Both the position numbers and the translations under genes were made by a program. From assembly GCF_002854065.1 (NCBI RefSeq), contig NZ_CP024153.1: a stretch of 64,000 nt of DNA; one strand, given 5' to 3'. Below the pieces are notes generated by a model. That model made no database searches. It was not told where the DNA came from and saw only the letters and a list, made by a program, of their open reading frames with translations. The first letter of the stretch is position 1, and every line of letters starts with the position of its first letter. Source of the DNA: Escherichia coli. GTDB taxonomy: Bacteria > Pseudomonadota > Gammaproteobacteria > Enterobacterales > Enterobacteriaceae. Of this stretch, positions 1 to 64,000 are shown piece after piece.

Positions 1-129
1 GCGATAGACGCCTTCGACGAAGCCGATCCGGACGCAGCGTTCGAGCAGGGACTCGCGGTGATTGTCGATGGATTGGCGAAAAGGAGGCTCGTTGTCAGGA
101 ACGTTGAAGGACCGAGAAAGGGTGACGAT
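1..129 (+). CDS. tetR: TetR(A) tetracycline repressor, 3' end only (5' end lies off-window)
   Basis: Frame 1 translates to ...AIDAFDEADPDAAFEQGLAVIVDGLAKRRLVVRNVEGPRKGDD*, matching the recalled C-terminus of Tn1721 TetR(A); position next to the Tn1721 IR fits. Confidence 0.75.
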
Positions 130-216
130 TGATCAGGACCGCTGCCGGAGCGCAACCCACTCACTACAGCAGAGCCATGTAGACAACATCCCCTCCCCCT
201 TTCCACCGCGTCAGAC

Positions 217-244
217 GCCCGTAGCAGCCCGCTACGGGCTTTTT
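217..244 (+). terminator. Putative rho-independent terminator after tetR (GC stem gcccgtagc/gctacgggc followed by TTTTT)
   Basis: Inverted repeat plus T-run read directly in sequence. Confidence 0.4.
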
Positions 245-430
245 CATGCCCTGCCCTAGCGTCCAAGCCTCACGGCCGCGCTCGGCCTCTCTGGCGGCCT
301 TCTGGCGCTCCTGCTGCGGCGTCCGCTCGTGGGCCGTGGCGCGGGTCCGCGCGCCGGCCTCGTGCGCCTGGCGCTCGCGGGCGAGGTCCAGGGCGGCCGT
401 CTTCACGTTCTGCCTTGCGCAGATGAGATA

Positions 431-468
431 GGGGAGCCCGCAGAATTCGGAAAAAATCGTACGCTAAG
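431..468. repeat. Tn1721/Tn1722 38-bp terminal inverted repeat
   Basis: GGGGAGCCCGCAGAATTCGGAAAAAATCGTACGCTAAG matches the recalled Tn1721 IR; overlaps the tnpA stop. Confidence 0.8.
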
Positions 469-1980
469 GTTTTCCGGGCATCCGTAAGGGCCGAAACTTC
501 CCGTCTTCCAGTCTGCGGCTCTGCCGCCAGACGTAATCGCCGGTTAGGTTGATGTGCTCCCAGCCCAGCGGCGACAGGAATTGCAGCAGCTCGCCGTCCA
601 CCGGCTTGCCGGCCTCGACCAACCCCTGGGTGGCGCGTTCCAGGTACACCGTGTTCCACAGCACGATAGCCGCCGTCACCAGGTTGAGGCCGCTGGCCCG
701 GTAGCGCTGCTGCTCGAAGCTCCGATCCCTGATTTCCCCAAGGCGGTTGAAGAACACCGCCCTGGCCAGCGAGTTGCGCGCCTCACCTTTGTTCAGGCCG
801 GCATGCACGCGGCGGCGCAGTTCAACACTTTGCAGCCAGTCCAGGATGAACAGCGTGCGCTCGATCCGGCCCAGCTCGCGCAGGGCCACGGCCAGTCCGT
901 TCTGGCGCGGGTAGCTGCCGAGCTTGCGCAGCATCAGCGAGGCGGTGACGGTGCCCTGCTTGATCGAGCTGGCCAGGCGCAGGATGTCGTCCCAGTGGGC
1001 ACGCACGTGCTTGATGTTCAGGGTGCCGCCGATCAGCGGGCGCAACGTCGGGTAGGCTTGCACGCCCTGCGGCACGTACAGCTTGGTTTCGCCGAGGTCG
1101 CGGATGCGCGGCGCGAAGCGGAAGCCTAGCAGGTGCATCAGGGCAAAGACGTGATCGGTGAAGCCGGCCGTGTCGGTGTAGTGCTCCTCGATCCGCAGGT
1201 CGGACTCGTGGTACAGCAGGCCGTCGAGCACATAGGTGGAATCGCGGACGCCGACATTCACCACGCGGGTGCTGAACGGCGCGTACTGGTCGGAGATATG
1301 GGTATAGAACAGCCGTCCCGGCTCGCTACCGTACTTCGGGTTGACGTGCCCGGTGCTCTCGCCCCGGCCACCCGCGCGGAAGCGCTGGCCATCGGAGGAT
1401 GAGGTCGTGCCGTCGCCCCAGTGGGCGGCAAAGGCGTGGCGATACTGGTGGTTGACCAGCTCGGCCAAGGCCGCCGAATAGGTTTCGTCGCGGATGTGCC
1501 AGGCTTGCAGCCAGGACAGCTTGGCGTAGGTCAGGCCGGGGCTCGACTCGGCCATCTTGGTCAGCCCGAGGTTGATCGCATCACCGAGGATTGCGGACAG
1601 CAGCAACGTCCTGTCTTTGGCCTCGGCCCCGTCCTTCAAGTGGGTGAAGTGGCGGCTGAAGCCCGTCCAGTCGTCCACGTCCATCAGCAGTTCGGTGATC
1701 TTGATGCGCGGCAGTAACTGGCTGGTTTGGTCGATCAGCGCCTGCGCCCGATCCGGCACCGCCGCATCCAGCGGGGTGATTTTCAGCCCTGACTCGGTGA
1801 GGATGGCATCGGGCAGCTCGTTGTCCTTGGCCAGGCGGGTGACGGTGGCCAACTGCTCGTCCAGCAGCTGCAAACGCTCTTCCAGGTACTGGTCGCTGTT
1901 CGGGTTGATCGCCAGGGGCAGGGCCTGCTCGCGCTTGAGTGCGGCGAACTTCTCGGCCGGCAGCAGGTAGTCGTCGAAGT
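464..1980 (-). pseudogene. tnpA: Tn3-family (Tn1721-like) transposase TnpA, C-terminal ~505 aa retained; 5' end removed by IS26
   Basis: 529-aa ORF whose first 24 residues are read-through from the IS26 end; remainder has Tn3-family TnpA C-terminal character and ends at the Tn1721 IR. Confidence 0.85.
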
Positions 1981-2800
1981 GGCACTGTTGCAAATAGTCG
2001 GTGGTGATAAACTTATCATCCCCTTTTGCTGATGGAGCTGCACATGAACCCATTCAAAGGCCGGCATTTTCAGCGTGACATCATTCTGTGGGCCGTACGC
2101 TGGTACTGCAAATACGGCATCAGTTACCGTGAGCTGCAGGAGATGCTGGCTGAACGCGGAGTGAATGTCGATCACTCCACGATTTACCGCTGGGTTCAGC
2201 GTTATGCGCCTGAAATGGAAAAACGGCTGCGCTGGTACTGGCGTAACCCTTCCGATCTTTGCCCGTGGCACATGGATGAAACCTACGTGAAGGTCAATGG
2301 CCGCTGGGCGTATCTGTACCGGGCCGTCGACAGCCGGGGCCGCACTGTCGATTTTTATCTCTCCTCCCGTCGTAACAGCAAAGCTGCATACCGGTTTCTG
2401 GGTAAAATCCTCAACAACGTGAAGAAGTGGCAGATCCCGCGATTCATCAACACGGATAAAGCGCCCGCCTATGGTCGCGCGCTTGCTCTGCTCAAACGCG
2501 AAGGCCGGTGCCCGTCTGACGTTGAACACCGACAGATTAAGTACCGGAACAACGTGATTGAATGCGATCATGGCAAACTGAAACGGATAATCGGCGCCAC
2601 GCTGGGATTTAAATCCATGAAGACGGCTTACGCCACCATCAAAGGTATTGAGGTGATGCGTGCACTACGCAAAGGCCAGGCCTCAGCATTTTATTATGGT
2701 GATCCCCTGGGCGAAATGCGCCTGGTAAGCAGAGTTTTTGAAATGTAAGGCCTTTGAATAAGACAAAAGGCTGCCTCATCGCTAACTTTGCAACAGTGCC
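1981..2800 (+). mobile_element. IS26 copy 1 (820 bp, IS6 family)
   Basis: Terminal repeats GGCACTGTTGCAAA at both ends; 240-aa Tnp26 ORF; no 8-bp target duplication. Confidence 0.95.
2026..2748 (+). CDS. tnpA: IS26 transposase Tnp26 (Gly184 form: ...[14 protein letters not shown]...)
   Basis: 240 aa beginning [31 protein letters not shown] after the MLMELH leader. Confidence 0.95.
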
Positions 2801-3254
2801 ATTTTTCCCGATTCGACTTATTCGGGCGCTCCCCTGGCTCAAATGTGATTTCTCCATCCTCAACAGAGATCCCAGCCAGCCCCATGATAGAAAGATCCCC
2901 GGCCATTTCATCGGTGGTGCCGTTGGCGATTGCTGCCATCAGCTTTTCACGACTGGGGAAGCGATCCATCCAACTGATCCGATAGTCATCCGTCATCAGG
3001 CTTTCATATGCTTCCAAGAAGCGCCCGCCCTCAATGGCATAATCCGCCATCTTGTCGCCGGTTCGTGCTCCACCAGGTGCGCCGGTGCTGCTTGGCATTA
3101 GTCCGATAGCTTCCATGAAGTCGGCCCATTCCTTGTTGTGATAGCCACGCCGCCCAGGCTTGCCGAAATGGTGCTGCCATAGGTGGCACATTTCGTGGCA
3201 AAGCGTTTGCATAATTTCTTCGGGGGGGCATACGGCGAAGTAAGCCGGATTCAT
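2801..3254 (-). pseudogene. SprT-like zinc metalloprotease (HExxH) gene fragment, truncated by IS26; possibly mpR-like
   Basis: ORF contains HEMCHLWQHH zinc-binding motif near its start and reads into the IS26 end. Confidence 0.55.
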
Positions 3255-3350
3255 GGCGATTTCGTCCGTCCGGGTTCCTTGGGAGTTAACGAACCTCTCC
3301 GGGCTGAAATAGCCATAGGTTTGTTTTTCTCGTTGGAGGTGTAGGAGAGG

Positions 3351-3490
3351 AATAAAGTTTCATACTAAGCAGTCAAGTAACCCTGTTTGTACCGTTCTAA
3401 ATGATACTCACCCAGAAATAAAGATTCATACTAATTCCTACTACAAAATCTGAGTCACGCTACAACTGAGTAATAAAGTATCATACTGGT
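3351..3490. repeat. Three direct repeats AATAAAGNNTCATACTR (starting at 3351, 3418 and 3473) downstream of qnrS
   Basis: Read directly in sequence; spacing 67 and 55 bp. Confidence 0.6.
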
Positions 3491-3636
3491 TGTCTTGAGC
3501 ATCCACAGATTGATTGGCCCCATTCAAACACGTTTCTGGACAAGAATGAGCTAGAAGTATTGATCTAGCTCTGGTGATTTGAATTAGAAAATGTATTAAT
3601 GTTGTGTATAGTTTATCAGCAGGTATTCGTAAGCAT

Positions 3637-4293
3637 CTAGTCAGGAAAAACAACAATACCCAACGCTTCGAGAAGCTGTTCTTGTTGCCAGCTGGCAATT
3701 TTGATACCTGATGTATCGACTTTTCGAGGATCTAAACCGTCGAGTTCGGCGTGACATAAATTAGCACCCTGTAGGCTAAACTGTCCCCAGACATCTTCAG
3801 AAAAAACACCTCGACTTAAGTCTGACTCTTTCAGTGATGCGCCCGCGAGGTGAGTCCCTATCCAGCGATTTTCAAACAGCTCACATTTTTCTAAACAGAC
3901 CCGCTCCATATTGGCATAAGACAGGTTACATCCAGTAATAAAGGCTGAGCAAAAGTACATACGATTACTCACTTGATTGGCAAAGTTTGCTCGGGAAAAG
4001 TTGGCCCCTTTTAAATCACACTCACGTAACTCAATACCGTAGCAATTGGCGTTACTAAAGTTTGCCATCGCAAGCTGGCATTGTTGGAAACTTGCATCGC
4101 GAAGGTCTGCGACATCAAAATGGCAACCTTCGATATCACCCTGTTCAATGAACTTGCAGTTAATAAATGTCGCATCACGCAAGTTAGCACGTCGAAAATC
4201 GCATCGGATAAAGGTGCAAGCAGTGAAAGTAATATCACTTAGATCTTGATGTGAAAAACTGTGGTGTCGATATGTGTGACGGTAGGTTTCCAT
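3637..4293 (-). CDS. qnrS: Qnr pentapeptide-repeat quinolone-resistance protein, QnrS family (closest to recalled QnrS2)
   Basis: 218 aa, METYRHTYRHHSFSHQDLSDITFTACTFIRCDFRRANLRD... with tandem pentapeptide repeats and C-terminal ...LEALGIVVFPD. Confidence 0.9.
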   Translation of the reverse strand: METYRHTYRHHSFSHQDLSDITFTACTFIRCDFRRANLRDATFINCKFIEQGDIEGCHFDVADLRDASFQQCQLAMANFSNANCYGIELRECDLKGANFSRANFANQVSNRMYFCSAFITGCNLSYANMERVCLEKCELFENRWIGTHLAGASLKESDLSRGVFSEDVWGQFSLQGANLCHAELDGLDPRKVDTSGIKIASWQQEQLLEALGIVVFPD

Positions 4294-4460
4294 GTTGACT
4301 CCTATGATGAACTGGACGCAACACTACCATCAAAGCCACATCACATCACCAAAATAAAAACACTAAAAATCAAGATCTTAAAAACCCTCATTTTGCCTAT
4401 TTTAAGGGGGTAAAATAGCGCCCTGAGCCTCTATGTTAACGTTCAAAGTACGCGGCACCA

Positions 4461-5093
4461 TTGAAAAAAGTTATCCGCTTAAAAAGCCACAGAGAAAAGG
4501 AACCCAATAGATTACTGATGTCCGCCATGTTGGTTTCATCTAGTGCCCTGCTCCGTGTATTGGATTGCACAATCTATAACCATTATGCGGCAGCCTTTTG
4601 GATTGCACAATCCAAAGTTAGGGGAAGCCGACGAGCCAGGGAGCCCCGCGACCTGGTGAGCCTGGCCGAAGGCCAAAAGCCACTGCAAAACCGAAAAATT
4701 TCGTACGTACGAAAAAACATGGGGGGGTTAGAACTAGGGCAGGAAGAAGGTACATTACATAAATTAGCAAGTAGGTTAGGAATTTCATATCCCACCGCCG
4801 TTAGTTGGACTACCGACATAGGAATAAAGCTAAATCGGCAAGGCTATAATAGCCCCTCTCACGACTTTACAAATCTACAATGCCGCCATGCCAGGGAATT
4901 TCTAAAAATGACCAGGGATGATTTCTGCTCGTTATCCAAAGTAAGCAAAACAGCTCTAAGGGAATTTGAATTAGGGAAGGCCAATATCAGGAGAGAGACG
5001 GCTAATAAAATATTGGCCGCTTTTGAGGTGATGGGGATCAGGTTCAATGCTGATGGCACCTTTTCACATGGCCAAAGCACCCCCCGCGATTGA
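4461..5093 (+). CDS. Hypothetical HTH (XRE-like) DNA-binding protein; true start probably internal (about 4719)
   Basis: C-terminal ~90 aa resemble an HTH_XRE domain; the N-terminal 86 aa of the ORF are low-complexity and probably not coding. Confidence 0.4.
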   Translation: MKKVIRLKSHREKEPNRLLMSAMLVSSSALLRVLDCTIYNHYAAAFWIAQSKVRGSRRAREPRDLVSLAEGQKPLQNRKISYVRKNMGGLELGQEEGTLHKLASRLGISYPTAVSWTTDIGIKLNRQGYNSPSHDFTNLQCRHAREFLKMTRDDFCSLSKVSKTALREFELGKANIRRETANKILAAFEVMGIRFNADGTFSHGQSTPRD

Positions 5094-5157
5094 CTGCGCA
5101 ACCTGCTTTTTTATGTTAAATGGCAGTGCGAGAAGTGAGCTATGATGCGGCTTTCAG

Positions 5158-5343
5158 CTAGGTATCAGATGGCGACAATCTCGCCAATGCTGCGTTTAAA
5201 GTCGGCCTAGACACACCAAAGTGTTTTGCAACTTCAGCTTTCGTTATCTCTACATCCGACAGCATGGCCCTTGCCTTCCTGGCGTCTTCATCTGACATGG
5301 CCAAGGGTCGCCCACCGCGTCGCCCTCTTGCCCTTGCTGCCTC
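5158..5343 (-). pseudogene. Serine recombinase (resolvase/invertase) 3' fragment with C-terminal HTH, truncated by IS26
   Basis: Protein tail ...GRRGGRPLAMSDEDARKARAMLSDVEITKAEVAKHFGVSRPTLNAALARL resembles a resolvase C-terminal DNA-binding domain; upstream part replaced by IS26. Confidence 0.55.
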
Positions 5344-6163
5344 GGCACTGTTGCAAATAGTCGGTGGTGATAAACTTATCATCCCCTTTTGCTGATGGAG
5401 CTGCACATGAACCCATTCAAAGGCCGGCATTTTCAGCGTGACATCATTCTGTGGGCCGTACGCTGGTACTGCAAATACGGCATCAGTTACCGTGAGCTGC
5501 AGGAGATGCTGGCTGAACGCGGAGTGAATGTCGATCACTCCACGATTTACCGCTGGGTTCAGCGTTATGCGCCTGAAATGGAAAAACGGCTGCGCTGGTA
5601 CTGGCGTAACCCTTCCGATCTTTGCCCGTGGCACATGGATGAAACCTACGTGAAGGTCAATGGCCGCTGGGCGTATCTGTACCGGGCCGTCGACAGCCGG
5701 GGCCGCACTGTCGATTTTTATCTCTCCTCCCGTCGTAACAGCAAAGCTGCATACCGGTTTCTGGGTAAAATCCTCAACAACGTGAAGAAGTGGCAGATCC
5801 CGCGATTCATCAACACGGATAAAGCGCCCGCCTATGGTCGCGCGCTTGCTCTGCTCAAACGCGAAGGCCGGTGCCCGTCTGACGTTGAACACCGACAGAT
5901 TAAGTACCGGAACAACGTGATTGAATGCGATCATGGCAAACTGAAACGGATAATCGGCGCCACGCTGGGATTTAAATCCATGAAGACGGCTTACGCCACC
6001 ATCAAAGGTATTGAGGTGATGCGTGCACTACGCAAAGGCCAGGCCTCAGCATTTTATTATGGTGATCCCCTGGGCGAAATGCGCCTGGTAAGCAGAGTTT
6101 TTGAAATGTAAGGCCTTTGAATAAGACAAAAGGCTGCCTCATCGCTAACTTTGCAACAGTGCC
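5344..6163 (+). mobile_element. IS26 copy 2
   Basis: Identical to copy 1 including terminal repeats. Confidence 0.95.
5389..6111 (+). CDS. tnpA: IS26 transposase Tnp26 (Gly184 form)
   Basis: Identical 240-aa ORF. Confidence 0.95.
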   Translation: MLMELHMNPFKGRHFQRDIILWAVRWYCKYGISYRELQEMLAERGVNVDHSTIYRWVQRYAPEMEKRLRWYWRNPSDLCPWHMDETYVKVNGRWAYLYRAVDSRGRTVDFYLSSRRNSKAAYRFLGKILNNVKKWQIPRFINTDKAPAYGRALALLKREGRCPSDVEHRQIKYRNNVIECDHGKLKRIIGATLGFKSMKTAYATIKGIEVMRALRKGQASAFYYGDPLGEMRLVSRVFEM

Positions 6164-6409
6164 GTCGATTGAAACACGGTGCATCTGATCGGACAGGGCG
6201 TCTAAGAGCGGCGCAATACGTCTGATCTCATCGGCCGGCGATACAGGCCTCGCGTCCGGATGGCTGGCGGCCGGTCCGACATCCACGACGTCTGATCCGA
6301 CTCGCAGCATTTCGATCGCCGCGGTGACAGCGCCGGCGGGGTCTAGCCGCCGGCTCTCATCGAAGAAGGAGTCCTCGGTGAGATTCAGAATGCCGAACAC
6401 CGTCACCAT
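6164..6409 (-). pseudogene. sul1: sul1 dihydropteroate synthase, first ~82 codons only; truncated by IS26
   Basis: [82 protein letters not shown] then IS26. Confidence 0.9.
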
Positions 6410-6750
6410 GGCGTCGGCCTCCGCAGCGACTTCCACGATGGGGATCGGGCGAGCAAAAAGGCAGCAATTATGAGCCCCATACCTACAAAGCCCCACGCAT
6501 CAAGCTTTTGCCCATGAAGCAACCAGGCAATGGCTGTAATTATGACGACGCCGAGTCCCGACCAGACTGCATAAGCAACACCGACAGGGATGGATTTCAG
6601 AACCAGAGAAAGAAAATAAAATGCGATGCCATAACCGATTATGACAACGGCGGAAGGGGCAAGCTTAGTAAAGCCCTCGCTAGATTTTAATGCGGATGTT
6701 GCGATTACTTCGCCAACTATTGCGATAACAAGAAAAAGCCAGCCTTTCAT
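6403..6750 (-). CDS. qacEdelta1: QacEdelta1 small multidrug-resistance efflux protein (class 1 integron 3'-CS)
   Basis: 115 aa [81 protein letters not shown]... Confidence 0.9.
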
Positions 6751-6972
6751 GATATATCTCCCAATTTGTGTAGGGCTTATTATGCACGCTTAAAAATAAT
6801 AAAAGCAGACTTGACCTGATAGTTTGGCTGTGAGCAATTATGTGCTTAGTGCATCTAACGCCGCCATAAACGGCGACAGGGTGGCGCGCCTATTGCGCAT
6901 AAAATGGCGAAGCCATGCGCAACAGGCGCGGAATCTCTGGCGTCCGGTTTGATGGCTTTGTTATGCAAAGGA

Positions 6973-7425
6973 CTAGTCTTCAATGACGTGTAAACCACGG
7001 CGCTTTAAGTCCTCCAACGAATCCAACATTCCCCTTATTAATTCAACAGGATGCCCCTCCCAGTCTTCAACAACGCCAACAATTCTCAAGGGTTCGCAGG
7101 TTCTATAGGACTGTGTTGGATTACCGGGAAATCTTTTGTTCGTAAGATTCGGATCGTCTTCGAACGGTCCTGTTGGCTCAACTATGTATATGTAGCCGCG
7201 ACCCTCGAGGCCAGACAGTGACATAGCAAGTTCAGCTCCCCAAACTGCTGGCTCCATCAAGGCTGAAAAGTAGATGTGCTTAAGAATACGACCGTCCTCG
7301 AAATGAGAGATGAACCCTGTGGTTAGCAAGTCACCAATCGCCAAATTGGCTTTGGTTCCATGATAGAACGGTCCTTGAACCTGCTTGTAATTATCATGAG
7401 AGATGGGAATCCAATCTTTTACCAT
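6973..7425 (-). CDS. arr-3: Arr-3 rifampin ADP-ribosyltransferase (integron cassette)
   Basis: 150 aa MVKDWIPISHDNYKQVQGPFYHGTKANLAIGDLLTTGF... Confidence 0.9.
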   Translation of the reverse strand: MVKDWIPISHDNYKQVQGPFYHGTKANLAIGDLLTTGFISHFEDGRILKHIYFSALMEPAVWGAELAMSLSGLEGRGYIYIVEPTGPFEDDPNLTNKRFPGNPTQSYRTCEPLRIVGVVEDWEGHPVELIRGMLDSLEDLKRRGLHVIED

Positions 7426-7509
7426 TTTAAGACCCTTAATTGTTGGGATTTGGCTGCATAACGCCTGAAATAAGCCGTGCCGCGAAGCGGCATCGGCTTG
7501 ATTGAATTG

Positions 7510-8142
7510 TTAGACGGCAAACTCGAGCCAATACTTGTGCAGGCCAACAATATTAGACGAGCACAGCATGGGCATTGCCGCTTTGATCTTCTCCAGTGAC
7601 CAATTCCACCACTCCATCTCCAGAAGCAATGAAATTTCCTCATCGGTGAAGCGTTTCTTAATCTTCTTAGCGGGATTGCCGCCAACGATAGCGTAAGGCT
7701 CCACATCTTTTGTCACCAACGAGCGGCTGCCTATCACCGCACCGTGCCCGATCTTGATTCCGGGCATGACCATTGCCTCAGAGCCGATCCAAACGTCATT
7801 GCCAATGACAGTATTACCTGCTTTTTGGAAGGCATCGAGTGCGCTTGAGAATGCAGGTTCTTCCTGCATATAAAAGAACGGGAAAGATGATGCCCAGTCG
7901 TACCGATGCCCCTGATTGCCAGCCATGATAAAGGAAGCCCCACTCCCGATAGAGCAGAAACTACCGATGATCAACTTATCAACGTCATCACGGTCCGGAA
8001 ACAGATACCGTGCGCAGTCATCGAATGAGTGCCCATGATAGTAGCCAGAGTAATAGCTGTACCGCCCAACTTTGATATTGGGGTTCTTCACTTGCTCAGA
8101 AAGCAGCTTGCCTTTGAAGGGGCTATCAAAGTAGTTGGTCAT
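7510..8142 (-). CDS. catB3: CatB3 xenobiotic (chloramphenicol) acetyltransferase, full length (integron cassette)
   Basis: 210 aa [42 protein letters not shown]... with hexapeptide-repeat acetyltransferase character. Confidence 0.9.
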
Positions 8143-8279
8143 AAGAGATCCCGCGGTCTGTGACTTTGCCGTCTAACGTTTGAAATAAGGGGCGCCGAGC
8201 GCCAGCGAGGGGAGCCAAAAGCTTGCTTTTGGCCGTCCCGACTTGATTGAAGGGTTGGGCGATTTTGCCATTAGATTTT

Positions 8280-9110
8280 TTATAAATTTAGTGTGTTTAG
8301 AATGGTGATCGCATTTTTCTTGGCTTTTATGCTTGATGTTAAATTCGACCCCAAGTTTCCTGTAAGTGCGGACACAAAAACATATTTATGTCCTGATTTG
8401 CTTATAATAAACCCTTCAAACCATCCGTTTTGTAAGGTTCTATTTGCTGTGAATCCTGCACCAGTTTTCCCATACAGTTTTGTACTATTATCCAGATCTT
8501 GTAGATACATGTTCTCTATGGTGTTTTCTATGGCTGAGTTTTTAACTGGGAGATTGTGATTAATAATTTTACGCAGGAATTGAATTTGTTCTTCTGGTGA
8601 AATTTTTAAGCTACTTTCGAGCCATGCTTCTGTTAATCCGTTGTTTCTTTCTTTATCTCCAGAGAAGTCTTGATTTCCATAATCAAAATCTTTGAGATAA
8701 TTCTTGATTTTATTTAATCCAATTTTTTGGGTTATTTCTTGCGAAACCCAAACAACAGAAAATTGCATCCACGTCTTTGGTGTATGATTGCTGTTCCAGA
8801 TCTCCATTCCTTTGGGGGTTTTATCCCATTTGAATATGGTTTTCTGATCTATTATTTCCGCATCAAATGCCATAAGTGATAATGCGATCTTGAAAGTTGA
8901 ATCTGGTGCCATTTGCGTTGCACACTTTGCTTTATTGAATTGAGCAATTTCAGCGTTTGTGGATGCATCGTAAAGTAAAAAACAACCTTCAGTTCCTTCA
9001 AATAATGGAGATGCAACAGTAGAGATATCTGTTGATGCACTGGCGCTGCTGTAGATAATATTTGCAATTATTAAAAAAATAGCGAAGTTGATATGTATTG
9101 TGTTTTTCAT
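8280..9110 (-). CDS. blaOXA-1: OXA-1 class D beta-lactamase (integron cassette)
   Basis: 276 aa from internal start MKNTIHINFAIFLIIANIIYSSASASTDISTV...; STFK active-site motif present; the ORF track extends 15 codons upstream. Confidence 0.93.
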   Translation of the reverse strand: MKNTIHINFAIFLIIANIIYSSASASTDISTVASPLFEGTEGCFLLYDASTNAEIAQFNKAKCATQMAPDSTFKIALSLMAFDAEIIDQKTIFKWDKTPKGMEIWNSNHTPKTWMQFSVVWVSQEITQKIGLNKIKNYLKDFDYGNQDFSGDKERNNGLTEAWLESSLKISPEEQIQFLRKIINHNLPVKNSAIENTIENMYLQDLDNSTKLYGKTGAGFTANRTLQNGWFEGFIISKSGHKYVFVSALTGNLGSNLTSSIKAKKNAITILNTLNL

Positions 9111-9240
9111 AATAAGTATTGGTTTGGTAAAGGGCTTAATTTTAACGGCTAACAATTAATGAGGCTCCGGGTTCGCCCAACGTTTGACATGAGGGGCGGC
9201 CAAGGGCGCCAGCCCTTGGACGTCCCCCTCGATGGAAGGG

Positions 9241-9840
9241 TTAGGCATCACTGCGTGTTCGCTCGAATGCCTGGCGTGTTTGAACCATGTACACGGCTGG
9301 ACCATATGGGGTGGTTACGGTACCTTGCCTCTCAAACCCCGCTTTCTCGTAGCATCGGATCGCTCGCAAGTTGCTCGGCGACGGGTCCGTTTGGATCTTG
9401 GTGACCTCGGGATCATTGAACAGCAACTCAACCAGAGCTCGAACCAGCTTGGTTCCCAAGCCTTTGCCCAGTTGTGATGCATTCGCCAGTAACTGGTCTA
9501 TTCCGCGTACTCCTGGATCGGTTTCTTCTTCCCACCGTCCGTCCCCGCTTCCAAGAGCAACGTACGACTGGGCATACCCAATCGGCTCTCCATTCAGCAT
9601 TGCAATGTATGGAGTGACGGACTCTTGCGCTAAAACGCTTGGCAAGTACTGTTCCTGTACGTCAGCAAGTGTCGGGCGTGCTTCTTCTCCGCCCCACCAC
9701 TCGACGATATGAGATCGATTTAGCCACTCATAGAGCATCGCAAGGTCATGCTCAGTCATGAGGCGCAGTGTGACGGAATCGTTGCTGTTGGTCACGATGC
9801 TGTACTTTGTGATGCCTAACTTTGTTTTTGCGTTGCTCAT
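9241..9840 (-). CDS. aac(6')-Ib-cr: AAC(6')-Ib-cr aminoglycoside/fluoroquinolone acetyltransferase (Trp-to-Arg and Asp-to-Tyr variant); alternative GTG start at 9879
   Basis: ...[28 protein letters not shown]... and ...[15 protein letters not shown]... carry both -cr-defining substitutions. Confidence 0.9.
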
Positions 9841-9958
9841 GATGTCTAACTCCCAATTTGTGTAGGGCTTATTATGCACGCTTAAAAATAATAAAAGCAG
9901 ACTTGACCTGATAGTTTGGCTGTGAGCAATTATGTGCTTAGTGCATCTAACTTTGTTT

Positions 9959-10023
9959 TAGGGCGACTGCCCTGCTGCGTAACATCGTTGCTGCTCCATA
10001 ACATCAAACATCGACCCACGGCG
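9959..10023 (-). other. attI1 recombination site of integron A (approximate)
   Basis: 5'-CS sequence ...GCCCTAAAACAAAG/TTAG... junction with the first cassette. Confidence 0.5.
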
Positions 10024-10086
10024 TAACGCGCTTGCTGCTTGGATGCCCGAGGCATAGACTGTACAAAAAAACAGTCATAACAAGCC

Positions 10087-10768
10087 ATGAAAACCGCCAC
10101 TGCGCCGTTACCACCGCTGCGTTCGGTCAAGGTTCTGGACCAGTTGCGTGAGCGCATACGCTACTTGCATTACAGTTTACGAACCGAACAGGCTTATGTC
10201 CACTGGGTTCGTGCCTTCATCCGTTTCCACGGTGTGCGTCACCCGGCAACCTTGGGCAGCAGCGAAGTCGAGGCATTTCTGTCCTGGCTGGCGAACGAGC
10301 GCAAGGTTTCGGTCTCCACGCATCGTCAGGCATTGGCGGCCTTGCTGTTCTTCTACGGCAAGGTGCTGTGCACGGATCTGCCCTGGCTTCAGGAGATCGG
10401 AAGACCTCGGCCGTCGCGGCGCTTGCCGGTGGTGCTGACCCCGGATGAAGTGGTTCGCATCCTCGGTTTTCTGGAAGGCGAGCATCGTTTGTTCGCCCAG
10501 CTTCTGTATGGAACGGGCATGCGGATCAGTGAGGGTTTGCAACTGCGGGTCAAGGATCTGGATTTCGATCACGGCACGATCATCGTGCGGGAGGGCAAGG
10601 GCTCCAAGGATCGGGCCTTGATGTTACCCGAGAGCTTGGCACCCAGCCTGCGCGAGCAGCTGTCGCGTGCACGGGCATGGTGGCTGAAGGACCAGGCCGA
10701 GGGCCGCAGCGGCGTTGCGCTTCCCGACGCCCTTGAGCGGAAGTATCCGCGCGCCGGGCATTCCTGGC
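10087..10768 (+). pseudogene. intI1: intI1 class 1 integrase, 3'-truncated by IS26 (about 227 of 337 codons)
   Basis: [53 protein letters not shown]...; ORF runs into the IS26 terminal repeat at 10769. Confidence 0.9.
10174..10202 (-). promoter_or_regulatory. Integron Pc cassette promoter, TGGACA-N17-TAAACT (PcH1-type)
   Basis: Hexamers read on minus strand inside the intI1 5' region. Confidence 0.6.
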
Positions 10769-11588
10769 GGCACTGTTGCAAATAGTCGGTGGTGATAAAC
10801 TTATCATCCCCTTTTGCTGATGGAGCTGCACATGAACCCATTCAAAGGCCGGCATTTTCAGCGTGACATCATTCTGTGGGCCGTACGCTGGTACTGCAAA
10901 TACGGCATCAGTTACCGTGAGCTGCAGGAGATGCTGGCTGAACGCGGAGTGAATGTCGATCACTCCACGATTTACCGCTGGGTTCAGCGTTATGCGCCTG
11001 AAATGGAAAAACGGCTGCGCTGGTACTGGCGTAACCCTTCCGATCTTTGCCCGTGGCACATGGATGAAACCTACGTGAAGGTCAATGGCCGCTGGGCGTA
11101 TCTGTACCGGGCCGTCGACAGCCGGGGCCGCACTGTCGATTTTTATCTCTCCTCCCGTCGTAACAGCAAAGCTGCATACCGGTTTCTGGGTAAAATCCTC
11201 AACAACGTGAAGAAGTGGCAGATCCCGCGATTCATCAACACGGATAAAGCGCCCGCCTATGGTCGCGCGCTTGCTCTGCTCAAACGCGAAGGCCGGTGCC
11301 CGTCTGACGTTGAACACCGACAGATTAAGTACCGGAACAACGTGATTGAATGCGATCATGGCAAACTGAAACGGATAATCGGCGCCACGCTGGGATTTAA
11401 ATCCATGAAGACGGCTTACGCCACCATCAAAGGTATTGAGGTGATGCGTGCACTACGCAAAGGCCAGGCCTCAGCATTTTATTATGGTGATCCCCTGGGC
11501 GAAATGCGCCTGGTAAGCAGAGTTTTTGAAATGTAAGGCCTTTGAATAAGACAAAAGGCTGCCTCATCGCTAACTTTGCAACAGTGCC
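10769..11588 (+). mobile_element. IS26 copy 3
   Basis: 820 bp with both terminal repeats. Confidence 0.95.
10814..11536 (+). CDS. tnpA: IS26 transposase Tnp26 (Gly184 form)
   Basis: Identical 240-aa ORF. Confidence 0.95.
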   Translation: MLMELHMNPFKGRHFQRDIILWAVRWYCKYGISYRELQEMLAERGVNVDHSTIYRWVQRYAPEMEKRLRWYWRNPSDLCPWHMDETYVKVNGRWAYLYRAVDSRGRTVDFYLSSRRNSKAAYRFLGKILNNVKKWQIPRFINTDKAPAYGRALALLKREGRCPSDVEHRQIKYRNNVIECDHGKLKRIIGATLGFKSMKTAYATIKGIEVMRALRKGQASAFYYGDPLGEMRLVSRVFEM

Positions 11589-11628
11589 AGACAAAAGGCT
11601 GCCTCATCGCTAACTTTGCAACAGTGCC
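11589..11628 (+). repeat. Tandem second copy of the last 40 bp of IS26 (remnant of an earlier IS26)
   Basis: AGACAAAAGGCTGCCTCATCGCTAACTTTGCAACAGTGCC occurs twice in direct succession (11549-11588 and 11589-11628). Confidence 0.85.
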
Positions 11629-12137
11629 CCCTCCCGCACGATGATCGTGCCGTGATCGAAATCCAGATCCTTGACCCGCAGTTGCAAACCCTCACTGATC
11701 CGCATGCCCGTTCCATACAGAAGCTGGGCGAACAAACGATGCTCGCCTTCCAGAAAACCGAGGATGCGAACCACTTCATCCGGGGTCAGCACCACCGGCA
11801 AGCGCCGCGACGGCCGAGGTCTTCCGATCTCCTGAAGCCAGGGCAGATCCGTGCACAGCACCTTGCCGTAGAAGAACAGCAAGGCCGCCAATGCCTGACG
11901 ATGCGTGGAGACCGAAACCTTGCGCTCGTTCGCCAGCCAGGACAGAAATGCCTCGACTTCGCTGCTGCCCAAGGTTGCCGGGTGACGCACACCGTGGAAA
12001 CGGATGAAGGCACGAACCCAGTGGACATAAGCCTGTTCGGTTCGTAAACTGTAATGCAAGTAGCGTATGCGCTCACGCAACTGGTCCAGAACCTTGACCG
12101 AACGCAGCGGTGGTAACGGCGCAGTGGCGGTTTTCAT
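11629..12137 (-). pseudogene. intI1: intI1 class 1 integrase, 3'-truncated at a different point (about 170 codons retained)
   Basis: Same N-terminus as the other intI1, ends ...[12 protein letters not shown] then IS26-end sequence. Confidence 0.9.
12022..12050 (+). promoter_or_regulatory. Integron Pc cassette promoter, TGGACA-N17-TAAACT (PcH1-type)
   Basis: Hexamers read directly in the 5'-CS. Confidence 0.6.
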
Positions 12138-12211
12138 GGCTTGTTATGACTGTTTTTTTGTACAGTCTATGCCTCGGGCATCCAAGCAGCAAGCGCGTTA
12201 CGCCGTGGGTC

Positions 12212-12277
12212 GATGTTTGATGTTATGGAGCAGCAACGATGTTACGCAGCAGGGCAGTCGCCCTAAAACAAAGTTAG
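12212..12277 (+). other. attI1 recombination site of integron B (approximate)
   Basis: 5'-CS ...GCCCTAAAACAAAG/TTAG junction with the dfrA12 cassette. Confidence 0.5.
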
Positions 12278-12281
12278 CCAT

Positions 12282-12779
12282 ATGAACTCGGAATCAGTAC
12301 GCATTTATCTCGTTGCTGCGATGGGAGCCAATCGGGTTATTGGCAATGGTCCTAATATCCCCTGGAAAATTCCGGGTGAGCAGAAGATTTTTCGCAGACT
12401 CACTGAGGGAAAAGTCGTTGTCATGGGGCGAAAGACCTTTGAGTCTATCGGCAAGCCTCTACCGAACCGTCACACATTGGTAATCTCACGCCAAGCTAAC
12501 TACCGCGCCACTGGCTGCGTAGTTGTTTCAACGCTGTCGCACGCTATCGCTTTGGCATCCGAACTCGGCAATGAACTCTACGTCGCGGGCGGAGCTGAGA
12601 TATACACTCTGGCACTACCTCACGCCCACGGCGTGTTTCTATCTGAGGTACATCAAACCTTCGAGGGTGACGCCTTCTTCCCAATGCTCAACGAAACAGA
12701 ATTCGAGCTTGTCTCAACCGAAACCATTCAAGCTGTAATTCCGTACACCCACTCCGTTTATGCGCGTCGAAACGGCTAA
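12282..12779 (+). CDS. dfrA12: DfrA12 trimethoprim-resistant dihydrofolate reductase (cassette)
   Basis: 165 aa MNSESVRIYLVAAMGANRVIGNGPNIPWKIPGEQKIFRRLTEGKVVVMGRKTFESIG... Confidence 0.93.
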   Translation: MNSESVRIYLVAAMGANRVIGNGPNIPWKIPGEQKIFRRLTEGKVVVMGRKTFESIGKPLPNRHTLVISRQANYRATGCVVVSTLSHAIALASELGNELYVAGGAEIYTLALPHAHGVFLSEVHQTFEGDAFFPMLNETEFELVSTETIQAVIPYTHSVYARRNG

Positions 12780-12890
12780 CCATTCCGTCAACGGGACGCC
12801 AAAATGCTGCGCATTTTGGTTCCCTCCGCTGCGCTCCGGCTCTCGTTACGTCCAACGTTAGCACCACTGAAACCCAGCTTTATTTAGCTC

Positions 12891-13181
12891 ATGTTTATTC
12901 AAACGGCATTTAGCTTTTCAGGCGTTATTCAGTGCCTGTTTTGCCTTTTTTCCGGGCTTCGCCTGCATGGGCTGCGCAGGTTTTCAGTCTTTTTGGCCTC
13001 TAGCCCTTGCGTAGCAAGCGCAAGCAGCTATCGTTTTTGCAGTGCTGTGCCGCCTCGGTGGCGCAGCGTTTTTTCACGGTTAGCGCCCGTCGCCAAATTC
13101 AAGTTATCCGTTTTGGCTTCTGGTTCTAACATTTCGGTCAAGCCGACCCGCATTCTGCGGTCGGCTTACCTCGCCCGTTAG
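12891..13181 (+). CDS. gcuF: gcuF/orfF gene cassette of unknown function
   Basis: 96-aa ORF between dfrA12 and aadA2, the position of the classic array. Confidence 0.75.
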   Translation: MFIQTAFSFSGVIQCLFCLFSGLRLHGLRRFSVFLASSPCVASASSYRFCSAVPPRWRSVFSRLAPVAKFKLSVLASGSNISVKPTRILRSAYLAR

Positions 13182-13186
13182 ACATC

Positions 13187-13978
13187 ATGAGGGAAGCGGT
13201 GACCATCGAAATTTCGAACCAACTATCAGAGGTGCTAAGCGTCATTGAGCGCCATCTGGAATCAACGTTGCTGGCCGTGCATTTGTACGGCTCCGCAGTG
13301 GATGGCGGCCTGAAGCCATACAGCGATATTGATTTGTTGGTTACTGTGGCCGTAAAGCTTGATGAAACGACGCGGCGAGCATTGCTCAATGACCTTATGG
13401 AGGCTTCGGCTTTCCCTGGCGAGAGCGAGACGCTCCGCGCTATAGAAGTCACCCTTGTCGTGCATGACGACATCATCCCGTGGCGTTATCCGGCTAAGCG
13501 CGAGCTGCAATTTGGAGAATGGCAGCGCAATGACATTCTTGCGGGTATCTTCGAGCCAGCCATGATCGACATTGATCTAGCTATCCTGCTTACAAAAGCA
13601 AGAGAACATAGCGTTGCCTTGGTAGGTCCGGCAGCGGAGGAATTCTTTGACCCGGTTCCTGAACAGGATCTATTCGAGGCGCTGAGGGAAACCTTGAAGC
13701 TATGGAACTCGCAGCCCGACTGGGCCGGCGATGAGCGAAATGTAGTGCTTACGTTGTCCCGCATTTGGTACAGCGCAATAACCGGCAAAATCGCGCCGAA
13801 GGATGTCGCTGCCGACTGGGCAATAAAACGCCTACCTGCCCAGTATCAGCCCGTCTTACTTGAAGCTAAGCAAGCTTATCTGGGACAAAAAGAAGATCAC
13901 TTGGCCTCACGCGCAGATCACTTGGAAGAATTTATTCGCTTTGTGAAAGGCGAGATCATCAAGTCAGTTGGTAAATGA
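13187..13978 (+). CDS. aadA2: AadA2 streptomycin/spectinomycin adenylyltransferase ANT(3'')-Ia family (cassette)
   Basis: 263 aa MREAVTIEISNQLSEVLSVIERHLESTLLAVHLYGSAVDGGLKPYSDIDLLVTV... Confidence 0.93.
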   Translation: MREAVTIEISNQLSEVLSVIERHLESTLLAVHLYGSAVDGGLKPYSDIDLLVTVAVKLDETTRRALLNDLMEASAFPGESETLRAIEVTLVVHDDIIPWRYPAKRELQFGEWQRNDILAGIFEPAMIDIDLAILLTKAREHSVALVGPAAEEFFDPVPEQDLFEALRETLKLWNSQPDWAGDERNVVLTLSRIWYSAITGKIAPKDVAADWAIKRLPAQYQPVLLEAKQAYLGQKEDHLASRADHLEEFIRFVKGEIIKSVGK

Positions 13979-14032
13979 TGTCTAACAATTCGTTCAAGCC
14001 GACCGCGCTACGCGCGGCGGCTTAACTCCGGC

Positions 14033-14132
14033 GTTAGATGCACTAAGCACATAATTGCTCACAGCCAAACTATCAGGTCAAGTCTGCTTTTATTATTTTT
14101 AAGCGTGCATAATAAGCCCTACACAAATTGGG
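14033..14132 (+). other. First ~100 bp of the class 1 integron 3'-CS, cut before qacEdelta1
   Basis: Same sequence as 6760-6858 (inverted) up to ...ACACAAATTGGG, then unrelated low-GC DNA. Confidence 0.8.
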
Positions 14133-14462
14133 TAAAACCGCAAGAACTGTAATTATGAATTTGTCAGAAAACTATCCGTACAAGGAAGTGTATGAAAAAT
14201 GTCTGGTATAATAAAGATATCATCTTGAAAATCGAGTGTTGCTCTGTGGATAACTTGCAGGGTTTAATAAGTATCTTTACTCAAAAGTTGCAATCAATAA
14301 TTTATTGAAAAAGATTGAAAGGTGGTGGTAAATAATGTTACAATGTGGGAGTATCAGTTTAAATTCTTCGTGAAATAGTGTTCTTTTAAGCTAATAAAAA
14401 ATGCACGTGGAATTTAGGTCAAAGAAAAGTAAAGAAAAATTTATTTATGGAGGTAAAAAAGG

Positions 14463-14855
14463 ATGAGTCAAGTTGTTGATTTTTTAAATGAAGCAAAAAC
14501 TTTTTATTTTGCAACCGTTGAAGGAGACCAGCCAAGGGTCAGACCGTTTAATGCAGCCATGGAGAGGAATGGCAAGGTCTATCTTGGTACAACCAATCAG
14601 AAAAAAGTTTATCAGCAGTTATTGGCAAATTCAAAGGTGGAAGTCTCAGGTATGGCAAAAGGAAAATGGATTCGGCTCACCGGCGAAGCCGTAATTGATG
14701 ATACCGTGGAAGCAAGGGAAGCAATGCTTGAAGCAAATCCGCCTTTGAGAGATTGGTATAGCGCTGATGATGGGAAATTCACCGTATTTTATTTGAAAAA
14801 CATGCAGGCAGTTTTATATTCCTTTACAGGAGATCCGGAGATATTAGATAATTAA
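14463..14855 (+). CDS. Pyridoxamine-5'-phosphate-oxidase-like FMN-binding family protein (hypothetical) in low-GC segment
   Basis: 130-aa ORF with AT-rich upstream region and RBS-like GGAGG; family assignment by general sequence character, unverified. Confidence 0.5.
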   Translation: MSQVVDFLNEAKTFYFATVEGDQPRVRPFNAAMERNGKVYLGTTNQKKVYQQLLANSKVEVSGMAKGKWIRLTGEAVIDDTVEAREAMLEANPPLRDWYSADDGKFTVFYLKNMQAVLYSFTGDPEILDN

Positions 14856-15095
14856 TCAAAACATGCAGCCCAGTGGTAGAATGAACTGACCCCCATAAGT
14901 TAGACCAAAAATCTAACTTATGGGAGGTCATTTTTTATGGCAAAATACAGTTATGAATTTAAGTTACAAGTTGTTCAAGCATATTTAGATTTTTATTTTG
15001 TCCGTTTTGTCTAGCTTACCGAAAGCCAGACTCAGCAAGAATAAAATTTTTATTGTCTTTCGGTTTTCTAGTGTAACGGACAAAACCACTCAAAA

Positions 15096-15133
15096 TAAAA
15101 AAGATACAAGAGAGGTCTCTCGTATCTTTTATT
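15096..15133 (-). terminator. Bidirectional hairpin terminator downstream of bleO
   Basis: A-run, stem GATACAAGAGAG/CTCTCGTATC, T-run read directly. Confidence 0.5.
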
Positions 15134-15174
15134 CAGCAATCGCGCCCGATTGCTGAACAGATTAATAATAGATT

Positions 15175-15552
15175 TTAGCTTTTTATTTGTTGAAAAAAGC
15201 TAATCAAATTGTTGTCGGGATCAATTACTGCAAAGTCTCGTTCATCCCACCACTGATCTTTTAATGATGTATTGGGGTGCAAAATGCCCAAAGGCTTAAT
15301 ATGTTGATATAATTCATCAATTCCCTCTACTTCAATGCGGCAACTAGCAGTACCAGCAATAAACGACTCCGCACCTGTACAAACCGGTGAATCATTACTA
15401 CGAGAGCGCCAGCCTTCATCACTTGCCTCCCATAGATGAATCCGAACCTCATTACACATTAGAACTGCGAATCCATCTTCATGGTGAACCAAAGTGAAAC
15501 CTAGTTTATCGCAATAAAAACCTATACTCTTTTTAATATCCCCGACTGGCAA
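15175..15552 (-). CDS. bleO: Bleomycin-binding protein, glyoxalase/VOC fold (BleO-like, Gram-positive type)
   Basis: 125 aa MPVGDIKKSIGFYCDKLGFTLVHHEDGFAVLMCNEVRIHLWEASDEGW... matches recalled pUB110-type Ble. Confidence 0.75.
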   Translation of the reverse strand: MPVGDIKKSIGFYCDKLGFTLVHHEDGFAVLMCNEVRIHLWEASDEGWRSRSNDSPVCTGAESFIAGTASCRIEVEGIDELYQHIKPLGILHPNTSLKDQWWDERDFAVIDPDNNLISFFQQIKS

Positions 15553-15648
15553 TGCCGGGATAGACTATTATTCTCCCCGGAGCCACTACGCTGACCCGGT
15601 TGATTTCAGAGGTAAGGGAAAAGGCGACGTTGCGCCTGTGGAACAAAC

Positions 15649-16470
15649 GGCACTGTTGCAAAGTTAGCGATGAGGCAGCCTTTTGTCTTATTCAAAGGCC
15701 TTACATTTCAAAAACTCTGCTTACCAGGCGCATTTCGCCCAGGGGATCACCATAATAAAATGCTGAGGCCTGGCCTTTGCGTAGTGCACGCATCACCTCA
15801 ATACCTTTGATGGTGGCGTAAGCCGTCTTCATGGATTTAAATCCCAGCGTGGCGTTGATTATCCGTTTCAGTTTGCCATGATCGCATTCAATCACGTTGT
15901 TCCGGTACTTAATCTGTCGGTGTTCAACGTCAGACGGGCACCGGCCTTCGCGTTTTGAGCAGAGCAAGCGCGCGACCATAGGCGGGCGCTTTATCCGTGT
16001 TGATGAATCGTGGGAATCTGCCACTTCTTCACGTTGTTGAGGATTTTACCCAGAAACCGGTATGCAGCTTTGCTGTTACGACGGGAGGAGAGATAAAAAT
16101 CGACAGTGCGGCCCCGGCTGTCGACGGCCCGGTACAGATACGCCCAGCGGCCATTGACCTTCACGTAGGTTTCATCCATGTGCCACGGGCAAAGATCGGA
16201 AGGGTTACGCCAGTACCAGCGCAGCCGTTTTTCCATTTCAGGCGCATAACGCTGAACCCAGCGGTAAATCGTGGAGTGATCGACATTCACTCCGCGTTCA
16301 GCCAGCATCTCCTGCAGCTCACGGTAACTGATGCCGTATTTGCAGTACCAGCGTACGGCCCACAGAATGATGTCACGCTGAAAATGCCGGCCTTTGAATG
16401 GGTTCATGTGCAGCTCCATCAGCAAAAGGGGATGATAAGTTTATCACCACCGACTATTTGCAACAGTGCC
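15649..16470 (-). mobile_element. IS26 copy 4 (822 bp; two 1-bp insertions)
   Basis: Both terminal repeats present; extra A at about 16010 (GGGAATCTG vs GGGATCTG) and extra T at about 15953 (GCGTTTTGAGC vs GCGTTTGAGC). Confidence 0.95.
15701..16425 (-). pseudogene. tnpA: IS26 tnpA disrupted by frameshift (split into 144-aa and 107-aa ORFs; Asn184 form)
   Basis: ORFs 15991-16425 and 15701-16024 together cover Tnp26 with a frame change between them. Confidence 0.85.
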
Positions 16471-16584
16471 TAAAAATCGACCATACAGAGAGGGAAACCA
16501 CCGGAGTGGTGGGAAAAGCAGAAAGGCTCACGTGGCATAAGGCGTGGACAATGGTATCGACTGGTTTTTCAATTTCCTATACGT
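16471..16584. repeat. 114-bp fragment identical (inverted) to the 3'-side end of the IS91-family element at 23324-23437
   Basis: Reverse complement of 16471-16584 matches 23324-23437; abuts the IS26 end on one side and GTTC-containing flank on the other. Confidence 0.8.
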
Positions 16585-16673
16585 GAACTATTGAAGTAAT
16601 CAATCAAATTTTATAGGCTGATAGCCAAGTAACAACCACCAATGATATGCCAGGTAAAATCAGGGGACGTAAA

Positions 16674-18110
16674 ATGAGTACTCTTGATGTTCAGAAGCTC
16701 AAGGATGATGCCGTCGAATGGGCCTTAACTCATGGTGTTGCTTTCAAGGAATCGTCGTATTCCGCAGTGCATACCCCGTTTACCCTGACACCAACACCTA
16801 TCAGCCGTAAATCCTATCAGTACTTAAAGAATGCAACAGGAATACTCAGCAAATTAATCTATTCAGTTTCTGAGGATCATGATTTTTTGTACTCTGCGAT
16901 TTATCCCATCAAGGCCGGGAATGCCTTCTTTTCAGCCCTCCTGAACATGCATCAACAAATCCATTCATCATCAAGGCATGCTCCTCGATTACCATTACTC
17001 ATTATGCGTAGCGACTTTATGGATGATAATCGTGATGGGTTCAGGCTTATAGAGTTCAATGGTATAGCTGCAGGAATGGGGCCGTTTGGTCAGCGGATAC
17101 ATGATCTGCATCACTATCTACAACGGCAATATCCCGCTGTCTTTTCTGATTTATCGAATCAGGCAACAGGGGCGCTTGTCGACAATCAAGCGATCGAAGG
17201 GTTATCAGCAGCGATTTGTCAGGCAACTTGCAGAATTAAGCAGGAGTTCGGAGACCCCGGCCCTGCCAGGTTCCTGATGATTGTGCAGGAGAATGAAAAT
17301 AATGTGTTTGATCAACACTTGCTTGAGCTCGCCCTCCAGCAAAAAGGAATCGAAACGCATCGCAGGACTTTTCGTGAACTGCATAATCAATTGAGTACAG
17401 GCGCCGACAACAGGCTCATTCTCGAGGGTGTAGGCCCACTTGATACCGTCTACTTACGTGCCGGATATCAGTATTCTGATTATGAAGCATTCAATATCGA
17501 TGAGCAGGAGTGTTGTCAGGCGCTGATGGCGACCCGAGTATTCATTGAGCAGCACCGGGTTGCAGTGAACGCCACAGTTGGCCAGCAACTGGCGACCAGC
17601 AAGCGAGTACAAATGCTGCTCTCGCAATTGGGTTACGACGAGTTTGTCGCATTTGGATTAACACTGCAGGAAGCTAAAATAGCAAAAACGATACTGGGTG
17701 AGATGTTACCCATCAGCCCGGATAGTATCAACCTTGCAAAAGAGTCTCCTTCGGAAACCTGGGTTCTCAAAAATCAGGGTGAAGGCGGGGGGCATTGTCT
17801 GTTTGGTGCGGATATCCTGACAAAACTGACGGAACTCACTCCACAACAATATCAGTCCTGGTCGCTGATGCGCCGTTTACACCCTCAGCCCCGAGCTATG
17901 CCCACCTTGATTGTGCGTAAAGGGGAGTTGCATAAGGTGAATGATTTGATAAGCGAACTTGGAATGTTCTCCGTGCAGACAGATAACAATCCCTCCAGTG
18001 CTGAGCACAGTTTTGCTGGATATCTAATTCGTAGCAAATCAGCTGAATCGACAGAGGGAGGGGTCCATAGTGGACAAGGTGTTTTAGACTCGCTGGTATA
18101 CAGCGATTAG
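16674..18110 (+). CDS. Eukaryotic-type glutathione synthetase-like ATP-grasp protein (ORF track start 16647)
   Basis: Blocks resembling recalled human GSS: TPFTLTPT, IEFNGIAAGMGP, LMIVQENENNVFDQ...IETHRRTFREL, VYLRAGYQ, KNQGEGGGHCLFG. Confidence 0.7.
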   Translation: MSTLDVQKLKDDAVEWALTHGVAFKESSYSAVHTPFTLTPTPISRKSYQYLKNATGILSKLIYSVSEDHDFLYSAIYPIKAGNAFFSALLNMHQQIHSSSRHAPRLPLLIMRSDFMDDNRDGFRLIEFNGIAAGMGPFGQRIHDLHHYLQRQYPAVFSDLSNQATGALVDNQAIEGLSAAICQATCRIKQEFGDPGPARFLMIVQENENNVFDQHLLELALQQKGIETHRRTFRELHNQLSTGADNRLILEGVGPLDTVYLRAGYQYSDYEAFNIDEQECCQALMATRVFIEQHRVAVNATVGQQLATSKRVQMLLSQLGYDEFVAFGLTLQEAKIAKTILGEMLPISPDSINLAKESPSETWVLKNQGEGGGHCLFGADILTKLTELTPQQYQSWSLMRRLHPQPRAMPTLIVRKGELHKVNDLISELGMFSVQTDNNPSSAEHSFAGYLIRSKSAESTEGGVHSGQGVLDSLVYSD

Positions 18111-18527
18111 TCCCTTTCAAGGGGGCTGAAATCTGGTTATATGAAAGCATGCGGTAAGTGGTGTTTTAGCCCCAGTGGAGATGATGCTGTTTCTAGACTG
18201 AGTCGTAGTAAGCTAATAATAGTATTATAAATGAAGCCATGAGGGTATTTACAGGGCATATCTTATTAAGGGAACAACAGCAAAAACTGCTGCTATAAGA
18301 GGCTGCACCCAAAGTTCTTCAAGGTTCACATCATCGCTGCTGGGTCGATGCTGTTTCAGTTACGGGTCAATTTTCAATACCATTAGCTGTTCCTGTGACT
18401 ACGGTCATTACGCGCTGTCGACATCAATTTGTACAGCAAACAGTCTTAGCGTGGGATATTTAATGAGATGGTCACTCCCTCCTTCCCGGTACTATGCTGA
18501 GGATAGGCTTTCATTCGGAGAACTATC

Positions 18528-19532
18528 ATGGAAAACATTGCGCTCATTGGTATCGATCTGGGTAAAAACTCTTTCCATATTCATTGCCAAGATCGTCGCG
18601 GCAAGGCTGTTTACCGTAAAAAATTTACACGGCCAAAGTTAATCGAATTTTTGGCGACATGCCCCGCTACAACCATCGCAATGGAAGCCTGTGGTGGCTC
18701 TCACTTTATGGCACGCAAGTTGGAAGAGTTGGGGCATTTTCCTAAGCTGATATCACCACAATTTGTCCGTCCATTCGTTAAAAGTAACAAAAACGACTTT
18801 GTCGACGCCGAAGCTATTTGTGAAGCTGCATCGCGTCCGTCTATGCGTTTTGTACAGCCCAGAACTGAATCTCAGCAGGCAATGCGTGCGCTGCATCGTG
18901 TCCGTGAATCCCTGGTTCAGGATAAGGTAAAAACAACCAATCAGATGCATGCTTTTCTGCTGGAATTTGGCATCAGCGTTCCACGAGGAGCTGCCGTTAT
19001 TAGCCGACTGAGTACCCTTCTTGAGGACAATAGTTTGCCTCTATACCTCAGCCAGTTATTGCTGAAATTACAACAGCATTATCACTATCTTGTTGAGCAG
19101 ATTAAAGATTTGGAATCCCAGTTGAAACGAAAGTTGGACGAAGATGAGATTGGACAGCGCTTGCTGAGCATTCCCTGCGTCGGAACACTGACAGCGAGTA
19201 CTATTTCAACTGAGATTGGCGACGGGAAGCAGTACGCCAGCAGTCGTGACTTTGCGGCGGCAACAGGGCTAGTGCCTCGACAGTACAGCACGGGAGGTCG
19301 GACGACATTGCTGGGAATTAGTAAGCGAGGTAACAAAAAGATCCGAACTTTGTTGGTTCAATGTGCCAGGGTATTCATACAAAAACTGGAACACCAGTCT
19401 GGCAAATTGGCCGATTGGGTCAGGGATCTACTGTGTAGGAAAAGCAACTTTGTCGTCACTTGTGCTCTGGCAAACAAGCTGGCCAGAATAGCCTGGGCCC
19501 TAACGGCACGACAGCAAACTTATGTAGCATAA
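18528..19532 (+). CDS. IS110-family (DEDD) transposase/recombinase
   Basis: 334 aa MENIALIGIDLGKNSFHIHCQD... N-terminal RuvC-like DEDD character and C-terminal ...GISKRGNKKIRTLLVQCA... motif typical of the IS110 family. Confidence 0.85.
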   Translation: MENIALIGIDLGKNSFHIHCQDRRGKAVYRKKFTRPKLIEFLATCPATTIAMEACGGSHFMARKLEELGHFPKLISPQFVRPFVKSNKNDFVDAEAICEAASRPSMRFVQPRTESQQAMRALHRVRESLVQDKVKTTNQMHAFLLEFGISVPRGAAVISRLSTLLEDNSLPLYLSQLLLKLQQHYHYLVEQIKDLESQLKRKLDEDEIGQRLLSIPCVGTLTASTISTEIGDGKQYASSRDFAAATGLVPRQYSTGGRTTLLGISKRGNKKIRTLLVQCARVFIQKLEHQSGKLADWVRDLLCRKSNFVVTCALANKLARIAWALTARQQTYVA

Positions 19533-19807
19533 CGGCAGAAATACACCGGTTTAAAGAATCACTGATCTGGTTTTGCGAATACTGATATTGATGATACTAA
19601 CGGCCCACCGGCCTGTTGAGGAACCTGTAAAACGGAAAGGCTCATTGAAGCCGTATATTTTCTGGAGGTTCATCAGGCGCGGAACTCATCGAGGCGCGGG
19701 AATAAAATCCCATTCAGACGCCGGATAGATTCAAGCAAGCCAATTTATCGTCAAAATCGGTGTTGCAAAAACGGGAGTGACCATAGATTCCGTTTTCCAA
19801 GCGGACC

Positions 19808-19870
19808 CCGTGCTGTGTGGAAATCCGCCCACCTTGCCGGGCGCCGGTGCTGTGTGGAAATTCGCCCATC
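19808..19870. repeat. About 1.6 copies of the 37-bp repeat unit (inverted relative to the 56063-57150 array), just downstream of the truncated rep gene
   Basis: CCGTGCTGTGTGGAAATCCGCCCACCTTGCCGGGCGCCGGTGCTGTGTGGAAATTCGCCC is the reverse complement of the array unit. Confidence 0.75.
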
Positions 19871-19919
19871 TTCATGACAAAAATTTGTCAAATGACAGGC
19901 TCATGTGTGCTGATTTATG

Positions 19920-20601
19920 TCAGACGGGATTTTGCTTATCAATTATTGAGAACAGAAATTTTCCTGAATCATCAATACTATACTTAGCAAGTAAAGGTGT
20001 TTTCTCATTTATCTGCTTGAGAGCAGGATCAAGGAAAGATCGTTTCAACTCTGCCAAGTTCTTCTGTTGGGATTCCGGCAAAAGGAAACGGTCATTTAAC
20101 CAAGCATGAGTAGTAACCCATAAGCCTGAAGATTTGAATTGAGCAAGACTTTCATAAAGGCGGATCGTCCGTGGATTTCGAAGACTGCCACAATCGCGGA
20201 GCGAGTAGGTGGTGAACTGGTTCGTCAGGCCGTAAATGTACCGCAGGAGTTTATGGTTAAATTCGATTTCCCAGATACCACGAGCTGATCGGCTGCCAGC
20301 CTCTGTTAGCCAGGGGCGCGCGACGCAGTCAAAACTCCCTTCTTTCGGGTAAAAGATTACCGCAGAACGGCTTAACTCAAACACGCCTTCTTTAACATCC
20401 TTGATAGCCTGGTTACGGCTTACCTGAAAAATTTGCTGATAGTCAGCCACCTTTACTTTGAAAGTAGAGTCACCGAGTACAGCCATCTCATCATCATCTT
20501 CGCTTACTGAAGCTGTGAAATACGTCTGCATAAGACATAACCAGAGAACGCGCTTTGCTTTTAGCGAGAGGTAGTAAGCAGCTTCGGTAAGCTCGTTAGA
20601 C
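19920..20601 (-). pseudogene. Rep_3-family (RepE-like) replication initiator, N-terminally truncated by IS26
   Basis: ...NELTEAAYYLSLKAKRVLWL...IRLYESLAQF... parallels recalled F RepE ([20 protein letters not shown]...MRLYESLCQY); first 17 residues of the ORF come from the IS26 end. Confidence 0.75.
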
Positions 20602-21421
20602 GGCACTGTTGCAAAGTTAGCGATGAGGCAGCCTTTTGTCTTATTCAAAGGCCTTACATTTCAAAAACTCTGCTTACCAGGCGCATTTCGCCCAGGGGAT
20701 CACCATAATAAAATGCTGAGGCCTGGCCTTTGCGTAGTGCACGCATCACCTCAATACCTTTGATGGTGGCGTAAGCCGTCTTCATGGATTTAAATCCCAG
20801 CGTGGCGTTGATTATCCGTTTCAGTTTGCCATGATCGCATTCAATCACGTTGTTCCGGTACTTAATCTGTCGGTGTTCAACGTCAGACGGGCACCGGCCT
20901 TCGCGTTTGAGCAGAGCAAGCGCGCGACCATAGGCGGGCGCTTTATCCGTGTTGATGAATCGTGGGATCTGCCACTTCTTCACGTTGTTGAGGATTTTAC
21001 CCAGAAACCGGTATGCAGCTTTGCTGTTACGACGGGAGGAGAGATAAAAATCGACAGTGCGGCCCCGGCTGTCGACGGCCCGGTACAGATACGCCCAGCG
21101 GCCATTGACCTTCACGTAGGTTTCATCCATGTGCCACGGGCAAAGATCGGAAGGGTTACGCCAGTACCAGCGCAGCCGTTTTTCCATTTCAGGCGCATAA
21201 CGCTGAACCCAGCGGTAAATCGTGGAGTGATCGACATTCACTCCGCGTTCAGCCAGCATCTCCTGCAGCTCACGGTAACTGATGCCGTATTTGCAGTACC
21301 AGCGTACGGCCCACAGAATGATGTCACGCTGAAAATGCCGGCCTTTGAATGGGTTCATGTGCAGCTCCATCAGCAAAAGGGGATGATAAGTTTATCACCA
21401 CCGACTATTTGCAACAGTGCC
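20602..21421 (-). mobile_element. IS26 copy 5 (variant: Asn184 plus one synonymous change)
   Basis: 820 bp; ...KLKRIINATLGFKS... Confidence 0.95.
20654..21376 (-). CDS. tnpA: IS26 transposase Tnp26 (Asn184 form)
   Basis: 240-aa ORF; GGC to AAC at codon 184 relative to copies 1-3. Confidence 0.95.
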   Translation of the reverse strand: MLMELHMNPFKGRHFQRDIILWAVRWYCKYGISYRELQEMLAERGVNVDHSTIYRWVQRYAPEMEKRLRWYWRNPSDLCPWHMDETYVKVNGRWAYLYRAVDSRGRTVDFYLSSRRNSKAAYRFLGKILNNVKKWQIPRFINTDKAPAYGRALALLKREGRCPSDVEHRQIKYRNNVIECDHGKLKRIINATLGFKSMKTAYATIKGIEVMRALRKGQASAFYYGDPLGEMRLVSRVFEM

Positions 21422-21491
21422 GATTAGAGCACTATAAAGAACTAAAGAAATGAAGATACAAAGATACGAATATCTGAATAAAAACAGAAAA

Positions 21492-21612
21492 ATGCGTACC
21501 CATCCACCTTTCAGTGCGTACCCATCCACCTTTCAGTGCGCAGCCATCCACCTTTCATGAAAATTACAGTGCGTACCCATCCACCTTTCAGTGCGTACCC
21601 ATCCACCTTTCA
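21492..21612. repeat. Five direct 22-bp iteron-like repeats GTGCGTACCCATCCACCTTTCA (origin-like)
   Basis: Read directly; four near-perfect copies and one variant (GCGCAGCCATCCACCTTTCA). Confidence 0.75.
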
Positions 21613-21783
21613 TTTTGAGGCGACAAAAAACAACACCTATCTTAATGAAATTATTGATAAAAAAACTGGCACAATGTTTGCAGAATAAGTTAGAGTAAGT
21701 TAAAGATCTTAAAGTAGATCTACCGATCTACATTTAAGATCTTAAAAACAAGAAGTTTAATAAGCAAAAAAACACAAAAAATC

Positions 21784-21831
21784 TGTGGATAACTTTGCTC
21801 AAAACAAAAAATTCACACTACCTGTGGATAA
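21784..21831. promoter_or_regulatory. Two DnaA-box-like sites TGTGGATAA, 30 bp apart, in AT-rich DNA
   Basis: CTGTGGATAACTTTG appears twice; AT-rich context beside the iterons. Confidence 0.5.
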
Positions 21832-22474
21832 CTTTGCGTAAACCCAGAGGACAGATCACTCTGAACCAAGACAACCACACATAAAAACAATATGCTCGCT
21901 TTTTAACCACTGCGCGTAATTGCCTGATGTTATCCCTGTGCTGTTCCGCTTCCTCGCTCACTAACTCGCTACACTCGGTCGTTCGGCTGCGGCGAGCGGT
22001 GTCTCCTTTCTCAAAACCAGAAGAGTTCAGATCATACGATCCGTTGATTGATCCTTTTTGGATCTTTCACTGAGAAGCCCTGAATCGCTTTCTAACGCTT
22101 TGTTCGATGTAACCATGAGGAAAACCATGTGAAATCGAAAAAATCGCTCAGAATGCGATACAGCGCGTTTTAGAGGGTATTTACAAAACAGTCGTTGCCT
22201 TGAGGAAATTTTGATCAAGATTGAACTCCTATCCGGATCATGGCAACAGATCACAGCAACAAGGCCGCTAAAAAGCGTTGAGCGGCGTTAAAAACCGTTA
22301 AACCGTAGCTGACTATAACGAAACGGGAAAAAACGCTCAGAACGCGTTACAGAGCGTTTTAAGGCGATGTCGGAAAGAGCCATACCTCACCTGTTCTGAT
22401 GTTTTTCTCAACACAAGCACTTTTAAGAGTACTTTTAAAGATGCTATTATGCCAATAAGACAAGCGGAGGACTT

Positions 22475-22726
22475 ATGAGCTATCAAATTCTGACAACCAC
22501 AGCGGCCAGTATTACTGACCTGAAAAAAAATCCTATGGGAACCGTAGCTGAAGGTGAAGGGGACGCTGTTGCGATCCTGAACCGAAACGAACCGGCGTTC
22601 TATTGCGTTCCACCAAAACTTTACGCCTACTATCGGGAACTCGCTGAAGATGCTGAGTTAAACGCTGTTGCTGATGAGCGCATGAAAAACCCGGAAATTG
22701 TGAAGGTTAACCTGGATGACCTATGA
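22475..22726 (+). CDS. Phd/YefM/StbD-type antitoxin
   Basis: 83-aa ORF overlapping the downstream RelE-like gene by 11 bp; typical antitoxin size and arrangement. Confidence 0.7.
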   Translation: MSYQILTTTAASITDLKKNPMGTVAEGEGDAVAILNRNEPAFYCVPPKLYAYYRELAEDAELNAVADERMKNPEIVKVNLDDL

Positions 22727-22997
22727 ACTGGCTTTTGACCGCAGAGCACTGAAGGAATGGCAGAAACTCGGCCACACCATCCGTGAACAATTCAAAAAGA
22801 AGCTGGCAGAACGGCTGGAAAATCCACGCGTACCCGCAGCCCGGTTACATGGTCATGCTGATCGCTATAAAATCAAACTTCGTGCATCTGGCTACAGACT
22901 TGTATATCAAGTCATTGATGAGAAAGTCGTTTTACTCGTTATTGCTGTTGGAAGAAGGGAAAGCAGCGAAGTTTATCAGATTGCAGATATGCGCTGA
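22716..22997 (+). CDS. RelE/StbE/ParE-family toxin
   Basis: 93 aa MTYELAFDRRALKEWQKLGHTIREQFKKKLAERLENPRVPAARLHGHADRYKIKLRASGYRLVYQVIDEKVVLLVIAVGRRE, characteristic RelE/StbE pattern. Confidence 0.8.
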   Translation: MTYELAFDRRALKEWQKLGHTIREQFKKKLAERLENPRVPAARLHGHADRYKIKLRASGYRLVYQVIDEKVVLLVIAVGRRESSEVYQIADMR

Positions 22998-23183
22998 ACT
23001 GAAACCCGCCCCGTAATTCGCGGCTGCAGCCGCTCAGACGCGCAGATGCTACACACCGTCACGGCGTACCGTTCGCAAGCTTACGCGCTAACTGCGAAAG
23101 GCTAATTGCGTGTTGTTAGTCCGGTAATGGGCTTTGCAGGGAGGGGGGATGTCCCTGATCTTAATTAAGCTGGTTTGTTTCCG

Positions 23184-23325
23184 GGCACTGTTGCAAAGTT
23201 AGCGATGAGGCAGCCTTTTGTCTTATTCAAAGGCCTTACATTTCAAAAACTCTGCTTACCAGGCGCATTTCGCCCAGGGGATCACCATAATAAAATGCTG
23301 AGGCCTGGCCTTTGCGTAGTGCACG
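23184..23325 (-). mobile_element. IS26 fragment (142 bp of one end, internally truncated)
   Basis: GGCACTGTTGCAAAGTTAGCGATGAGG...GCGTAGTGCACG matches the IS26 end, then diverges. Confidence 0.9.
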
Positions 23326-25002
23326 TATAGGAAATTGAAAAACCAGTCGATACCATTGTCCACGCCTTATGCCACGTGAGCCTTTCTGCTTTTCCCACCA
23401 CTCCGGTGGTTTCCCTCTCTGTATGGTCGATTTTTATACCGTAACAGGCTGTTTTTTATACTTTCACCGATTCCCGGGCACACTTAGCCTGTGTCAGGCC
23501 GGCATATACCTCAGTAGACTGATATCCCGCGCGTTTTTCTTCAGCCCTGATACATTCAGCCCCGCAATGGCCCGGCGGTATACCATCCGGCAGCCACACA
23601 GCACGCATTCGAACGGGTCACGACTCAGGAACTGTTTCACCATTTGTGCATAGCACACTTTCGCCACTGGTTCCGGTTTATCCATCCCCAGTGCACGGTA
23701 CACCTGCGGCAGCTTCTCTCCACACACACGGTTGGCAAGGAACCCGAAGTACCTCACCATCTTAAAAAACTTCTCCGGGATGTGCTGTTTCAGCCTCGCG
23801 ACCAGCTCACGCTGTGTCAGCGTTTCCGTCGCCGTTTCTCCCGTTTTGTGGTCCAGGTAACGGAAGCTCAGGCTTGCCCCTCCGTTGTAATGAGCCAGTC
23901 GGGAAGCCGCTATTGGTGGCTTCTTCAGATAACGACCCAGGTAGCGTGCCGTATTCCGCCCTCCGGCTGTCTTCTTCGACATGTACACATGCCAGTATTT
24001 TCCGCCGGATTTCAGCACCAGGCTTCTCCACTGTGATTCCGTCGTGATATGTGACAACGACTCCGGCATTGCCATCCCCTCTGACCACGCTTTCAGAAGC
24101 AGCTGCCGCATATTCCACATCCACCGTGAACGCATCGCGTCTTTCAGGAAGCTCAGCTTTTTCCACTGACCATGCTTATTCAGACCTCCACAGGTTACAG
24201 ACACATGTACATGCGGATGCCAGTTGAGACGACGGCCATACGTGTGGATGGCGCAGAAGATACCGGGTTCCAGCCCCCGTTTTCGGGCGGCATACAGCAG
24301 ATTCTCCACCGCCAGACGGCACACGTCATTCAGCAGCCAGCGGTTGCTTTCGAACACCGGCCACAGCGTGTCCGGCAGGGTGAAGACCAGATGTACCCAG
24401 TCGCAGTCAGGAAGACGATTCAGCTGTGTTGCTGTCCACAGGTCTGTGGCCTTCTTTCCGCAGGACGGGCAGGCACGGCTGCCGCATGAGTTGGTCAGGT
24501 ACTTTACGTGCTGACAGTCCGGGTTATCACACCCGAACTCTTTTACACCCAGTATCCGTGTGCCGCAGGCCAGCATTTTGGTGACGGCTTCAACCTCGAT
24601 ATCGCGCAGACCGCCCGCATCCAGGAAGGACGTCCAGCACTGGTTGGCTGTGAACAGACGTTTCAGAGGGCGGGGAGTAAAACCGGACAACATGAGGATG
24701 GATTAAACCCCGGTATCCTGTAGCAGGGTAAGGGCTGCTGTATCGCCACGGCGCTTCAGGATGGAGGTCGTCACCATCGCAGGTGGTGGGTCCATGGGTT
24801 TGAGCATTTTCATCCAGTCCCATTCTCGTTGTGAGAGCTTCTCAGCACCAACAGAGAGCAGAACTGTATCGATACTTTTGCGGGTCAACATAAGGGGATG
24901 AGTCCTTAATAAAACAGGTCCTCAGAGCATACATATTCTGCGGGGCGTGCGGCAACAACAGGACGAACCGGGGCGGTTTTCAATTTGCAGCCGCCAGGCT
25001 GC
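23326..25002 (-). mobile_element. IS91-family rolling-circle element (IS1294-like, about 1.68 kb); boundaries approximate
   Basis: Single HUH/Y2-type transposase ORF plus small upstream ORF; length consistent with IS1294; one end duplicated at 16471-16584. Confidence 0.65.
23494..24693 (-). CDS. tnpA: IS91-family (IS1294-like) transposase
   Basis: 399 aa with Cys-rich zinc-binding N-terminus (CGTRILGVKEFGCDNPDCQHVKYLTNSCGSRACPSCGKK), HVH (HPHVHVSV) motif and C-terminal tyrosines typical of IS91-family Y2 transposases. Confidence 0.85.
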   Translation of the reverse strand: MLSGFTPRPLKRLFTANQCWTSFLDAGGLRDIEVEAVTKMLACGTRILGVKEFGCDNPDCQHVKYLTNSCGSRACPSCGKKATDLWTATQLNRLPDCDWVHLVFTLPDTLWPVFESNRWLLNDVCRLAVENLLYAARKRGLEPGIFCAIHTYGRRLNWHPHVHVSVTCGGLNKHGQWKKLSFLKDAMRSRWMWNMRQLLLKAWSEGMAMPESLSHITTESQWRSLVLKSGGKYWHVYMSKKTAGGRNTARYLGRYLKKPPIAASRLAHYNGGASLSFRYLDHKTGETATETLTQRELVARLKQHIPEKFFKMVRYFGFLANRVCGEKLPQVYRALGMDKPEPVAKVCYAQMVKQFLSRDPFECVLCGCRMVYRRAIAGLNVSGLKKNARDISLLRYMPA

Positions 25003-26448
25003 CGTGGTTCATGATAACTTCTGCTCTTCATCGTGCGGCCGACTGGGCTAAATCTGTGTTCTCTTCGGCGGCGCTGGGTGATCCTCGCCGTACTGCCCGC
25101 TTGGTTAACGTCGCCGCCCAATTGGCAAAATATTCTGGTAAATCAATAACCATCTCATCAGAGGGTAGTGAAGCCATGCAGGAAGGCGCTTACCGATTTA
25201 TCCGCAATCCCAACGTTTCTGCCGAGGCGATCAGAAAGGCTGGCGCCATGCAAACAGTCAAGTTGGCTCAGGAGTTTCCCGAACTGCTGGCCATTGAGGA
25301 CACCACCTCTTTGAGTTATCGCCACCAGGTCGCCGAAGAGCTTGGCAAGCTGGGCTCTATTCAGGATAAATCCCGCGGATGGTGGGTTCACTCCGTTCTC
25401 TTGCTCGAGGCCACCACATTCCGCACCGTAGGATTACTGCATCAGGAGTGGTGGATGCGCCCGGATGACCCTGCCGATGCGGATGAAAAGGAGAGTGGCA
25501 AATGGCTGGCAGCGGCCGCAACTAGCCGGTTACGCATGGGCAGCATGATGAGCAACGTGATTGCGGTCTGTGACCGCGAAGCCGATATTCATGCTTATCT
25601 GCAGGACAAACTGGCGCATAACGAGCGCTTCGTGGTGCGCTCCAAGCACCCACGCAAGGACGTAGAGTCTGGGTTGTATCTGTACGACCATCTGAAGAAC
25701 CAACCGGAGTTGGGTGGCTATCAGATCAGCATTCCGCAAAAGGGCGTGGTGGATAAACGCGGTAAACGTAAAAATCGACCAGCCCGCAAGGCGAGCTTGA
25801 GCCTGCGCAGTGGGCGCATCACGCTAAAACAGGGGAATATCACGCTCAACGCGGTGCTGGCCGAGGAGATTAACCCGCCCAAGGGTGAGACCCCGTTGAA
25901 ATGGTTGTTGCTGACCAGCGAACCGGTCGAGTCGCTAGCCCAAGCCTTGCGCGTCATCGACATTTATACCCATCGCTGGCGGATCGAGGAGTTCCATAAG
26001 GCATGGAAAACCGGAGCAGGAGCCGAGAGGCAACGCATGGAGGAGCCGGATAATCTGGAGCGGATGGTCTCGATCCTCTCGTTTGTTGCGGTCAGGCTGT
26101 TACAGCTCAGAGAAAGCTTCACGCTGCCGCAAGCACTCAGGGCGCAAGGGCTGCTAAAGGAAGCGGAACACGTAGAAAGCCAGTCCGCAGAAACGGTGCT
26201 GACCCCGGATGAATGTCAGCTACTGGGCTATCTGGACAAGGGAAAACGCAAGCGCAAAGAGAAAGCAGGTAGCTTGCAGTGGGCTTACATGGCGATAGCT
26301 AGACTGGGCGGTTTTATGGACAGCAAGCGAACCGGAATTGCCAGCTGGGGCGCCCTCTGGTAAGGTTGGGAAGCCCTGCAAAGTAAACTGGATGGCTTTC
26401 TTGCCGCCAAGGATCTGATGGCGCAGGGGATCAAGATCTGATCAAGAG
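25003..26448 (+). mobile_element. IS50L of Tn5, outside end (~85 bp) missing
   Basis: Homology to IS50 begins about 8 bp before the tnp start; ochre codon truncates Tnp as in IS50L; inside end CTGATCAAGAGACAG precedes aph(3')-IIa. Confidence 0.85.
25011..26363 (+). CDS. tnp: IS50L transposase (C-terminally short form ending ...GIASWGALW)
   Basis: 450 aa MITSALHRAADWAKSVFSSAALGDPRRTARLVNVAAQLAKYSGKSITISSEG... Confidence 0.9.
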   Translation: MITSALHRAADWAKSVFSSAALGDPRRTARLVNVAAQLAKYSGKSITISSEGSEAMQEGAYRFIRNPNVSAEAIRKAGAMQTVKLAQEFPELLAIEDTTSLSYRHQVAEELGKLGSIQDKSRGWWVHSVLLLEATTFRTVGLLHQEWWMRPDDPADADEKESGKWLAAAATSRLRMGSMMSNVIAVCDREADIHAYLQDKLAHNERFVVRSKHPRKDVESGLYLYDHLKNQPELGGYQISIPQKGVVDKRGKRKNRPARKASLSLRSGRITLKQGNITLNAVLAEEINPPKGETPLKWLLLTSEPVESLAQALRVIDIYTHRWRIEEFHKAWKTGAGAERQRMEEPDNLERMVSILSFVAVRLLQLRESFTLPQALRAQGLLKEAEHVESQSAETVLTPDECQLLGYLDKGKRKRKEKAGSLQWAYMAIARLGGFMDSKRTGIASWGALW

Positions 26449-26457
26449 ACAGGATGA

Positions 26458-27264
<807 letters not shown>

Positions 27265-27284
27265 GCGGGACTCTGGGGTTCGAA

Positions 27285-27457
27285 ATGACCGACCAAGCGA
27301 CGCCCAACCTGCCATCACGAGATTTCGATTCCACCGCCGCCTTCTATGAAAGGTTGGGCTTCGGAATCGTTTTCCGGGACGCCGGCTGGATGATCCTCCA
27401 GCGCGGGGATCTCATGCTGGAGTTCTTCGCCCACCCCGGGCTCGATCCCCTCGCGAG
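27285..27457 (+). pseudogene. ble: Tn5 ble (bleomycin resistance), 3'-truncated by IS26
   Basis: MTDQATPNLPSRDFDSTAAFYERLGFGIVFRDAGWMILQRGDLMLEFFAHPGLDPLA then IS26 end. Confidence 0.85.
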
Positions 27458-28277
27458 GGCACTGTTGCAAATAGTCGGTGGTGATAAACTTATCATCCCC
27501 TTTTGCTGATGGAGCTGCACATGAACCCATTCAAAGGCCGGCATTTTCAGCGTGACATCATTCTGTGGGCCGTACGCTGGTACTGCAAATACGGCATCAG
27601 TTACCGTGAGCTGCAGGAGATGCTGGCTGAACGCGGAGTGAATGTCGATCACTCCACGATTTACCGCTGGGTTCAGCGTTATGCGCCTGAAATGGAAAAA
27701 CGGCTGCGCTGGTACTGGCGTAACCCTTCCGATCTTTGCCCGTGGCACATGGATGAAACCTACGTGAAGGTCAATGGCCGCTGGGCGTATCTGTACCGGG
27801 CCGTCGACAGCCGGGGCCGCACTGTCGATTTTTATCTCTCCTCCCGTCGTAACAGCAAAGCTGCATACCGGTTTCTGGGTAAAATCCTCAACAACGTGAA
27901 GAAGTGGCAGATCCCACGATTCATCAACACGGATAAAGCGCCCGCCTATGGTCGCGCGCTTGCTCTGCTCAAACGCGAAGGCCGGTGCCCGTCTGACGTT
28001 GAACACCGACAGATTAAGTACCGGAACAACGTGATTGAATGCGATCATGGCAAACTGAAACGGATAATCAACGCCACGCTGGGATTTAAATCCATGAAGA
28101 CGGCTTACGCCACCATCAAAGGTATTGAGGTGATGCGTGCACTACGCAAAGGCCAGGCCTCAGCATTTTATTATGGTGATCCCCTGGGCGAAATGCGCCT
28201 GGTAAGCAGAGTTTTTGAAATGTAAGGCCTTTGAATAAGACAAAAGGCTGCCTCATCGCTAACTTTGCAACAGTGCC
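27458..28277 (+). mobile_element. IS26 copy 6 (Asn184 variant); left arm of Tn6010-like oqx unit
   Basis: 820 bp with terminal repeats. Confidence 0.95.
27503..28225 (+). CDS. tnpA: IS26 transposase Tnp26 (Asn184 form)
   Basis: 240-aa ORF. Confidence 0.95.
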   Translation: MLMELHMNPFKGRHFQRDIILWAVRWYCKYGISYRELQEMLAERGVNVDHSTIYRWVQRYAPEMEKRLRWYWRNPSDLCPWHMDETYVKVNGRWAYLYRAVDSRGRTVDFYLSSRRNSKAAYRFLGKILNNVKKWQIPRFINTDKAPAYGRALALLKREGRCPSDVEHRQIKYRNNVIECDHGKLKRIINATLGFKSMKTAYATIKGIEVMRALRKGQASAFYYGDPLGEMRLVSRVFEM

Positions 28278-28316
28278 CCAAAAAGAACAAGATTCACCGC
28301 AACCCAGGACACTGCC

Positions 28317-28796
28317 ATGTTAGATTACCGCTTCCCGACAGCTTTGCAGATGGTTCTCAGCGTAGCAATGGCGGAGCAGATGGGTGAACGTTCGACGAGT
28401 GCGATTCTGGCCTACGGCCTGGAAGCGAACCCGAGCTTTATCCGTAAACTAATGGTTCCGCTAACTCGTGACGGCATTATCGTCTCCACGCTTGGTCGCA
28501 ACGGCTCAATTCATCTTGGCCGTCCGGCGGACAAGATCACCCTGCGTGATATCTATCTTTCGGTTATCGAAGATAAAAAACTGTGGGCGTCGCGTCCTGA
28601 CGTCCCGGCCCGCTGCGTGGTCAGCGCCAACGCCTGCTGGTACTTCAAATCGGTTGCCGATGAAGCAGAGCAGGCTTCGTTAAACGTCCTCGCTCGCCAT
28701 ACCGTGGCCAGCGCGCTGGAGGCGGTCAAAAACGCCGATACCAGCGGCTGCGACCCGGTGCCGGAAATGATCGCCCGCTTTAAAAAAGCGCATTAA
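28317..28796 (+). CDS. oqxR: OqxR Rrf2-family transcriptional repressor of oqxAB
   Basis: 159-aa ORF divergent/convergent with oqxAB in the position of oqxR in Tn6010. Confidence 0.8.
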   Translation: MLDYRFPTALQMVLSVAMAEQMGERSTSAILAYGLEANPSFIRKLMVPLTRDGIIVSTLGRNGSIHLGRPADKITLRDIYLSVIEDKKLWASRPDVPARCVVSANACWYFKSVADEAEQASLNVLARHTVASALEAVKNADTSGCDPVPEMIARFKKAH

Positions 28797-28810
28797 TCAT
28801 TTTCTGGTGA

Positions 28811-28850
28811 CGAAAAAAAACCGCCTTCAAATTGTGAAGGCGGTTTTTTT
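28811..28850. terminator. Bidirectional rho-independent terminator between convergent oqxR and oqxB
   Basis: AAAAAAAACCGCCTTCAAATTGTGAAGGCGGTTTTTTTG: A-run, perfect stem, T-run. Confidence 0.7.
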
Positions 28851-28865
28851 GTTATCTGCTGCAGG

Positions 28866-31800
28866 CTAGGCGGGCAGATCCTCCTGGACCGGCTTCCTGC
28901 GGGTCACCAGTTTCCGTAGCGTCACGTAAAACACCGGCGTCAGGAACAGACCGAAGAGCGTCACGCCCAGCATCCCGGAGAACACCGTGATCCCGGTGAC
29001 GCCGCGGACTTCCGCCCCCGCGCCGTGGCCGAGGATCAGCGGAATGGTCCCGGCGATAAAGGCGATGGAGGTCATCACGATCGGGCGCAGACGCAGGCGG
29101 CATGCCTCCAGCGCCGCTTCCATGATGCCTTTCCCCTGGATCTCCAGCTCGCGGGCAAACTCGACGATCAGAATGGCGTTTTTACAGGCCAGGCCCATCA
29201 GGACCACCAGACCCACCTGCACGAAGACGTTGTTATCGCCCCCGGTCAGCCAGACGCCAAACAGCGCGGAGAGCATCGTCATCGGTACGATAAGGATCAC
29301 CGCCAGCGGCAGGGTCCAGCTTTCATACAGCGCGGCCAGTACGAGGAATGCCAGCAGCACCGCCACCGGGAAGACGATCAGCGCCGTGTTGCCCTGGGTG
29401 GCCTGCTGGAAGCTGAGATCCGTCCACTCAATATTCATCCCATTCGGCAGGATCTGCTTCGACAGCTCTTCCAGATGCGTCATCGCCTGCGAAGAAGAGA
29501 GGACCCGCGGATCGGCATCGCCAATCAGGTCCGCCGCCGGATAACCGTTGTAGCGGATCACCGGATCCGGCCCGTAGGTGGTACTGATATTCACCATACT
29601 GCCGATCGGTACCATTTCGCCCTGATTATTGCGGGTGCGCAGATTGGCGATATCTTCCACGCTCTCGCGGTATGGTCCGTCAGCCTGGGCCATCACGCGC
29701 CAGGTACGCCCGAACTGGTTAAAGTCATTGACATAAGACGAGCCGAGATAGGTCTGCAGCGTACCGAACAGATCGGTTAGCGATACCCCCTGCGCTTTCG
29801 CCTTATCGCGATCGACCTGCACGTCCAGCTGCGGCACGTTAGCCTGGTAAGTCGAGATCGGGAAGTGCATCCCCGGCGTCTGCATAATCGCCCCGGACAT
29901 CGCATTCACCGCGCTTTGCAGCGCGCCATAGCCCAGCCCTCCGCGATCCTGGATGTACAGGGAGTAGCCGGAACCCTGACCCAGACCTAAAATCGGCGGC
30001 GGCAGGATGGAAAAGCCAAAGCCCTGCTGGATTTGCGCGATTTTGGCGTTGATCTCCGCGTTAATTTCCGCCGCCGTGTGTTTGCGCTGGTCGAACGGTT
30101 TCAGGCCAAAAAAGACCGTCCCGGTATTCGGCGTGTTGGTGAACTGCAGCGCGTTAAGCCCCGGGAAAGCGACCGCATAGTCGACCCCTTCGGTATTCAT
30201 CCCGATCTCGCTCATTTTGCGGATCACCGCGTCGGTGCGCGCCAGCGACGACCCTTCCGGCATCTTCACGCCGCCAATGAGATACAGCTTATCCTGGGTG
30301 GGAATAAACCCGCCGGGGACGACTTTAAACATCACCCCAGCGGCGCAGAGCAGCAGCAGGTACACCGCAAACACTGCGCCACGGCGTCCAAGCGTTTTGC
30401 CTACCAGTCCCTGATAGCCGTTCGAGCTGCGCAGGAAAAAGCGGTTAAACGGACGGAAAATCCAGCCAAACAGGCGATCGATCAGCCGGGTAGGGAGGTC
30501 TTTCTTCGCGCCGTGCGGCTTTAACAGCAGGGCCGCCAGCGCCGGGGAGAGCGTCAGCGAGTTGATGGCCGAGATCACCGTCGAGATGGCGATGGTCACC
30601 GCGAACTGTTTGTAGAACTGGCCGGTGACCCCGGAGAGAAACGCCATCGGCACGAACACCGCACACAGCACCAGCGCAATGGCGATAATCGGCCCGGAGA
30701 CCTCACGCATCGCCTGATGCGCCGCGGCAAGCGGCGCAAGCCCCTCTTCGATATTACGCTCGACGTTCTCCACCACCACGATGGCGTCGTCCACCACGAT
30801 ACCGATAGCCAGTACCAGCCCGAACAGGCTCAGGGTATTCAGCGAGAAGCCCAGCAGATAGAGAATGCTGAAGGTACCCACCACCGATACCGGCACAGCG
30901 ATCAACGGGATAATCGACGCGCGCCAGGTCTGCAGGAACAGGATCACTACCAGCACCACCAGCACTACCGCCTCCAGCAGCGTCTGCACCACCGCGCGGA
31001 TGGAGTCGCGGACGAAAACCGTCGGGTCGTACGGCGCCGCCCATTGCATATCTTCCGGGAAGCGGGTGGCCAGCTCGGCCATTTTGGCGCGTACCGCGTT
31101 CGACAGATCGATGGCGTTAGCGCCGGGTGACTGGAAGATACCGATCCCGACCGCATCCTTATTGTTGAGCTGGGAGCGCAGCGCATAGCTACCGGAACCC
31201 ATCTCGATGCGCGCCACGTCGCGCAGGCGGACCAGCGAGCCATCCTGCGCCGTTTTCAGAATGATATTGCCAAACTCTTCTTCGGTATGCAGACGGCCCT
31301 GGGCGTTAATGGAGATCAGGAAATCGCTCTCCTGCGGCAGCGGCTCGGCGCCAAGCTGTCCGGCAGACACCTGGACGTTTTGCTCCTGCATCGCCGTCAC
31401 CACATCCGAGGCCGTCAGACCGCGGGCAGCGACCTTATTGGGATCCAGCCAGACGCGCATCGCATATTCACCGGAGCCAAAAATCTGGATCTGGCCGACG
31501 CCGGGCAGGCGCGCCAGCTCATCCTTCACTTTCAGCGTGGCGTAGTTGCGCATATACAGCGAGTCGTACTTCCCGCCGGGGGAGAACAGATGCACCACCA
31601 GGGTCAGCGTCGGAGACTGCTTCTGGGTGGTGATCCCCAGACGGCGTACATCCTCCGGCAGACGCGCTTCGGCCTGCGCGACGCGGTTCTGCACCTGAAC
31701 CTGCGCCTGATCCGGGTCGGTACCCGGGCGGAAGGTGACGGTGGTGACCAGCACGCCGTCGGAGCCGGCGACCGATTTCATGTACATCATGTTTTCAACG

Positions 31801-32018
31801 CCGTTGATCGCTTCCTCCAGCGGCGTCGCCACGGTCTCGGCAATCACTTTCGGGTTGGCGCCGGGATACTCCGCGCGCACCTGGACGCTCGGCGGGACGA
31901 CATCCGGATATTCGCTCACCGGCAGCAGTGGGATAGCGATTAACCCGGTGATAAAAATTAAAATCGACAGCACCGCGGCGAAAATCGGCCTGTCGATAAA
32001 AAAGCGGGAAAAGTCCAT
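28866..32018 (-). CDS. oqxB: OqxB RND multidrug efflux transporter
   Basis: 1050 aa MDFSRFFIDRPIFAAVLSILIFITGLIAIPLLPVSEYPDVVPPSVQVRAEYPGANPKV... Confidence 0.93.
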   Translation of the reverse strand: MDFSRFFIDRPIFAAVLSILIFITGLIAIPLLPVSEYPDVVPPSVQVRAEYPGANPKVIAETVATPLEEAINGVENMMYMKSVAGSDGVLVTTVTFRPGTDPDQAQVQVQNRVAQAEARLPEDVRRLGITTQKQSPTLTLVVHLFSPGGKYDSLYMRNYATLKVKDELARLPGVGQIQIFGSGEYAMRVWLDPNKVAARGLTASDVVTAMQEQNVQVSAGQLGAEPLPQESDFLISINAQGRLHTEEEFGNIILKTAQDGSLVRLRDVARIEMGSGSYALRSQLNNKDAVGIGIFQSPGANAIDLSNAVRAKMAELATRFPEDMQWAAPYDPTVFVRDSIRAVVQTLLEAVVLVVLVVILFLQTWRASIIPLIAVPVSVVGTFSILYLLGFSLNTLSLFGLVLAIGIVVDDAIVVVENVERNIEEGLAPLAAAHQAMREVSGPIIAIALVLCAVFVPMAFLSGVTGQFYKQFAVTIAISTVISAINSLTLSPALAALLLKPHGAKKDLPTRLIDRLFGWIFRPFNRFFLRSSNGYQGLVGKTLGRRGAVFAVYLLLLCAAGVMFKVVPGGFIPTQDKLYLIGGVKMPEGSSLARTDAVIRKMSEIGMNTEGVDYAVAFPGLNALQFTNTPNTGTVFFGLKPFDQRKHTAAEINAEINAKIAQIQQGFGFSILPPPILGLGQGSGYSLYIQDRGGLGYGALQSAVNAMSGAIMQTPGMHFPISTYQANVPQLDVQVDRDKAKAQGVSLTDLFGTLQTYLGSSYVNDFNQFGRTWRVMAQADGPYRESVEDIANLRTRNNQGEMVPIGSMVNISTTYGPDPVIRYNGYPAADLIGDADPRVLSSSQAMTHLEELSKQILPNGMNIEWTDLSFQQATQGNTALIVFPVAVLLAFLVLAALYESWTLPLAVILIVPMTMLSALFGVWLTGGDNNVFVQVGLVVLMGLACKNAILIVEFARELEIQGKGIMEAALEACRLRLRPIVMTSIAFIAGTIPLILGHGAGAEVRGVTGITVFSGMLGVTLFGLFLTPVFYVTLRKLVTRRKPVQEDLPA

Positions 32019-32041
32019 GTCTTGGATTCTCTGATTAGGGA

Positions 32042-33217
32042 TCAGTTAAGGGTGGCGCTGGAGGTCATGGCAACGGTTTTGGCGTTAACCGGCATACCCG
32101 GCATAAACACTTTTTGTAAGCCGTCGACGATGACGCTATCCCCAGGATTCAACCCCTTCTGAACGATGCGTAAACCGTCTGCCAGCCGCCCTGGGGTAAT
32201 GTCGCGGCGCTGTGCTTTACCATCTTTATCAACGATATAGACGTATTTACGATCCTGATCGGTCAGTACCGCTTTGTCGTCGATCAGCGTGGCTTTGAAC
32301 TCTGCGCTGCCCGGCAGACGCACGCGGGCAAACAGCCCCGGCGTGAACAGACGCTGCGAGTTATCCAGCAGCGCACGCATGCGGATGGTGCCGGTACTCG
32401 GCGTTAACTGATTATCGAGAAAATCCACTTTGCCCTGGTGGGGGTAACCCTCCTCGCCCACCAGGCCAATCTCCACCGGGAGCGCCTGATTATCGCTGGA
32501 CGCGCCTTGCCCGCGGCGGGCGAGGTTTTGATAGTGGAGGTAGGTTGACTCGTCGACGTCAAAGTAGACGTACACCGTCTTTTGCGAGACCAGGGTGGTG
32601 AGCACGCTGGCGGTGTCGCCCGCGGTGACCAGGTTACCGCTGGTGATCAGCGCCCGGCTGGCGCGGCCGTCAATAGGGGCGGTCACTTTGGTGAAGTCGA
32701 GGTTAAGCTGCGCGGCATCCACCGCCGCCTGCGCGGCGCGAATGTCGGCCTGCGCCTGAACCGCGGCTGACCGGCGCTGCTCCCACTCTTCACGGGAGAC
32801 GAGGTTGGTATGGACTAATTTATCGGTGCGGTTCGCCTCGCTTTGCGCGAGGCTGGCCTGCGTTTTGGCTCTTGCCAACGCCGCCTGCGCCTGCTCCAGC
32901 GCGGCGCGATAGGTTCTGTCATCTATCGTGAACAGCACCTGGCCCTTTTTTACCTCCTGGCCGTCAGTGTAATTCACTTTATCAATGTATCCCGAGACGC
33001 GAGGGCGAAGCTGAACGCTCTCCACCGCTTCAATGCGACCGTTAAAACTATCCCACTGACTGATCGACTTCACCAGCACCTTAGCGGCGCTGACCGTCGG
33101 GGCGGGAGGCGCAGCATTCTGTGCGACGCTGTCGTCGCAGCCGACGAGCAGAAAGGAGAGCATCATCGCGCCGAGCGCGGTCAGGTGAATGTTTCCCCAG
33201 GTTTTTTGCAGGCTCAT
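32042..33217 (-). CDS. oqxA: OqxA periplasmic adaptor (membrane fusion protein)
   Basis: 391 aa MSLQKTWGNIHLTALGAMMLSFLLVGCDDSVAQNAAPPAPTVSAAKVLVK... Confidence 0.93.
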   Translation of the reverse strand: MSLQKTWGNIHLTALGAMMLSFLLVGCDDSVAQNAAPPAPTVSAAKVLVKSISQWDSFNGRIEAVESVQLRPRVSGYIDKVNYTDGQEVKKGQVLFTIDDRTYRAALEQAQAALARAKTQASLAQSEANRTDKLVHTNLVSREEWEQRRSAAVQAQADIRAAQAAVDAAQLNLDFTKVTAPIDGRASRALITSGNLVTAGDTASVLTTLVSQKTVYVYFDVDESTYLHYQNLARRGQGASSDNQALPVEIGLVGEEGYPHQGKVDFLDNQLTPSTGTIRMRALLDNSQRLFTPGLFARVRLPGSAEFKATLIDDKAVLTDQDRKYVYIVDKDGKAQRRDITPGRLADGLRIVQKGLNPGDSVIVDGLQKVFMPGMPVNAKTVAMTSSATLN

Positions 33218-33473
33218 TATTTTTATTCCGGTAAATGTAGCCGCCGGGCAAGACGCAGCGTGAGAAGCCGCGCCACTTCCTTTGTCCGGGCTGGCTTAAG
33301 GCCATTTGTGTCGATCATCGCCACAAAACTGTAACAATTTCGAATACACTATCGCGGCGATTGTAGGAAGGCGCTTAACTAAGTGCAAGAATAATTGTTG
33401 CACTTTATGTGCGGTCCAGGGGGGGGATAAAAAACCGCGATCCCGGCGTGGATTTAAATGTAACAATAAAACT

Positions 33474-34293
33474 GGCACTGTTGCAAATAGTCGGTGGTGA
33501 TAAACTTATCATCCCCTTTTGCTGATGGAGCTGCACATGAACCCATTCAAAGGCCGGCATTTTCAGCGTGACATCATTCTGTGGGCCGTACGCTGGTACT
33601 GCAAATACGGCATCAGTTACCGTGAGCTGCAGGAGATGCTGGCTGAACGCGGAGTGAATGTCGATCACTCCACGATTTACCGCTGGGTTCAGCGTTATGC
33701 GCCTGAAATGGAAAAACGGCTGCGCTGGTACTGGCGTAACCCTTCCGATCTTTGCCCGTGGCACATGGATGAAACCTACGTGAAGGTCAATGGCCGCTGG
33801 GCGTATCTGTACCGGGCCGTCGACAGCCGGGGCCGCACTGTCGATTTTTATCTCTCCTCCCGTCGTAACAGCAAAGCTGCATACCGGTTTCTGGGTAAAA
33901 TCCTCAACAACGTGAAGAAGTGGCAGATCCCACGATTCATCAACACGGATAAAGCGCCCGCCTATGGTCGCGCGCTTGCTCTGCTCAAACGCGAAGGCCG
34001 GTGCCCGTCTGACGTTGAACACCGACAGATTAAGTACCGGAACAACGTGATTGAATGCGATCATGGCAAACTGAAACGGATAATCAACGCCACGCTGGGA
34101 TTTAAATCCATGAAGACGGCTTACGCCACCATCAAAGGTATTGAGGTGATGCGTGCACTACGCAAAGGCCAGGCCTCAGCATTTTATTATGGTGATCCCC
34201 TGGGCGAAATGCGCCTGGTAAGCAGAGTTTTTGAAATGTAAGGCCTTTGAATAAGACAAAAGGCTGCCTCATCGCTAACTTTGCAACAGTGCC
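33474..34293 (+). mobile_element. IS26 copy 7 (Asn184 variant); right arm of Tn6010-like oqx unit
   Basis: 820 bp with terminal repeats; same orientation as copy 6. Confidence 0.95.
33519..34241 (+). CDS. tnpA: IS26 transposase Tnp26 (Asn184 form)
   Basis: 240-aa ORF. Confidence 0.95.
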   Translation: MLMELHMNPFKGRHFQRDIILWAVRWYCKYGISYRELQEMLAERGVNVDHSTIYRWVQRYAPEMEKRLRWYWRNPSDLCPWHMDETYVKVNGRWAYLYRAVDSRGRTVDFYLSSRRNSKAAYRFLGKILNNVKKWQIPRFINTDKAPAYGRALALLKREGRCPSDVEHRQIKYRNNVIECDHGKLKRIINATLGFKSMKTAYATIKGIEVMRALRKGQASAFYYGDPLGEMRLVSRVFEM

Positions 34294-35115
34294 CTCCCGA
34301 TTAACTGGCAGATGACACGCCTCCTGAAAACCCCTAGCATACGCCGCAGTGTTCATGCTAACGGCGAATTCCAGTAAATGTATTCTACCGATGTCGTAAA
34401 AGAAAATGCTTACCTTTCAGCCACCCGCTCGGGGCTGGAATCGAACGAGATCGCTATCCTTCAGCGCTCTTTGCCTTCCCGCTTTAATCTTCGGCATTTG
34501 AAAAAAAATGAATCATTAAAACTCGTACTGCAAAAGAAAGCGGGAAAATCACGTGTAGTGGCTTATAAATTTACGTCCGGCTCATTTAATTACACGGCGT
34601 ATCGTATATCAGACAAAAAGTTCTATAATCTTTCCGATACTTCCGGGAAAGGCAGTCTCGATTATCCGTTACCAGCCACAGCAAGACTCAGTTCACCTTT
34701 CAATCCTGCAAGACTTAACCCGGTATCGGGAAAAGTGAGTCCCCATAATGGCATTGATTATTCCATGCCCATGAACACGAAAATAGTCAGCGTCATCGAC
34801 GGAAAAATCACCCGGGCCGAATACAACAGTACCATGGGATATTTTGTTGAAGTAACGGGAAAAGCCGGTGTTAAAACTCGCTATCTCCACCTCAATAAAA
34901 TACTCGTTACTAAAGGGGCCAGAGTTACCCGGGGAGGTGCTATTGCGTTATCCGGTAACAGCGGACGTTCATCCGGTCCTCATTTACATTATGAGCTGGT
35001 CATCAATAACAATCCTGTTAATTCACTGGCGTTCCGGGCATCGGCACCCGCTGATAACAAACTCGAACAGCATGCCTTTGCGCATGCCAGAGACTACGAA
35101 CGATACCTGGACTGA
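34294..35115 (+). pseudogene. M23-family metallopeptidase gene, 5'-truncated by IS26
   Basis: C-terminal ...PHNGIDYSMPMNTKIVSVIDGKI...GNSGRSSGPHLHYEL... M23 (LytM-type) signature; no native start (ORF begins in the IS26 end). Confidence 0.7.
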
Positions 35116-35148
35116 TAACGGGACCGCGACGCGGCCCCGTTTGCCGGA

Positions 35149-35346
35149 TTAATTTTTTTTATTGTTTTCACTTCCGTGATGTTGGTGATCCCCATGCCCT
35201 CCGTGGCCGTGGAAAAGATGCATTAGCGGGCAGACCAGCAATAACAGATATGGCCAGTAACCTGCCACATGTGACCAGTGTTCTCGCAGGAGGGCAAATG
35301 CCGCGATCGCGGCGACAGCAATAAGCGCATAGGTGGTACTTTTCAT
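35149..35346 (-). CDS. Small His-rich membrane protein (DUF2933-like) downstream of silP
   Basis: 65 aa with one TM helix and HGHGGHGDHQHHG tail. Confidence 0.5.
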   Translation of the reverse strand: MKSTTYALIAVAAIAAFALLREHWSHVAGYWPYLLLLVCPLMHLFHGHGGHGDHQHHGSENNKKN

Positions 35347-35386
35347 ACTGGACTCCTTCTGTTCATAACAGACCCTTCACTCAGTG

Positions 35387-37864
35387 TTATTTCCCGAGCC
35401 TGACACTTTTCAGACGCAACGCATTCACAATGACGCTGACGGAAGAAAGAGCCATGGCCGCCGCCGCAATAACTGGCGACAGCAGTATTCCATACACAGG
35501 ATAAAGCAGGCCTGCAGCCACCGGCACACCAAGTGCGTTGTAGATAAATGCAAAAAACAGATTCTGTCGGATATTTTTCATGGTGATCTCTGACAGATGA
35601 CGGGCCCTGTTCAGTATCATCAGGTCGCCTTTGAGAAGGGTGACTCCGGCACTTTCAATTGCCACATCTGTACCCGTTCCCATGGCTATTCCCACGTCAG
35701 CCGCTGCCAGCGCCGGGGCATCATTCACACCGTCTCCGGCCATCGCAACCACATGGCCAGACGCTTTCAGTCGGGTTATCACTGCTTTTTTGCCATCCGG
35801 CAGAATCCCGGCTTCAACCTCATCTATTCCCAGTTTCCGTGCGACTGCTTCAGCGGTAAGCTGGTTATCCCCGGTGAGCATAACGATGCGGATCCCCGCC
35901 TGACGCAACGCTTTAAGTGCATCCGGCGTGGTTGCTTTCACGGGATCCGAGATAGCTATCAGGCCTGCAAGGTACCCATCTGTGGCCACATAGATAACGG
36001 TAGCGCCTTCCATCCGCAACTTATCCGCAACGGCCTTTTGATTATCAATAACGATACTGTTTTCCTGCATAGCCAGTTCATTACCAATAACAACCCGTTG
36101 ACCTTCAACATCGCCTGAAACACCTTTCCCCGACGGAGCATTGAAATCACTGACTGCGGGTATCATGATCCCCCTGTGCTGGGCTGCCCGGACTACAGCC
36201 ATACCCAGCGGATGCTGCGAGCCTTTTTCCACTGCGGCCGCTACACGTAAAAGAGATGCTTCCCCACCCGGATTGAGACTGATAATCCCTGTCACCGTAG
36301 GCGAACCTTCCGTGAGCGTGCCTGTTTTGTCGACAACCAGCGTGTCCACTTTTTCAAGACGCTCAAGGGCTTCGGCATTCCTGATTAACACCCCGGCCTG
36401 GGCTCCTTTGCCTACCCCCACCATTATCGACATCGGTGTGGCCAGCCCCAGTGCGCAGGGGCAGGCAATAATCAGGACCGACACAGCCGCAATCAGACCG
36501 TGCGCCATCCTGGGCTCGGGCCCCCAGACAGACCAGATCACGAAAGCAACAACCGCGATAAGTATCACCAGAGGAACAAACCAGCCTGAAACGCTGTCAG
36601 CCATTCTCTGGATGGGGGCACGCGAACGCTGTGCATCAGCGACCATCTGAACAATTCGTGAGAGCATCGTTTCATCACCGACTTTCTCTGCACGGATGAT
36701 AAGACTACCTGTCTGATTAATCGTCCCCCCAATGACAGGGTCATCCTTCGTTTTGGTAACCGGCATAGACTCCCCGGTCACCATCGATTCATCAACGGTT
36801 GTTTTGCCTTCGATCACGATACCGTCGACCGGAATACTCTCTCCAGGTCTGATGCGGAGCTTATCGCCAGGCAGGACATCTTCCGCATTAATATCCGTTT
36901 CATGACCGTCATGATCCAGCCGTCTGGCGGTTTTGGGGGCAAGGTTCAGAAGCGCAGTAATGGCGCCTGAGGTTTGTTCCCGTGCCCGCAGCTCAAGAAC
37001 CTGTCCCAGCAGAACAAGCACCGTAATAACTGCTGCGGCTTCAAAATAAACGGCCACCAGGCCATCCATGTTTCTGAACGATGCAGGAAACCAGGAGGGG
37101 AAGACGGTTGCAATGACGCTGTAAACCCAGGCTACGCCGGTCCCCATTGCAACAAGGGTAAACATATTCAGGGAGCGGTTACGTAACGACATTCCGGCCC
37201 GGGCGAAGAATGGCCAGCCACACCACAACACGACAGGGGAGGCCAGAAGCAACTGCAGCCATGTGTTGTACTGTGGCGGTACTGTATTCCTCAAGTCGGG
37301 AAACAGATGAGATCCCATTTCGAGTACCAGAACCGGAAACGCCAGCAACAACCCCAGCCAGAAGCGTCTTGTCATGTCGTGAAGTTCATCACTCGGCCCC
37401 GTGGATGCCGTAGCTACGAGCGGCTCCAGTGCCATTCCACAGACAGGACAGCTTCCGGGACCACTGCGGCGTATCTCCGGGTGCATCGGACATGTCCACA
37501 CACCTTCAGAATTCTCTTTTTCCGCCTGGTGGTGAGGCTGTTTTATCTGATCAGGGCTGACTTCGTGATGATCGTGGTGATGGTGATGGGAATGTTCACT
37601 GGCATCTTCGGTAAGATAACGATCGGGATGGGCTTTAAATTTACTCTCACAGCTGGCGGAGCAGAAATAAAGTTGATGGTCCTGGTATCGAATGCTGCTG
37701 TGCGCCCTGTCGGGCAGGATGGCCATCCCGCACACGGGATCTCTCACCTTATGCAATACGTGGCCCTCGTCCGGGGATAATGTCTGCTCAGAAGCAGTCT
37801 GGTTGTTGTGTTGCACTGCATTGTTATTTTTCACTGTAACTCTCCTTATGCATATCTGAAGCAT
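35387..37864 (-). CDS. silP: SilP P1B-type heavy-metal (Ag+/Cu+) exporting ATPase
   Basis: 825 aa with CPC, DKTGT and GDGVNDAP motifs and His-rich N-terminus. Confidence 0.9.
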   Translation of the reverse strand: MLQICIRRVTVKNNNAVQHNNQTASEQTLSPDEGHVLHKVRDPVCGMAILPDRAHSSIRYQDHQLYFCSASCESKFKAHPDRYLTEDASEHSHHHHHDHHEVSPDQIKQPHHQAEKENSEGVWTCPMHPEIRRSGPGSCPVCGMALEPLVATASTGPSDELHDMTRRFWLGLLLAFPVLVLEMGSHLFPDLRNTVPPQYNTWLQLLLASPVVLWCGWPFFARAGMSLRNRSLNMFTLVAMGTGVAWVYSVIATVFPSWFPASFRNMDGLVAVYFEAAAVITVLVLLGQVLELRAREQTSGAITALLNLAPKTARRLDHDGHETDINAEDVLPGDKLRIRPGESIPVDGIVIEGKTTVDESMVTGESMPVTKTKDDPVIGGTINQTGSLIIRAEKVGDETMLSRIVQMVADAQRSRAPIQRMADSVSGWFVPLVILIAVVAFVIWSVWGPEPRMAHGLIAAVSVLIIACPCALGLATPMSIMVGVGKGAQAGVLIRNAEALERLEKVDTLVVDKTGTLTEGSPTVTGIISLNPGGEASLLRVAAAVEKGSQHPLGMAVVRAAQHRGIMIPAVSDFNAPSGKGVSGDVEGQRVVIGNELAMQENSIVIDNQKAVADKLRMEGATVIYVATDGYLAGLIAISDPVKATTPDALKALRQAGIRIVMLTGDNQLTAEAVARKLGIDEVEAGILPDGKKAVITRLKASGHVVAMAGDGVNDAPALAAADVGIAMGTGTDVAIESAGVTLLKGDLMILNRARHLSEITMKNIRQNLFFAFIYNALGVPVAAGLLYPVYGILLSPVIAAAAMALSSVSVIVNALRLKSVRLGK

Positions 37865-37960
37865 TTTTGTCTTCAGGGTATGTCATGGATGCGATTACCA
37901 CGAATATCGCCGGCACAGGAGTGCCTGCTACCGGCGTCCCGTTATCAGCCGTTCCGCTGA

Positions 37961-38407
37961 CTATTCGATTCGCTGGAAGACTTTTTTACTTCCATCCGGT
38001 GAGAATGCGATAACATCGTAAGCCTCTTTTCGGGCTCCCATCTCCATTCCAGGACTTCCTGCTGGCATACCGGGGGTGGCGAGACCGTATATACCCGAAC
38101 CAGACTGCATTGCCTTATGTATCGTTGTCGCAGGCACATGGCCTTCAATGATCAAATTACCGGCAACCGCGGTATGACAACTTCGTAGTCCTGCAGGAAT
38201 AGCATGCTTTTCTTTCAGGGCTGACAGCGCCTGATCATTCATGATGTGAGTTCGTACTTCAAACCCGTCTTTTTCCATCGCTTTGCCCCACAGGGAACAA
38301 CAGCCACAGTTTTCAGATTTGTACATATCAATCACTTTTTCACTCGCCATCGCGGGTAGTGAAAGGCCGAGAGCCAGCGCTATTAGAACCACTTTTTTCA
38401 TACTCAC
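37961..38407 (-). CDS. DUF411 periplasmic metal-binding protein (sil ORF105/SilG-like)
   Basis: 148 aa with signal peptide and CGCC motif; sits between silA and silP. Confidence 0.8.
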   Translation of the reverse strand: MSMKKVVLIALALGLSLPAMASEKVIDMYKSENCGCCSLWGKAMEKDGFEVRTHIMNDQALSALKEKHAIPAGLRSCHTAVAGNLIIEGHVPATTIHKAMQSGSGIYGLATPGMPAGSPGMEMGARKEAYDVIAFSPDGSKKVFQRIE

Positions 38408-38487
38408 CTCTGTATATTATCGATATAAACCCTGACGTCAGGGTGAATCAGTAAAGAAGGACACCCACAGGGGGTGCCCTTTCAGGT

Positions 38488-41400
38488 TCAGGACACGCTT
38501 TTTTTATGTCTGCGCAGCCAGATTAATTTGTAGGCGGCAGGAATAATGAACAGGGACAGCAGCGGAGCCGTGATCATCCCACCAATCATGGGTGCCGCGA
38601 TACGGCTCATGACTTCTGAACCTGCACCGGTTCCCCAGAGTATTGGCAGCAGACCCGCAATGATCACCGCCACGGTCATGGCTTTCGGCCGGACACGCAG
38701 TACGGCACCATGATAGAGGGCTTCATCAAGGCCTTCCGGTGTGAACGTCTCTTTACGGGACAATTCCGGGTGCGCTTCAATGGCATGACGCAGATACATC
38801 AGCATGACCACGCCAAACTCTGCTGCCACCCCGGCCAGGGCGATAAACCCGGTGCCGGTTGCGACAGACATATGGAAGCCCTGCCAGTACAGGAACCATA
38901 TCCCGCCTACCAGCGCAAACGGCAGGCTCATCAGAATAAGTAAGGCCTCATCAGCCCGGCGGAATGCCAGATACAACAGGATGAAGATGATCATCACCGT
39001 CATCGGCACCATCAGCTTCAGTTTCTTGTTGGCATGCTCAAGCAGTTCAAACTGTCCGGAGAATGACACGCTGGTACCCGGTCTCAGTTTCACTTTCTGA
39101 CTGATCGCCGTTTTAATGTCATTAACCACCGACACCATATCCCTGCCGCGCGCGTCAATGTAAATCCAGCTGGCTGGACGGGCATTTTCGGTTTTCAGCA
39201 TGGTTGGTCCGGAAACGACCTTAATATCGGCAACATCGCCCAGCGTAATTTGCTGCTTCATTGGGGTCAGGATTGGCATCTCTCTCAACGCCTGCGGACT
39301 GTTACGGTAATCCTGCGGATAGCGAATGTTAATAGGGTACCGGGCCACGCCTTCAACCGTCTCACCCACCATAGCCCCACCGATTGCTGAAGAGACGAAC
39401 AGCTGGACGTCGCCCACAGTCATCCCGTACCGGGAAGCTTTTTCCCGGTTAATGTCCACATCAATATAACGTCCACCTTCCAGTCGTTCAGCCAGTGCGG
39501 AAACCACACCAGGTACGGTTTTAGCGACTGCTTCGATACTCTGTGCTGTTACATCGATATCCGACAGAACAGTACCCGATACCTTAATACCTATCGGACT
39601 TTTAATGCCGGTTGAGAGCATATCAATACGGTTACGGATAGGCGGTACCCAGAGGTTGGCCAGACCCGGTAAACGGACGGTCCTGTCGAGTTCTTCAATA
39701 ATCTTGTCAATCGTCATGCCTGGACGCCACTGATCCTCAGGTTTCAGTTGGATGGTGGTTTCCATCATTTCGAGCGGAGCAGAATCCGTGGCGGTCTCAG
39801 CCTTACCGGTCTTGCCAAAAACTGAGGCCACTTCAGGCACCGTTTTGATTAGTTTGTCCGTGGTCTGTAAGAGCGCAGCAGCTTCTCCAGGAGACACGCC
39901 AGGTAACGTTGACGGCATATACAACAGGTCACCTTCGTTAATCTTCGGTAAAAACTCGCCGCCCACCTGACTCAGTGGCCAGATAACAGTGAAAATGGAT
40001 AAAGCCGCAACCAGCAGGGTTGTTTTTGGCCAGTGTAGTACCCTGAGCAGTAACGGGTGATACGCTTTAATCAGCAACCGGTTCAGTGGGTTACTGGTCT
40101 CAGCAGGAATTTTCCCGCGGATCCAGAACCCCATCAGAATAGGGATAACAATGATTGCCAGTATGGCTGCACCCGCCATGGAATACGTTTTTGTAAAGGC
40201 CAGCGGACCAAACAGACGCCCTTCCTGCCCTTCCAGGGTAAAAATAGGAATGAACGATAATGTGATAATCAGCAGGCTGATAAACAGCGCTGGACCCACT
40301 TCAACGGAGGCGTCAGTGATAACCTTCCAGCGGGTGGCATTATCAATCTGTTCCCCGGGATGCTGATGGTCCCACTCCTCAAGCCGTTTATGCGCGTTTT
40401 CGATCATGACGATGGCGGCATCCACCATCGCTCCGACGGCTATTGCAATCCCTCCCAGCGACATAATGTTGGCATTCAGCCCCTGGAAGTGCATGACGAT
40501 AAAGGCGATACACAGGCCAAGTGGCAGAGAAATAATCGCCACCAGGGCAGAACGGACATGCCAGAGGAACAGTGCGCAAACGACAGCAACAACGATAAAC
40601 TCTTCAAGAAGCTTGTAACTGAGGTTGTCAATCGCACGATCGATTAACTGGCTGCGATCGTATGTCGTTACGATCTCCACTCCTTCAGGCAGGCTTGCCT
40701 TCAGCGTGTCCAGTTTATCCCTCACCGCCGTAATGACTTCGCGTGCATTTTTGCCCGAACGCAGGATCACCACTCCGCCAGCGACTTCGCCCTGACCGTT
40801 AAGCTCAGCGATACCACGCCGCATTTCCGGTCCCATTTGTATGCGGGCAACATCACGCAGGTAAACAGGTACTCCATTTTCCCCCGTTTTCAGGACGATA
40901 TTTTTGAAATCATCAATAGTCTGAAGATAACCGCTGGCCCGGACCATATACTCTGACTCAGCAATTTCAACAGATGAGCCACCGGCTTCCTGGTTAGATG
41001 AGCTAAGAGCTTGTTTTACTTCTGGCAGACTGATGCCGTACTGCGTCAGTTTTACCGGGTCAAGCTGGATCTGATACTGCTTAACCACGCCGCCTACGGA
41101 TGCAACTTCAGCGACATTAGGAATGGTTTTCAGCTCAAACTTCAGGAACCAGTCCTGCAGAGAACGCAGTTCTGAAAGGTCGTGTTTTCCGCTGCGATCG
41201 ACAAGGGCATATTCAAAAATCCAGCCCACACCCGTGGCATCAGGACCGATTTCAGAACTCACACCAGCAGGCAGTTTTCCCTGAACCTGATTCAGATACT
41301 CCAGCACGCGAGAGCGCGCCCAGTACAGATCGGTGCCGTCTTCAAAAATGACATACACATACGAATCCCCGAACTGTGAAAAACCACGCACGGTTTTTGC

Positions 41401-41634
41401 GCCAGGCACGGACAACATGGTGGTGGTAAGCGGATAGGTGACCTGGTTTTCTACAATCTGCGGGGCCTGGCCGGGATAGCTGGTTTTGATAATGACCTGC
41501 ACATCTGACAGGTCAGGCAAGGCATCTACCGGCGTGTTAATAATCGTCCATGTTCCCCAGATGCTGAGAAACAGGGCCCCCATCATGACCAGGAAACGGT
41601 TGGCGACAGAGCGCCGGATAATCCATTCAATCAT
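38488..41634 (-). CDS. silA: SilA heavy-metal RND efflux pump (CusA family)
   Basis: 1048 aa [49 protein letters not shown]... Confidence 0.93.
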
Positions 41635-41644
41635 CGTCGTCTCC

Positions 41645-42937
41645 TCAGTGCCCTGAATGCATATTTACAGGCTGGTCAGACATTGCTGGCATACTGCTTT
41701 TTGTTTTTTCAGGGTGGCGCATACGTTCCAGCGCGCCCGTAATATTGGCTTCGGAGTCAATGAGGAACAGGCCACTGACCACCACGGTATCGCCTTCATT
41801 CAGGCCGGAGCCGATGCCGGACTGTTGCTGTGATTCATGCAGAACGTGGATCTGTTTCGGCACAAACTTGCCTTCATCATCAACAGTAATCACGCGCTGT
41901 TCTTTGCCGGTATCGATAACGGCCTGGCTTGGTATCAGCAGCATCTCCTGGCTTCTGGTATTCAGTTTCAGATAGGCATTCATGCCCGGCTTGAGAAACT
42001 CATCCTTATTAGAAACCTGGAGACGGACCTGAAGCGTACGGGTTATCTGATCCACGCTGGGAAGAATATTCCATTTTTCGACATGGAATGTTTTATCCGG
42101 ATAAGCCGGTACCGAAATTTCAAACTGCGACGTATCTTTCAGCAGATAGGCGATAGATTCTGGCACTGCAGCGCTGATCCAGACCGGGTCCATTCCCTGA
42201 ATCTGAGCCACCACCTTATCTTTCGAAATATTCATGCCGGTGCGCAGGTCAAATGCAGTAATGACACCATCAATAGGTGCTTTAATGGTAAAACGGGTCT
42301 GAATGCTCCGGGTAGAACGCAGTCTCTGAATATCCTCTTCCGGCATACCTGCCAGGCGAAGCCGTTCCAGAACGCCTTTAATTTGCGTGGAAGTACCACC
42401 GGTGCTGGATAACAGAAGGAATTCACTCTGTGCTTCCACCCAGTCCGGAATGGTAATATCGATAAGTGGCGTCCCCTTCTTCACATGATCGCCAATCGTC
42501 ATGGGGTAGACTTTTTCGACAAACCCGTCAGAACGCGCCTGCACAATAACAAACTGATACTCGTTATAGCTGACATTAGCCGGGATTGTCTGAGAATAAT
42601 TCAGCATTCCTCGCGTGACTTTTTGCGTTTTTAATCCCAGATTCTGAACCTGGGTTGGGTCGATACGGATCCCGCCACTGCTTTTATCGCCACTGTCATC
42701 AGCATATTTTGGCACCAGGTCCATATCCATAAAGGGCGATTTTCCGGGTTTATCAAATTTGGTATCCGGTTTCATCGGGTCATACCAGAAAAGTACCTTT
42801 CGCTCCGGTGCCTTTTGTTCGGTTTGTACTGTTTTTTGTGATGAGTTTACATACTGCCAGGCAGTAACCGATATCAGCCCCCCTGCTATGAGGCTGCTGA
42901 TAATTATTGCAGCATATTTTATCTTTAAAGAAGCCAT
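41645..42937 (-). CDS. silB: SilB periplasmic adaptor (CusB family)
   Basis: 430-aa MFP-type ORF immediately upstream of silA. Confidence 0.9.
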
Positions 42938-43050
42938 ACAATTTTCCGCTAAAAAATCAAAACACCTGGCATATGCGCCTGACGGTTAACTCACACATAT
43001 ACCTATGTGAATGTACAGGCGCACAGGATGTAATCGCTCCGGACAGCCAA

Positions 43051-43404
43051 TCAGGACTGCGTCACGTTAATGCTTTTGAGTAAGGAGATATTGCCCTGCT
43101 GAATAAACGAGAAATCGACATGGTTGCCTGTTTTCAGGGCATTAATAGCATCGTCTGCATTAACAAAAGTAAAGCGCATGGTCATTGCAGGCCAGCCCAC
43201 CGCTGGAATTGCTTCATGCGAAATGGTGATTTTCTTAGTATTCATATCAATGTCTTTAACGACACCGGTGCCCTTGATAACTTGCTGTACCGAAGCATCA
43301 CTGGCAGTATTCATATCGCCATGCTGATGTGTTTCAGCATGAAGACCGGCAGAAAACATGACAGAGAAGGCACCAAATAAAACGGCTTTAAGTGAATTAC
43401 GCAT
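43051..43404 (-). CDS. silF: SilF periplasmic Ag/Cu chaperone (CusF family)
   Basis: 117 aa with signal peptide; operon position between silC and silB. Confidence 0.88.
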   Translation of the reverse strand: MRNSLKAVLFGAFSVMFSAGLHAETHQHGDMNTASDASVQQVIKGTGVVKDIDMNTKKITISHEAIPAVGWPAMTMRFTFVNADDAINALKTGNHVDFSFIQQGNISLLKSINVTQS

Positions 43405-43431
43405 TTTAATTTCCTGATTAATTAAATAAAT

Positions 43432-44817
43432 TTACTCTACCCAACCGCCACCCAGCGCGGTAAACAGATTAATTTCGTTAACCTGCCGGGAATAGGTAAG
43501 ATCGAGAATGGTTTGCTGGGTAGCGAAGAGGGAACGTTCTGCATCCAGCACTTCGATGTAACTGACAGCACCACTTGCATACAATCCTCTGGCACGCTGG
43601 AGAGTTATCTGAAGTGAATCAAGATAACGCTGCTGTGACTCAAGTTGCTGGCTAAGGCTGTCGCGCAGCGCAAGCGTGTCGGAAACATCCTTAAAGGCTG
43701 ACTGAATTTTTTGTTCGTAATTAACCACCGACTGTTGCTGGCGAATTTCAGCCAGCTTCAGATTGGCTTTATTCCTGCCAGCATTAAATATAGGAATTTC
43801 AATTTTAGGGATAAAATTCCACATTCCACTTCCTGACGTAAACAGGCTGGACAGCTCCGTACTGCTTGCGGAAAGACCACTGGTCAGGGTAATGGAGGGG
43901 AAAAAGGCCGCTCGCGCTGCGCCAATATTGGCATCAGCCGCTTTCAGCTGATATTCCGCTTCCATAATATCCGGTCGCTGCAGCAAAATTTGTGAAGACA
44001 TATTTGGTGGTAATTTTACTGGTGCGATCTCCCCGCCTTTCATCCCTTTTTCTGACGGAAGTGCGCGGTACGTTCCCAGCACCAGTTGCAGGGCATTGTT
44101 TGCCTTAGCCAGATCGCCTTCTCGTTTGGCTATTTCGGCGCGGGTACTTTCGATTTGTCCCCTGGCCTGTTCAAGAGCCAGAACGTTCGTACTCCCGGTC
44201 ACGAGCTGTTGCTCAACGAAAGCATAGGACTGTTGATAATTTTTCAGCGTTTCCCGCGCAATACGGAGTTGTTCGTACGCCAGTTGCTGGCTGAAATAAC
44301 TTTGTGAAACGCTGGAGACCAGCAGGATGTGTACGGCCCGACGGGCTTCTTCGCTGGCAAAGTAGTTCTGGCGATCAGCGTCACTCATGTTCTTAAGTTT
44401 GCCGAAAAAATCGAGCTCATAGCTGAGTTTCAGACCCGCGTCGTACTTCTGTGTGGTCGGCTTGTCGCCTTTCAGACCACCGCTGTATGTGATCCCGGAT
44501 GAGGCATTCAGCTGGGGATAACGATCTGCATCCGTGACGTTGAACTGGGCCCGGGCCTCTTCAACCTTCAGGGCAGCCATTCTCAAATCGCGGTTATTAT
44601 TCAGGGCTTCAGTAATCAGCCGTGTAACCTGGGGATCGACAAAAAAGTTACGCCAGCCCGTATCCTGATAACCATTCACTGCTGGCGTCAGGCTGTTTCG
44701 GGACAGTGAAAACTGCTGGGGTACCGGTGCTGCCGGGCGCTGATATTCAGGTGCCAGAGAGACACAACCGGCCAGGATGAATATCGTGCTAATGCTGAGT
44801 AATTTTAATTTGAACAT
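43432..44817 (-). CDS. silC: SilC outer-membrane factor (CusC family); ORF track has a 101-codon spurious upstream extension
   Basis: 461 aa from MFKLKLLSISTIFILAGC lipoprotein signal. Confidence 0.9.
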   Translation of the reverse strand: MFKLKLLSISTIFILAGCVSLAPEYQRPAAPVPQQFSLSRNSLTPAVNGYQDTGWRNFFVDPQVTRLITEALNNNRDLRMAALKVEEARAQFNVTDADRYPQLNASSGITYSGGLKGDKPTTQKYDAGLKLSYELDFFGKLKNMSDADRQNYFASEEARRAVHILLVSSVSQSYFSQQLAYEQLRIARETLKNYQQSYAFVEQQLVTGSTNVLALEQARGQIESTRAEIAKREGDLAKANNALQLVLGTYRALPSEKGMKGGEIAPVKLPPNMSSQILLQRPDIMEAEYQLKAADANIGAARAAFFPSITLTSGLSASSTELSSLFTSGSGMWNFIPKIEIPIFNAGRNKANLKLAEIRQQQSVVNYEQKIQSAFKDVSDTLALRDSLSQQLESQQRYLDSLQITLQRARGLYASGAVSYIEVLDAERSLFATQQTILDLTYSRQVNEINLFTALGGGWVE

Positions 44818-45006
44818 AACGCTTCTCGTCCAGGCAGACCTGGTAAATGGTTCAAATGAAGTCCAGAGTATTACCAGGGTTACTTTACAGAATGCACTCT
44901 GTTTGTCGGGTGACAGGATAATGACAATGTTGTCATTTTTGCTGTAATCCGTTGATAACGATCGTGGGCGCAATAGAATGACCTTAGCAGCCAGCCGGGG
45001 AGCAAG

Positions 45007-45687
45007 ATGAAAATATTGATCGTCGAAGACGAAATTAAAACAGGTGAATATCTCAGCAAAGGGCTTAGAGAGGCAGGGTTCGTAGTGGATCACGCTGATA
45101 ATGGTCTTACCGGATATCATCTCGCCATGACAGCCGAGTATGATTTAGTCATTCTGGATATCATGCTACCTGATGTGAACGGCTGGGATATCATCCGCAT
45201 GCTGCGCACTGCCGGAAAGGGTATGCCGGTCTTACTGCTGACAGCCCTCGGCACGATCGAACATAGGGTCAAAGGACTGGAACTGGGTGCGGACGATTAT
45301 CTGGTTAAACCCTTTGCGTTTGCCGAACTGCTCGCCCGGGTGAGAACCCTTCTGAGGCGGGGAAACACGATGATCACGGAAAGCCAGTTTAAGGTGGCTG
45401 ACCTCTCGATTGATCTCGTATCCAGAAAAGTCAGTCGCGCCGGAAACCGCATTGTGCTCACCAGTAAAGAGTTCAGCCTGCTGGAATTCTTCATTCGCCA
45501 TCAGGGAGAGGTTCTTCCCCGCTCCCTGATTGCCTCTCAGGTCTGGGACATGAATTTTGACAGCGACACTAATGCGATCGATGTCGCAGTAAAGCGACTC
45601 CGCGCTAAAATAGACAACGATTACGGGACAAAGCTGATCCAGACAGTCCGGGGCGTGGGCTACATGCTGGAGGTCCCGGATGCATAG
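45007..45687 (+). CDS. silR: SilR OmpR-family response regulator
   Basis: 226 aa [40 protein letters not shown]..., divergent from silC. Confidence 0.9.
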
Positions 45688-47155
45688 CAAACCTTCCAGA
45701 CGCCCTTTCTCACTCGCTCTGCGGCTGACCTTTTTTATCAGCCTGTCCACGATACTGGCTTTTATCGCCTTCACCTGGTTTATGCTGCATTCTGTTGAAA
45801 ATCATTTTGCCGAGCAGGATGTCAGCGATCTTCAACAAATCAGCACCACACTGAACCGTATACTGCAGTCCCCGGTGGATCCGGATGATAAAAAAATAAG
45901 CAAAATAAAGGAATCAATTGCCAGCTACCGCAACGTTGCCCTTTTGCTCCTCAATCCCAGGGGTGAAGTGCTCTTTAGCTCAGCTCAGGGGGCGGCACTA
46001 CGCCCGGCAGTGAATTCAGCAGATTTTAGCGAGCACAGCCGCGCACGGGATGTCTTTCTCTGGACGGTGGAGGATCCTGCGGGACCGATGGATACCGGGT
46101 CCGAAATGAAGATGGAAACATACAGGATTATCGCCTCCTCTGGTCAGGCGATATTTCAGGGCAAACAGCAGAACTATGTCATGCTGACTGGCCTATCCAT
46201 TAATTTCCATCTCCATTACCTCGATGCGCTGAAAAAGAACCTGATTGCGATTGCCGTCGTGATAAGCCTGTTGATTGTTCTGATCATTCGAATCGCTGTC
46301 CGTCAGGGGCACCTGCCCCTTCGTAATGTCAGCAATGCCATTAAAAACATCACCTCCGAGAATCTTGATGCGCGACTGGAACCGACACGCGTTCCCATTG
46401 AGCTGGAGCAACTGGTTATCTCGTTCAATCATATGATTGGAAAGATTGAGGATGTCTTTACCCGCCAGGCCAATTTCTCTGCCGATATCGCGCATGAGAT
46501 CAGAACGCCCATCACCAATCTGGTGACGCAGACTGAAATCGCACTGAGTCAGGATCGAACACAGAGGGAACTTGAGGATGTCCTCTATTCCAGTCTTGAA
46601 GAGTATAACCGGATGACCAAAATGGTCAGCGATATGCTGTTCCTGGCACAGGCAGATAATAATCAGCTGATACCTGACAGGGTCATGTTTGACCTCAGAG
46701 CGGAAGTCATGAAAGTCTTCGAGTTTTTCGAAGCCTGGGCCGAAGAACGCAATATCACGCTCAAATTTAACGGGATGCCCTGCCTGGTTGAGGGAGATCC
46801 ACAAATGTTCAGAAGGGCGATCAATAATCTGTTATCCAATGCCCTGCGTTATACCCCGGAGGGACAGGCAATCACCGTCTCAATAAGAGAGCAGGAGAGC
46901 TTTTTTGACCTTGTGATTGAAAATCCGGGGAAACCGATCCCTGAAGAACATTTATCAAGGCTGTTTGACCGTTTTTATCGGGTGGATCCATCCAGACAAC
47001 GAAAAGGAGAAGGCAGCGGCATCGGCCTTGCGATTGTGAAGTCAATCGTGGAAGCACATCACGGAAGAGTGCAGGTGGAATCAGACGTACGCTCCACGCG
47101 TTTTATCTTATCCGTGCCCAGACTGGAGAAAATGATCCCGGAAACCCAATGCTGA
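45680..47155 (+). CDS. silS: SilS sensor histidine kinase
   Basis: 491 aa with two TM segments, HAMP and HisKA/HATPase regions; overlaps silR by 8 bp. Confidence 0.9.
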
Positions 47156-47405
47156 AAATAAAGATGTAAATGACAAAGATGTCATTAGCCTGTCATGCAG
47201 CAAACAGAAGCCATTCGATATAATTAGTGCAACTTATCAGGAAGGCTGGATTGCTTCATCAATACCCGGCGTCAGAGTACGCCAGGAAATGAATATCCAG
47301 CCCTCTTCCGGAGAAATAAACGCTGCCGAACTTGTTTCAGTTATGGAACTGAAAACACCGGTTGTACTTCCCCGGACATCACTAATTCAGAAATGGAGAG
47401 TTATC

Positions 47406-47837
47406 ATGAAAAATATCGTATTAGCATCTTTGCTGGGCTTTGGTTTAATTTCATCGGCCTGGGCCACTGAAACCGTGAATATCCATGATCGCGTCAACAA
47501 TGCACAGGCTCCTGCTCACCAGATGCAGTCTGCTGCGGCTCCTGTCGGGATCCAGGGGACTGCTCCTCGTATGACCGGTATGGACCAGCATGAACAGGCC
47601 ATTATTGCTCATGAGACCATGACGAACGGCTCGGCGGATGCGCACCAGAAAATGGTGGAAAGTCATCAGAAGATGATGGGAAATAACACGGTATCCACGA
47701 CCGTCCCGTCAACGTCTTACGCGGCGATGAATGAGCATGAAAGAGCAGCGGTTGCCCATGAATTCATGAATAACGGGCAATCCGGCCCACATCAGGCTAT
47801 GGCCGAAGCGCACCGCCGCATGATCAATGCAGGCTGA
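47406..47837 (+). CDS. silE: SilE periplasmic silver-binding protein (internal start of ORF 47289-47837)
   Basis: 143 aa MKNIVLASLLGFGLISSAWATETVNIH... with repeated His-x-x-Met motifs. Confidence 0.9.
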   Translation: MKNIVLASLLGFGLISSAWATETVNIHDRVNNAQAPAHQMQSAAAPVGIQGTAPRMTGMDQHEQAIIAHETMTNGSADAHQKMVESHQKMMGNNTVSTTVPSTSYAAMNEHERAAVAHEFMNNGQSGPHQAMAEAHRRMINAG

Positions 47838-47929
47838 ATGCGACGGTAGTATCCGTGCTGTTACCTTTTCCCTGATAGATTTTCCTGAAACAACGTTGCT
47901 ACATTTTTGCCCCCCGTCAGGGGGCTTTT

Positions 47930-48331
47930 TTGTCTGACTCAGCTACACTTAACCGGTACCTGTCTGAAAGGAATTATTATATGAAAATCAAAAACACCCT
48001 TTTTGTAATATTAATGTTATCCCTGCCAGCCATTTCTGCTGAACATTCGGAAATGAAAATGTCAGATATGCACTCATCGGCATCATCACAGGAATATATG
48101 GCTGGCATGAAAAATATGCATGAAAAAATGATGGCCGCCGTTAATGAATCCAATCCCGATAAGGCCTTTGCAAAAGGTATGATCGCACACCATGAAGGGG
48201 CAATCGCAATGGCTGAGACCGAGCTCAAATACGGAAAAGATCCCGAAATGAGAAAGCTTGCGCAGGACATCATTAAAGCTCAAAAAGGTGAAATTGAGCA
48301 GATGAATAAATGGCTTGACAGTCATAAATAA
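47930..48331 (+). CDS. DUF305-family periplasmic protein (metal-resistance associated); true start probably internal (about 47981)
   Basis: Signal peptide MKIKNTLFVILMLSLPAISA and ...GMIAHHEGAIAMAE... motif. Confidence 0.65.
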   Translation: MSDSATLNRYLSERNYYMKIKNTLFVILMLSLPAISAEHSEMKMSDMHSSASSQEYMAGMKNMHEKMMAAVNESNPDKAFAKGMIAHHEGAIAMAETELKYGKDPEMRKLAQDIIKAQKGEIEQMNKWLDSHK

Positions 48332-48404
48332 TGAACACTGGAGTGTTGTCTTGCGCACCCTCTTAGGGTACCCCCGGACACGAAAATATATAGCACTTAA
48401 CTAA

Positions 48405-48432
48405 TTAAAAACCCGAATAATTTCGGGTTTTT
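48405..48432 (+). terminator. Rho-independent terminator (AAACCCGAA/TTCGGGTTT stem plus T-run)
   Basis: Read directly. Confidence 0.6.
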
Positions 48433-48718
48433 AATGTAACTTTCTTTTCTGAACGGAAATAATAGTCATACAATTTAATTTTCTTGTAATTACTCCTACT
48501 TTTAATCAGGTACTGGACGATGGATAACGACTCCCGCCTGAGAGGGAAAATCCGTCTGGTTACCTGGCGCTATACTTAACCGATTGATCGACATGCCATG
48601 CTGGTAAAATATTAAAATCCTCCCCCATAAATCTGAACCACATGACAGGATTGATAGTCAGGCAGTATTTCACATTCATTGCTAAAAAAATAAAAATAAG
48701 CATGCATCTTCTCGAAGA

Positions 48719-49633
48719 TTAATTACCTTCCATCTTGTAAAAAAGAATCAAATCCTCTAATAATATCTCGATTCCCGCTTTTTTTAATACATCTTTCCGC
48801 TCGGCATATATTTTCCTCAACATATCTTCAAACCCCTTGCCAAGATGAATTTGTTTATGGCAGTTGCAACATAGTGATATGATATTCTCTTCCACATCCA
48901 GTGAATTCTCAAAATAGTCTTGCTTTGACATCGGGACAATGTGATGAGGTTCTGTGTAATTTAGAGGAGAGTTTCGCCTTCTGAACGTTGGATGGTCGCA
49001 ATTAATTTCACATTTATAATCAGCTTTGTTAAGCGCATTTTTTGAAACAGATTTACTTCTTGGGTATGAGAGTCCATTTTTGACTTCTATTGCAGCTTTC
49101 TTAGGTTTCGCTTTTTCGCTATACTCAAATGTCTGAGTAACGTCAAAGTGATTACTTTCTTCTAGAGCAGTGATCAAATCATTATCTGAGTAAAAATCAA
49201 TGCTTGAGCTTTCGTTCGTACTAAAAAAATCTAGTTCTTTTATTGCCTGAACAAGTTCTTCACGGATAGTCCATAAATTTCGCTTTGGGTTTCCTTTAAT
49301 TTCTCTACTTTTCATGACTGTAATGAATTTTGTCCCGGAAGCAATCTTTCCGACTCCTTTAACCTCGAATCGGCCAAGCTGCTTCTGAACTCTTCCACCC
49401 AACCCATTGATTACACCATTAGCACTCATACTGTGCAGGTCGTACTTCTTGCCGATATCGAAACATGTACAGGAATGGTCTGGCTCAATGAACCATTTTT
49501 TTAACGCTGCAATACTTTTGTCATCAAAAACTTTTTTATCCCTTAATAAAATCTTCCATTCTTCAACGCTAATATCTATATCACAGACGTATTCACCATC
49601 AATTACTTCACATATTTTTTCAATCATGTCCAT
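48719..49633 (-). CDS. HNH (His-Me finger) endonuclease-domain protein with uncharacterised ~200-aa N-terminal domain
   Basis: C-terminal YKCEINCDHP...EPHHIVPMS...SLCCNCHKQIHLG HNH/zinc-finger motifs; low-GC gene flanked by ~400-600 bp AT-rich non-coding DNA. Confidence 0.75.
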   Translation of the reverse strand: MDMIEKICEVIDGEYVCDIDISVEEWKILLRDKKVFDDKSIAALKKWFIEPDHSCTCFDIGKKYDLHSMSANGVINGLGGRVQKQLGRFEVKGVGKIASGTKFITVMKSREIKGNPKRNLWTIREELVQAIKELDFFSTNESSSIDFYSDNDLITALEESNHFDVTQTFEYSEKAKPKKAAIEVKNGLSYPRSKSVSKNALNKADYKCEINCDHPTFRRRNSPLNYTEPHHIVPMSKQDYFENSLDVEENIISLCCNCHKQIHLGKGFEDMLRKIYAERKDVLKKAGIEILLEDLILFYKMEGN

Positions 49634-50243
49634 AACTCTCTTGTAACACAGGCTTTGTAATAATGTAAAATCCGTTACACGGCGTTGTATGTAATGTCAT
49701 TGTCTCTTGGACTCCTACAGTCCAAAACAACTTTGTGTTTTGTTGTCCAAAAACTTTTTGTTGCAGTGAGTTCTCACTGAGATAAATCTCGCCTTGAGCG
49801 TATCACATCAGCAGACTTCCTCTCAACCTTATGGACTTAACCCGGTCATTCTTCACGACAAAGAAAGTACGGCATTTTACATGACGAAGAGACGGTCTCA
49901 GTTTCACATGACCGGATAACGTTTTTAATGTACTTCATTATTACGGCACGGGTGTTCAAAGAGTATTTTTAAATATTAATCATTTTGTTTAACGGGTGGA
50001 TACCTACAAATTTTAACATTTACTAATCAAGATAGCAGTTATACGTACTGTCCCGGCAAAAATCCTGAGGTTTACAGATTCCCTCACCGTAACAGACCCG
50101 GTCATTCCCCCTGGTCCTCCGGAGAGTCTAGTACGAGTGATAAACGTGAATTCCTGTACCTGAAGTTCAGCCGCTGGCAGATAAGTCGTGAACTATAATT
50201 ACATTCAGTCAGATCCAAACACCTTTTCATCTGCATATATACT

Positions 50244-51239
50244 TTGTACATACCAGGAGATTACATGCAGGCACCCGGTATACCGGAGAATGAAGAACAG
50301 AGGCTGAAGTCCCTGTATATTACCGGCCTTCTTGATACCCGTGACGATGAGCGTTTTGAACGCCTGACGCGGCTGGCCCGTAAAGCCTTTCAGGTCCCGG
50401 TGGCCCTGATAAGCCTGCTGGATCGCGAGCGCCAGTGGCTCCTCGCCTGCCAGGGCGTCGGCGTGCGCGAAACCCCGCGTAACATCTCGTTCTGCGGGCA
50501 TGCCATTCTGCAGGAGGGGCCCTTCATTGTTCACGACGCAGCTGCTGATGAGCGGTTCCGTGACAATCCCCTGGTCACCGGTGAGCCCCACATCCGGTTC
50601 TACGCCGGCCAGCCGGTGAGCCTGCCCGACGGCACGGTGGCCGGCACGCTGTGCCTGATCCACACCGTTCCCCGCGCCTTCACGGATGATGACATTGCGT
50701 CCCTCCGGGATCTGGCCTGTATCGTGGAAGACGAATTCGAGGCCATCAGCATGGCCATGACGGACAGCCTGACGGGCATTCCCAACCGGCGCGGGTTTTA
50801 CCGCGCCGGCGAAAAACTCTTCCGCGCGATGAACCGGCAGGATGCGTCGTTCAGCCTCATCTATTTCGATCTGGACAGGTTCAAACCGGTGAACGATCTC
50901 TGGGGGCACGCAGAGGGAGACGAGGTGCTGAAGGTTTTTGCCGGCTTTTTACATCAGCACCTCGAACCGGGCGAAATAGCAGGCCGCCTCGGCGGGGATG
51001 AGTTTGCCGCCCTGATCCGGCGAAACGGGAACACGAGTTCTTTTCTGCACGCGCTGAGTGCCAGTTTGGATCATTACAATGACACCTCGGGCAAGCCCTA
51101 CAACATCAATTATTCCTTTGGCGAACTGATCAATAACGCAGACCAGTACGCGACGCTGGCGGAAATGATCGGCAAATGTGACGAAGTGATGTACCTGAAG
51201 AAAAAACGAAAGACCCTGTCGCGGAAAGCAGAACCGTGA
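50244..51239 (+). CDS. GAF-domain diguanylate cyclase (GGDEF)
   Basis: N-terminal GAF-like region; C-terminal ...RLGGDEFAAL... GGDEF active-site motif. Confidence 0.85.
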   Translation: MYIPGDYMQAPGIPENEEQRLKSLYITGLLDTRDDERFERLTRLARKAFQVPVALISLLDRERQWLLACQGVGVRETPRNISFCGHAILQEGPFIVHDAAADERFRDNPLVTGEPHIRFYAGQPVSLPDGTVAGTLCLIHTVPRAFTDDDIASLRDLACIVEDEFEAISMAMTDSLTGIPNRRGFYRAGEKLFRAMNRQDASFSLIYFDLDRFKPVNDLWGHAEGDEVLKVFAGFLHQHLEPGEIAGRLGGDEFAALIRRNGNTSSFLHALSASLDHYNDTSGKPYNINYSFGELINNADQYATLAEMIGKCDEVMYLKKKRKTLSRKAEP

Positions 51240-51808
51240 CGTTCTCCTTCCCGGCTGATCCCCTGCCCCGGGGTTCAGCCGGACGGCAGGAACAATATAT
51301 TTAACCTCATGGCGCATAAAGTCATTTATATTTGCTCATGGCGCAATAATCCTCTCATCGCAACAATTACTCGTTTTTTGTGTCCATGCTGCAAAAATTC
51401 CTCTCTTCCTCTCCCGAGATCCGAAAAAAGGTAGTCCCGGATCTCTGCGAACCCCACCGGCGCGCAGCGGCCCGACAACACAAGATGTAGCGGTGTTTCC
51501 AGCTGATAGTGACGCCATATGTTGTGTCCCTCTCCTGCCCCGTGACCCGGCGCGCAGCATCAGAAAACAGTGCTTCGCTTACTTCCTGACCGTGATAAAC
51601 TTCCGGAAACTTCGCTAAATGTGAAAAGTCGGATCTGCCGGAAACGGTCATTCGGTAATTTAACAGCGTTGCTATATGGCTGCTTATTATCAGTCAAAAA
51701 AATAATTACAGTATGGGAAATTCATCCAGGTGACAGATGCAGGATTGTGCTCAGCTAATTATACCTTGCGTCATAATTACACTTAGTGACTATTTATTAG
51801 GAGGCTAA

Positions 51809-52105
51809 ATGCACGCATCAATGGTTCATGTCTGGGAGTATCTGACACGTTGTGGTCATAAATTTCTATGGCTAAAAATTAACCCTCTACCTCCAGGATA
51901 TACCGGTTCGGTATACAGAGCGCAGTTTGAAATTTACAGCGCGTCGGGCCGTATTCTGGTCACGCTTGATGTGCACAGACAGCAATGGGTGTGTTCAGCA
52001 AACAATCCTCGCCGTGAACCTGCTGATAAAAACGGGGTCATGCTTGATAGCGGTATACCTCTGGATAGAAACCTCGCATCACATTATGCAAAACAGGGGT
52101 ACTGA
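51809..52105 (+). CDS. Hypothetical small protein (98 aa)
   Basis: Strong RBS (AGGAGG) 7 bp upstream of ATG; no recognisable motif. Confidence 0.5.
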   Translation: MHASMVHVWEYLTRCGHKFLWLKINPLPPGYTGSVYRAQFEIYSASGRILVTLDVHRQQWVCSANNPRREPADKNGVMLDSGIPLDRNLASHYAKQGY

Positions 52106-52169
52106 ATGAATCTAACCCTGGTACAAGCACTGGCAGATGCCTGGCGGGATTTCTCAATAAGGATCAAAC

Positions 52170-52841
52170 ATGGCTGACTGGTTTATTGCGACTGAGGGCG
52201 TGAAGGTGGTGAAGGACAGTGCCAGCCTGTGGCCGCAGATCGTTACGGCTATTTCCTCTGCCGGCGCAGCCCTGGTGGGTGTTGCTCTCACACACCGTTT
52301 TACCCGCAGGCGTGAAGAAGCTACTGCTGCACGTAAACGTTACGATGAATTGTACTTTATATCTACCGAGCTAGTTTTTCTGCTGGAGCGTTTTGCACAA
52401 CGCTGTGTTTATTCTGCTAATGAATCAGGGGAATATGACCAAGATGGACGTATTAGGATTGAGTATTCTTTACCTGAAATCAATTTCGAGTCCATTACTG
52501 GGGACTGGCGTTCTCTGCCACCAGGATTGATGTACAGACTTGCTGAATTGCCAGTCATCTGCAGGGAAGCCGCGAGTTCTATAAGTGCGGCGTTCAATGA
52601 AGATACTCCCTTCGATGGATCGTATGGAATTTTCGAACTTAACAGGCAGTCTGCAAGACTCGGATTAAAAGCAATACGTTTATCCCGTTGGCTACGTCAG
52701 CTATGCGATATGCCTGGGGACAGGTTGTCTGACGACCGTTGGTCGGCATGGAGTGTTTTGTATCGGAAGCGCTGGGAGCATATTAGGAATAATAACAATG
52801 TTCACCGCCGATATAAACGGTTGCCTGATGTTACTGAGTAG
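52170..52841 (+). CDS. Hypothetical membrane-anchored protein (223 aa, one N-terminal TM helix)
   Basis: RBS (AGGA) upstream; hydrophobic segment LWPQIVTAISSAGAALVGVAL; ends 19 bp before the recombinase gene. Confidence 0.55.
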   Translation: MADWFIATEGVKVVKDSASLWPQIVTAISSAGAALVGVALTHRFTRRREEATAARKRYDELYFISTELVFLLERFAQRCVYSANESGEYDQDGRIRIEYSLPEINFESITGDWRSLPPGLMYRLAELPVICREAASSISAAFNEDTPFDGSYGIFELNRQSARLGLKAIRLSRWLRQLCDMPGDRLSDDRWSAWSVLYRKRWEHIRNNNNVHRRYKRLPDVTE

Positions 52842-52860
52842 ATGGCTCAGGAGTTAGACT

Positions 52861-53649
52861 ATGAATAATAATTTCCCGGCAGGTATCAGGGATAACACAC
52901 GGAACACCTCGATGAATCTGCCAGTAGCCATCGATTACCCTGCCGCTCTCGCCCTGCGTCAGATGGCGCTCGTGCAGGATGAACTCCCGAAATACCTGCT
53001 GGCGCCGGAAGTCAGCGCCCTGCTCCATTACGTGCCGGATCTTCACCGCAAGATGCTGCTGGCGACGCTGTGGAACACCGGCGCGCGCATTAATGAAGCG
53101 CTCGCGCTGACCCGGGGGGATTTTTCGCTGGCGCCGCCGTATCCTTTCGTGCAGCTGGCCACGCTCAAGCAGCGCACCGAGAAAGCGGCCAGGACGGCAG
53201 GTCGTGCCCCCGCAGGCAGTCAGGTCCATCGTCTGGTTCCCCTTTCCGATCACCACTACGTCAGTCAGCTGCAGATGATGGTGGCCACCCTGAAAATTCC
53301 CCTCGAAAGACGAAACAAACGCACCGGCAGAATGGAGAAGGCGCGTATCTGGGAGATCACAGACCGAACCGTCCGCACCTGGCTTAGCGAAGCGGTGGAA
53401 GCCGCAGCGGCCGACGGGGTGACGTTCTCAGTACCGGTGACCCCCCATACGTTCCGTCACTCCTACGCGATGCACATGCTGTATGCCGGCATACCACTGA
53501 AGGTTTTGCAGAGCCTGATGGGCCACAAATCGATTAGCTCGACGGAAGTCTATACGAAGGTGTTTGCACTTGATGTTGCTGCGCGGCATCGAGTTCAGTT
53601 TCAGATGCCCGAAGCGGATGCGGTAGCCATGCTGAAAGGGAATATTTAA
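52861..53649 (+). CDS. Tyrosine site-specific recombinase (phage-integrase/XerD-like, possibly ResD-type resolvase)
   Basis: C-terminal ...HTFRHSYAMHML...GHKSISSTEVYTKV... catalytic R-H-R-Y signature. Confidence 0.85.
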   Translation: MNNNFPAGIRDNTRNTSMNLPVAIDYPAALALRQMALVQDELPKYLLAPEVSALLHYVPDLHRKMLLATLWNTGARINEALALTRGDFSLAPPYPFVQLATLKQRTEKAARTAGRAPAGSQVHRLVPLSDHHYVSQLQMMVATLKIPLERRNKRTGRMEKARIWEITDRTVRTWLSEAVEAAAADGVTFSVPVTPHTFRHSYAMHMLYAGIPLKVLQSLMGHKSISSTEVYTKVFALDVAARHRVQFQMPEADAVAMLKGNI

Positions 53650-53706
53650 GTACTTAGGAGAATGATGCTGGCGAACGTCATGCTCGCCGGTGAGGTCTGT
53701 CAGAAG

Positions 53707-53898
53707 TTATCTGGACCAGCTGACGGGAATATCTGCTCTGTATTCCTCATACTGCTCATAGATCGCATGCTGAAGCATCGTAATACGTTCTGACAACCTG
53801 TTGGCGTCCGACATATGCCGCCATTCCCCCTCAATAGTGGTTTTCTGTCCATCCGGGAGATTGAGCGTGATCAATACCTTTGTATCACGAATAATCAC
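53707..53898 (-). CDS. Hypothetical small protein (63 aa)
   Basis: ORF only; no motif recognised. Confidence 0.3.
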   Translation of the reverse strand: MIIRDTKVLITLNLPDGQKTTIEGEWRHMSDANRLSERITMLQHAIYEQYEEYRADIPVSWSR

Positions 53899-53942
53899 CC
53901 CGTCAGTGAAAGAATTAAGACCACTGAATCGCCACGGATAAT

Positions 53943-54755
53943 CTAGACACTTCCGAGCCGTTGATAATACTGGTTTTCATATTCTGTCGGTGACATCTGT
54001 TCGCTAGAACCATGCCGACGCTTACTGTTATAAAACATTTCGATGTAATCAAAAATATCACTGCGGGCTTCTTCCCGCGTTCCGTAGATCTTTTTCTTTA
54101 TCCGTTCGCGTTTCAACAACTGGAAAAAGCTTTCTGCAACCGCATTATCATGGCAGTTACCGCGACGGCTCATGCTGCCCTCCAGGCCGTGTGATTTCAG
54201 GAACGACTGCCATTCATGGCTTGTGTACTGACTGCCCTGATCCGAATGAACCAGCACCTGTTTTTGGGGATTACGCCGCCATACAGCCATCAGCAGTGCG
54301 TTCAGGACAATGTCTTTTGTCATCCGGGACTGCATGGACCAGCCGATAATTTTGTGTGAGAACAGATCAACAACCACGGCAAGATACAGCCAGCCTTCGT
54401 GGGTCCTTATGTAGGTTATGTCCGTTACCCAACGCTCATCCGGAGCATCCGGATTGAACTGTCGCTGAAGCCTGTTGGGCGACACGATACTGGCCTCGCC
54501 TTTACGAGCCCGCGGGCTCCGGTATCCGACCTGAGCCTTTATCCCGATACGTTTCATCAGTCGCCAGACTCTGTTCACTCCGCACTGTTGCCCGCTGTCC
54601 CGCAGATCTAAATGGATTTTGCGATAACCATAGACGCATCCCGATTCCAGCCAGAACTGTTTAATCTGTCCTGTCAGTCTCAGGTCTGCCTGATGGCGTT
54701 GTGAATGCGGCTGCTGAAGCCAGGCGTAAAAACCACTGGGATGAACATCCAGCAC
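53943..54755 (-). pseudogene. IS3-family transposase OrfB (DDE integrase domain); upstream orfA region interrupted by IS30
   Basis: 270 aa with ...WVTDITYIRT...LAVVVDLFSHKIIGWSM...HSDQGSQYTS... IS3-family DDE motifs. Confidence 0.8.
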
Positions 54756-54841
54756 CCGACAGAGCAGGCGAACAGGCCAGCAACAGGTGTTTTCACGGAT
54801 AAAGGCGTACCTCAGTCGGACAGCTTTGCGAAGTACGCCGC

Positions 54842-56062
54842 TGTAGATTCAATCTGTCAATGCAACACCCCTTTCAATTATCTCTTTCGGTGTTTTGAAC
54901 TTCAGTGTCTTTCTCGGTCTGTTGTTTAGCTGAGCAGCAACCAGATCTAGTTCATGTTGAGTATATTGGGCAAGACATGTCTTTTTAGGAAAGTACTGCC
55001 GAATTAGCCCATTTGTGTTCTCATTTGTTCCCCGCTGCCAAGGACTCTGAGGATCGCAGAAGTAAACTTTAACGCCGGTGCTGACAGTAAATTCTAGATG
55101 TCTGGCCAGTTCCATTCCTCTGTCCCATGTCAGTGATTTTCTGAGTTCTGACGGTAAACTCAGGAATTTGTCGGTAAGAGCCTGATTTACTGAGACAGAA
55201 TCTTTGCCCCTGAGTCTAAGGATGATCGTATAACGTGATTTTCGGTCTACAAGTGTGGCTATATGAGAGTTTTTTGTACCTGAGACTAAATCGCCCTCCC
55301 AATGCCCCAGAGAGCGTCTGTTATCGATATTTCGGGAACGTTCGTGAATTGGTGTTCCGTTCACTATGTTAATCGTACCTCTTTCGCCTTTGCGGGTATG
55401 ACGCCTGCCATGGCGAAGGCTATGCGACCGTCGCAGATGCTGTATATTCAGGTGGTGTAGCGCTTCACGGCTACGAAAGTACAGCGTTTTATAAATTGTC
55501 TCAGGTGATATTCGCAGCGTTTTTTGACGTGGTTTTGTTCGCCTTAACCATCCTGATATTTGCTCTGGAGACCATTTCATCTCCAGCTTTTCCAGAACAA
55601 GCTTTCGCAATGGTAAATTTTGATCCAGTAAGCACGGTTTTGGCCTTTTCGCCATTCTGTTGGCTCGGTTATTAGCATCAACAGCTTTGTAATAGCGTCT
55701 GCCCCGATTACGCTGAACTTCACGTGAGATCGTCGAAGGACTGCGATTCAGCGCAGTAGCTATCGCACGAATGCTCATTTTGGCTGACAAACCAGCTCGT
55801 ATCTCCTCGCGCTCAGACAGTGTCAGGTGAGCTACAGCCCGCTTACGCTCATGGGGTTTTATGCCGCCAGTATCCCTTAACATAGTGAAGATCGTTCCGG
55901 GTTTTGAACCCAGGATATTCGCTATTTCACTGAAGCCTGTTCCGTTCTTCCATAGTTCAAAAACAGAGGCTTTTTCCTCTGCTGTAAATGTTCATCTCAT
56001 TCAAAAAACCTCCGCAACCCCATGTTTTCACATAACTGTTGCGTTGACCAATTGAATCTACA
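54842..56062 (-). mobile_element. IS30 (1221 bp)
   Basis: Terminal repeats TGTAGATTCAAT...; no matching 2-bp target duplication (GC left, GG right). Confidence 0.9.
54849..56000 (-). pseudogene. IS30 transposase with TGA at codon 3 (ATG AGA TGA); 344-aa ORF resumes at internal Met
   Basis: Recalled IS30 Tnp begins MRRTFTAEEK...; window reads M R stop T F T A E E K in the same frame. Confidence 0.7.
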
Positions 56063-57150
56063 GGGCGGATTTCCACACAGCACCGGCGCCCGGCAAGGTG
56101 GGCCGATTTCCACACAGCACCGGTGCGCGGCAAGGTGGGCCGATTTCCACACAGCACCGGCGCCCGGCAAGGTGGGCTGATTCCCACACGGCACCGGCGC
56201 CCGGCAAGGTGGGCGGATTTCCACACAGCACCGGCGCGCGGCAAGGTGGGCTGATTCCCACACGGCACCGGCGCCCGGTAAGGTGGGCGGATTTCCACAC
56301 GGCACCGGCGCCCGGTAAGGTGGGCGGATTTCCACACAGCACCGGCGCCCGGCAAGGTGGGCTGATTCCCACACGGCACCGGCGTCCGGTAAGGTGGGCG
56401 GATTTCCACACAGCACCGGCGCGCGGCAAGGTGGGCCGATTTCCACACGGCACCGGCGCCCGGCAAGGTGGGCGGATTTCCACACGGCACCGGCGCCCGG
56501 TAAGGTGGGCTGATTCCCACACGGCACCGGCGCCCGGCAAGGTGGGCTGATTCCCACACGGCACCGGCGCCCGGTAAGGTGGGCGGATTTCCACACAGCA
56601 CCGGCGCGCGGCAAGGTGGGCTGATTCCCACACGGCACCGGCGTCCGGTAAGGTGGGCGGATTTCCACACAGCACCGGCGCGCGGCAAGGTGGGCTGATT
56701 CCCACACGGCACCGGCGCCCGGTAAGGTGGGCGGATTTCCACACGGCACCGGCGCCCGGCAAGGTGGGCTGATTCCCACACGGCACCGGCGCCCGGCAAG
56801 GTGGGCTGATTCCCACACGGCACCGGCGCCCGGTAAGGTGGGCTGATTCCCACACAGCACCGGCGCCCGGCAAGGTGGGCTGATTCCCACACGGCACCGG
56901 CGCCCGGCAAAGTGGGCGGATTTCCACACAGCACCGGCGCCCGGTAAGGTGGGCGGATTTCCACACAGCACCGGCGCCCGGCAAGGTGGGCTGATTCCCA
57001 CACGGCACCGGCGCCCGGTAAGGTGGGCGGATTTCCACACAGCACCGGCGCGCGGCAAGGTGGGCCGATTTCCACACAGCACCGGCGCCCGGCAAGGTGG
57101 GCGGATTTCCACACAGCACCGGCGCGCGGCAAGGTGGGCCGATTCCCATA
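56063..57150. repeat. Tandem array of ~29 copies of a 37-bp GC-rich repeat (consensus GGGCNGATTYCCACACRGCACCGGYGCSCGGYAAGGT)
   Basis: Period and copy variants read directly; begins exactly at the IS30 end. Confidence 0.9.
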
Positions 57151-57774
57151 TCGACATGTATGTAGCTTGTGTTATCCGTGGATTGTGCAGCTCAGCTGGT
57201 CGTATGGCGGAGTGTCCCCCGTAACCGGCCGCGTGCGGCCGCTAACGCGCAGTACGGCCCCCCCCGTGGGGGACGTGCGGCAGCTGCGTGGCGGTGAGCG
57301 GGATTAGGGCTTTGCAGCTACCGTGTTAAGTTCCCTGGTGTCGCTGAAAGAGTTGATGAACATCCCCCTAAGCGTCAGCAGCAAGCTGCCGCCGCTAAGT
57401 CCCCGGAAATCACGCCCTTTACGTCGTAAACGCCGTAAAGCCCGCTCACCGGGGTTAAAAGGGATTACTTTGACTTCTTCATTGCTGTTCGCGAGTTAAG
57501 GCTAATCAGGGCAGGGGGTAGGGTGGCAGAATTTATAGCCCGGCAACGGGCTACGCCGGGCTTTCGGCGCCATTTTACAACACAGACACATGTAACCTCA
57601 TCTGGCGCCTCCATGCCGCTGACGCGGCATTCAGAAGCTTCCCAATGCTGTAGGTTTTAACATCTGCTTTATGTCAGAAGCGGATGGTTCAGAAGCCAGC
57701 AGTTTCCAATAACAGATATAGTATCGAACCGGATACTCATGATTTTTGGGTGACGCTGCCAACTTACTGATTTA

Positions 57775-58080
57775 GTGTATGATGGTGTTTTTGAGGTGCT
57801 CCAGTGGCTTCTGTTTCTATCAGCTGTCCCTCCTGTTCAGCTACTGACCGGGGTGGTGCGTAACGGCAAAAGCACTGCCGGACATCAGCGCTATCTCTGC
57901 TCTCACTGCCGTAAAACATGGCAACTGCAGTTCACTTACACCGCTTCTCAACCCGGTACGCACCAGAAAATCATTGATATGGCCATGAATGGCGTTGGAT
58001 GCCGGGCAACTGCCCGCATTATGGGCGTTAGCCTCAACACGATTTTACGTCACTTAAAAAACTCAGGCCGCAGTCGGTAA
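57775..58080 (+). pseudogene. insA: IS1 insA with frameshift near the 5' end (canonical GTG-start frame stops after 19 codons)
   Basis: Window has CTGACCGGGG where canonical IS1 is recalled as CTGACGGGG; ORF track protein has a non-canonical 27-aa N-terminus lacking the first CxxC of the zinc finger. Confidence 0.7.
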
Positions 58081-58124
58081 CCTCGCGCATACAGCCGGGC
58101 AGTGACGTCATCGTCTGCGCGGAA

Positions 58125-58502
58125 ATGGACGAACAGTGGGGATACGTCGGGGCTAAATCGCGCCAGCGCTGGCTGTTTTACGCGTATGACAGGCTCCGGA
58201 AGACGGTTGATGCGCACGTATTCGGTGAACGCACTATGGCGACGCTGGGGCGTCTTATGAGCCTGCTGTCACCCTTTGACGTGGTGATATGGATGACGGA
58301 TGGCTGGCCGCTATATGAATCCCGCCTGAAGGGAAAGCTGCACGTAATCAGCAAGCGATATACGCAGCGAATTGAGCGGCATAACCTGAATCTGAGGCAG
58401 CACCTGGCACGGCTGGGACGGAAGTCGCTGTCGTTCTCAAAATCGGTGGAGCTGCATGACAAAGTCATCGGGCATTATCTGAACATAAAACACTATCAAT
58501 AA
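58125..58502 (+). CDS. insB: IS1 InsB reading frame (normally expressed as InsAB' by frameshifting)
   Basis: 125 aa [22 protein letters not shown]... Confidence 0.85.
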
Positions 58503-59366
<864 letters not shown>

Positions 59367-59536
59367 CCACTTCAAACATGCTTCGTTCAGATCCCAACAG
59401 AGTTTTCACCATCGCCTGTAACAGCCGTCCTGCTGCGTGATTACTCCGCTCAACGGGTTGCTGGCGACAAGTCAATACCTGTTCGTGACAGGTATTGATT
59501 GAACCGTTGTCCCTAACTAATAATGTGCCGACGATG

Positions 59537-59750
59537 CAGGTGGGACCGTGGTCCCAGGGAGATAACCTGACCGGCGATACAGGTGGGACCGTGGTCCCAG
59601 GGAGATAACCTGACCGGCGATACAGGTGGGACCGTGGTCCCAGGGAGATAACCTGACCGGCGATACAGGTGGGACCGTGGTCCCAGGGAGATAACCTGAG
59701 CGGCGATACAGATGGGACCGTGGTCCCAGAGAGAATATTCAGGCCAGTTA
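59537..59750. repeat. sopC: sopC-like centromere: about 5 tandem 43-bp repeats each containing the inverted repeat TGGGACCGTGGTCCCA
   Basis: Read directly; immediately downstream of sopB as in F plasmid. Confidence 0.85.
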
Positions 59751-59817
59751 TGTTTTCTGGCCTGTGAGAAAGGAAATGAAGTAAAGGGAGATCACCGTAG
59801 ACTAAAGCGTGTCCGCA

Positions 59818-60789
59818 TCAGACTCCTGGTTTCTCAAGCTCCTTAAGAATGGCTTCTATTTTCTCTATACACTCCGCAGGAATGCGGGACCTATCCAGGT
59901 TAAGCACCATTTTATCGCCCTTATACAATGCTGTTGCCCCTGGAGCAAACTGATGACGTGAGCTCAGATTAACTCTTGATGCGGGGGATTGTTTCAGTAC
60001 GGATGTTAAAAGACTAATGACCTCTTCAGCTTCAAAGATTAGTCCCGCTTTCTTCTGATCGTGGAGAGTCTCAGCCTGCTGCTTCAGTAATTCTTCTTTA
60101 TCTGCAAAAGCCTTCTGAAGGGCTTCACCTGACCGGGCAGACAGTTCTCCAGGATGTGCAAACAGGGCAACAACGGATTTAGGCAATTTGGCCGTATTGA
60201 TACAGCGGGTAATGATCTTACGAGAGATGTTTTCCGCATCGGCAAGCGCAGAAATATTTCCTGCAAACTCATTCTGCAGCCGGCTTGTATAACGCAGGCC
60301 ACGTTCATAAGCACTCGTCGGCCGATAATCGTTACCCAGTCGGGACAATGCAGCCATCTGCTCATCGTCCAGTTCACCAACCAGAACGCGATAATCACTT
60401 TCCGTCAGGATTGCGGCTTTACGGCGACGGCTGCCGTCGGCAATTTCTATGACATCAGAAACCCGGCGGCCGAAAGCTGGAGTCTGCTGACCGGTCAGTA
60501 AAAATGAAGGAATGAGATCATCCAGAGCATCTTCGGTAAGTAGTTCCTGATCGCGCTCATTGCCTGACCATACGCGTGAAGCGCTCTCAACAGAGTCTCC
60601 CCGGAGCACCTCAAGGGTAAATTTTACTTCCCGTCCACATACCGGAAGAGAGATTGCATTACCGCGGGCCATAGCACCCACGCGCGCAATTAATGAATCC
60701 ACCATCGGCGCGGCCGGCGCCGGTGATGAAGTATCTTCAGTCGATTGAGTATGTGTGGTATGTCTTGGAATGACAGGAGCACGCTTCAT
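59818..60789 (-). CDS. sopB: SopB/ParB centromere-binding partition protein
   Basis: 323-aa ORF immediately downstream of sopA and upstream of sopC repeats. Confidence 0.88.
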
Positions 60790-61964
60790 TATCTAATCTC
60801 CCAGCGTGGTTTAATCAGACGATCAAAAATCTCATTGCAAACAGGCTCCCAGATAGAGAGGGCATTACGCCAGGCACCGGTTGAAGAACGTTGATCAATA
60901 GCCTGTTCAAAAACGGTTCTCATACGGATCTGACCTTTACCGACTTCATCCGTTTCGCGCACAACATTTTTAAGGACCATGCTTCCCCAGGCATCCCGAA
61001 TTTGTTCTTCCATCCACGGGGACTGTGAGCCATTATTATTACTGTATTTGGTAAGCAGAATACGGACATCTGGCTCGAAGCCTTTAAGATCCACGTTCTT
61101 AAGCAGGTCACGAAGCATATCGAAAAACTGCAGTGCGGAGGTGTAGTCGAACAGCTCTGCCGGAGTAGGGACAATCAGAACATCAGCAGCGCATACAACA
61201 TTTATCGTACCGATACCAAGGTTAGGTGCACTGTCGATAACTATCACGTCATAATCATGAGCGACAGTTTCAATGGCCAGACGGAGCATCAGGTGCGGGT
61301 CAGCAGGTAATTTGCCTTCGTCAAATTTCCCCATCAGCTCGGTTTCAATGCGGTGCAGTGCCAGACAGGACGGGATGATATCAAGGCCAGGCCAGCAGGT
61401 GGGCTTTATAGCGTAGCTGGCGTCATCCTTTTCCCCAAGATAAAAGGGTAGGAGAGTGTCCTCAGCATGAATATGAAGATCGGGCACCCATCCGTGATAC
61501 ATAGAAGCAGTTCCCTGTGGGTCATTGCCTTCAACAAGCAGAACACGGAGTCCTTTCAGAGCAAGATCCTGAGCCAGGTGAACGGATACTGAGGTTTTGT
61601 AAACACCACCTTTGTGAGCTGCAACGCCAATCACCGGCGGAAACGCATCTTCAGCACGGCGCAGTCGTGTACCAAATACATCCCGCATGTGATTGATTTG
61701 TTCGATGGTATAACCAACGCGTTGCTCAACTCTCCCACGGGTTTCCATATCAGGGTGCGGCAGCCGGCCAGCTTTCTCGGCATCCCTGATAGCCTGAGAT
61801 GACACGCCAACTAAATCTGCCGCTTCACCAATCCTCCAGCGCCGGGTTATTTTCCGGGCTTCCGGACTGTCATCATTAAACTGTGCAATGGCGATTGCTT
61901 TCGTCATTTCATGACCAGCACTTATGCACTGGTTGAGTGTATCCATGAGTCCCATACTGAACAT
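60789..61964 (-). CDS. sopA: SopA/ParA type Ia partition ATPase (F-plasmid-like)
   Basis: Near-identical to recalled F SopA: ...[55 protein letters not shown]...; Walker A KGGVYKTS. Confidence 0.9.
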
Positions 61965-62149
61965 CCTTTAACCATCACTTTGCATTATTTTATTAAATCT
62001 TGGAATTTATTGCAAAGCAACAATAAAATCGCAAAGCACACGAAAAAGTGCAAAGTGAACCACATTGGCTAATGAAAGAACGCAGGGGATTACAAAAGAG
62101 TACATACTGCAGTCAATATTAATCACTGCCGCTCGCCGCAGTAAGCGAT

Positions 62150-62680
62150 CTCACAAAGTGAGAAAGCGGCGAGGAAGCGGAAAATCACAGAACTCACAGA
62201 TTGCACGTACGTCGGGTTGCTAAAGATGACTCGGGATCAGCCAGTTATAATGAAATTGACTGCGGTATGTAATATATTGACTATGGTATGATGCTTACCG
62301 CATCTGTAGGAAAGACGACTCAGCATACCGCAGTCAATGTTTCATTGTTGTACCTGTAGATCTCAATCTTCCAGAGCGTATTCAGGAAAATCAGGCCAGG
62401 GTTCTGGATATCTGGTGTGGCGCTTCCGGCCTTGTATCTGGGTTATTCATGGTCTCGATCCAATAATTGATCCCAAGGAGATCATAGTGAGATCCAAAAG
62501 AGATCCCCGGATCGCTCCAGCATGCGCTGTAACTGGCTTTAACGTCTGTCTGGATCGACTGCGGAATGTAAAATGTTGACTGTTATATGCATAATCTAAT
62601 ACTGTGATATGCAACGGTATTTACTGAGGTATGTATATCTGTTGACTGCGATACGTATTACTACATCCTTTTGTGGATAA
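62150..62680. repeat. Iteron cluster upstream of repB (multiple TTGACTG(C/T)GGTATG-like repeats in both orientations)
   Basis: ATTGACTGCGGTATGT, ATTGACTATGGTATGA, CATACCGCAGTCAAT, TGTTGACTGTTATATG, TGTTGACTGCGATACG read directly. Confidence 0.7.
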
Positions 62681-62683
62681 CCG

Positions 62684-63706
62684 TTGAGGATCAAGATGAC
62701 GAGCGAAAATAATAGCTTACTTCTGAACCTTCAGGAAGTTGATAAGACAACCGGTGAAGTTGTTAAGCTGGATGTCAACAGCACCAGTACCGTGCAGCCA
62801 GTAGCGCTCATGAGACTCGGTCTCTTCGTCCCAACTCTGAAATCAACAGGGAAGAGCAAGGCGAACCGGAAAAACGTTACAGACGCGACTGAGGAGCTTG
62901 TACAGCTGTCCATTGCCAAAAGCGAAGGATACACTGACGTTAAGATCACCGGTTCGCGTCTTGATATGGACACGGATTTTAAAGTCTGGCTGGGGATAAT
63001 TCGCTCCATGTCGGAGTATGGGGTAAAAAGTGACACCCTGGAACTGTCGTTCGTCGAATTCGTTAAGATGTGCGGATTTGACTCCCGTCGTTCAAACAAA
63101 AAAATGCGCGATCGCATCAGTAATTCCCTGTTTAAACTCGCCTCGGTTACGCTGAAGTTCCAGAGCGAGACCAAAGGATGGACCACCCATCTGGTGCAGT
63201 CAGCCTATTATGACATCAACGAGGATATCGTTGAGATCAAGGCTGAACCTAAGCTGTTTGAGCTTTACCACATGGACAGAAGGGTACTTCTGCGGCTGAA
63301 AGCCATTGACGCCCTGCAGCGCAAGGAATCAGCCCAGGCGCTTTATACCTACATCGAAAGTCTTCCCCAGAATCCTGCACCTATTTCCATGAAACGGATG
63401 CGTGACCGGCTGAATCTCACCTCAAATGTCTATACGCAGAACCACACGGTGCGTAAGGCGATGGAGCAGCTGCGGGATATTGGTTATCTGGATTACACTG
63501 AGTTTAAACGTGGCCGAGCCACCTATTTCAGCGTGCATTATCGCAACCCCAAACTCATCAGTGGTCCTGTGAAGGTTCCGCGCAAAGAGGAAGAAGAGAA
63601 GGCGCCAGAGCAAAATTATGACGAAGTCATTAAGGCGCTGAAGGCTGCTGGCATCGATCCCCTTAAACTGGCCGAAGCTCTCTCAGCGATGAAGCCAGAA
63701 AATTGA
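62684..63706 (+). CDS. repB: Rep_3-family replication initiator (RepB/RepA of IncFIB/IncR-like replicon); start may be internal (MTSENN...)
   Basis: 340 aa; ...[16 protein letters not shown]... and ...[25 protein letters not shown]... resemble recalled IncR/IncFIB RepB; flanked by iterons. Confidence 0.8.
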
Positions 63707-63830
63707 CTGTCATATGTGATTTCAGGCCGTGATACGCAGATATTGACTACGGTATGCGGGTTTAACGGCGATATTCCCAGGTCTGTGCACTGCTCCACAC
63801 GTGTTAACATGCCACAGTCAATTTTTCAGT
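63707..63830. repeat. Iteron cluster downstream of repB
   Basis: AATTGACTGTCATATG, ATATTGACTACGGTATGC, CCACAGTCAAT read directly. Confidence 0.65.
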
Positions 63831-64000
63831 AAAGCTCTATACCCCTTACGAAAATCTCAATCGGATGGGCTTTGTTGAATAAATCGAACTTTTGCTGAGT
63901 TGAAGGATCAGATCACGTATCTTCCCGACAACGCAGACCGTTCCGTGGCAAAGCAAAAGTTCAAAATCACCAACTGGCCCACCTACAATAAAGCCCCCAT

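Follow-up and report, generated by a model that had tools for sequence, protein, structure and literature searches.

A nonsense-mutated IS30 copy that probably marks the edge of an IS30-end-directed deletion reaching into an IncN-type iteron array

The IS30 copy described here lies in a 64,000-nucleotide stretch of an Escherichia coli contig (NZ_CP024153.1), hereafter called the window. It is a non-autonomous element which probably marks the edge of an adjacent deletion directed by one of its own ends. Comparison with related plasmids reveals three states of the same locus: an intact IS30 inserted in an IS3-family element, the same insertion with a transposase gene closed at its third codon, and the window, in which the left end of the mutated copy abuts an array of IncN-type iterons. 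These states, as well as a breakpoint located exactly at the tip of the inverted repeat, can be read directly from the aligned sequences, and the order in which they are placed below rests on parsimony, with a single origin of the nonsense allele. The features on which this reconstruction is built are collected in Table 1.

Table 1. Features of the IS30 locus in the window, and the blocks aligned with the undeleted plasmid p3_W5-6 (L005).
Feature	Window position	Strand	Counterpart in L005	Basis or remark
Complete IS30, 1221 bp	54842..56062	-		Ends and alignment to reference copies
IS30 left inverted repeat (IRL), at the 5' end of the transposase gene	56037..56062	-		Deletion breakpoint at its tip, 56062
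IS30 right inverted repeat (IRR)	54842..54867	-		Still adjoins the original target, an IS3-family element
Transposase frame of 383 codons and a stop codon, with a break at codon 3	54849..56000	-		Translation; domain search
TGA nonsense codon 3	55992..55994	-		References have CGA; C-to-T at IS30 position 69
Residual 344-aa ORF from Met40	54849..55883	-		Retains HTH_38 and the rve/DDE core; no upstream Shine-Dalgarno sequence
Remnant of the IS3-family element, original IS30 target	53925..54841	-		Comprises one end, orfB and the part immediately 3' of the A7G frameshift motif
Novel joint, IRL tip to iteron unit 4	56061..56064	.	Loss of 3101-9000	1-bp (G) ambiguity
29.4 x 37-bp IncN-type iteron array, deletion target	56063..57148	+		Array search; comparison with IncN plasmid L006
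Aligned block left of the joint	52963-56062		1-3100	Identical
Aligned block right of the joint	56063-59691		9001-12629	5 mismatches in 3,629 bp

The element itself is a known insertion sequence. It has the length of about 1221 bp and the inverted repeats of about 26 bp starting with TGTAGATTCAAT which are expected of IS30, and its 27-nt terminal inverted repeats (54841-54867 and 56037-56063) show 89% complementarity. Throughout the 64-kb window the end motif TGTAGATTCAAT occurs at the two ends of this element only, and the same scan found no second IS30 elsewhere in the window. The copy is identical, with 0 differences, to those of plasmids p3_W5-6 (CP032995.1) and pG3X16-2-3 (CP038140.1; L001), while its sole difference from the copy of pYPE3-92k-tetX4 (CP041453.1; L003) is at IS30 position 69. 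Compared with the E. coli K-12-derived copy of strain DH1 (L004), which is located next to perR and annotated as 'IS30-like element IS30 family transposase', 3 of the 1221 positions differ (99.75% identity). Both elements have the same length and the same inverted repeats, and they share 1218 bases and a 383-codon frame with HTH_38 and rve/DDE core domains; the window copy departs from the K-12 one by a TGA in place of CGA at codon 3, along with one amino-acid change, V261L. A search for structured RNAs in and around the element (53500-58000) returned no Rfam match.

IS30 is expected to carry a single uninterrupted gene for a 383-aa DDE transposase (HTH_38 and rve; NCBIfam NF033563). Here both domains are present and the gene is interrupted, the minus-strand frame running from 56000 to 54849 as ATG AGA TGA ACA TTT and so on, that is M-R-stop-T-F-T-A-E-E-K. 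The initial annotation, which gave MRR as the start of the canonical protein and placed a nonsense codon at position 3 (55994-55992), is borne out on both counts, as IS30 position 69 is a C in the K-12-derived and pYPE3-92k-tetX4 copies, giving CGA and thus arginine. The alignment to reference IS30 which it proposed was run, and the possibility that the reference also carries TGA is ruled out, since the K-12-derived and sibling plasmid copies have CGA. A sequencing error at 55992-55994 is likewise ruled out by the occurrence of the identical allele in 80 independently deposited records. In CP032995.1, the identical copy is annotated by RefSeq as an incomplete IS30 transposase pseudogene, and the pseudogene allele is already public and annotated in dozens of plasmids.

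The distribution of this allele was determined with a 61-bp probe centred on the position-69 mutation, the alleles being separated by identity band. TGA was found in 50 of the 1072 matching PLSDB plasmid records and in 30 of the 3908 matching E. coli RefSeq records, a share of 5% among plasmids and of under 1% among E. coli records. The remaining probe-matching records are at least one base off (95-99% identity), with CGA in the reference copies checked. Plasmids carrying TGA were found in E. coli, Salmonella, Klebsiella and Shigella. A second, 98-bp probe, spanning position 69 together with the original IRL-side flank, was searched in PLSDB and E. coli RefSeq and gave exactly 50 and 30 perfect matches, respectively, which are the totals of TGA carriers; among these records the allele was seen at no site other than the original one. 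Every other known TGA copy keeps the original site and the original flank. TGA is a derived minority allele and serves as a lineage marker.

The initial annotation also noted that a 344-aa ORF resumes at an internal methionine, which is indeed the case (Met40, 54849-55883), and that its product would lack the N-terminal helix-turn-helix, which holds only in part. By Pfam, HTH_38 spans residues 58-98 of the full protein and the rve core residues 229-320, and both are kept in the shorter ORF (at 19-59 and 190-281 in its own numbering), which reaches 277 bits against the IS30 transposase model of NCBIfam. What is lost is residues 1-39, which hold a weak, sub-threshold HTH_40 match at 13-39. In IS30 the second helix-turn-helix binds the inverted repeats, and the first one mainly affects hot-spot targeting. 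The native start is preceded by the Shine-Dalgarno sequence GGAGG and Met40 by none, so that the 344-aa product is probably poorly made; no alternative in-frame ATG, GTG or TTG start was found in codons 4-39.

The history of the insertion can be followed in the sibling plasmids. In pG3X16-2-3, pYPE3-92k-tetX4 and p3_W5-6, IS30 is flanked as ...AAAAAAAGCCGC / IS30 / GCGGCGTACTTC..., which corresponds to a normal 2-bp GC duplication within one contiguous IS3-family element of which both halves are present. The window copy has GC to its left and GG to its right, and no 2-bp target-site duplication is therefore present, as had been reported in the initial annotation, in contrast to the GC/GC of the siblings. 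The comparison with related plasmids that it suggested was carried out and located the same IS30 copy, GC duplication included, inside the contiguous IS3-family element. The three siblings have the insertion site and the IRR-side flank in common with the window, from which they differ by their duplication and by the 5.9 kb retained between IS30 and the iteron array; pYPE3-92k-tetX4 differs furthermore by its intact CGA allele. On the strength of these relatives, the target duplication was lost secondarily in the window, from which the other 229 bp of the IS3-family element are also gone. The IRR-side junction which the window has kept is common to 242 PLSDB plasmids, some with an intact transposase gene and some with TGA, and since intact and TGA alleles share this junction, the C-to-T change would have arisen in place, after insertion, in a sub-lineage.

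At its original target site, IS30 had entered the IS3-family element a few bases 3' of the A7G frameshift motif; this site reads TTAAAAAAAGCC[GC]GGCG and has a palindromic centre, GCCGCGGC (window 54830-54841; L005 3101-3124). K-12 offers a parallel in IS911A::IS30A of DH1, where IS30 is inserted at the homologous IS3-family position, a few bases 3' of an A6G/A7G motif (TTAAAAAAGGCT[AC]CGCG). The two cases are distinguished by the host insertion sequence, the flanks aligning around the motif only, and by the duplicated dinucleotide, AC in K-12 and GC here; the K-12 copy keeps its AC/AC duplication and the window copy has none. In addition, both halves of the interrupted IS911 remain in K-12, while the window keeps one part of its IS3-family element. 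Among 1151 plasmid records with this IS30 end, 911 aligned over at least 80% of a probe that takes in the target flank, which would fit a hot spot used repeatedly or else a composite that has spread widely. Rebuilt without IS30, the IS3-family element measures about 1147 bp and its own ends lack matching direct repeats (CAC versus TTT), and it may itself have been rearranged or internally deleted.

On the other side of IS30, the window leaves the arrangement of its relatives at a single point. Positions 56062 and 56063 of the window correspond to positions 3100 and 9001 of the p3_W5-6 locus, so that exactly 5,900 bp are missing compared with this plasmid. One endpoint is the first base outside the IRL and the other falls between iteron units 3 and 4. 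In p3_W5-6, the lost segment comprises 229 bp of the IS3-family element, a 93-aa ORF, an IS1-rclA-IS1 unit, the IS66-family element ISEc22, the 48-bp leader of the array and three 37-bp units. Its unique parts (rclA, ISEc22 and the 93-aa ORF) are absent from the 64-kb window, which contains matches to IS1 and iteron sequences only. The initial annotation had considered a deletion or an inversion: the deletion stands, extending over 5,900 bp from the IRL tip, and inversion is unsupported and ruled out for the window by the lack of both a second IS30 and the unique missing parts in the 64 kb. The converse scenario, in which the ancestor was arranged like the window and the siblings gained the 5.9 kb by insertion, is ruled out by the presence in the latter of both IS3-family halves, the GC duplication and the natural array leader. 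With its endpoint at the tip of an inverted repeat and IS30 retained unchanged next to it, the deletion has the form of a transpositional adjacent deletion, and an undeleted progenitor arrangement with the same copy at the same site is found in 50 PLSDB and 30 E. coli RefSeq records. The junction between IS30 and the iteron is private to the window sequence and was found nowhere else in PLSDB, E. coli RefSeq, JGI metagenome contigs or GTDB genomes.

The array reached by the deletion belongs to the IncN type. The window encodes a Rep3-family initiator RepA (19920-20648) which is 99.6% identical to RepA of the IncN-typed plasmid L006, and in L006 repA is followed by the same 48-bp leader and by 15.7 x 37-bp units. 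It has been reported that iteron I of F33/IncN plasmids consists of 30-31 x 37-bp repeats (PMC6052338). On the IS30 side of the array, the siblings have three more units and the 48-bp leader. The number and sequence of units vary among relatives (23.5 in pG3X16-2-3 and 32.4 in p3_W5-6), and apart from the three deleted units the window array is identical to those of the TGA lineage. Indeed, the array and its right flank (56063-57700) are 100% identical to 15 E. coli plasmid records, of which all that could be cross-checked are TGA carriers; CGA carriers show 97.7-99.4% identity. The deletion target, CGGTAAGGT/GGGCGGATTTCC with the slash at the point of joining, is by eye not palindromic, unlike the original GCCGCGGC site.

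In both the window and its siblings this large array has no adjacent repA, ISEc22 separating it in the siblings from the preceding sequence, and such an orphan array may still titrate IncN RepA and exert incompatibility. A remnant of the IncN replicon is found in opposite orientation at 16647-20648 of the window, with repA (19920-20648, minus strand), the 48-bp leader and 1.57 iteron units (19807-19872), the latter cut by a sequence resembling a Tn3-family terminal repeat (GGGGTCCGCTTGGAAAACGG...). Beyond these units are an IS110-family transposase gene (18528-19532) and a glutathione synthase gene (16647-18110), and the whole region corresponds to the repA-iteron II-gshB module described with an inserted IS5075 (PMC6052338).

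The most economical history, as judged from these comparisons, would comprise insertion, nonsense mutation and deletion, in that order. The starting point would be a plasmid backbone with sil, an integrase gene and IncN iterons, in which an active IS30 entered an IS3-family element and duplicated GC at the target. In a sub-lineage, the C-to-T change at position 69 would then have converted CGA to TGA, abolishing normal transposase synthesis and leaving both inverted repeats intact. Finally, the left end of the dead element would have been joined between iteron units 3 and 4, with loss of the 5,900 bp and of the target duplication. The proposal that the element caused a rearrangement rather than a simple insertion thus needs to be divided: the element would have arrived by simple insertion with a 2-bp duplication, and the deletion would be a later, second event which followed the nonsense mutation. 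The placement of the window within the TGA sub-lineage is drawn from its identity to p3_W5-6 left of the joint, its near-identity right of the joint and the identity of its array to those of TGA carriers. Siblings with TGA and siblings with CGA do not differ in the left flank (51416-54841), which is thus uninformative for phylogeny, and the useful signal came from the iteron array. An alternative order, with the deletion first and an independent, identical C-to-T change, conflicts with the identity of the iteron array to that of TGA carriers.

Because the deletion post-dates the nonsense mutation, the transposase would have been supplied in trans or, less likely, by read-through. IS30 has been shown to transpose by a copy-out-paste-in mechanism, in which IR-IR junction intermediates (a minicircle or an IS dimer) attack target sites, leading to insertions with 2-bp duplications or to intramolecular deletions and inversions (Olasz et al., 2022, PMC9333248). 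In the same study, transpositional deletions began at the edge of an inverted repeat, non-transpositional ones ended away from the inverted repeats, and substrates devoid of transposase were rearranged by enzyme from other plasmids or chromosomal copies (PMC9333248). The window deletion resembles those described there in beginning at the tip of an inverted repeat, in retaining the insertion sequence and in having lost the target duplication, and it is a known type of rearrangement with exactly the transpositional signature. It differs from these systems (PMC9333248) in that it occurred on a natural plasmid whose single resident copy is a nonsense mutant, and in that its target is an iteron repeat instead of a characterised hot spot; here, we infer the dimer intermediate. 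We thus propose that IS30 transposase would have joined the element end to the iteron through the published intramolecular dimer pathway, with the enzyme most likely supplied in trans by a further IS30 of the host cell. The ends of the window copy, which differs from the intact sibling copy at position 69 only, are competent substrates. Of 5426 complete E. coli genomes, 3515 contain IS30, and a transposase donor is usually available. Counting against supply in trans, the TGA allele was seen at no other site in PLSDB and E. coli RefSeq and so gives no independent sign of having been mobilised in this way, and against the adjacent deletion as a whole counts the fact that the junction is known from one sequence only, with no independent replication.

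Homologous recombination could generate the same gross structure if a second IS30 had inserted between iteron units 3 and 4 and a RecA-dependent crossover with the resident direct repeat had deleted the 5.9 kb, leaving a hybrid element. By textbook reasoning, an insertion sequence without target duplication arises in this way, and IS30 is common in the hosts of these plasmids. We nevertheless consider it unlikely on account of the position of the nonsense codon. TGA lies only 69 bp from the array-side (IRL) end, which the hybrid takes from the incoming copy, and this incoming copy must have been active and hence CGA, unless the crossover took place within the terminal 68 of 1221 bp. Moreover, an IS30 joined to this iteron sequence, as the recombination would require, is on record neither in PLSDB and E. 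coli RefSeq nor in metagenome contigs and GTDB genomes.

It is also quite unlikely that the nonsense mutant catalysed its own end-directed deletion, either by read-through of UGA or with the 344-aa protein started at Met40. The domains retained by the residual ORF and its score on the IS30 model would be compatible with a functional enzyme, in E. coli the UGA stop is comparatively leaky when an A follows it, which counts for read-through, and a target which is not obviously a palindromic hot spot (by inspection) might fit altered targeting. Against this, Met40 lacks the Shine-Dalgarno sequence that the native start has, codons 4 to 39 offer no substitute start, and the 80 other records of the TGA allele show no movement or rearrangement at the IS30 ends. 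If the element did act in cis, the first N-terminal helix-turn-helix would be dispensable for the cleavage and joining of IS30 ends in vivo, and its loss would relax target choice, an iteron being used instead of a palindromic hot spot.

An assembly artefact, in which an IS30 end and an internal point of the array were wrongly joined and the true plasmid has the arrangement of p3_W5-6, might be suspected from a junction seen in no other public sequence searched, with repeats on both sides of the joint and the rest 99.9-100% identical to undeleted plasmids. It is very improbable, as the joint is base-perfect, shares 1 bp and contains no Ns, graph and overlap assemblers do not join on 1 bp, and the unique content of the 5.9 kb is nowhere in the 64-kb window. 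Finally, a transposase-independent illegitimate deletion, by slippage or end-joining, that reached the IS30 tip by coincidence is extremely unlikely: the 1-bp (G) microhomology at the joint is what chance predicts, a nearby 4-bp match (GCGG) was by inspection left unused, there is very little chance that an endpoint falls within 1 bp of the tip of an inverted repeat when the plasmid measures tens of kb, and deletions of this kind end away from the inverted repeats (Olasz et al., PMC9333248).

Several other features of the window were observed. At 50001-51415, in the region of a diguanylate-cyclase gene, about 73 clustered substitutions distinguish the window from pG3X16-2-3 and pYPE3-92k-tetX4, which agree with each other, and identity is complete from 51416 on; this looks like a recombination tract or an allele replacement. 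A 43-bp unit repeated 4.8 times in tandem occupies 59528-59734, with an IS3-family (IS911-like) fragment on one side and partition genes of the sopAB type (59818-61964) on the other. The alignment blocks of the window and p3_W5-6 overlap over this repeat, which hints at a difference in copy number, and it is possibly a partition or iteron site. The first 34 kb is a heavily IS26-structured resistance region, in which seven complete genes for the IS26 transposase, 99.3-100% identical, and a single 90-bp fragment are found (2044-34241). Two ORFs of 1050 and 391 aa (28866-33217) are, we presume, probably an RND efflux pair.

For annotation, the consequences are that this IS30 should be recorded as a pseudogene-bearing, non-autonomous copy and that the sequence to its right is a deletion scar and not an insertion target. 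For the history of the plasmid, a widespread backbone, which carries sil and often tet(X4), has here lost rclA, ISEc22, two copies of IS1 and three IncN iterons through the deletion. The main value of the finding lies in annotation and in the reconstruction of this history. Its more general interest is modest and stems from a deletion that would post-date the loss of the transposase, providing a natural example of a dead insertion sequence used as substrate: a 'dead' element with intact ends would remain a substrate for rearrangement wherever an active copy is present.

Follow-up and report, generated by a model that had tools for sequence, protein, structure and literature searches.

The tandem array of 37-bp repeats at 56063-57148 (plus strand) of the window, the 64,000-nt stretch of Escherichia coli DNA analysed here, is very probably the "iteron I" region of an IncN1 (R46/pCU1-type) replicon, a row of RepA sites that persists here as an orphan relic. 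We document its identity, anatomy, lineage and orphan status below. Judging from its surroundings, the array is stranded on an F-type multiresistance plasmid and appears unable to drive replication here, since the 64-kb window holds neither an intact IncN repA nor IncN origin iterons, nor any IncN cores beyond those of the array and of a second, small remnant. The sole repA of the window has lost its first 13 codons together with all upstream sequence, and thus does not make up a functional IncN1 replicon; an intact IncN repA may lie elsewhere on the plasmid, of which the window covers 64 kb. The first-pass annotation had proposed an iteron array serving a RepE-like initiator, with a role in copy control, but had called its function unresolved. 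The initiator is indeed of the Rep_3 family, like the product of the truncated gene at 19.9 kb, and the copy-control idea is in line with the literature, which assigns such regions to replication and copy-number control; the function need not be left unassigned, as the array corresponds to the IncN1 "iteron I" region already described. The feature is therefore an ordinary one that already has a name, and little about it is new.

Anatomy of the array

Tandem Repeats Finder reports 56063-57148 as a repeat of period 37 with 29.4 copies, 91% matches, 0% indels and a score of 1717. Cut into units, the array consists of 29 full 37-bp units plus the 13-nt beginning of a 30th, and it includes 13 distinct unit variants, which differ at only eight columns of the unit (5, 10, 17, 25, 27, 28, 32, and 35). 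An 18-bp core, AAGGTGGGCNGATTYCCA, is matched 29 times in the array at a spacing of exactly 37 bp (28 times), and twice more on the minus strand at 19818-19872; shuffled window sequence gives no match to it. At the left edge of the array one more core is cut by IS30, and has lost its AAGGT half. The G+C content of the array is 70%, as compared to 51% for the window. These results bear out the original description of about 29 tandem units set directly against IS30, and reproduce its alternating variants on a degenerate consensus, with the variation now confined to the eight columns. They also agree with its judgement that the array is not a CRISPR: the units are contiguous, head to tail, with no unique spacers between repeats.

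Relation to the IncN1 replicon

Comparison with characterised iterons, which the first-pass annotation had put forward as a check, gives a match to the IncN1 array of R46 (record positions 32510-32749), at 91-94% identity over 240-bp alignments. For finer comparison we coded each distinct 37-bp unit as one letter and compared arrays as strings; units A and J of the window array are identical to units of R46. The order in R46 is repA, a 47-bp spacer, 6.5 copies of the 37-bp unit, a conserved repeat, and the resolvase gene resP, so that an IncN array is expected 47 bp downstream of repA and upstream of CUP6-resP. The right side of the window array matches this expectation. It is followed at 57149-57320 (plus strand) by a divergent variant of the conserved CUP6-like repeat, the usual right-hand neighbour of IncN iteron arrays, and the adjoining flank (57149-57261) runs on into the post-array sequence of R46 at 81-88% identity; this flank also resembles R46 at three other CUP positions, which lie between the ccg and ard genes. 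On the left side, IS30 stands in place of the repA spacer, which the sister plasmids pSCE516-4 and pS13D retain.

The published descriptions fit this arrangement. An order "ΔrepA-iteron I-CUP6-resP" has been given, together with a tabulated "No. of 37-bp repeats in iteron I (IncN)" of 28-31 in N1-F33:A-:B- plasmids (PMC6052338), and 3-7 copies of the 37-bp repeat have been reported in IncN1 plasmids (PMC5027574). The iteron regions are said to serve replication and copy-number control (PMC7843705, citing Krishnan & Iyer 1990 and Papp & Iyer 1995).

The window array thus has in common with the "iteron I" of R46, pKM101, and pCU1 (37-bp repeats downstream of repA) its period, its CUP6-type right flank and its 18-bp core, and its copy number falls within the range of IncN-derived segments, for which published counts run from 3 to 31 and an intact plasmid has 35. 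Unlike theirs, it is detached from repA and has had its left end removed by IS30. Its GGGCTGATTCCC and GCGCGCGG unit types and its divergent CUP6 (81-88%) further set it apart from the R46 type, as a side lineage on F-type plasmids. A close parallel is the "N region" of IncR plasmids (PMC9412624), a repA remnant followed by 24.3 copies of 37 bp and lying between IS1X3 and IS903B, which likewise has no working repA, is bounded by insertion sequences and resides on a non-IncN carrier; its right flank is of the same kind as that in the window (96% identity over 439 bp). The IncR copies differ in keeping ∼355 bp of the 3′ end of repA, in their unit variants W, X, and Y, and in the flanking insertion sequences.

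History of the array copy

The array begins at the base after the terminal inverted repeat of an IS30 copy (54843-56062, minus strand; terminal repeats TGTAGATTCAAT... at 54843 and ...ATTGAATCTACA ending at 56062) whose right end abuts it. This IS30 is 99% identical to those of pS13D and p13C1065T-2. IS30 matches that extend 11 nt into the array were set aside as chance alignment extension and not as IS30 sequence. The right end of the IncN-derived segment is marked by an IS1 at 57748-58518.

The unit string of the window array is ABCDEFGAHEIGDFEHEFJDFKLMAFECE. That of pSCE516-4 is NDH followed by exactly the window string, and that of pS13D is the pSCE516-4 string less 12 internal units. In both of these plasmids the spacer between repA and the array is kept, and an IS66-family element interrupts it immediately after the repA stop codon; the window array therefore comes from a lineage that had already lost its repA, to this IS66-family element, before the present junction formed. 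The window is collinear with pS13D on both sides of that junction, 39500-56066 with pS13D 1-16567 (to the IS30 end) and 56391-64000 with pS13D 22347-29956 (from inside the array onward). Because both blocks are collinear around the gap, the window differs from pS13D by an IS30-adjacent deletion of ∼5.8 kb, whose content relative to pS13D is a hypothetical gene, IS1, rclA, the IS66-family element, the spacer, and units N, D, and H. The exact IS30-array junction has no record in PLSDB or among complete E. coli genomes. An IS30-mediated inversion, hinted at by p13C1065T-2 (where an IS3-family fragment is inverted on the other side of IS30), was considered and dropped: pS13D, which is more closely related, is collinear with the window as far as the end of IS30, and an adjacent deletion suffices.

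The IS30 copy beside the array may itself be inactive. Codon 3 of its transposase gene (window 55994, minus strand) reads TGA where p13C1065T-2 IS30 has CGA, and its transposase ORF starts at an internal ATG and encodes 344 aa as compared to 383, whereas the gene annotated in pS13D has the full-length 383 codons.

The truncated repA module

A second IncN remnant lies 36 kb away on the minus strand. As the first-pass annotation had noted, it holds about 1.6 inverted units near a truncated rep gene; these occupy 19810-19867, as a unit O (19831-19867) and 21 nt of a further one (19810-19830), and lie 47 bp past the point where the rep ORF stops. That ORF, ΔrepA (19920-20648, minus strand, 242 aa), matches residues 14-239 of R46 RepA at 100% identity over its residues 17-242, while the first 13 RepA residues are replaced by 16 residues read from the end of an IS26 (20601-21421, minus strand) that truncates the 5′ end of repA. 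The ORF starts at a TTG inside IS26, 3 nt after the IS26 transposase stop codon and on the same strand. It retains the two winged-helix domains of Rep_3 initiators (Pfam Rep3_N, E = 9e-28; Rep3_C, E = 4e-9), and is without the native promoter and the 22-bp origin iterons. We see a small possibility that the fusion still yields a RepA-like DNA-binding protein, with 226 of 239 residues kept just downstream of the IS26 transposase gene and in the same orientation. The same fusion ORF (RefSeq WP_152921961.1, "replication initiation protein") recurs in IncHI2, IncF, and IncX plasmids, and leads MOB-suite to type its carrier plasmids as "IncN".

On its far side the remnant borders a Tn21-TIR-like sequence occupied by an IS4321/IS5075-type element, and then gshB. 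The element spans window 18400-19809 (transposase ORF 18528-19532, plus strand) and sits at a Tn21-family-like terminal repeat, GGGGTCCGCTTGGAAAACGG. Exactly the same arrangement of IS26, ΔrepA, iterons, IS4321, and gshB is found in PCN061p6. It corresponds to what has been called "an additional IncN replication region", consisting of ΔrepA, a few 37-bp repeats and gshB, sometimes with an IS5075 insertion, and known from several plasmid families; an IS5075-type insertion at the same place was noted there too (PMC6052338).

Core, origin iterons, and proposed function

In each 37-bp unit the 18-bp core (AAGGTGGG-N2-ATTYCCA) is joined to 19 bp of G+C-rich spacer, CACRGCACCGGCGCSCGGY. On the upstream side of its repA, beside an AT-rich stretch, R46 has five 22-bp iterons that carry the same core in the opposite orientation; in reverse complement they read AAGGTGGGC-NN-ATTCCCA, or, as a degenerate form, (A/T)AGGTGGG-NNN-(A/T)TTCCCA. 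In the array, this shared core straddles the point where one 37-bp unit meets the next. The centre of the core is position 5 of the unit, which is variable in the R46 22-bp iterons too, and the other often-variable unit positions fall in the spacer or at the core edges.

The 22-bp spacing amounts to 2.1 helical turns, which places successive sites on the same face of the helix, next to an AT-rich neighbour; the 37-bp spacing amounts to 3.5 turns, which places successive sites on alternate faces, within DNA of 70% G+C. The 22-bp cluster upstream of repA thus has what looks like the anatomy of the iteron origin proper. The 37-bp array would suit a binding sink rather than a melting site, and we take it for a putative control cluster because alternate-face spacing and G+C-rich DNA suit the one and not the other. 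We infer this role from the anatomy, from secondary literature and from a deletion analysis of pCU1 that reportedly agrees with it; we hold it as inference because pCU1 is said, going by the title of Zoueva et al. 2003, to use three origins (oriB, oriS, and oriV).

In the mechanism that we propose, the array downstream of repA would, like other non-origin iteron clusters, soak up RepA (titration) and pair with the origin iterons (handcuffing), and the two effects together would hold copy number down and cause incompatibility. The window array would then bind RepA supplied in trans and so disturb a co-resident or incoming IncN1 plasmid. By analogy, its residual activity is likely to be RepA titration, expressed as IncN incompatibility in trans. 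Both RepA binding and the copy-control role are taken from the literature and are predicted for this copy.

Other iteron plasmids have non-origin control clusters as well, P1 incA and F incC among them. The array resembles these in being a second initiator-binding cluster that lies across the rep gene from the origin cluster, and in its tie to copy control and incompatibility. It is unlike them in that sequence and initiator are unrelated at this level, and in that it is built of a long, 37-bp repeat with a G+C-rich spacer in ∼30 copies, as compared to the typical 5-9.

Copy number and prevalence

To read array lengths in other plasmids, we searched with R46 repA and the array flanks, minus the array itself, and took the length from the span of the match. 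Arrays found in this way range from ∼7 to ∼35 units in different plasmids. The R46 array (26515-26749) and that of pGMI17-001_1 (2017-3324) have 6.5 and 35 units, respectively, between repA and resP flanks that are 100% identical. pGMI17-001_1 is an intact, conjugative, single-replicon IncN plasmid whose RepA is identical to that of R46. About 30 copies is therefore a normal size for an IncN array. An alternative that we rejected is that long arrays arise only after loss of repA, through relaxed copy control; the intact pGMI17-001_1 has 35 units. The 6.5 units of the R46 record may reflect real (hyper)variation or assembly collapse. As the array collapses or varies in assemblies, unit order can serve as a fine-scale lineage marker.

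The array is present in 549 of 5,426 complete E. coli genomes, and 502 of these 549 match at least 80% of a 549-bp array stretch. An intact IncN1 origin/repA 5′ region is present in 182 of the 5,426; orphan arrays are thus the majority in complete E. coli genomes. Long arrays persist, and change in whole units only. A reading that we consider unlikely is that orphan arrays are kept on non-IncN plasmids (F-type, IncR, and others) because their ∼20-30 sites would titrate IncN1 RepA and so exclude IncN1 plasmids. If this were true, a carrier plasmid would displace IncN1 plasmids or exclude them from the same cell, and the arrays would not be neutral debris. Since orphan arrays outnumber intact IncN1 replicons, incompatibility directed against IncN plasmids becomes testable.

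Published comparisons of resistance-plasmid maps show such IncN array remnants as a matter of routine. ΔrepA and iteron remnants also cause typing tools to label F, HI2, and R plasmids as "IncN" multi-replicons; the IncN replicon in the window cannot function.

Alternative explanations

The first-pass annotation had suggested that the array and the ΔrepA module with its 1.6 units were once a single replicon in this plasmid, split by an IS-mediated inversion. Such an event would account for two IncN1-derived pieces lying 36 kb apart in opposite orientations, and the window is full of copies of IS26, IS30, IS1, and IS3-family elements that could be invoked for it. We nonetheless regard it as extremely unlikely, and the order of units speaks against it. 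The first unit after repA is O in R46, in the NB5306 plasmid and in pGMI17-001_1, and it is O also in the remnant (19831-19867), whereas the lineage of the window array starts with spacer-N-D-H-A-B-C. The array of pSCE516-4 and pS13D had been cut off from repA by the IS66-family element, a plain deletion next to IS30, as seen against pS13D, accounts for the left edge of the window array, and what borders the remnant on its far side is not IS30 but a TIR-like sequence with an IS4321-type insertion, and gshB. The IS26-ΔrepA-iterons-gshB segment is, moreover, known from several plasmid families, where it has been reported as an additional IncN region in its own right. Because the first units differ (O as compared to N) and ΔrepA belongs to a separately circulating module, the two IncN pieces in the window appear to be independent acquisitions, not halves of one replicon. 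It is also very unlikely, if marginally less so, that the array forms part of a working auxiliary replicon in which the IS26-ΔrepA protein fires an origin in or beside the array, such as one of those of pCU1. Residues 14-239 of RepA are preserved at 100% identity with both winged-helix domains, the ORF follows the IS26 transposase stop codon by 3 nt on the same strand, and pCU1 has been reported, in the titles of references, to have several origins, one of them RepA-dependent. Set against this, the window has neither the native promoter nor the AT-rich region nor any of the five 22-bp iterons, the fusion ORF has a TTG inside IS26 as its start, the same ΔrepA occurs in IncHI2, IncF, and IncX plasmids that have their own replicons, and repA is entirely absent from many carriers of the array (549 E. 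coli genomes with the array as compared to 182 with an intact IncN origin region).

Two further readings of the array were weighed. That it is a centromere-like array, or some other array of binding sites for a protein unrelated to RepA, for instance an extension of sopC, is scarcely plausible: the sopAB genes and the 43-bp sopC repeats are 2.4 kb away, but the array shows no sequence relationship to the 43-bp sopC unit, its native place is in IncN plasmids devoid of sop genes, where repA and CUP6-resP flank it, and its core is common to the origin iterons of that same replicon. That the repeats encode a repetitive protein, which the first-pass annotation had named as the finding that would overturn its view, is next to impossible. 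ORFs of 363-391 aa do run through the array, but all three minus-strand frames are free of stop codons together, the consensus unit has none in any of its six frames, and a 37-bp period cannot be divided by 3; a Pfam search of the array gives no match even at E ≤ 10, and none of the RefSeq records listed has a gene annotated there. With several frames open at once in DNA of 70% G+C, the long ORFs are a by-product of the repeat, as had been supposed. We thus retain the reading of the array as IncN1 iteron I.

Other replicons in the window

The window carries sopAB, a shortened sopC, and an FIA-type rep gene; maintenance of this part of the plasmid probably depends on the replicon of the latter. 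A 340-aa rep ORF lies at 62684-63706 with 19-bp repeats upstream of it (62012-62055); in sister plasmids it is annotated as a RepB-family initiator, IncFIA. The sopC of F has 12 copies of a 43-bp repeat, and that of the window (59528-59734) only 4.8. An IS3-family transposase ORF (58527-59366) adjoins the shortened sopC, and the same arrangement is found in pS13D and pSCE516-4.

A second orphan iteron set of the window consists of five 22-bp repeats, TGCGTACCCATCCACCTTTCAG, at 21493-21612, of IncX1-origin type. They differ from the 37-bp unit in sequence, as had been stated at the outset, and have no more than AAGGTGG in common with the IncN core. On p3-H9, a small plasmid, the same 22-bp repeat sequence adjoins two rep genes and stbDE; a repX-pir-stbD/E segment has been described as IncX1-related (PMC6052338). 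A toxin-antitoxin pair of the stbD/stbE type lies at 22475-22997 in the same IncX1-type segment of the window, where the rep genes are replaced by IS26. We considered whether this 22-bp set could supply origin iterons for the IncN array and rejected this; the repeats belong to a third replicon, of IncX1 type.

At 11549-11628, the terminal 40 bp of IS26 are duplicated in a perfect tandem (2 × 40 bp), at the end of a complete IS26 (10769-11588) and beside class 1 integron sequence.

Follow-up and report, generated by a model that had tools for sequence, protein, structure and literature searches.

Does the F-like sopABC partition system in a stretch of Escherichia coli DNA (NZ_CP024153.1) belong with the repB replicon beside it, or were two modules of different ancestry brought together? 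The question was raised by a preliminary description of the whole stretch of 64,000 nucleotides (hereafter the window, from whose first letter all coordinates are counted), which presented an F-like SopA, a short centromere and a non-F initiator as a noteworthy pairing and pointed out that the pairing would be ordinary if repB replicons normally carried sopABC. The features of the locus are listed in Table 1.

Table 1. Features of the sop-repB locus and its immediate surroundings in the window.
Feature	Position	Strand	Details
IS3-family transposase fragment, rve domain (context)	58527-59369	+	
Native distal flank of sopC	59378-59498	-	Alignment to the flanks of relatives
sopC centromere	59499-59734	-	Five perfect 16-bp SopB sites and one degenerate terminal repeat
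Inverted repeat CAGGCCAG / CTGGCCTG	59740-59764	-	Between the sopB stop and sopC; read from the sequence
sopB, ParB-type centromere-binding protein	59818-60789	-	323 aa; profile matches
sopA, Walker-type partition ATPase	60789-61955	-	388 aa; start as in the RefSeq annotation of identical plasmids
Predicted sop promoter/operator	61956-62060	-	Role inferred from F
Distal repB iteron cluster, four copies	62103-62338		62103 (-), 62255 (+), 62276 (+), 62324 (-)
Proximal repB iteron cluster, four copies	62554-62680	+	62554, 62575, 62619, 62641
repB, IncFIB(K)-type Rep_3 replication initiator	62696-63706	+	336 aa; Pfam Rep3_N and Rep3_C (WH1/WH2)
Downstream iteron array, three copies	63702-63822		63702, 63742, 63808
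Left end of IS903B (GGCTTTGTTGAATAAATCG...) (context)	63868-64000	+	Directly beyond the last iteron

The partition genes and their divergence from F

SopA of the window was identical to F SopA at 379 of 388 residues (97.7%), which bore out the near-identity stated in the preliminary description. It matched the NCBIfam equivalog NF010259 over the full profile length with 865.8 bits (cutoff 725), and it contained the Walker A motif KGGVYKTS as well as a weak MerR-type HTH match at residues 44-74. These features identify it as a predicted Walker ATPase of the SopA type that has a DNA-binding extension at its N-terminus; a longer sopA reading frame extends to 61964. SopB was identical to F SopB at 289 of 322 residues (89.5%) and matched NCBIfam NF010252 with 628.6 bits (cutoff 274) and the SopB_HTH domain of Pfam (PF18090) with E=3e-39. 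The HTH domain was unchanged from F at residues 181-210, as were R219 and the GSRRRKAA box, and the protein is classed by these matches as a SopB-type ParB with a SopB HTH centromere-binding domain. SopA, SopB and sopC together constitute, as read from the sequence, a ParABS system of type Ia that belongs to the F Sop family.

The likeness to sopABC of F (NC_002483, 49789-52474) included the order sopA-sopB-sopC, the overlapping sopA/sopB junction and the lengths of 388 and 323 aa, whereas the DNA had diverged by 13-18%. Nucleotide identity to F was 86.7% for sopA and 81.6% for sopB, and identity at the third codon positions was 65% and 59%, respectively, so that 35-41% of these positions differed. 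Because the DNA is so deeply diverged, at third positions as well as overall, the high identity of the SopA protein to that of F is no sign of recent exchange and appears to reflect strong purifying selection. A recent transfer of the sop operon from F was rejected in the codon-position analysis, in which the synonymous divergence was saturating.

Upstream of sopA, the sop strand contained three CTTTGC hexamers (plus-strand GCAAAG at 62012, 62031 and 62050) and one hexamer in the inverted orientation (plus-strand GCAAAG at 61978-61983). F has CTTTGC hexamers too, and all four operator hexamers matched those of F column for column and in register in the alignment; the 19-bp periodicity of the region was also picked up by Tandem Repeats Finder. 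By analogy with the role of the SopA operator in F, as described in PMC8465637, these hexamers form a predicted SopA-binding operator within an autoregulated promoter.

The sopC centromere

Tandem Repeats Finder detected a period of 43 bp at 59528-59734, with 4.8 copies and 96% matches. An exact TGGGACCGTGGTCCCA occurred here five times, at 59541, 59584, 59627, 59670 and 59713, with a spacing of exactly 43 bp and with the array starting 90 bp past the sopB stop. This sequence is the reverse complement of the F site TGGGACCACGGTCCCA, which reads on the sop strand, and the core matches the F consensus SopB site (PMC3177203) exactly. The 64-kb window held no further match to the site; 0.69 would be expected by chance, and none of 100 shuffled sequences reached five. 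A degenerate sixth copy, TTGAACCGTTGTCCCT, was located at 59499-59514 and agreed with the core in 12 of its 16 positions. By definition (PMC3177203), sopC consists of 43-45-bp units repeated in tandem past the end of sopB, each with TGGGACC-PuPy-GGTCCCA; the array shows this pattern and is assigned on it as the centromere of an F-type Sop system. The roughly five 43-bp repeats that the preliminary description had counted were thus found as five perfect sites and one degenerate copy.

The period and the SopB site are the same as in F, and the arms of the inverted repeat CAGGCCAG / CTGGCCTG, which forms a stem-loop between sopB and sopC and might serve as a terminator or have a structural role, were found at the same place in F. 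The 27-bp spacers between the cores differ, and F has ten repeats plus two degenerate ones against the five perfect repeats of the window. Ten cores at no more than two mismatches, along with degenerate terminal repeats, were found in the F record, in agreement with the published 12 repeats of which ten are bound (PMC3177203).

The array is shorter than in F and in most Klebsiella relatives, and an IS3-family fragment and IS1 lie directly distal to it, as would be seen if the centromere had been truncated by a neighboring IS, or were decaying, with partition left defective. The end of the IS3 fragment is within ~10 bp of the start of the native sopC flank (59378) and ~170 bp from the first perfect site (59541), but between the IS end and this site ~120 bp of native distal flank and the degenerate terminal repeat were kept. 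The flank, which includes the inverted repeat CAATACCTGT/ACAGGTATTG at ~59473-59497, was aligned beyond the last repeat in ten of ten other IncFIB(K)-type plasmids compared, which had 3-21 repeats, and was partly homologous to that of F. Since it aligns with relatives whatever their repeat number, the array was not cut by the upstream IS; truncation by IS was rejected with the 200 bp distal to the array aligned among 14 loci. In addition, all five cores were perfect consensus, and sopA and sopB were intact, with products identical to those of pKP111, a plasmid with 13 repeats. A cut or failing centromere is therefore a most improbable reading. Because one repeat suffices in mini-F (PMC3177203), the five-repeat sopC should by analogy still work.

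The repB replicon

RepB was 99% identical to RepB of Klebsiella pneumoniae pCAV1392-131, 100% identical in amino acids to RepB of K. pneumoniae pKP111, in which IncFIB was the sole typed replicon, and 58% identical to RepB of F RepFIB. It had no significant similarity to F RepE, and no NCBIfam model matched it. The protein is annotated as WP_000200070.1 both in pKP111 and in a record of a plasmid identical to the window at this locus. The allele is accordingly placed, by its sequence relationships, in the IncFIB(K) group, a label based on the MOB-suite typing of relatives as 'IncFIB', on the identity to Klebsiella plasmids and on the names of published near-identical hybrids (PMC8557919); IncR was typed by MOB-suite in none of the sampled relatives. 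The initiator had been described beforehand as an IncFIB/IncR-like RepB accompanied by iterons, not a RepE; the IncFIB type, the iterons and the distinction from RepE held.

Eleven copies of the iteron ATTGACTGYGGTATG were found at no more than three mismatches, all of them within 62103-63822, while 2.4 would be expected by chance in the whole window and none of 100 shuffles reached 11. Just upstream of repB, past the proximal iterons, the minus strand has a perfect match to the DnaA box (TTATCCACA, 62672-62680). The WH1/WH2 domains, the DnaA box and the presence of iterons both upstream and downstream of the gene identify a putative Rep_3 iteron replicon. The positions of the promoter-proximal iterons were identical in all four relatives tabulated, and those of the distal cluster relative to repB were the same in two of the four; in pCAV1392-131 and pABWA45_1, the outer three distal iterons were displaced by 10 bp. 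Downstream of repB, three iterons were present compared with six in Klebsiella relatives, owing to a 124-bp iteron-to-iteron deletion seen in the iteron tables and by BLAST. The IS903B transposase is annotated beyond these iterons in identical plasmids, and the shortened array together with the adjacent IS903B could have altered the copy control of the replicon.

The locus is not a RepFIA replicon, in which RepE with 19-bp TGTGACAAATTGCCCT iterons adjoins sop. A tblastn search with RepE of the IncFIA(HI1) type found no RepE homologue next to sop in the window, only a distant Rep_3 reading frame at ~20 kb, and the incB/incC iterons of F were absent here. The plasmid probably has further replicons. 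Since a second reading frame for a Rep_3 initiator is present in the window and the close relatives were typed as multi-replicon (IncFIA/IncFIB/IncX1 or IncFIA/IncFIB/IncN), it is an assumption that repB is the functional replicon.

Conservation of the sop-repB arrangement

The whole region matched at least 5,000 PLSDB records, and among the best 5,000, 971 aligned without interruption over 80% or more of the 4.6-kb query. The sopA-repB junction alone matched ~1,900 plasmids at 90% identity or more; at least 1,122 PLSDB records covered at least 80% of the junction in one piece, and many of the remaining matches were split only because the record begins at the repB ATG. In every sampled IncFIB(K)-type plasmid containing both sides, sopB-sopA was divergent from repB. 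The same gene order was present in loci of K. pneumoniae, K. oxytoca, S. Typhi and E. coli, and it also appears in published descriptions (PMC8579121). The sopAB-sopC module lying divergently and immediately upstream of repB is, on this comparison of sequences, synteny of the IncFIB(K) family. Because repB replicons of this kind usually come with sopABC in this arrangement, as the PLSDB search established, the pairing is standard for IncFIB(K), and the claim that modules of different ancestry had been joined in a noteworthy way could not be upheld. We are highly confident that this is the canonical backbone by which IncFIB(K)-type plasmids are maintained, set within a mosaic multi-resistance plasmid. 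The locus is already known as the ordinary IncFIB(K) backbone of Klebsiella and E. coli, and its five repeats are within the known range.

A recent joining of an F-derived sopABC to an unrelated non-F repB replicon, which would make the locus an unusual chimera, could be argued from the 97.7% identity of SopA and from two differences in context: the sop operon of F adjoins a co-oriented repE-incC, where the window has a divergently oriented repB, and DNA homology to F ends ~100-190 bp upstream of sopA. The nucleotide and third-position divergence from F speaks against such an event. So does the junction itself, which is shared by well over a thousand plasmids and recurs across divergent lineages of the IncFIB(K) type; at the homologous position upstream of its sopA, F also has an iteron-like site of this type (see below). 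We regard a recent chimera as scarcely credible.

The order sopC-sopB-sopA / repB and the distal flank were shared with Klebsiella IncFIB(K) plasmids (pKPN3-like pCAV1392-131, pKP111 and pK91, and IncHI1B/IncFIB plasmids such as pKPN945A), and the SopA, SopB and RepB proteins were all identical to those of pKP111. These plasmids differ from the window in having 3-21 repeats in place of five and in retaining the integrase side downstream, which is replaced here by IS903B. Compared with the pCAV1392-131 type, 26% of the third positions of sopA differed, whereas sopB and repB were ~98.5% identical. In pKPN3 itself (NC_009649), the first 6 kb contains an IncFII replicon.

Over 59400-64000, the window was 100% identical to E. 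coli hybrid resistance plasmids of the IncFIA(HI1)/IncFIB(K)/IncX1 and IncFIA/IncFIB/IncN kinds, for example the tet(X4) plasmid pNT1W25-tetX4, and this identity spans the five sopC repeats, the shortened iterons and the IS903B junction. A hybrid of the IncFIA(HI1)/IncFIB(K)/IncX1 type has been described (PMC8557919). Collinearity with pNT1W25-tetX4 was limited to ~34.8-64 kb, and the first 25 kb of the window is a different resistance mosaic. A large part of the resistance and virulence genes of Klebsiella is borne by IncFIB(K) plasmids, which also occur within hybrid plasmids of E. coli.

Variation in sopC repeat number

The motifs were counted directly in the retrieved loci, as the span lengths given by BLAST were unreliable and were dropped. 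Sixteen IncFIB(K)-type loci, including the window, had 3, 4, 5, 5, 5, 9, 10, 11, 13, 13, 16, 16, 16, 17, 18 and 21 repeats, and F-type plasmids had 4, 8 and 10. Pillet et al. (2011) reported 3-17 repeats and considered the number not important (PMC3177203). Near-identical plasmids differed in having 3, 4, 5 or 13 repeats; thus sopA, sopB and repB of pK91 (3 repeats) and pKP111 (13 repeats) were 99.1-99.9% identical in nucleotides to those of the window. Among the best 30 matching plasmids, 11 matched at full length (five repeats, confirmed in one) and 19 were shorter by 43 bp, which implies four repeats (confirmed in one), so that many hybrid siblings have four and not five. The five-repeat sopC, whose native flanks are preserved at both ends, is best explained as internal contraction of an intact array and as ordinary copy-number variation, in which units would have been lost through recombination or slippage between identical repeats. 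The repeat number changes fast, plasmids that are otherwise identical differing in it by at least one unit; it might serve as an epidemiological marker at a fine scale and can also give rise to assembly errors.

The contraction might instead be adaptive in multi-replicon cointegrates, where fewer sopC repeats (5 against 13-21) and fewer downstream iterons (3 against 6) would lower the titration of SopB or RepB and the incompatibility, or raise the copy number. Both arrays of the lineage of the window were indeed shortened by repeat-to-repeat deletion, the lineage consists of multi-replicon hybrids, and the best 30 matches all fell at five repeats or an implied four. However, the two changes were not consistently correlated, since pK91 has three sopC repeats with largely intact downstream iterons, and short arrays were also found in unrelated lineages (five repeats in K. 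variicola, four in pTA105). Neutral slippage or unequal recombination accounts for what was seen, and the published work regards the repeat number as unimportant (PMC3177203). We consider an adaptive contraction unlikely.

Proposed working of the locus

The following steps are inferred by analogy with F and RepFIB biology. RepB, as a Rep_3 initiator, is expected to bind the four iterons far upstream, the four promoter-proximal iterons by the DnaA box and the three downstream iterons. On the pattern of other Rep_3 replicons, RepB at these sites would open the origin, repress its own gene and keep the copy number in check via handcuffing. The sop operon runs divergently from repB. Each 43-bp unit of sopC would recruit SopB dimers to its 16-bp inverted repeat, from which they would spread to form the partition complex, while the SopA ATPase would position plasmids on the nucleoid and act through the CTTTGC operator as repressor of the operon. 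Because neither the SopB site nor the core of the SopB HTH differs from that of F, incompatibility with F-type plasmids through partition is also predicted. Such incompatibility could influence which plasmids coexist.

An iteron-like site upstream of sopA in F

The site TGACTGAGGTATG, located 158 bp upstream of sopA in F, agreed with the consensus of the IncFIB(K) iterons in 13 of 15 positions. Its position and orientation were those of the outermost IncFIB(K) iteron (62103-62117 in the window), within a homologous block of ~50-270 bp. The presence of this IncFIB(K)-type site upstream of F sopA argues that the linkage of sop with such a replicon is old. It is possible, as a tentative suggestion, that Sop together with an IncFIB(K)-type iteron replicon is the older arrangement and that the adjacency of RepE and sop in F is secondary; a weaker addition to this suggestion is that the joint shortening of sopC and the downstream iterons was selected.

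A RepB(K) cognate to this site is absent from F, whose own RepFIB iterons belong to a different type. RepFIB of F/P307 resembles the repB replicon in its Rep_3 initiator (58%) and in the iterons flanking the gene on both sides, and it has an adjacent tyrosine recombinase, as intact relatives of the window have an adjacent integrase. It differs in that the iterons of F RepFIB are of the CTGACTACAGYTTAT type and in that no sop operon adjoins RepFIB in F.

Organization of the sop-repB locus

Both the sop-repB arrangement, at the window's right end, and its short sopC array are already known, and the pairing is not unusual. The preliminary observation held in all its details. SopA and SopB exceeded their NCBIfam equivalog cutoffs (bit scores 865.8 vs 725 and 628.6 vs 274), and sopB overlapped sopA by one base, as in F. 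The sopC array contained five exact copies of TGGGACCGTGGTCCCA, the reverse complement of the F SopB site TGGGACCACGGTCCCA, which sequence reading and motif search placed at 59541, 59584, 59627, 59670 and 59713; the 64-kb window held no further match, with 0.69 expected by chance and 0 of 100 shuffles reaching five. These sites and one degenerate unit bear out the count of about five 43-bp repeats in the preliminary description. The F reference record (NC_002483) held 10 cores at ≤2 mismatches plus degenerate terminal repeats, which agrees with the published "12 repeats, 10 bound" (PMC3177203).

Features of the window
Feature	Position	Strand	Details
sopC, degenerate sixth unit	59499-59514
sopC array	59528-59734		43-bp period, 4.8 copies (Tandem Repeats Finder)
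sopB	59818-60789	minus	1-base overlap with sopA
sopA	60789-61955	minus	longer ORF extends to 61964
repB iterons, upstream distal	62103-62338		n=4
repB iterons, upstream proximal	62554-62655		n=4
DnaA box	62672-62680		perfect
repB	62696-63706	plus	336 aa, Rep3_N and Rep3_C domains
repB iterons, downstream	63702-63822		n=3
Second Rep_3-family ORF	19920-20648	minus	242 aa, Rep3_N E=5e-28
IS26	20654-21376		abuts second Rep_3 ORF
ParE-type toxin gene	22716-22997
GC-rich tandem array	56063-57148		29.4 copies of 37-bp unit, 91% matches

The neighbouring initiator had been described as an IncFIB/IncR-like RepB with iterons and not RepE, and an iteron-type RepB distinct from RepE was upheld by its Rep_3 domains, by the 11 matches to the iteron ATTGACTGYGGTATG that flank repB, with no others in the window (2.4 expected by chance), and by the absence of significant similarity to RepE in protein comparison. 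RepB shared 58% identity with the RepFIB RepB that F itself carries, 99% with its counterpart in K. pneumoniae pCAV1392-131, typed IncFIB/IncFII, and 100% with that of K. pneumoniae pKP111, whose sole typed replicon is IncFIB. The promoter-proximal upstream iterons kept their position relative to repB in all four tabulated relatives, and the outer upstream iterons were shifted by 10 bp in two of the four. Downstream of repB, three iterons were present in the window vs six in Klebsiella relatives, and the missing 124 bp (compare 9175-9405 of L007, an IncFIB(K)-type relative) represent an iteron-to-iteron deletion. IS903B was inserted directly past the last downstream iteron, at about 63868.

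Divergence of the sop operon from that of F

Homology to F at the DNA level ran from about 62056 through sopA, sopB and sopC to about 59441, with an extra short block at 62096-62141, and the CTTTGC operator hexamers 5' of sopA were conserved in register. SopA was near-identical to F SopA, as first noted (379 of 388 residues), and SopB shared 289 of 322 residues, with HTH residues 181-210, R219 and the GSRRRKAA box all conserved. The nucleotide identity was 86.7% for sopA and 81.6% for sopB, falling to 65% and 59% at third codon positions, and the changed codons were mostly synonymous (synonymous/replacement, 136/9 in sopA and 121/34 in sopB). A recent loan of sop from F was ruled out by this deep DNA divergence behind the high protein identity; the operon here belongs to an old lineage that is sister to F sop, kept under strong purifying selection.

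Within the IncFIB(K) family, sopA is mosaic. Relative to pCAV1392-131 (L010 6606-7772), it was 90.8% identical in nucleotides and 73.5% at third positions, with SopA protein >99% identical, whereas the flanking sopB and repB were about 98.5% identical in nucleotides, implying intra-family recombination together with very strong purifying selection.

Prevalence of the sop-repB pairing

The 4.6-kb region matched at least 5,000 PLSDB plasmids, mainly from Klebsiella and Escherichia, and 971 of the best 5,000 matches covered ≥80% of it in a single piece. At least 1,122 records covered ≥80% of a 1.5-kb query spanning the sopA-repB junction, and matches at ≥90% identity numbered about 1,900; many more records were split exactly at the repB ATG, solely because the deposited sequence begins there. 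F-type E. coli plasmids matched this query in the sopA part alone, at about 85%. The divergent sopB-sopA / repB order was seen in every sampled locus long enough to show both sides, namely S. Typhi pK91, K. pneumoniae pKP111 and pCAV1392-131, E. coli pABWA45_1, K. oxytoca pCAV1335-115 and the IncHI1B/IncFIB plasmid pKPN945A, and the IncFIB(K) context in Klebsiella multi-replicon plasmids has been given as sopB-sopA-repB-int (PMC8579121). The closest matches, 100% identical over 59400-64000, were E. coli hybrids typed IncFIA/IncFIB/IncX1 such as pNT1W25-tetX4, a hybrid type already described (PMC8557919).

The repB replicon therefore normally carries sopABC, the situation that the preliminary description had named as contrary to its reading of mixed ancestry. 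That reading was only partly supported: Sop is F-like and the initiator is not RepE, but such a pairing is standard among replicons of this family, and a short centromere falls within known variation.

Variation in sopC repeat number

Counts of the 16-bp SopB site (core) in 16 IncFIB(K)-type loci, the window included, gave 3, 4, 5, 5, 5, 9, 10, 11, 13, 13, 16, 16, 16, 17, 18 and 21 repeats, so that the window array is short, as first described, but not unusual; F-type plasmids had 4, 8 and 10 cores. Plasmids pK91 and pKP111, with sopA, sopB and repB 99.1-99.9% identical to the window in nucleotides, carried 3 and 13 repeats. Among the best 30 matches, 11 were full length (five repeats confirmed in L001, a locus from these plasmids) and 19 were 43 bp shorter, implying four repeats, as confirmed in another (L002). 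Pillet et al. (2011) reported sopC homologues with 3-17 repeats (17 in pKPN3), noted that a single repeat is enough to stabilise mini-F and judged repeat number not an important feature (PMC3177203).

Irrespective of repeat number, all IncFIB(K)-type loci compared could be aligned with the window over the distal flank (59378-59498) and the degenerate terminal repeat, and the flank aligned partially with F too; native sequence thus borders the array at either end. Truncation of sopC by an IS3-family fragment, which ends within about 10 bp of the flank start, was ruled out, as the native flank is kept. The array lost length internally, through recombination or slippage among its identical units.

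The sopC period was 44-46 bp, not 43, in K. variicola AJ055 plasmid 2 (L014 4516-5180), and mixed 42/43-bp periods were found in K. quasipneumoniae, K. oxytoca and pKPN945A (L006, L020, L022), extending the 43/44/45-bp variation of Pillet et al. (PMC3177203).

Iteron-like site in F

The sequence TGACTGAGGTATG was found in F 158 bp upstream of sopA (NC_002483 ~49605-49660, L004 1606-1660), in the segment homologous to window 62096-62141 and about 150 bp past the last incC iteron. Of its 15 positions, 13 agreed with the iteron consensus of IncFIB(K). The site had the position and orientation of the outermost IncFIB(K) repB iteron (62103-62117) and lay within a block in which F can be aligned with several lineages of IncFIB(K) type. 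F lacks the cognate RepB(K), and its RepFIB iterons are of another type. The site may be left over from an earlier linkage between sop and an FIB(K)-type replicon. As a hint only, and a rather doubtful one, sop could have been joined first to a replicon resembling IncFIB(K) and have come to lie beside RepE in F later; this order, if true, runs opposite to the direction implied by the preliminary description.

Proposed mechanism of the locus

By analogy with F and Rep_3 replicons, SopB dimers would bind each 16-bp inverted repeat via the HTH region and then spread to form the partition complex, while SopA, whose Walker A motif is intact, would place plasmids on the nucleoid and repress its own operon at the CTTTGC hexamers. 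RepB bound to the upstream iterons beside the DnaA box would start replication and repress itself, and the outlying iterons would restrict copy number through handcuffing. Since the SopB site and HTH core match those of F, the locus is predicted to show partition incompatibility with F-type sop plasmids.

Other features of the window

The remainder of the window, apart from the sop-repB locus, belongs to a mosaic resistance plasmid (1-25000 and 34838-56066), whose resistance regions, of class 1 integron, IS26 and Tn3 type, match many different plasmids; over 34838-56066, identity to the pNT1W25-tetX4 segment with the sil silver/copper operon was 97-99%. The second Rep_3-family ORF, and therefore more than one candidate replicon, is present in the window; its product shared 31% identity with a RepE of IncFIA(HI1) type and 24% with the RepB from the IncX1 region of pNT1W25-tetX4, and the ORF was ≥80% covered in at least 900 PLSDB plasmids. 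In the 37-bp tandem array all three minus-strand frames were open, with ORFs of 363-391 aa. Whole or in part, this array was present without annotation in as many as about 4,000 PLSDB plasmids from many Enterobacterales, a count that includes matches to the IS30 flank only.
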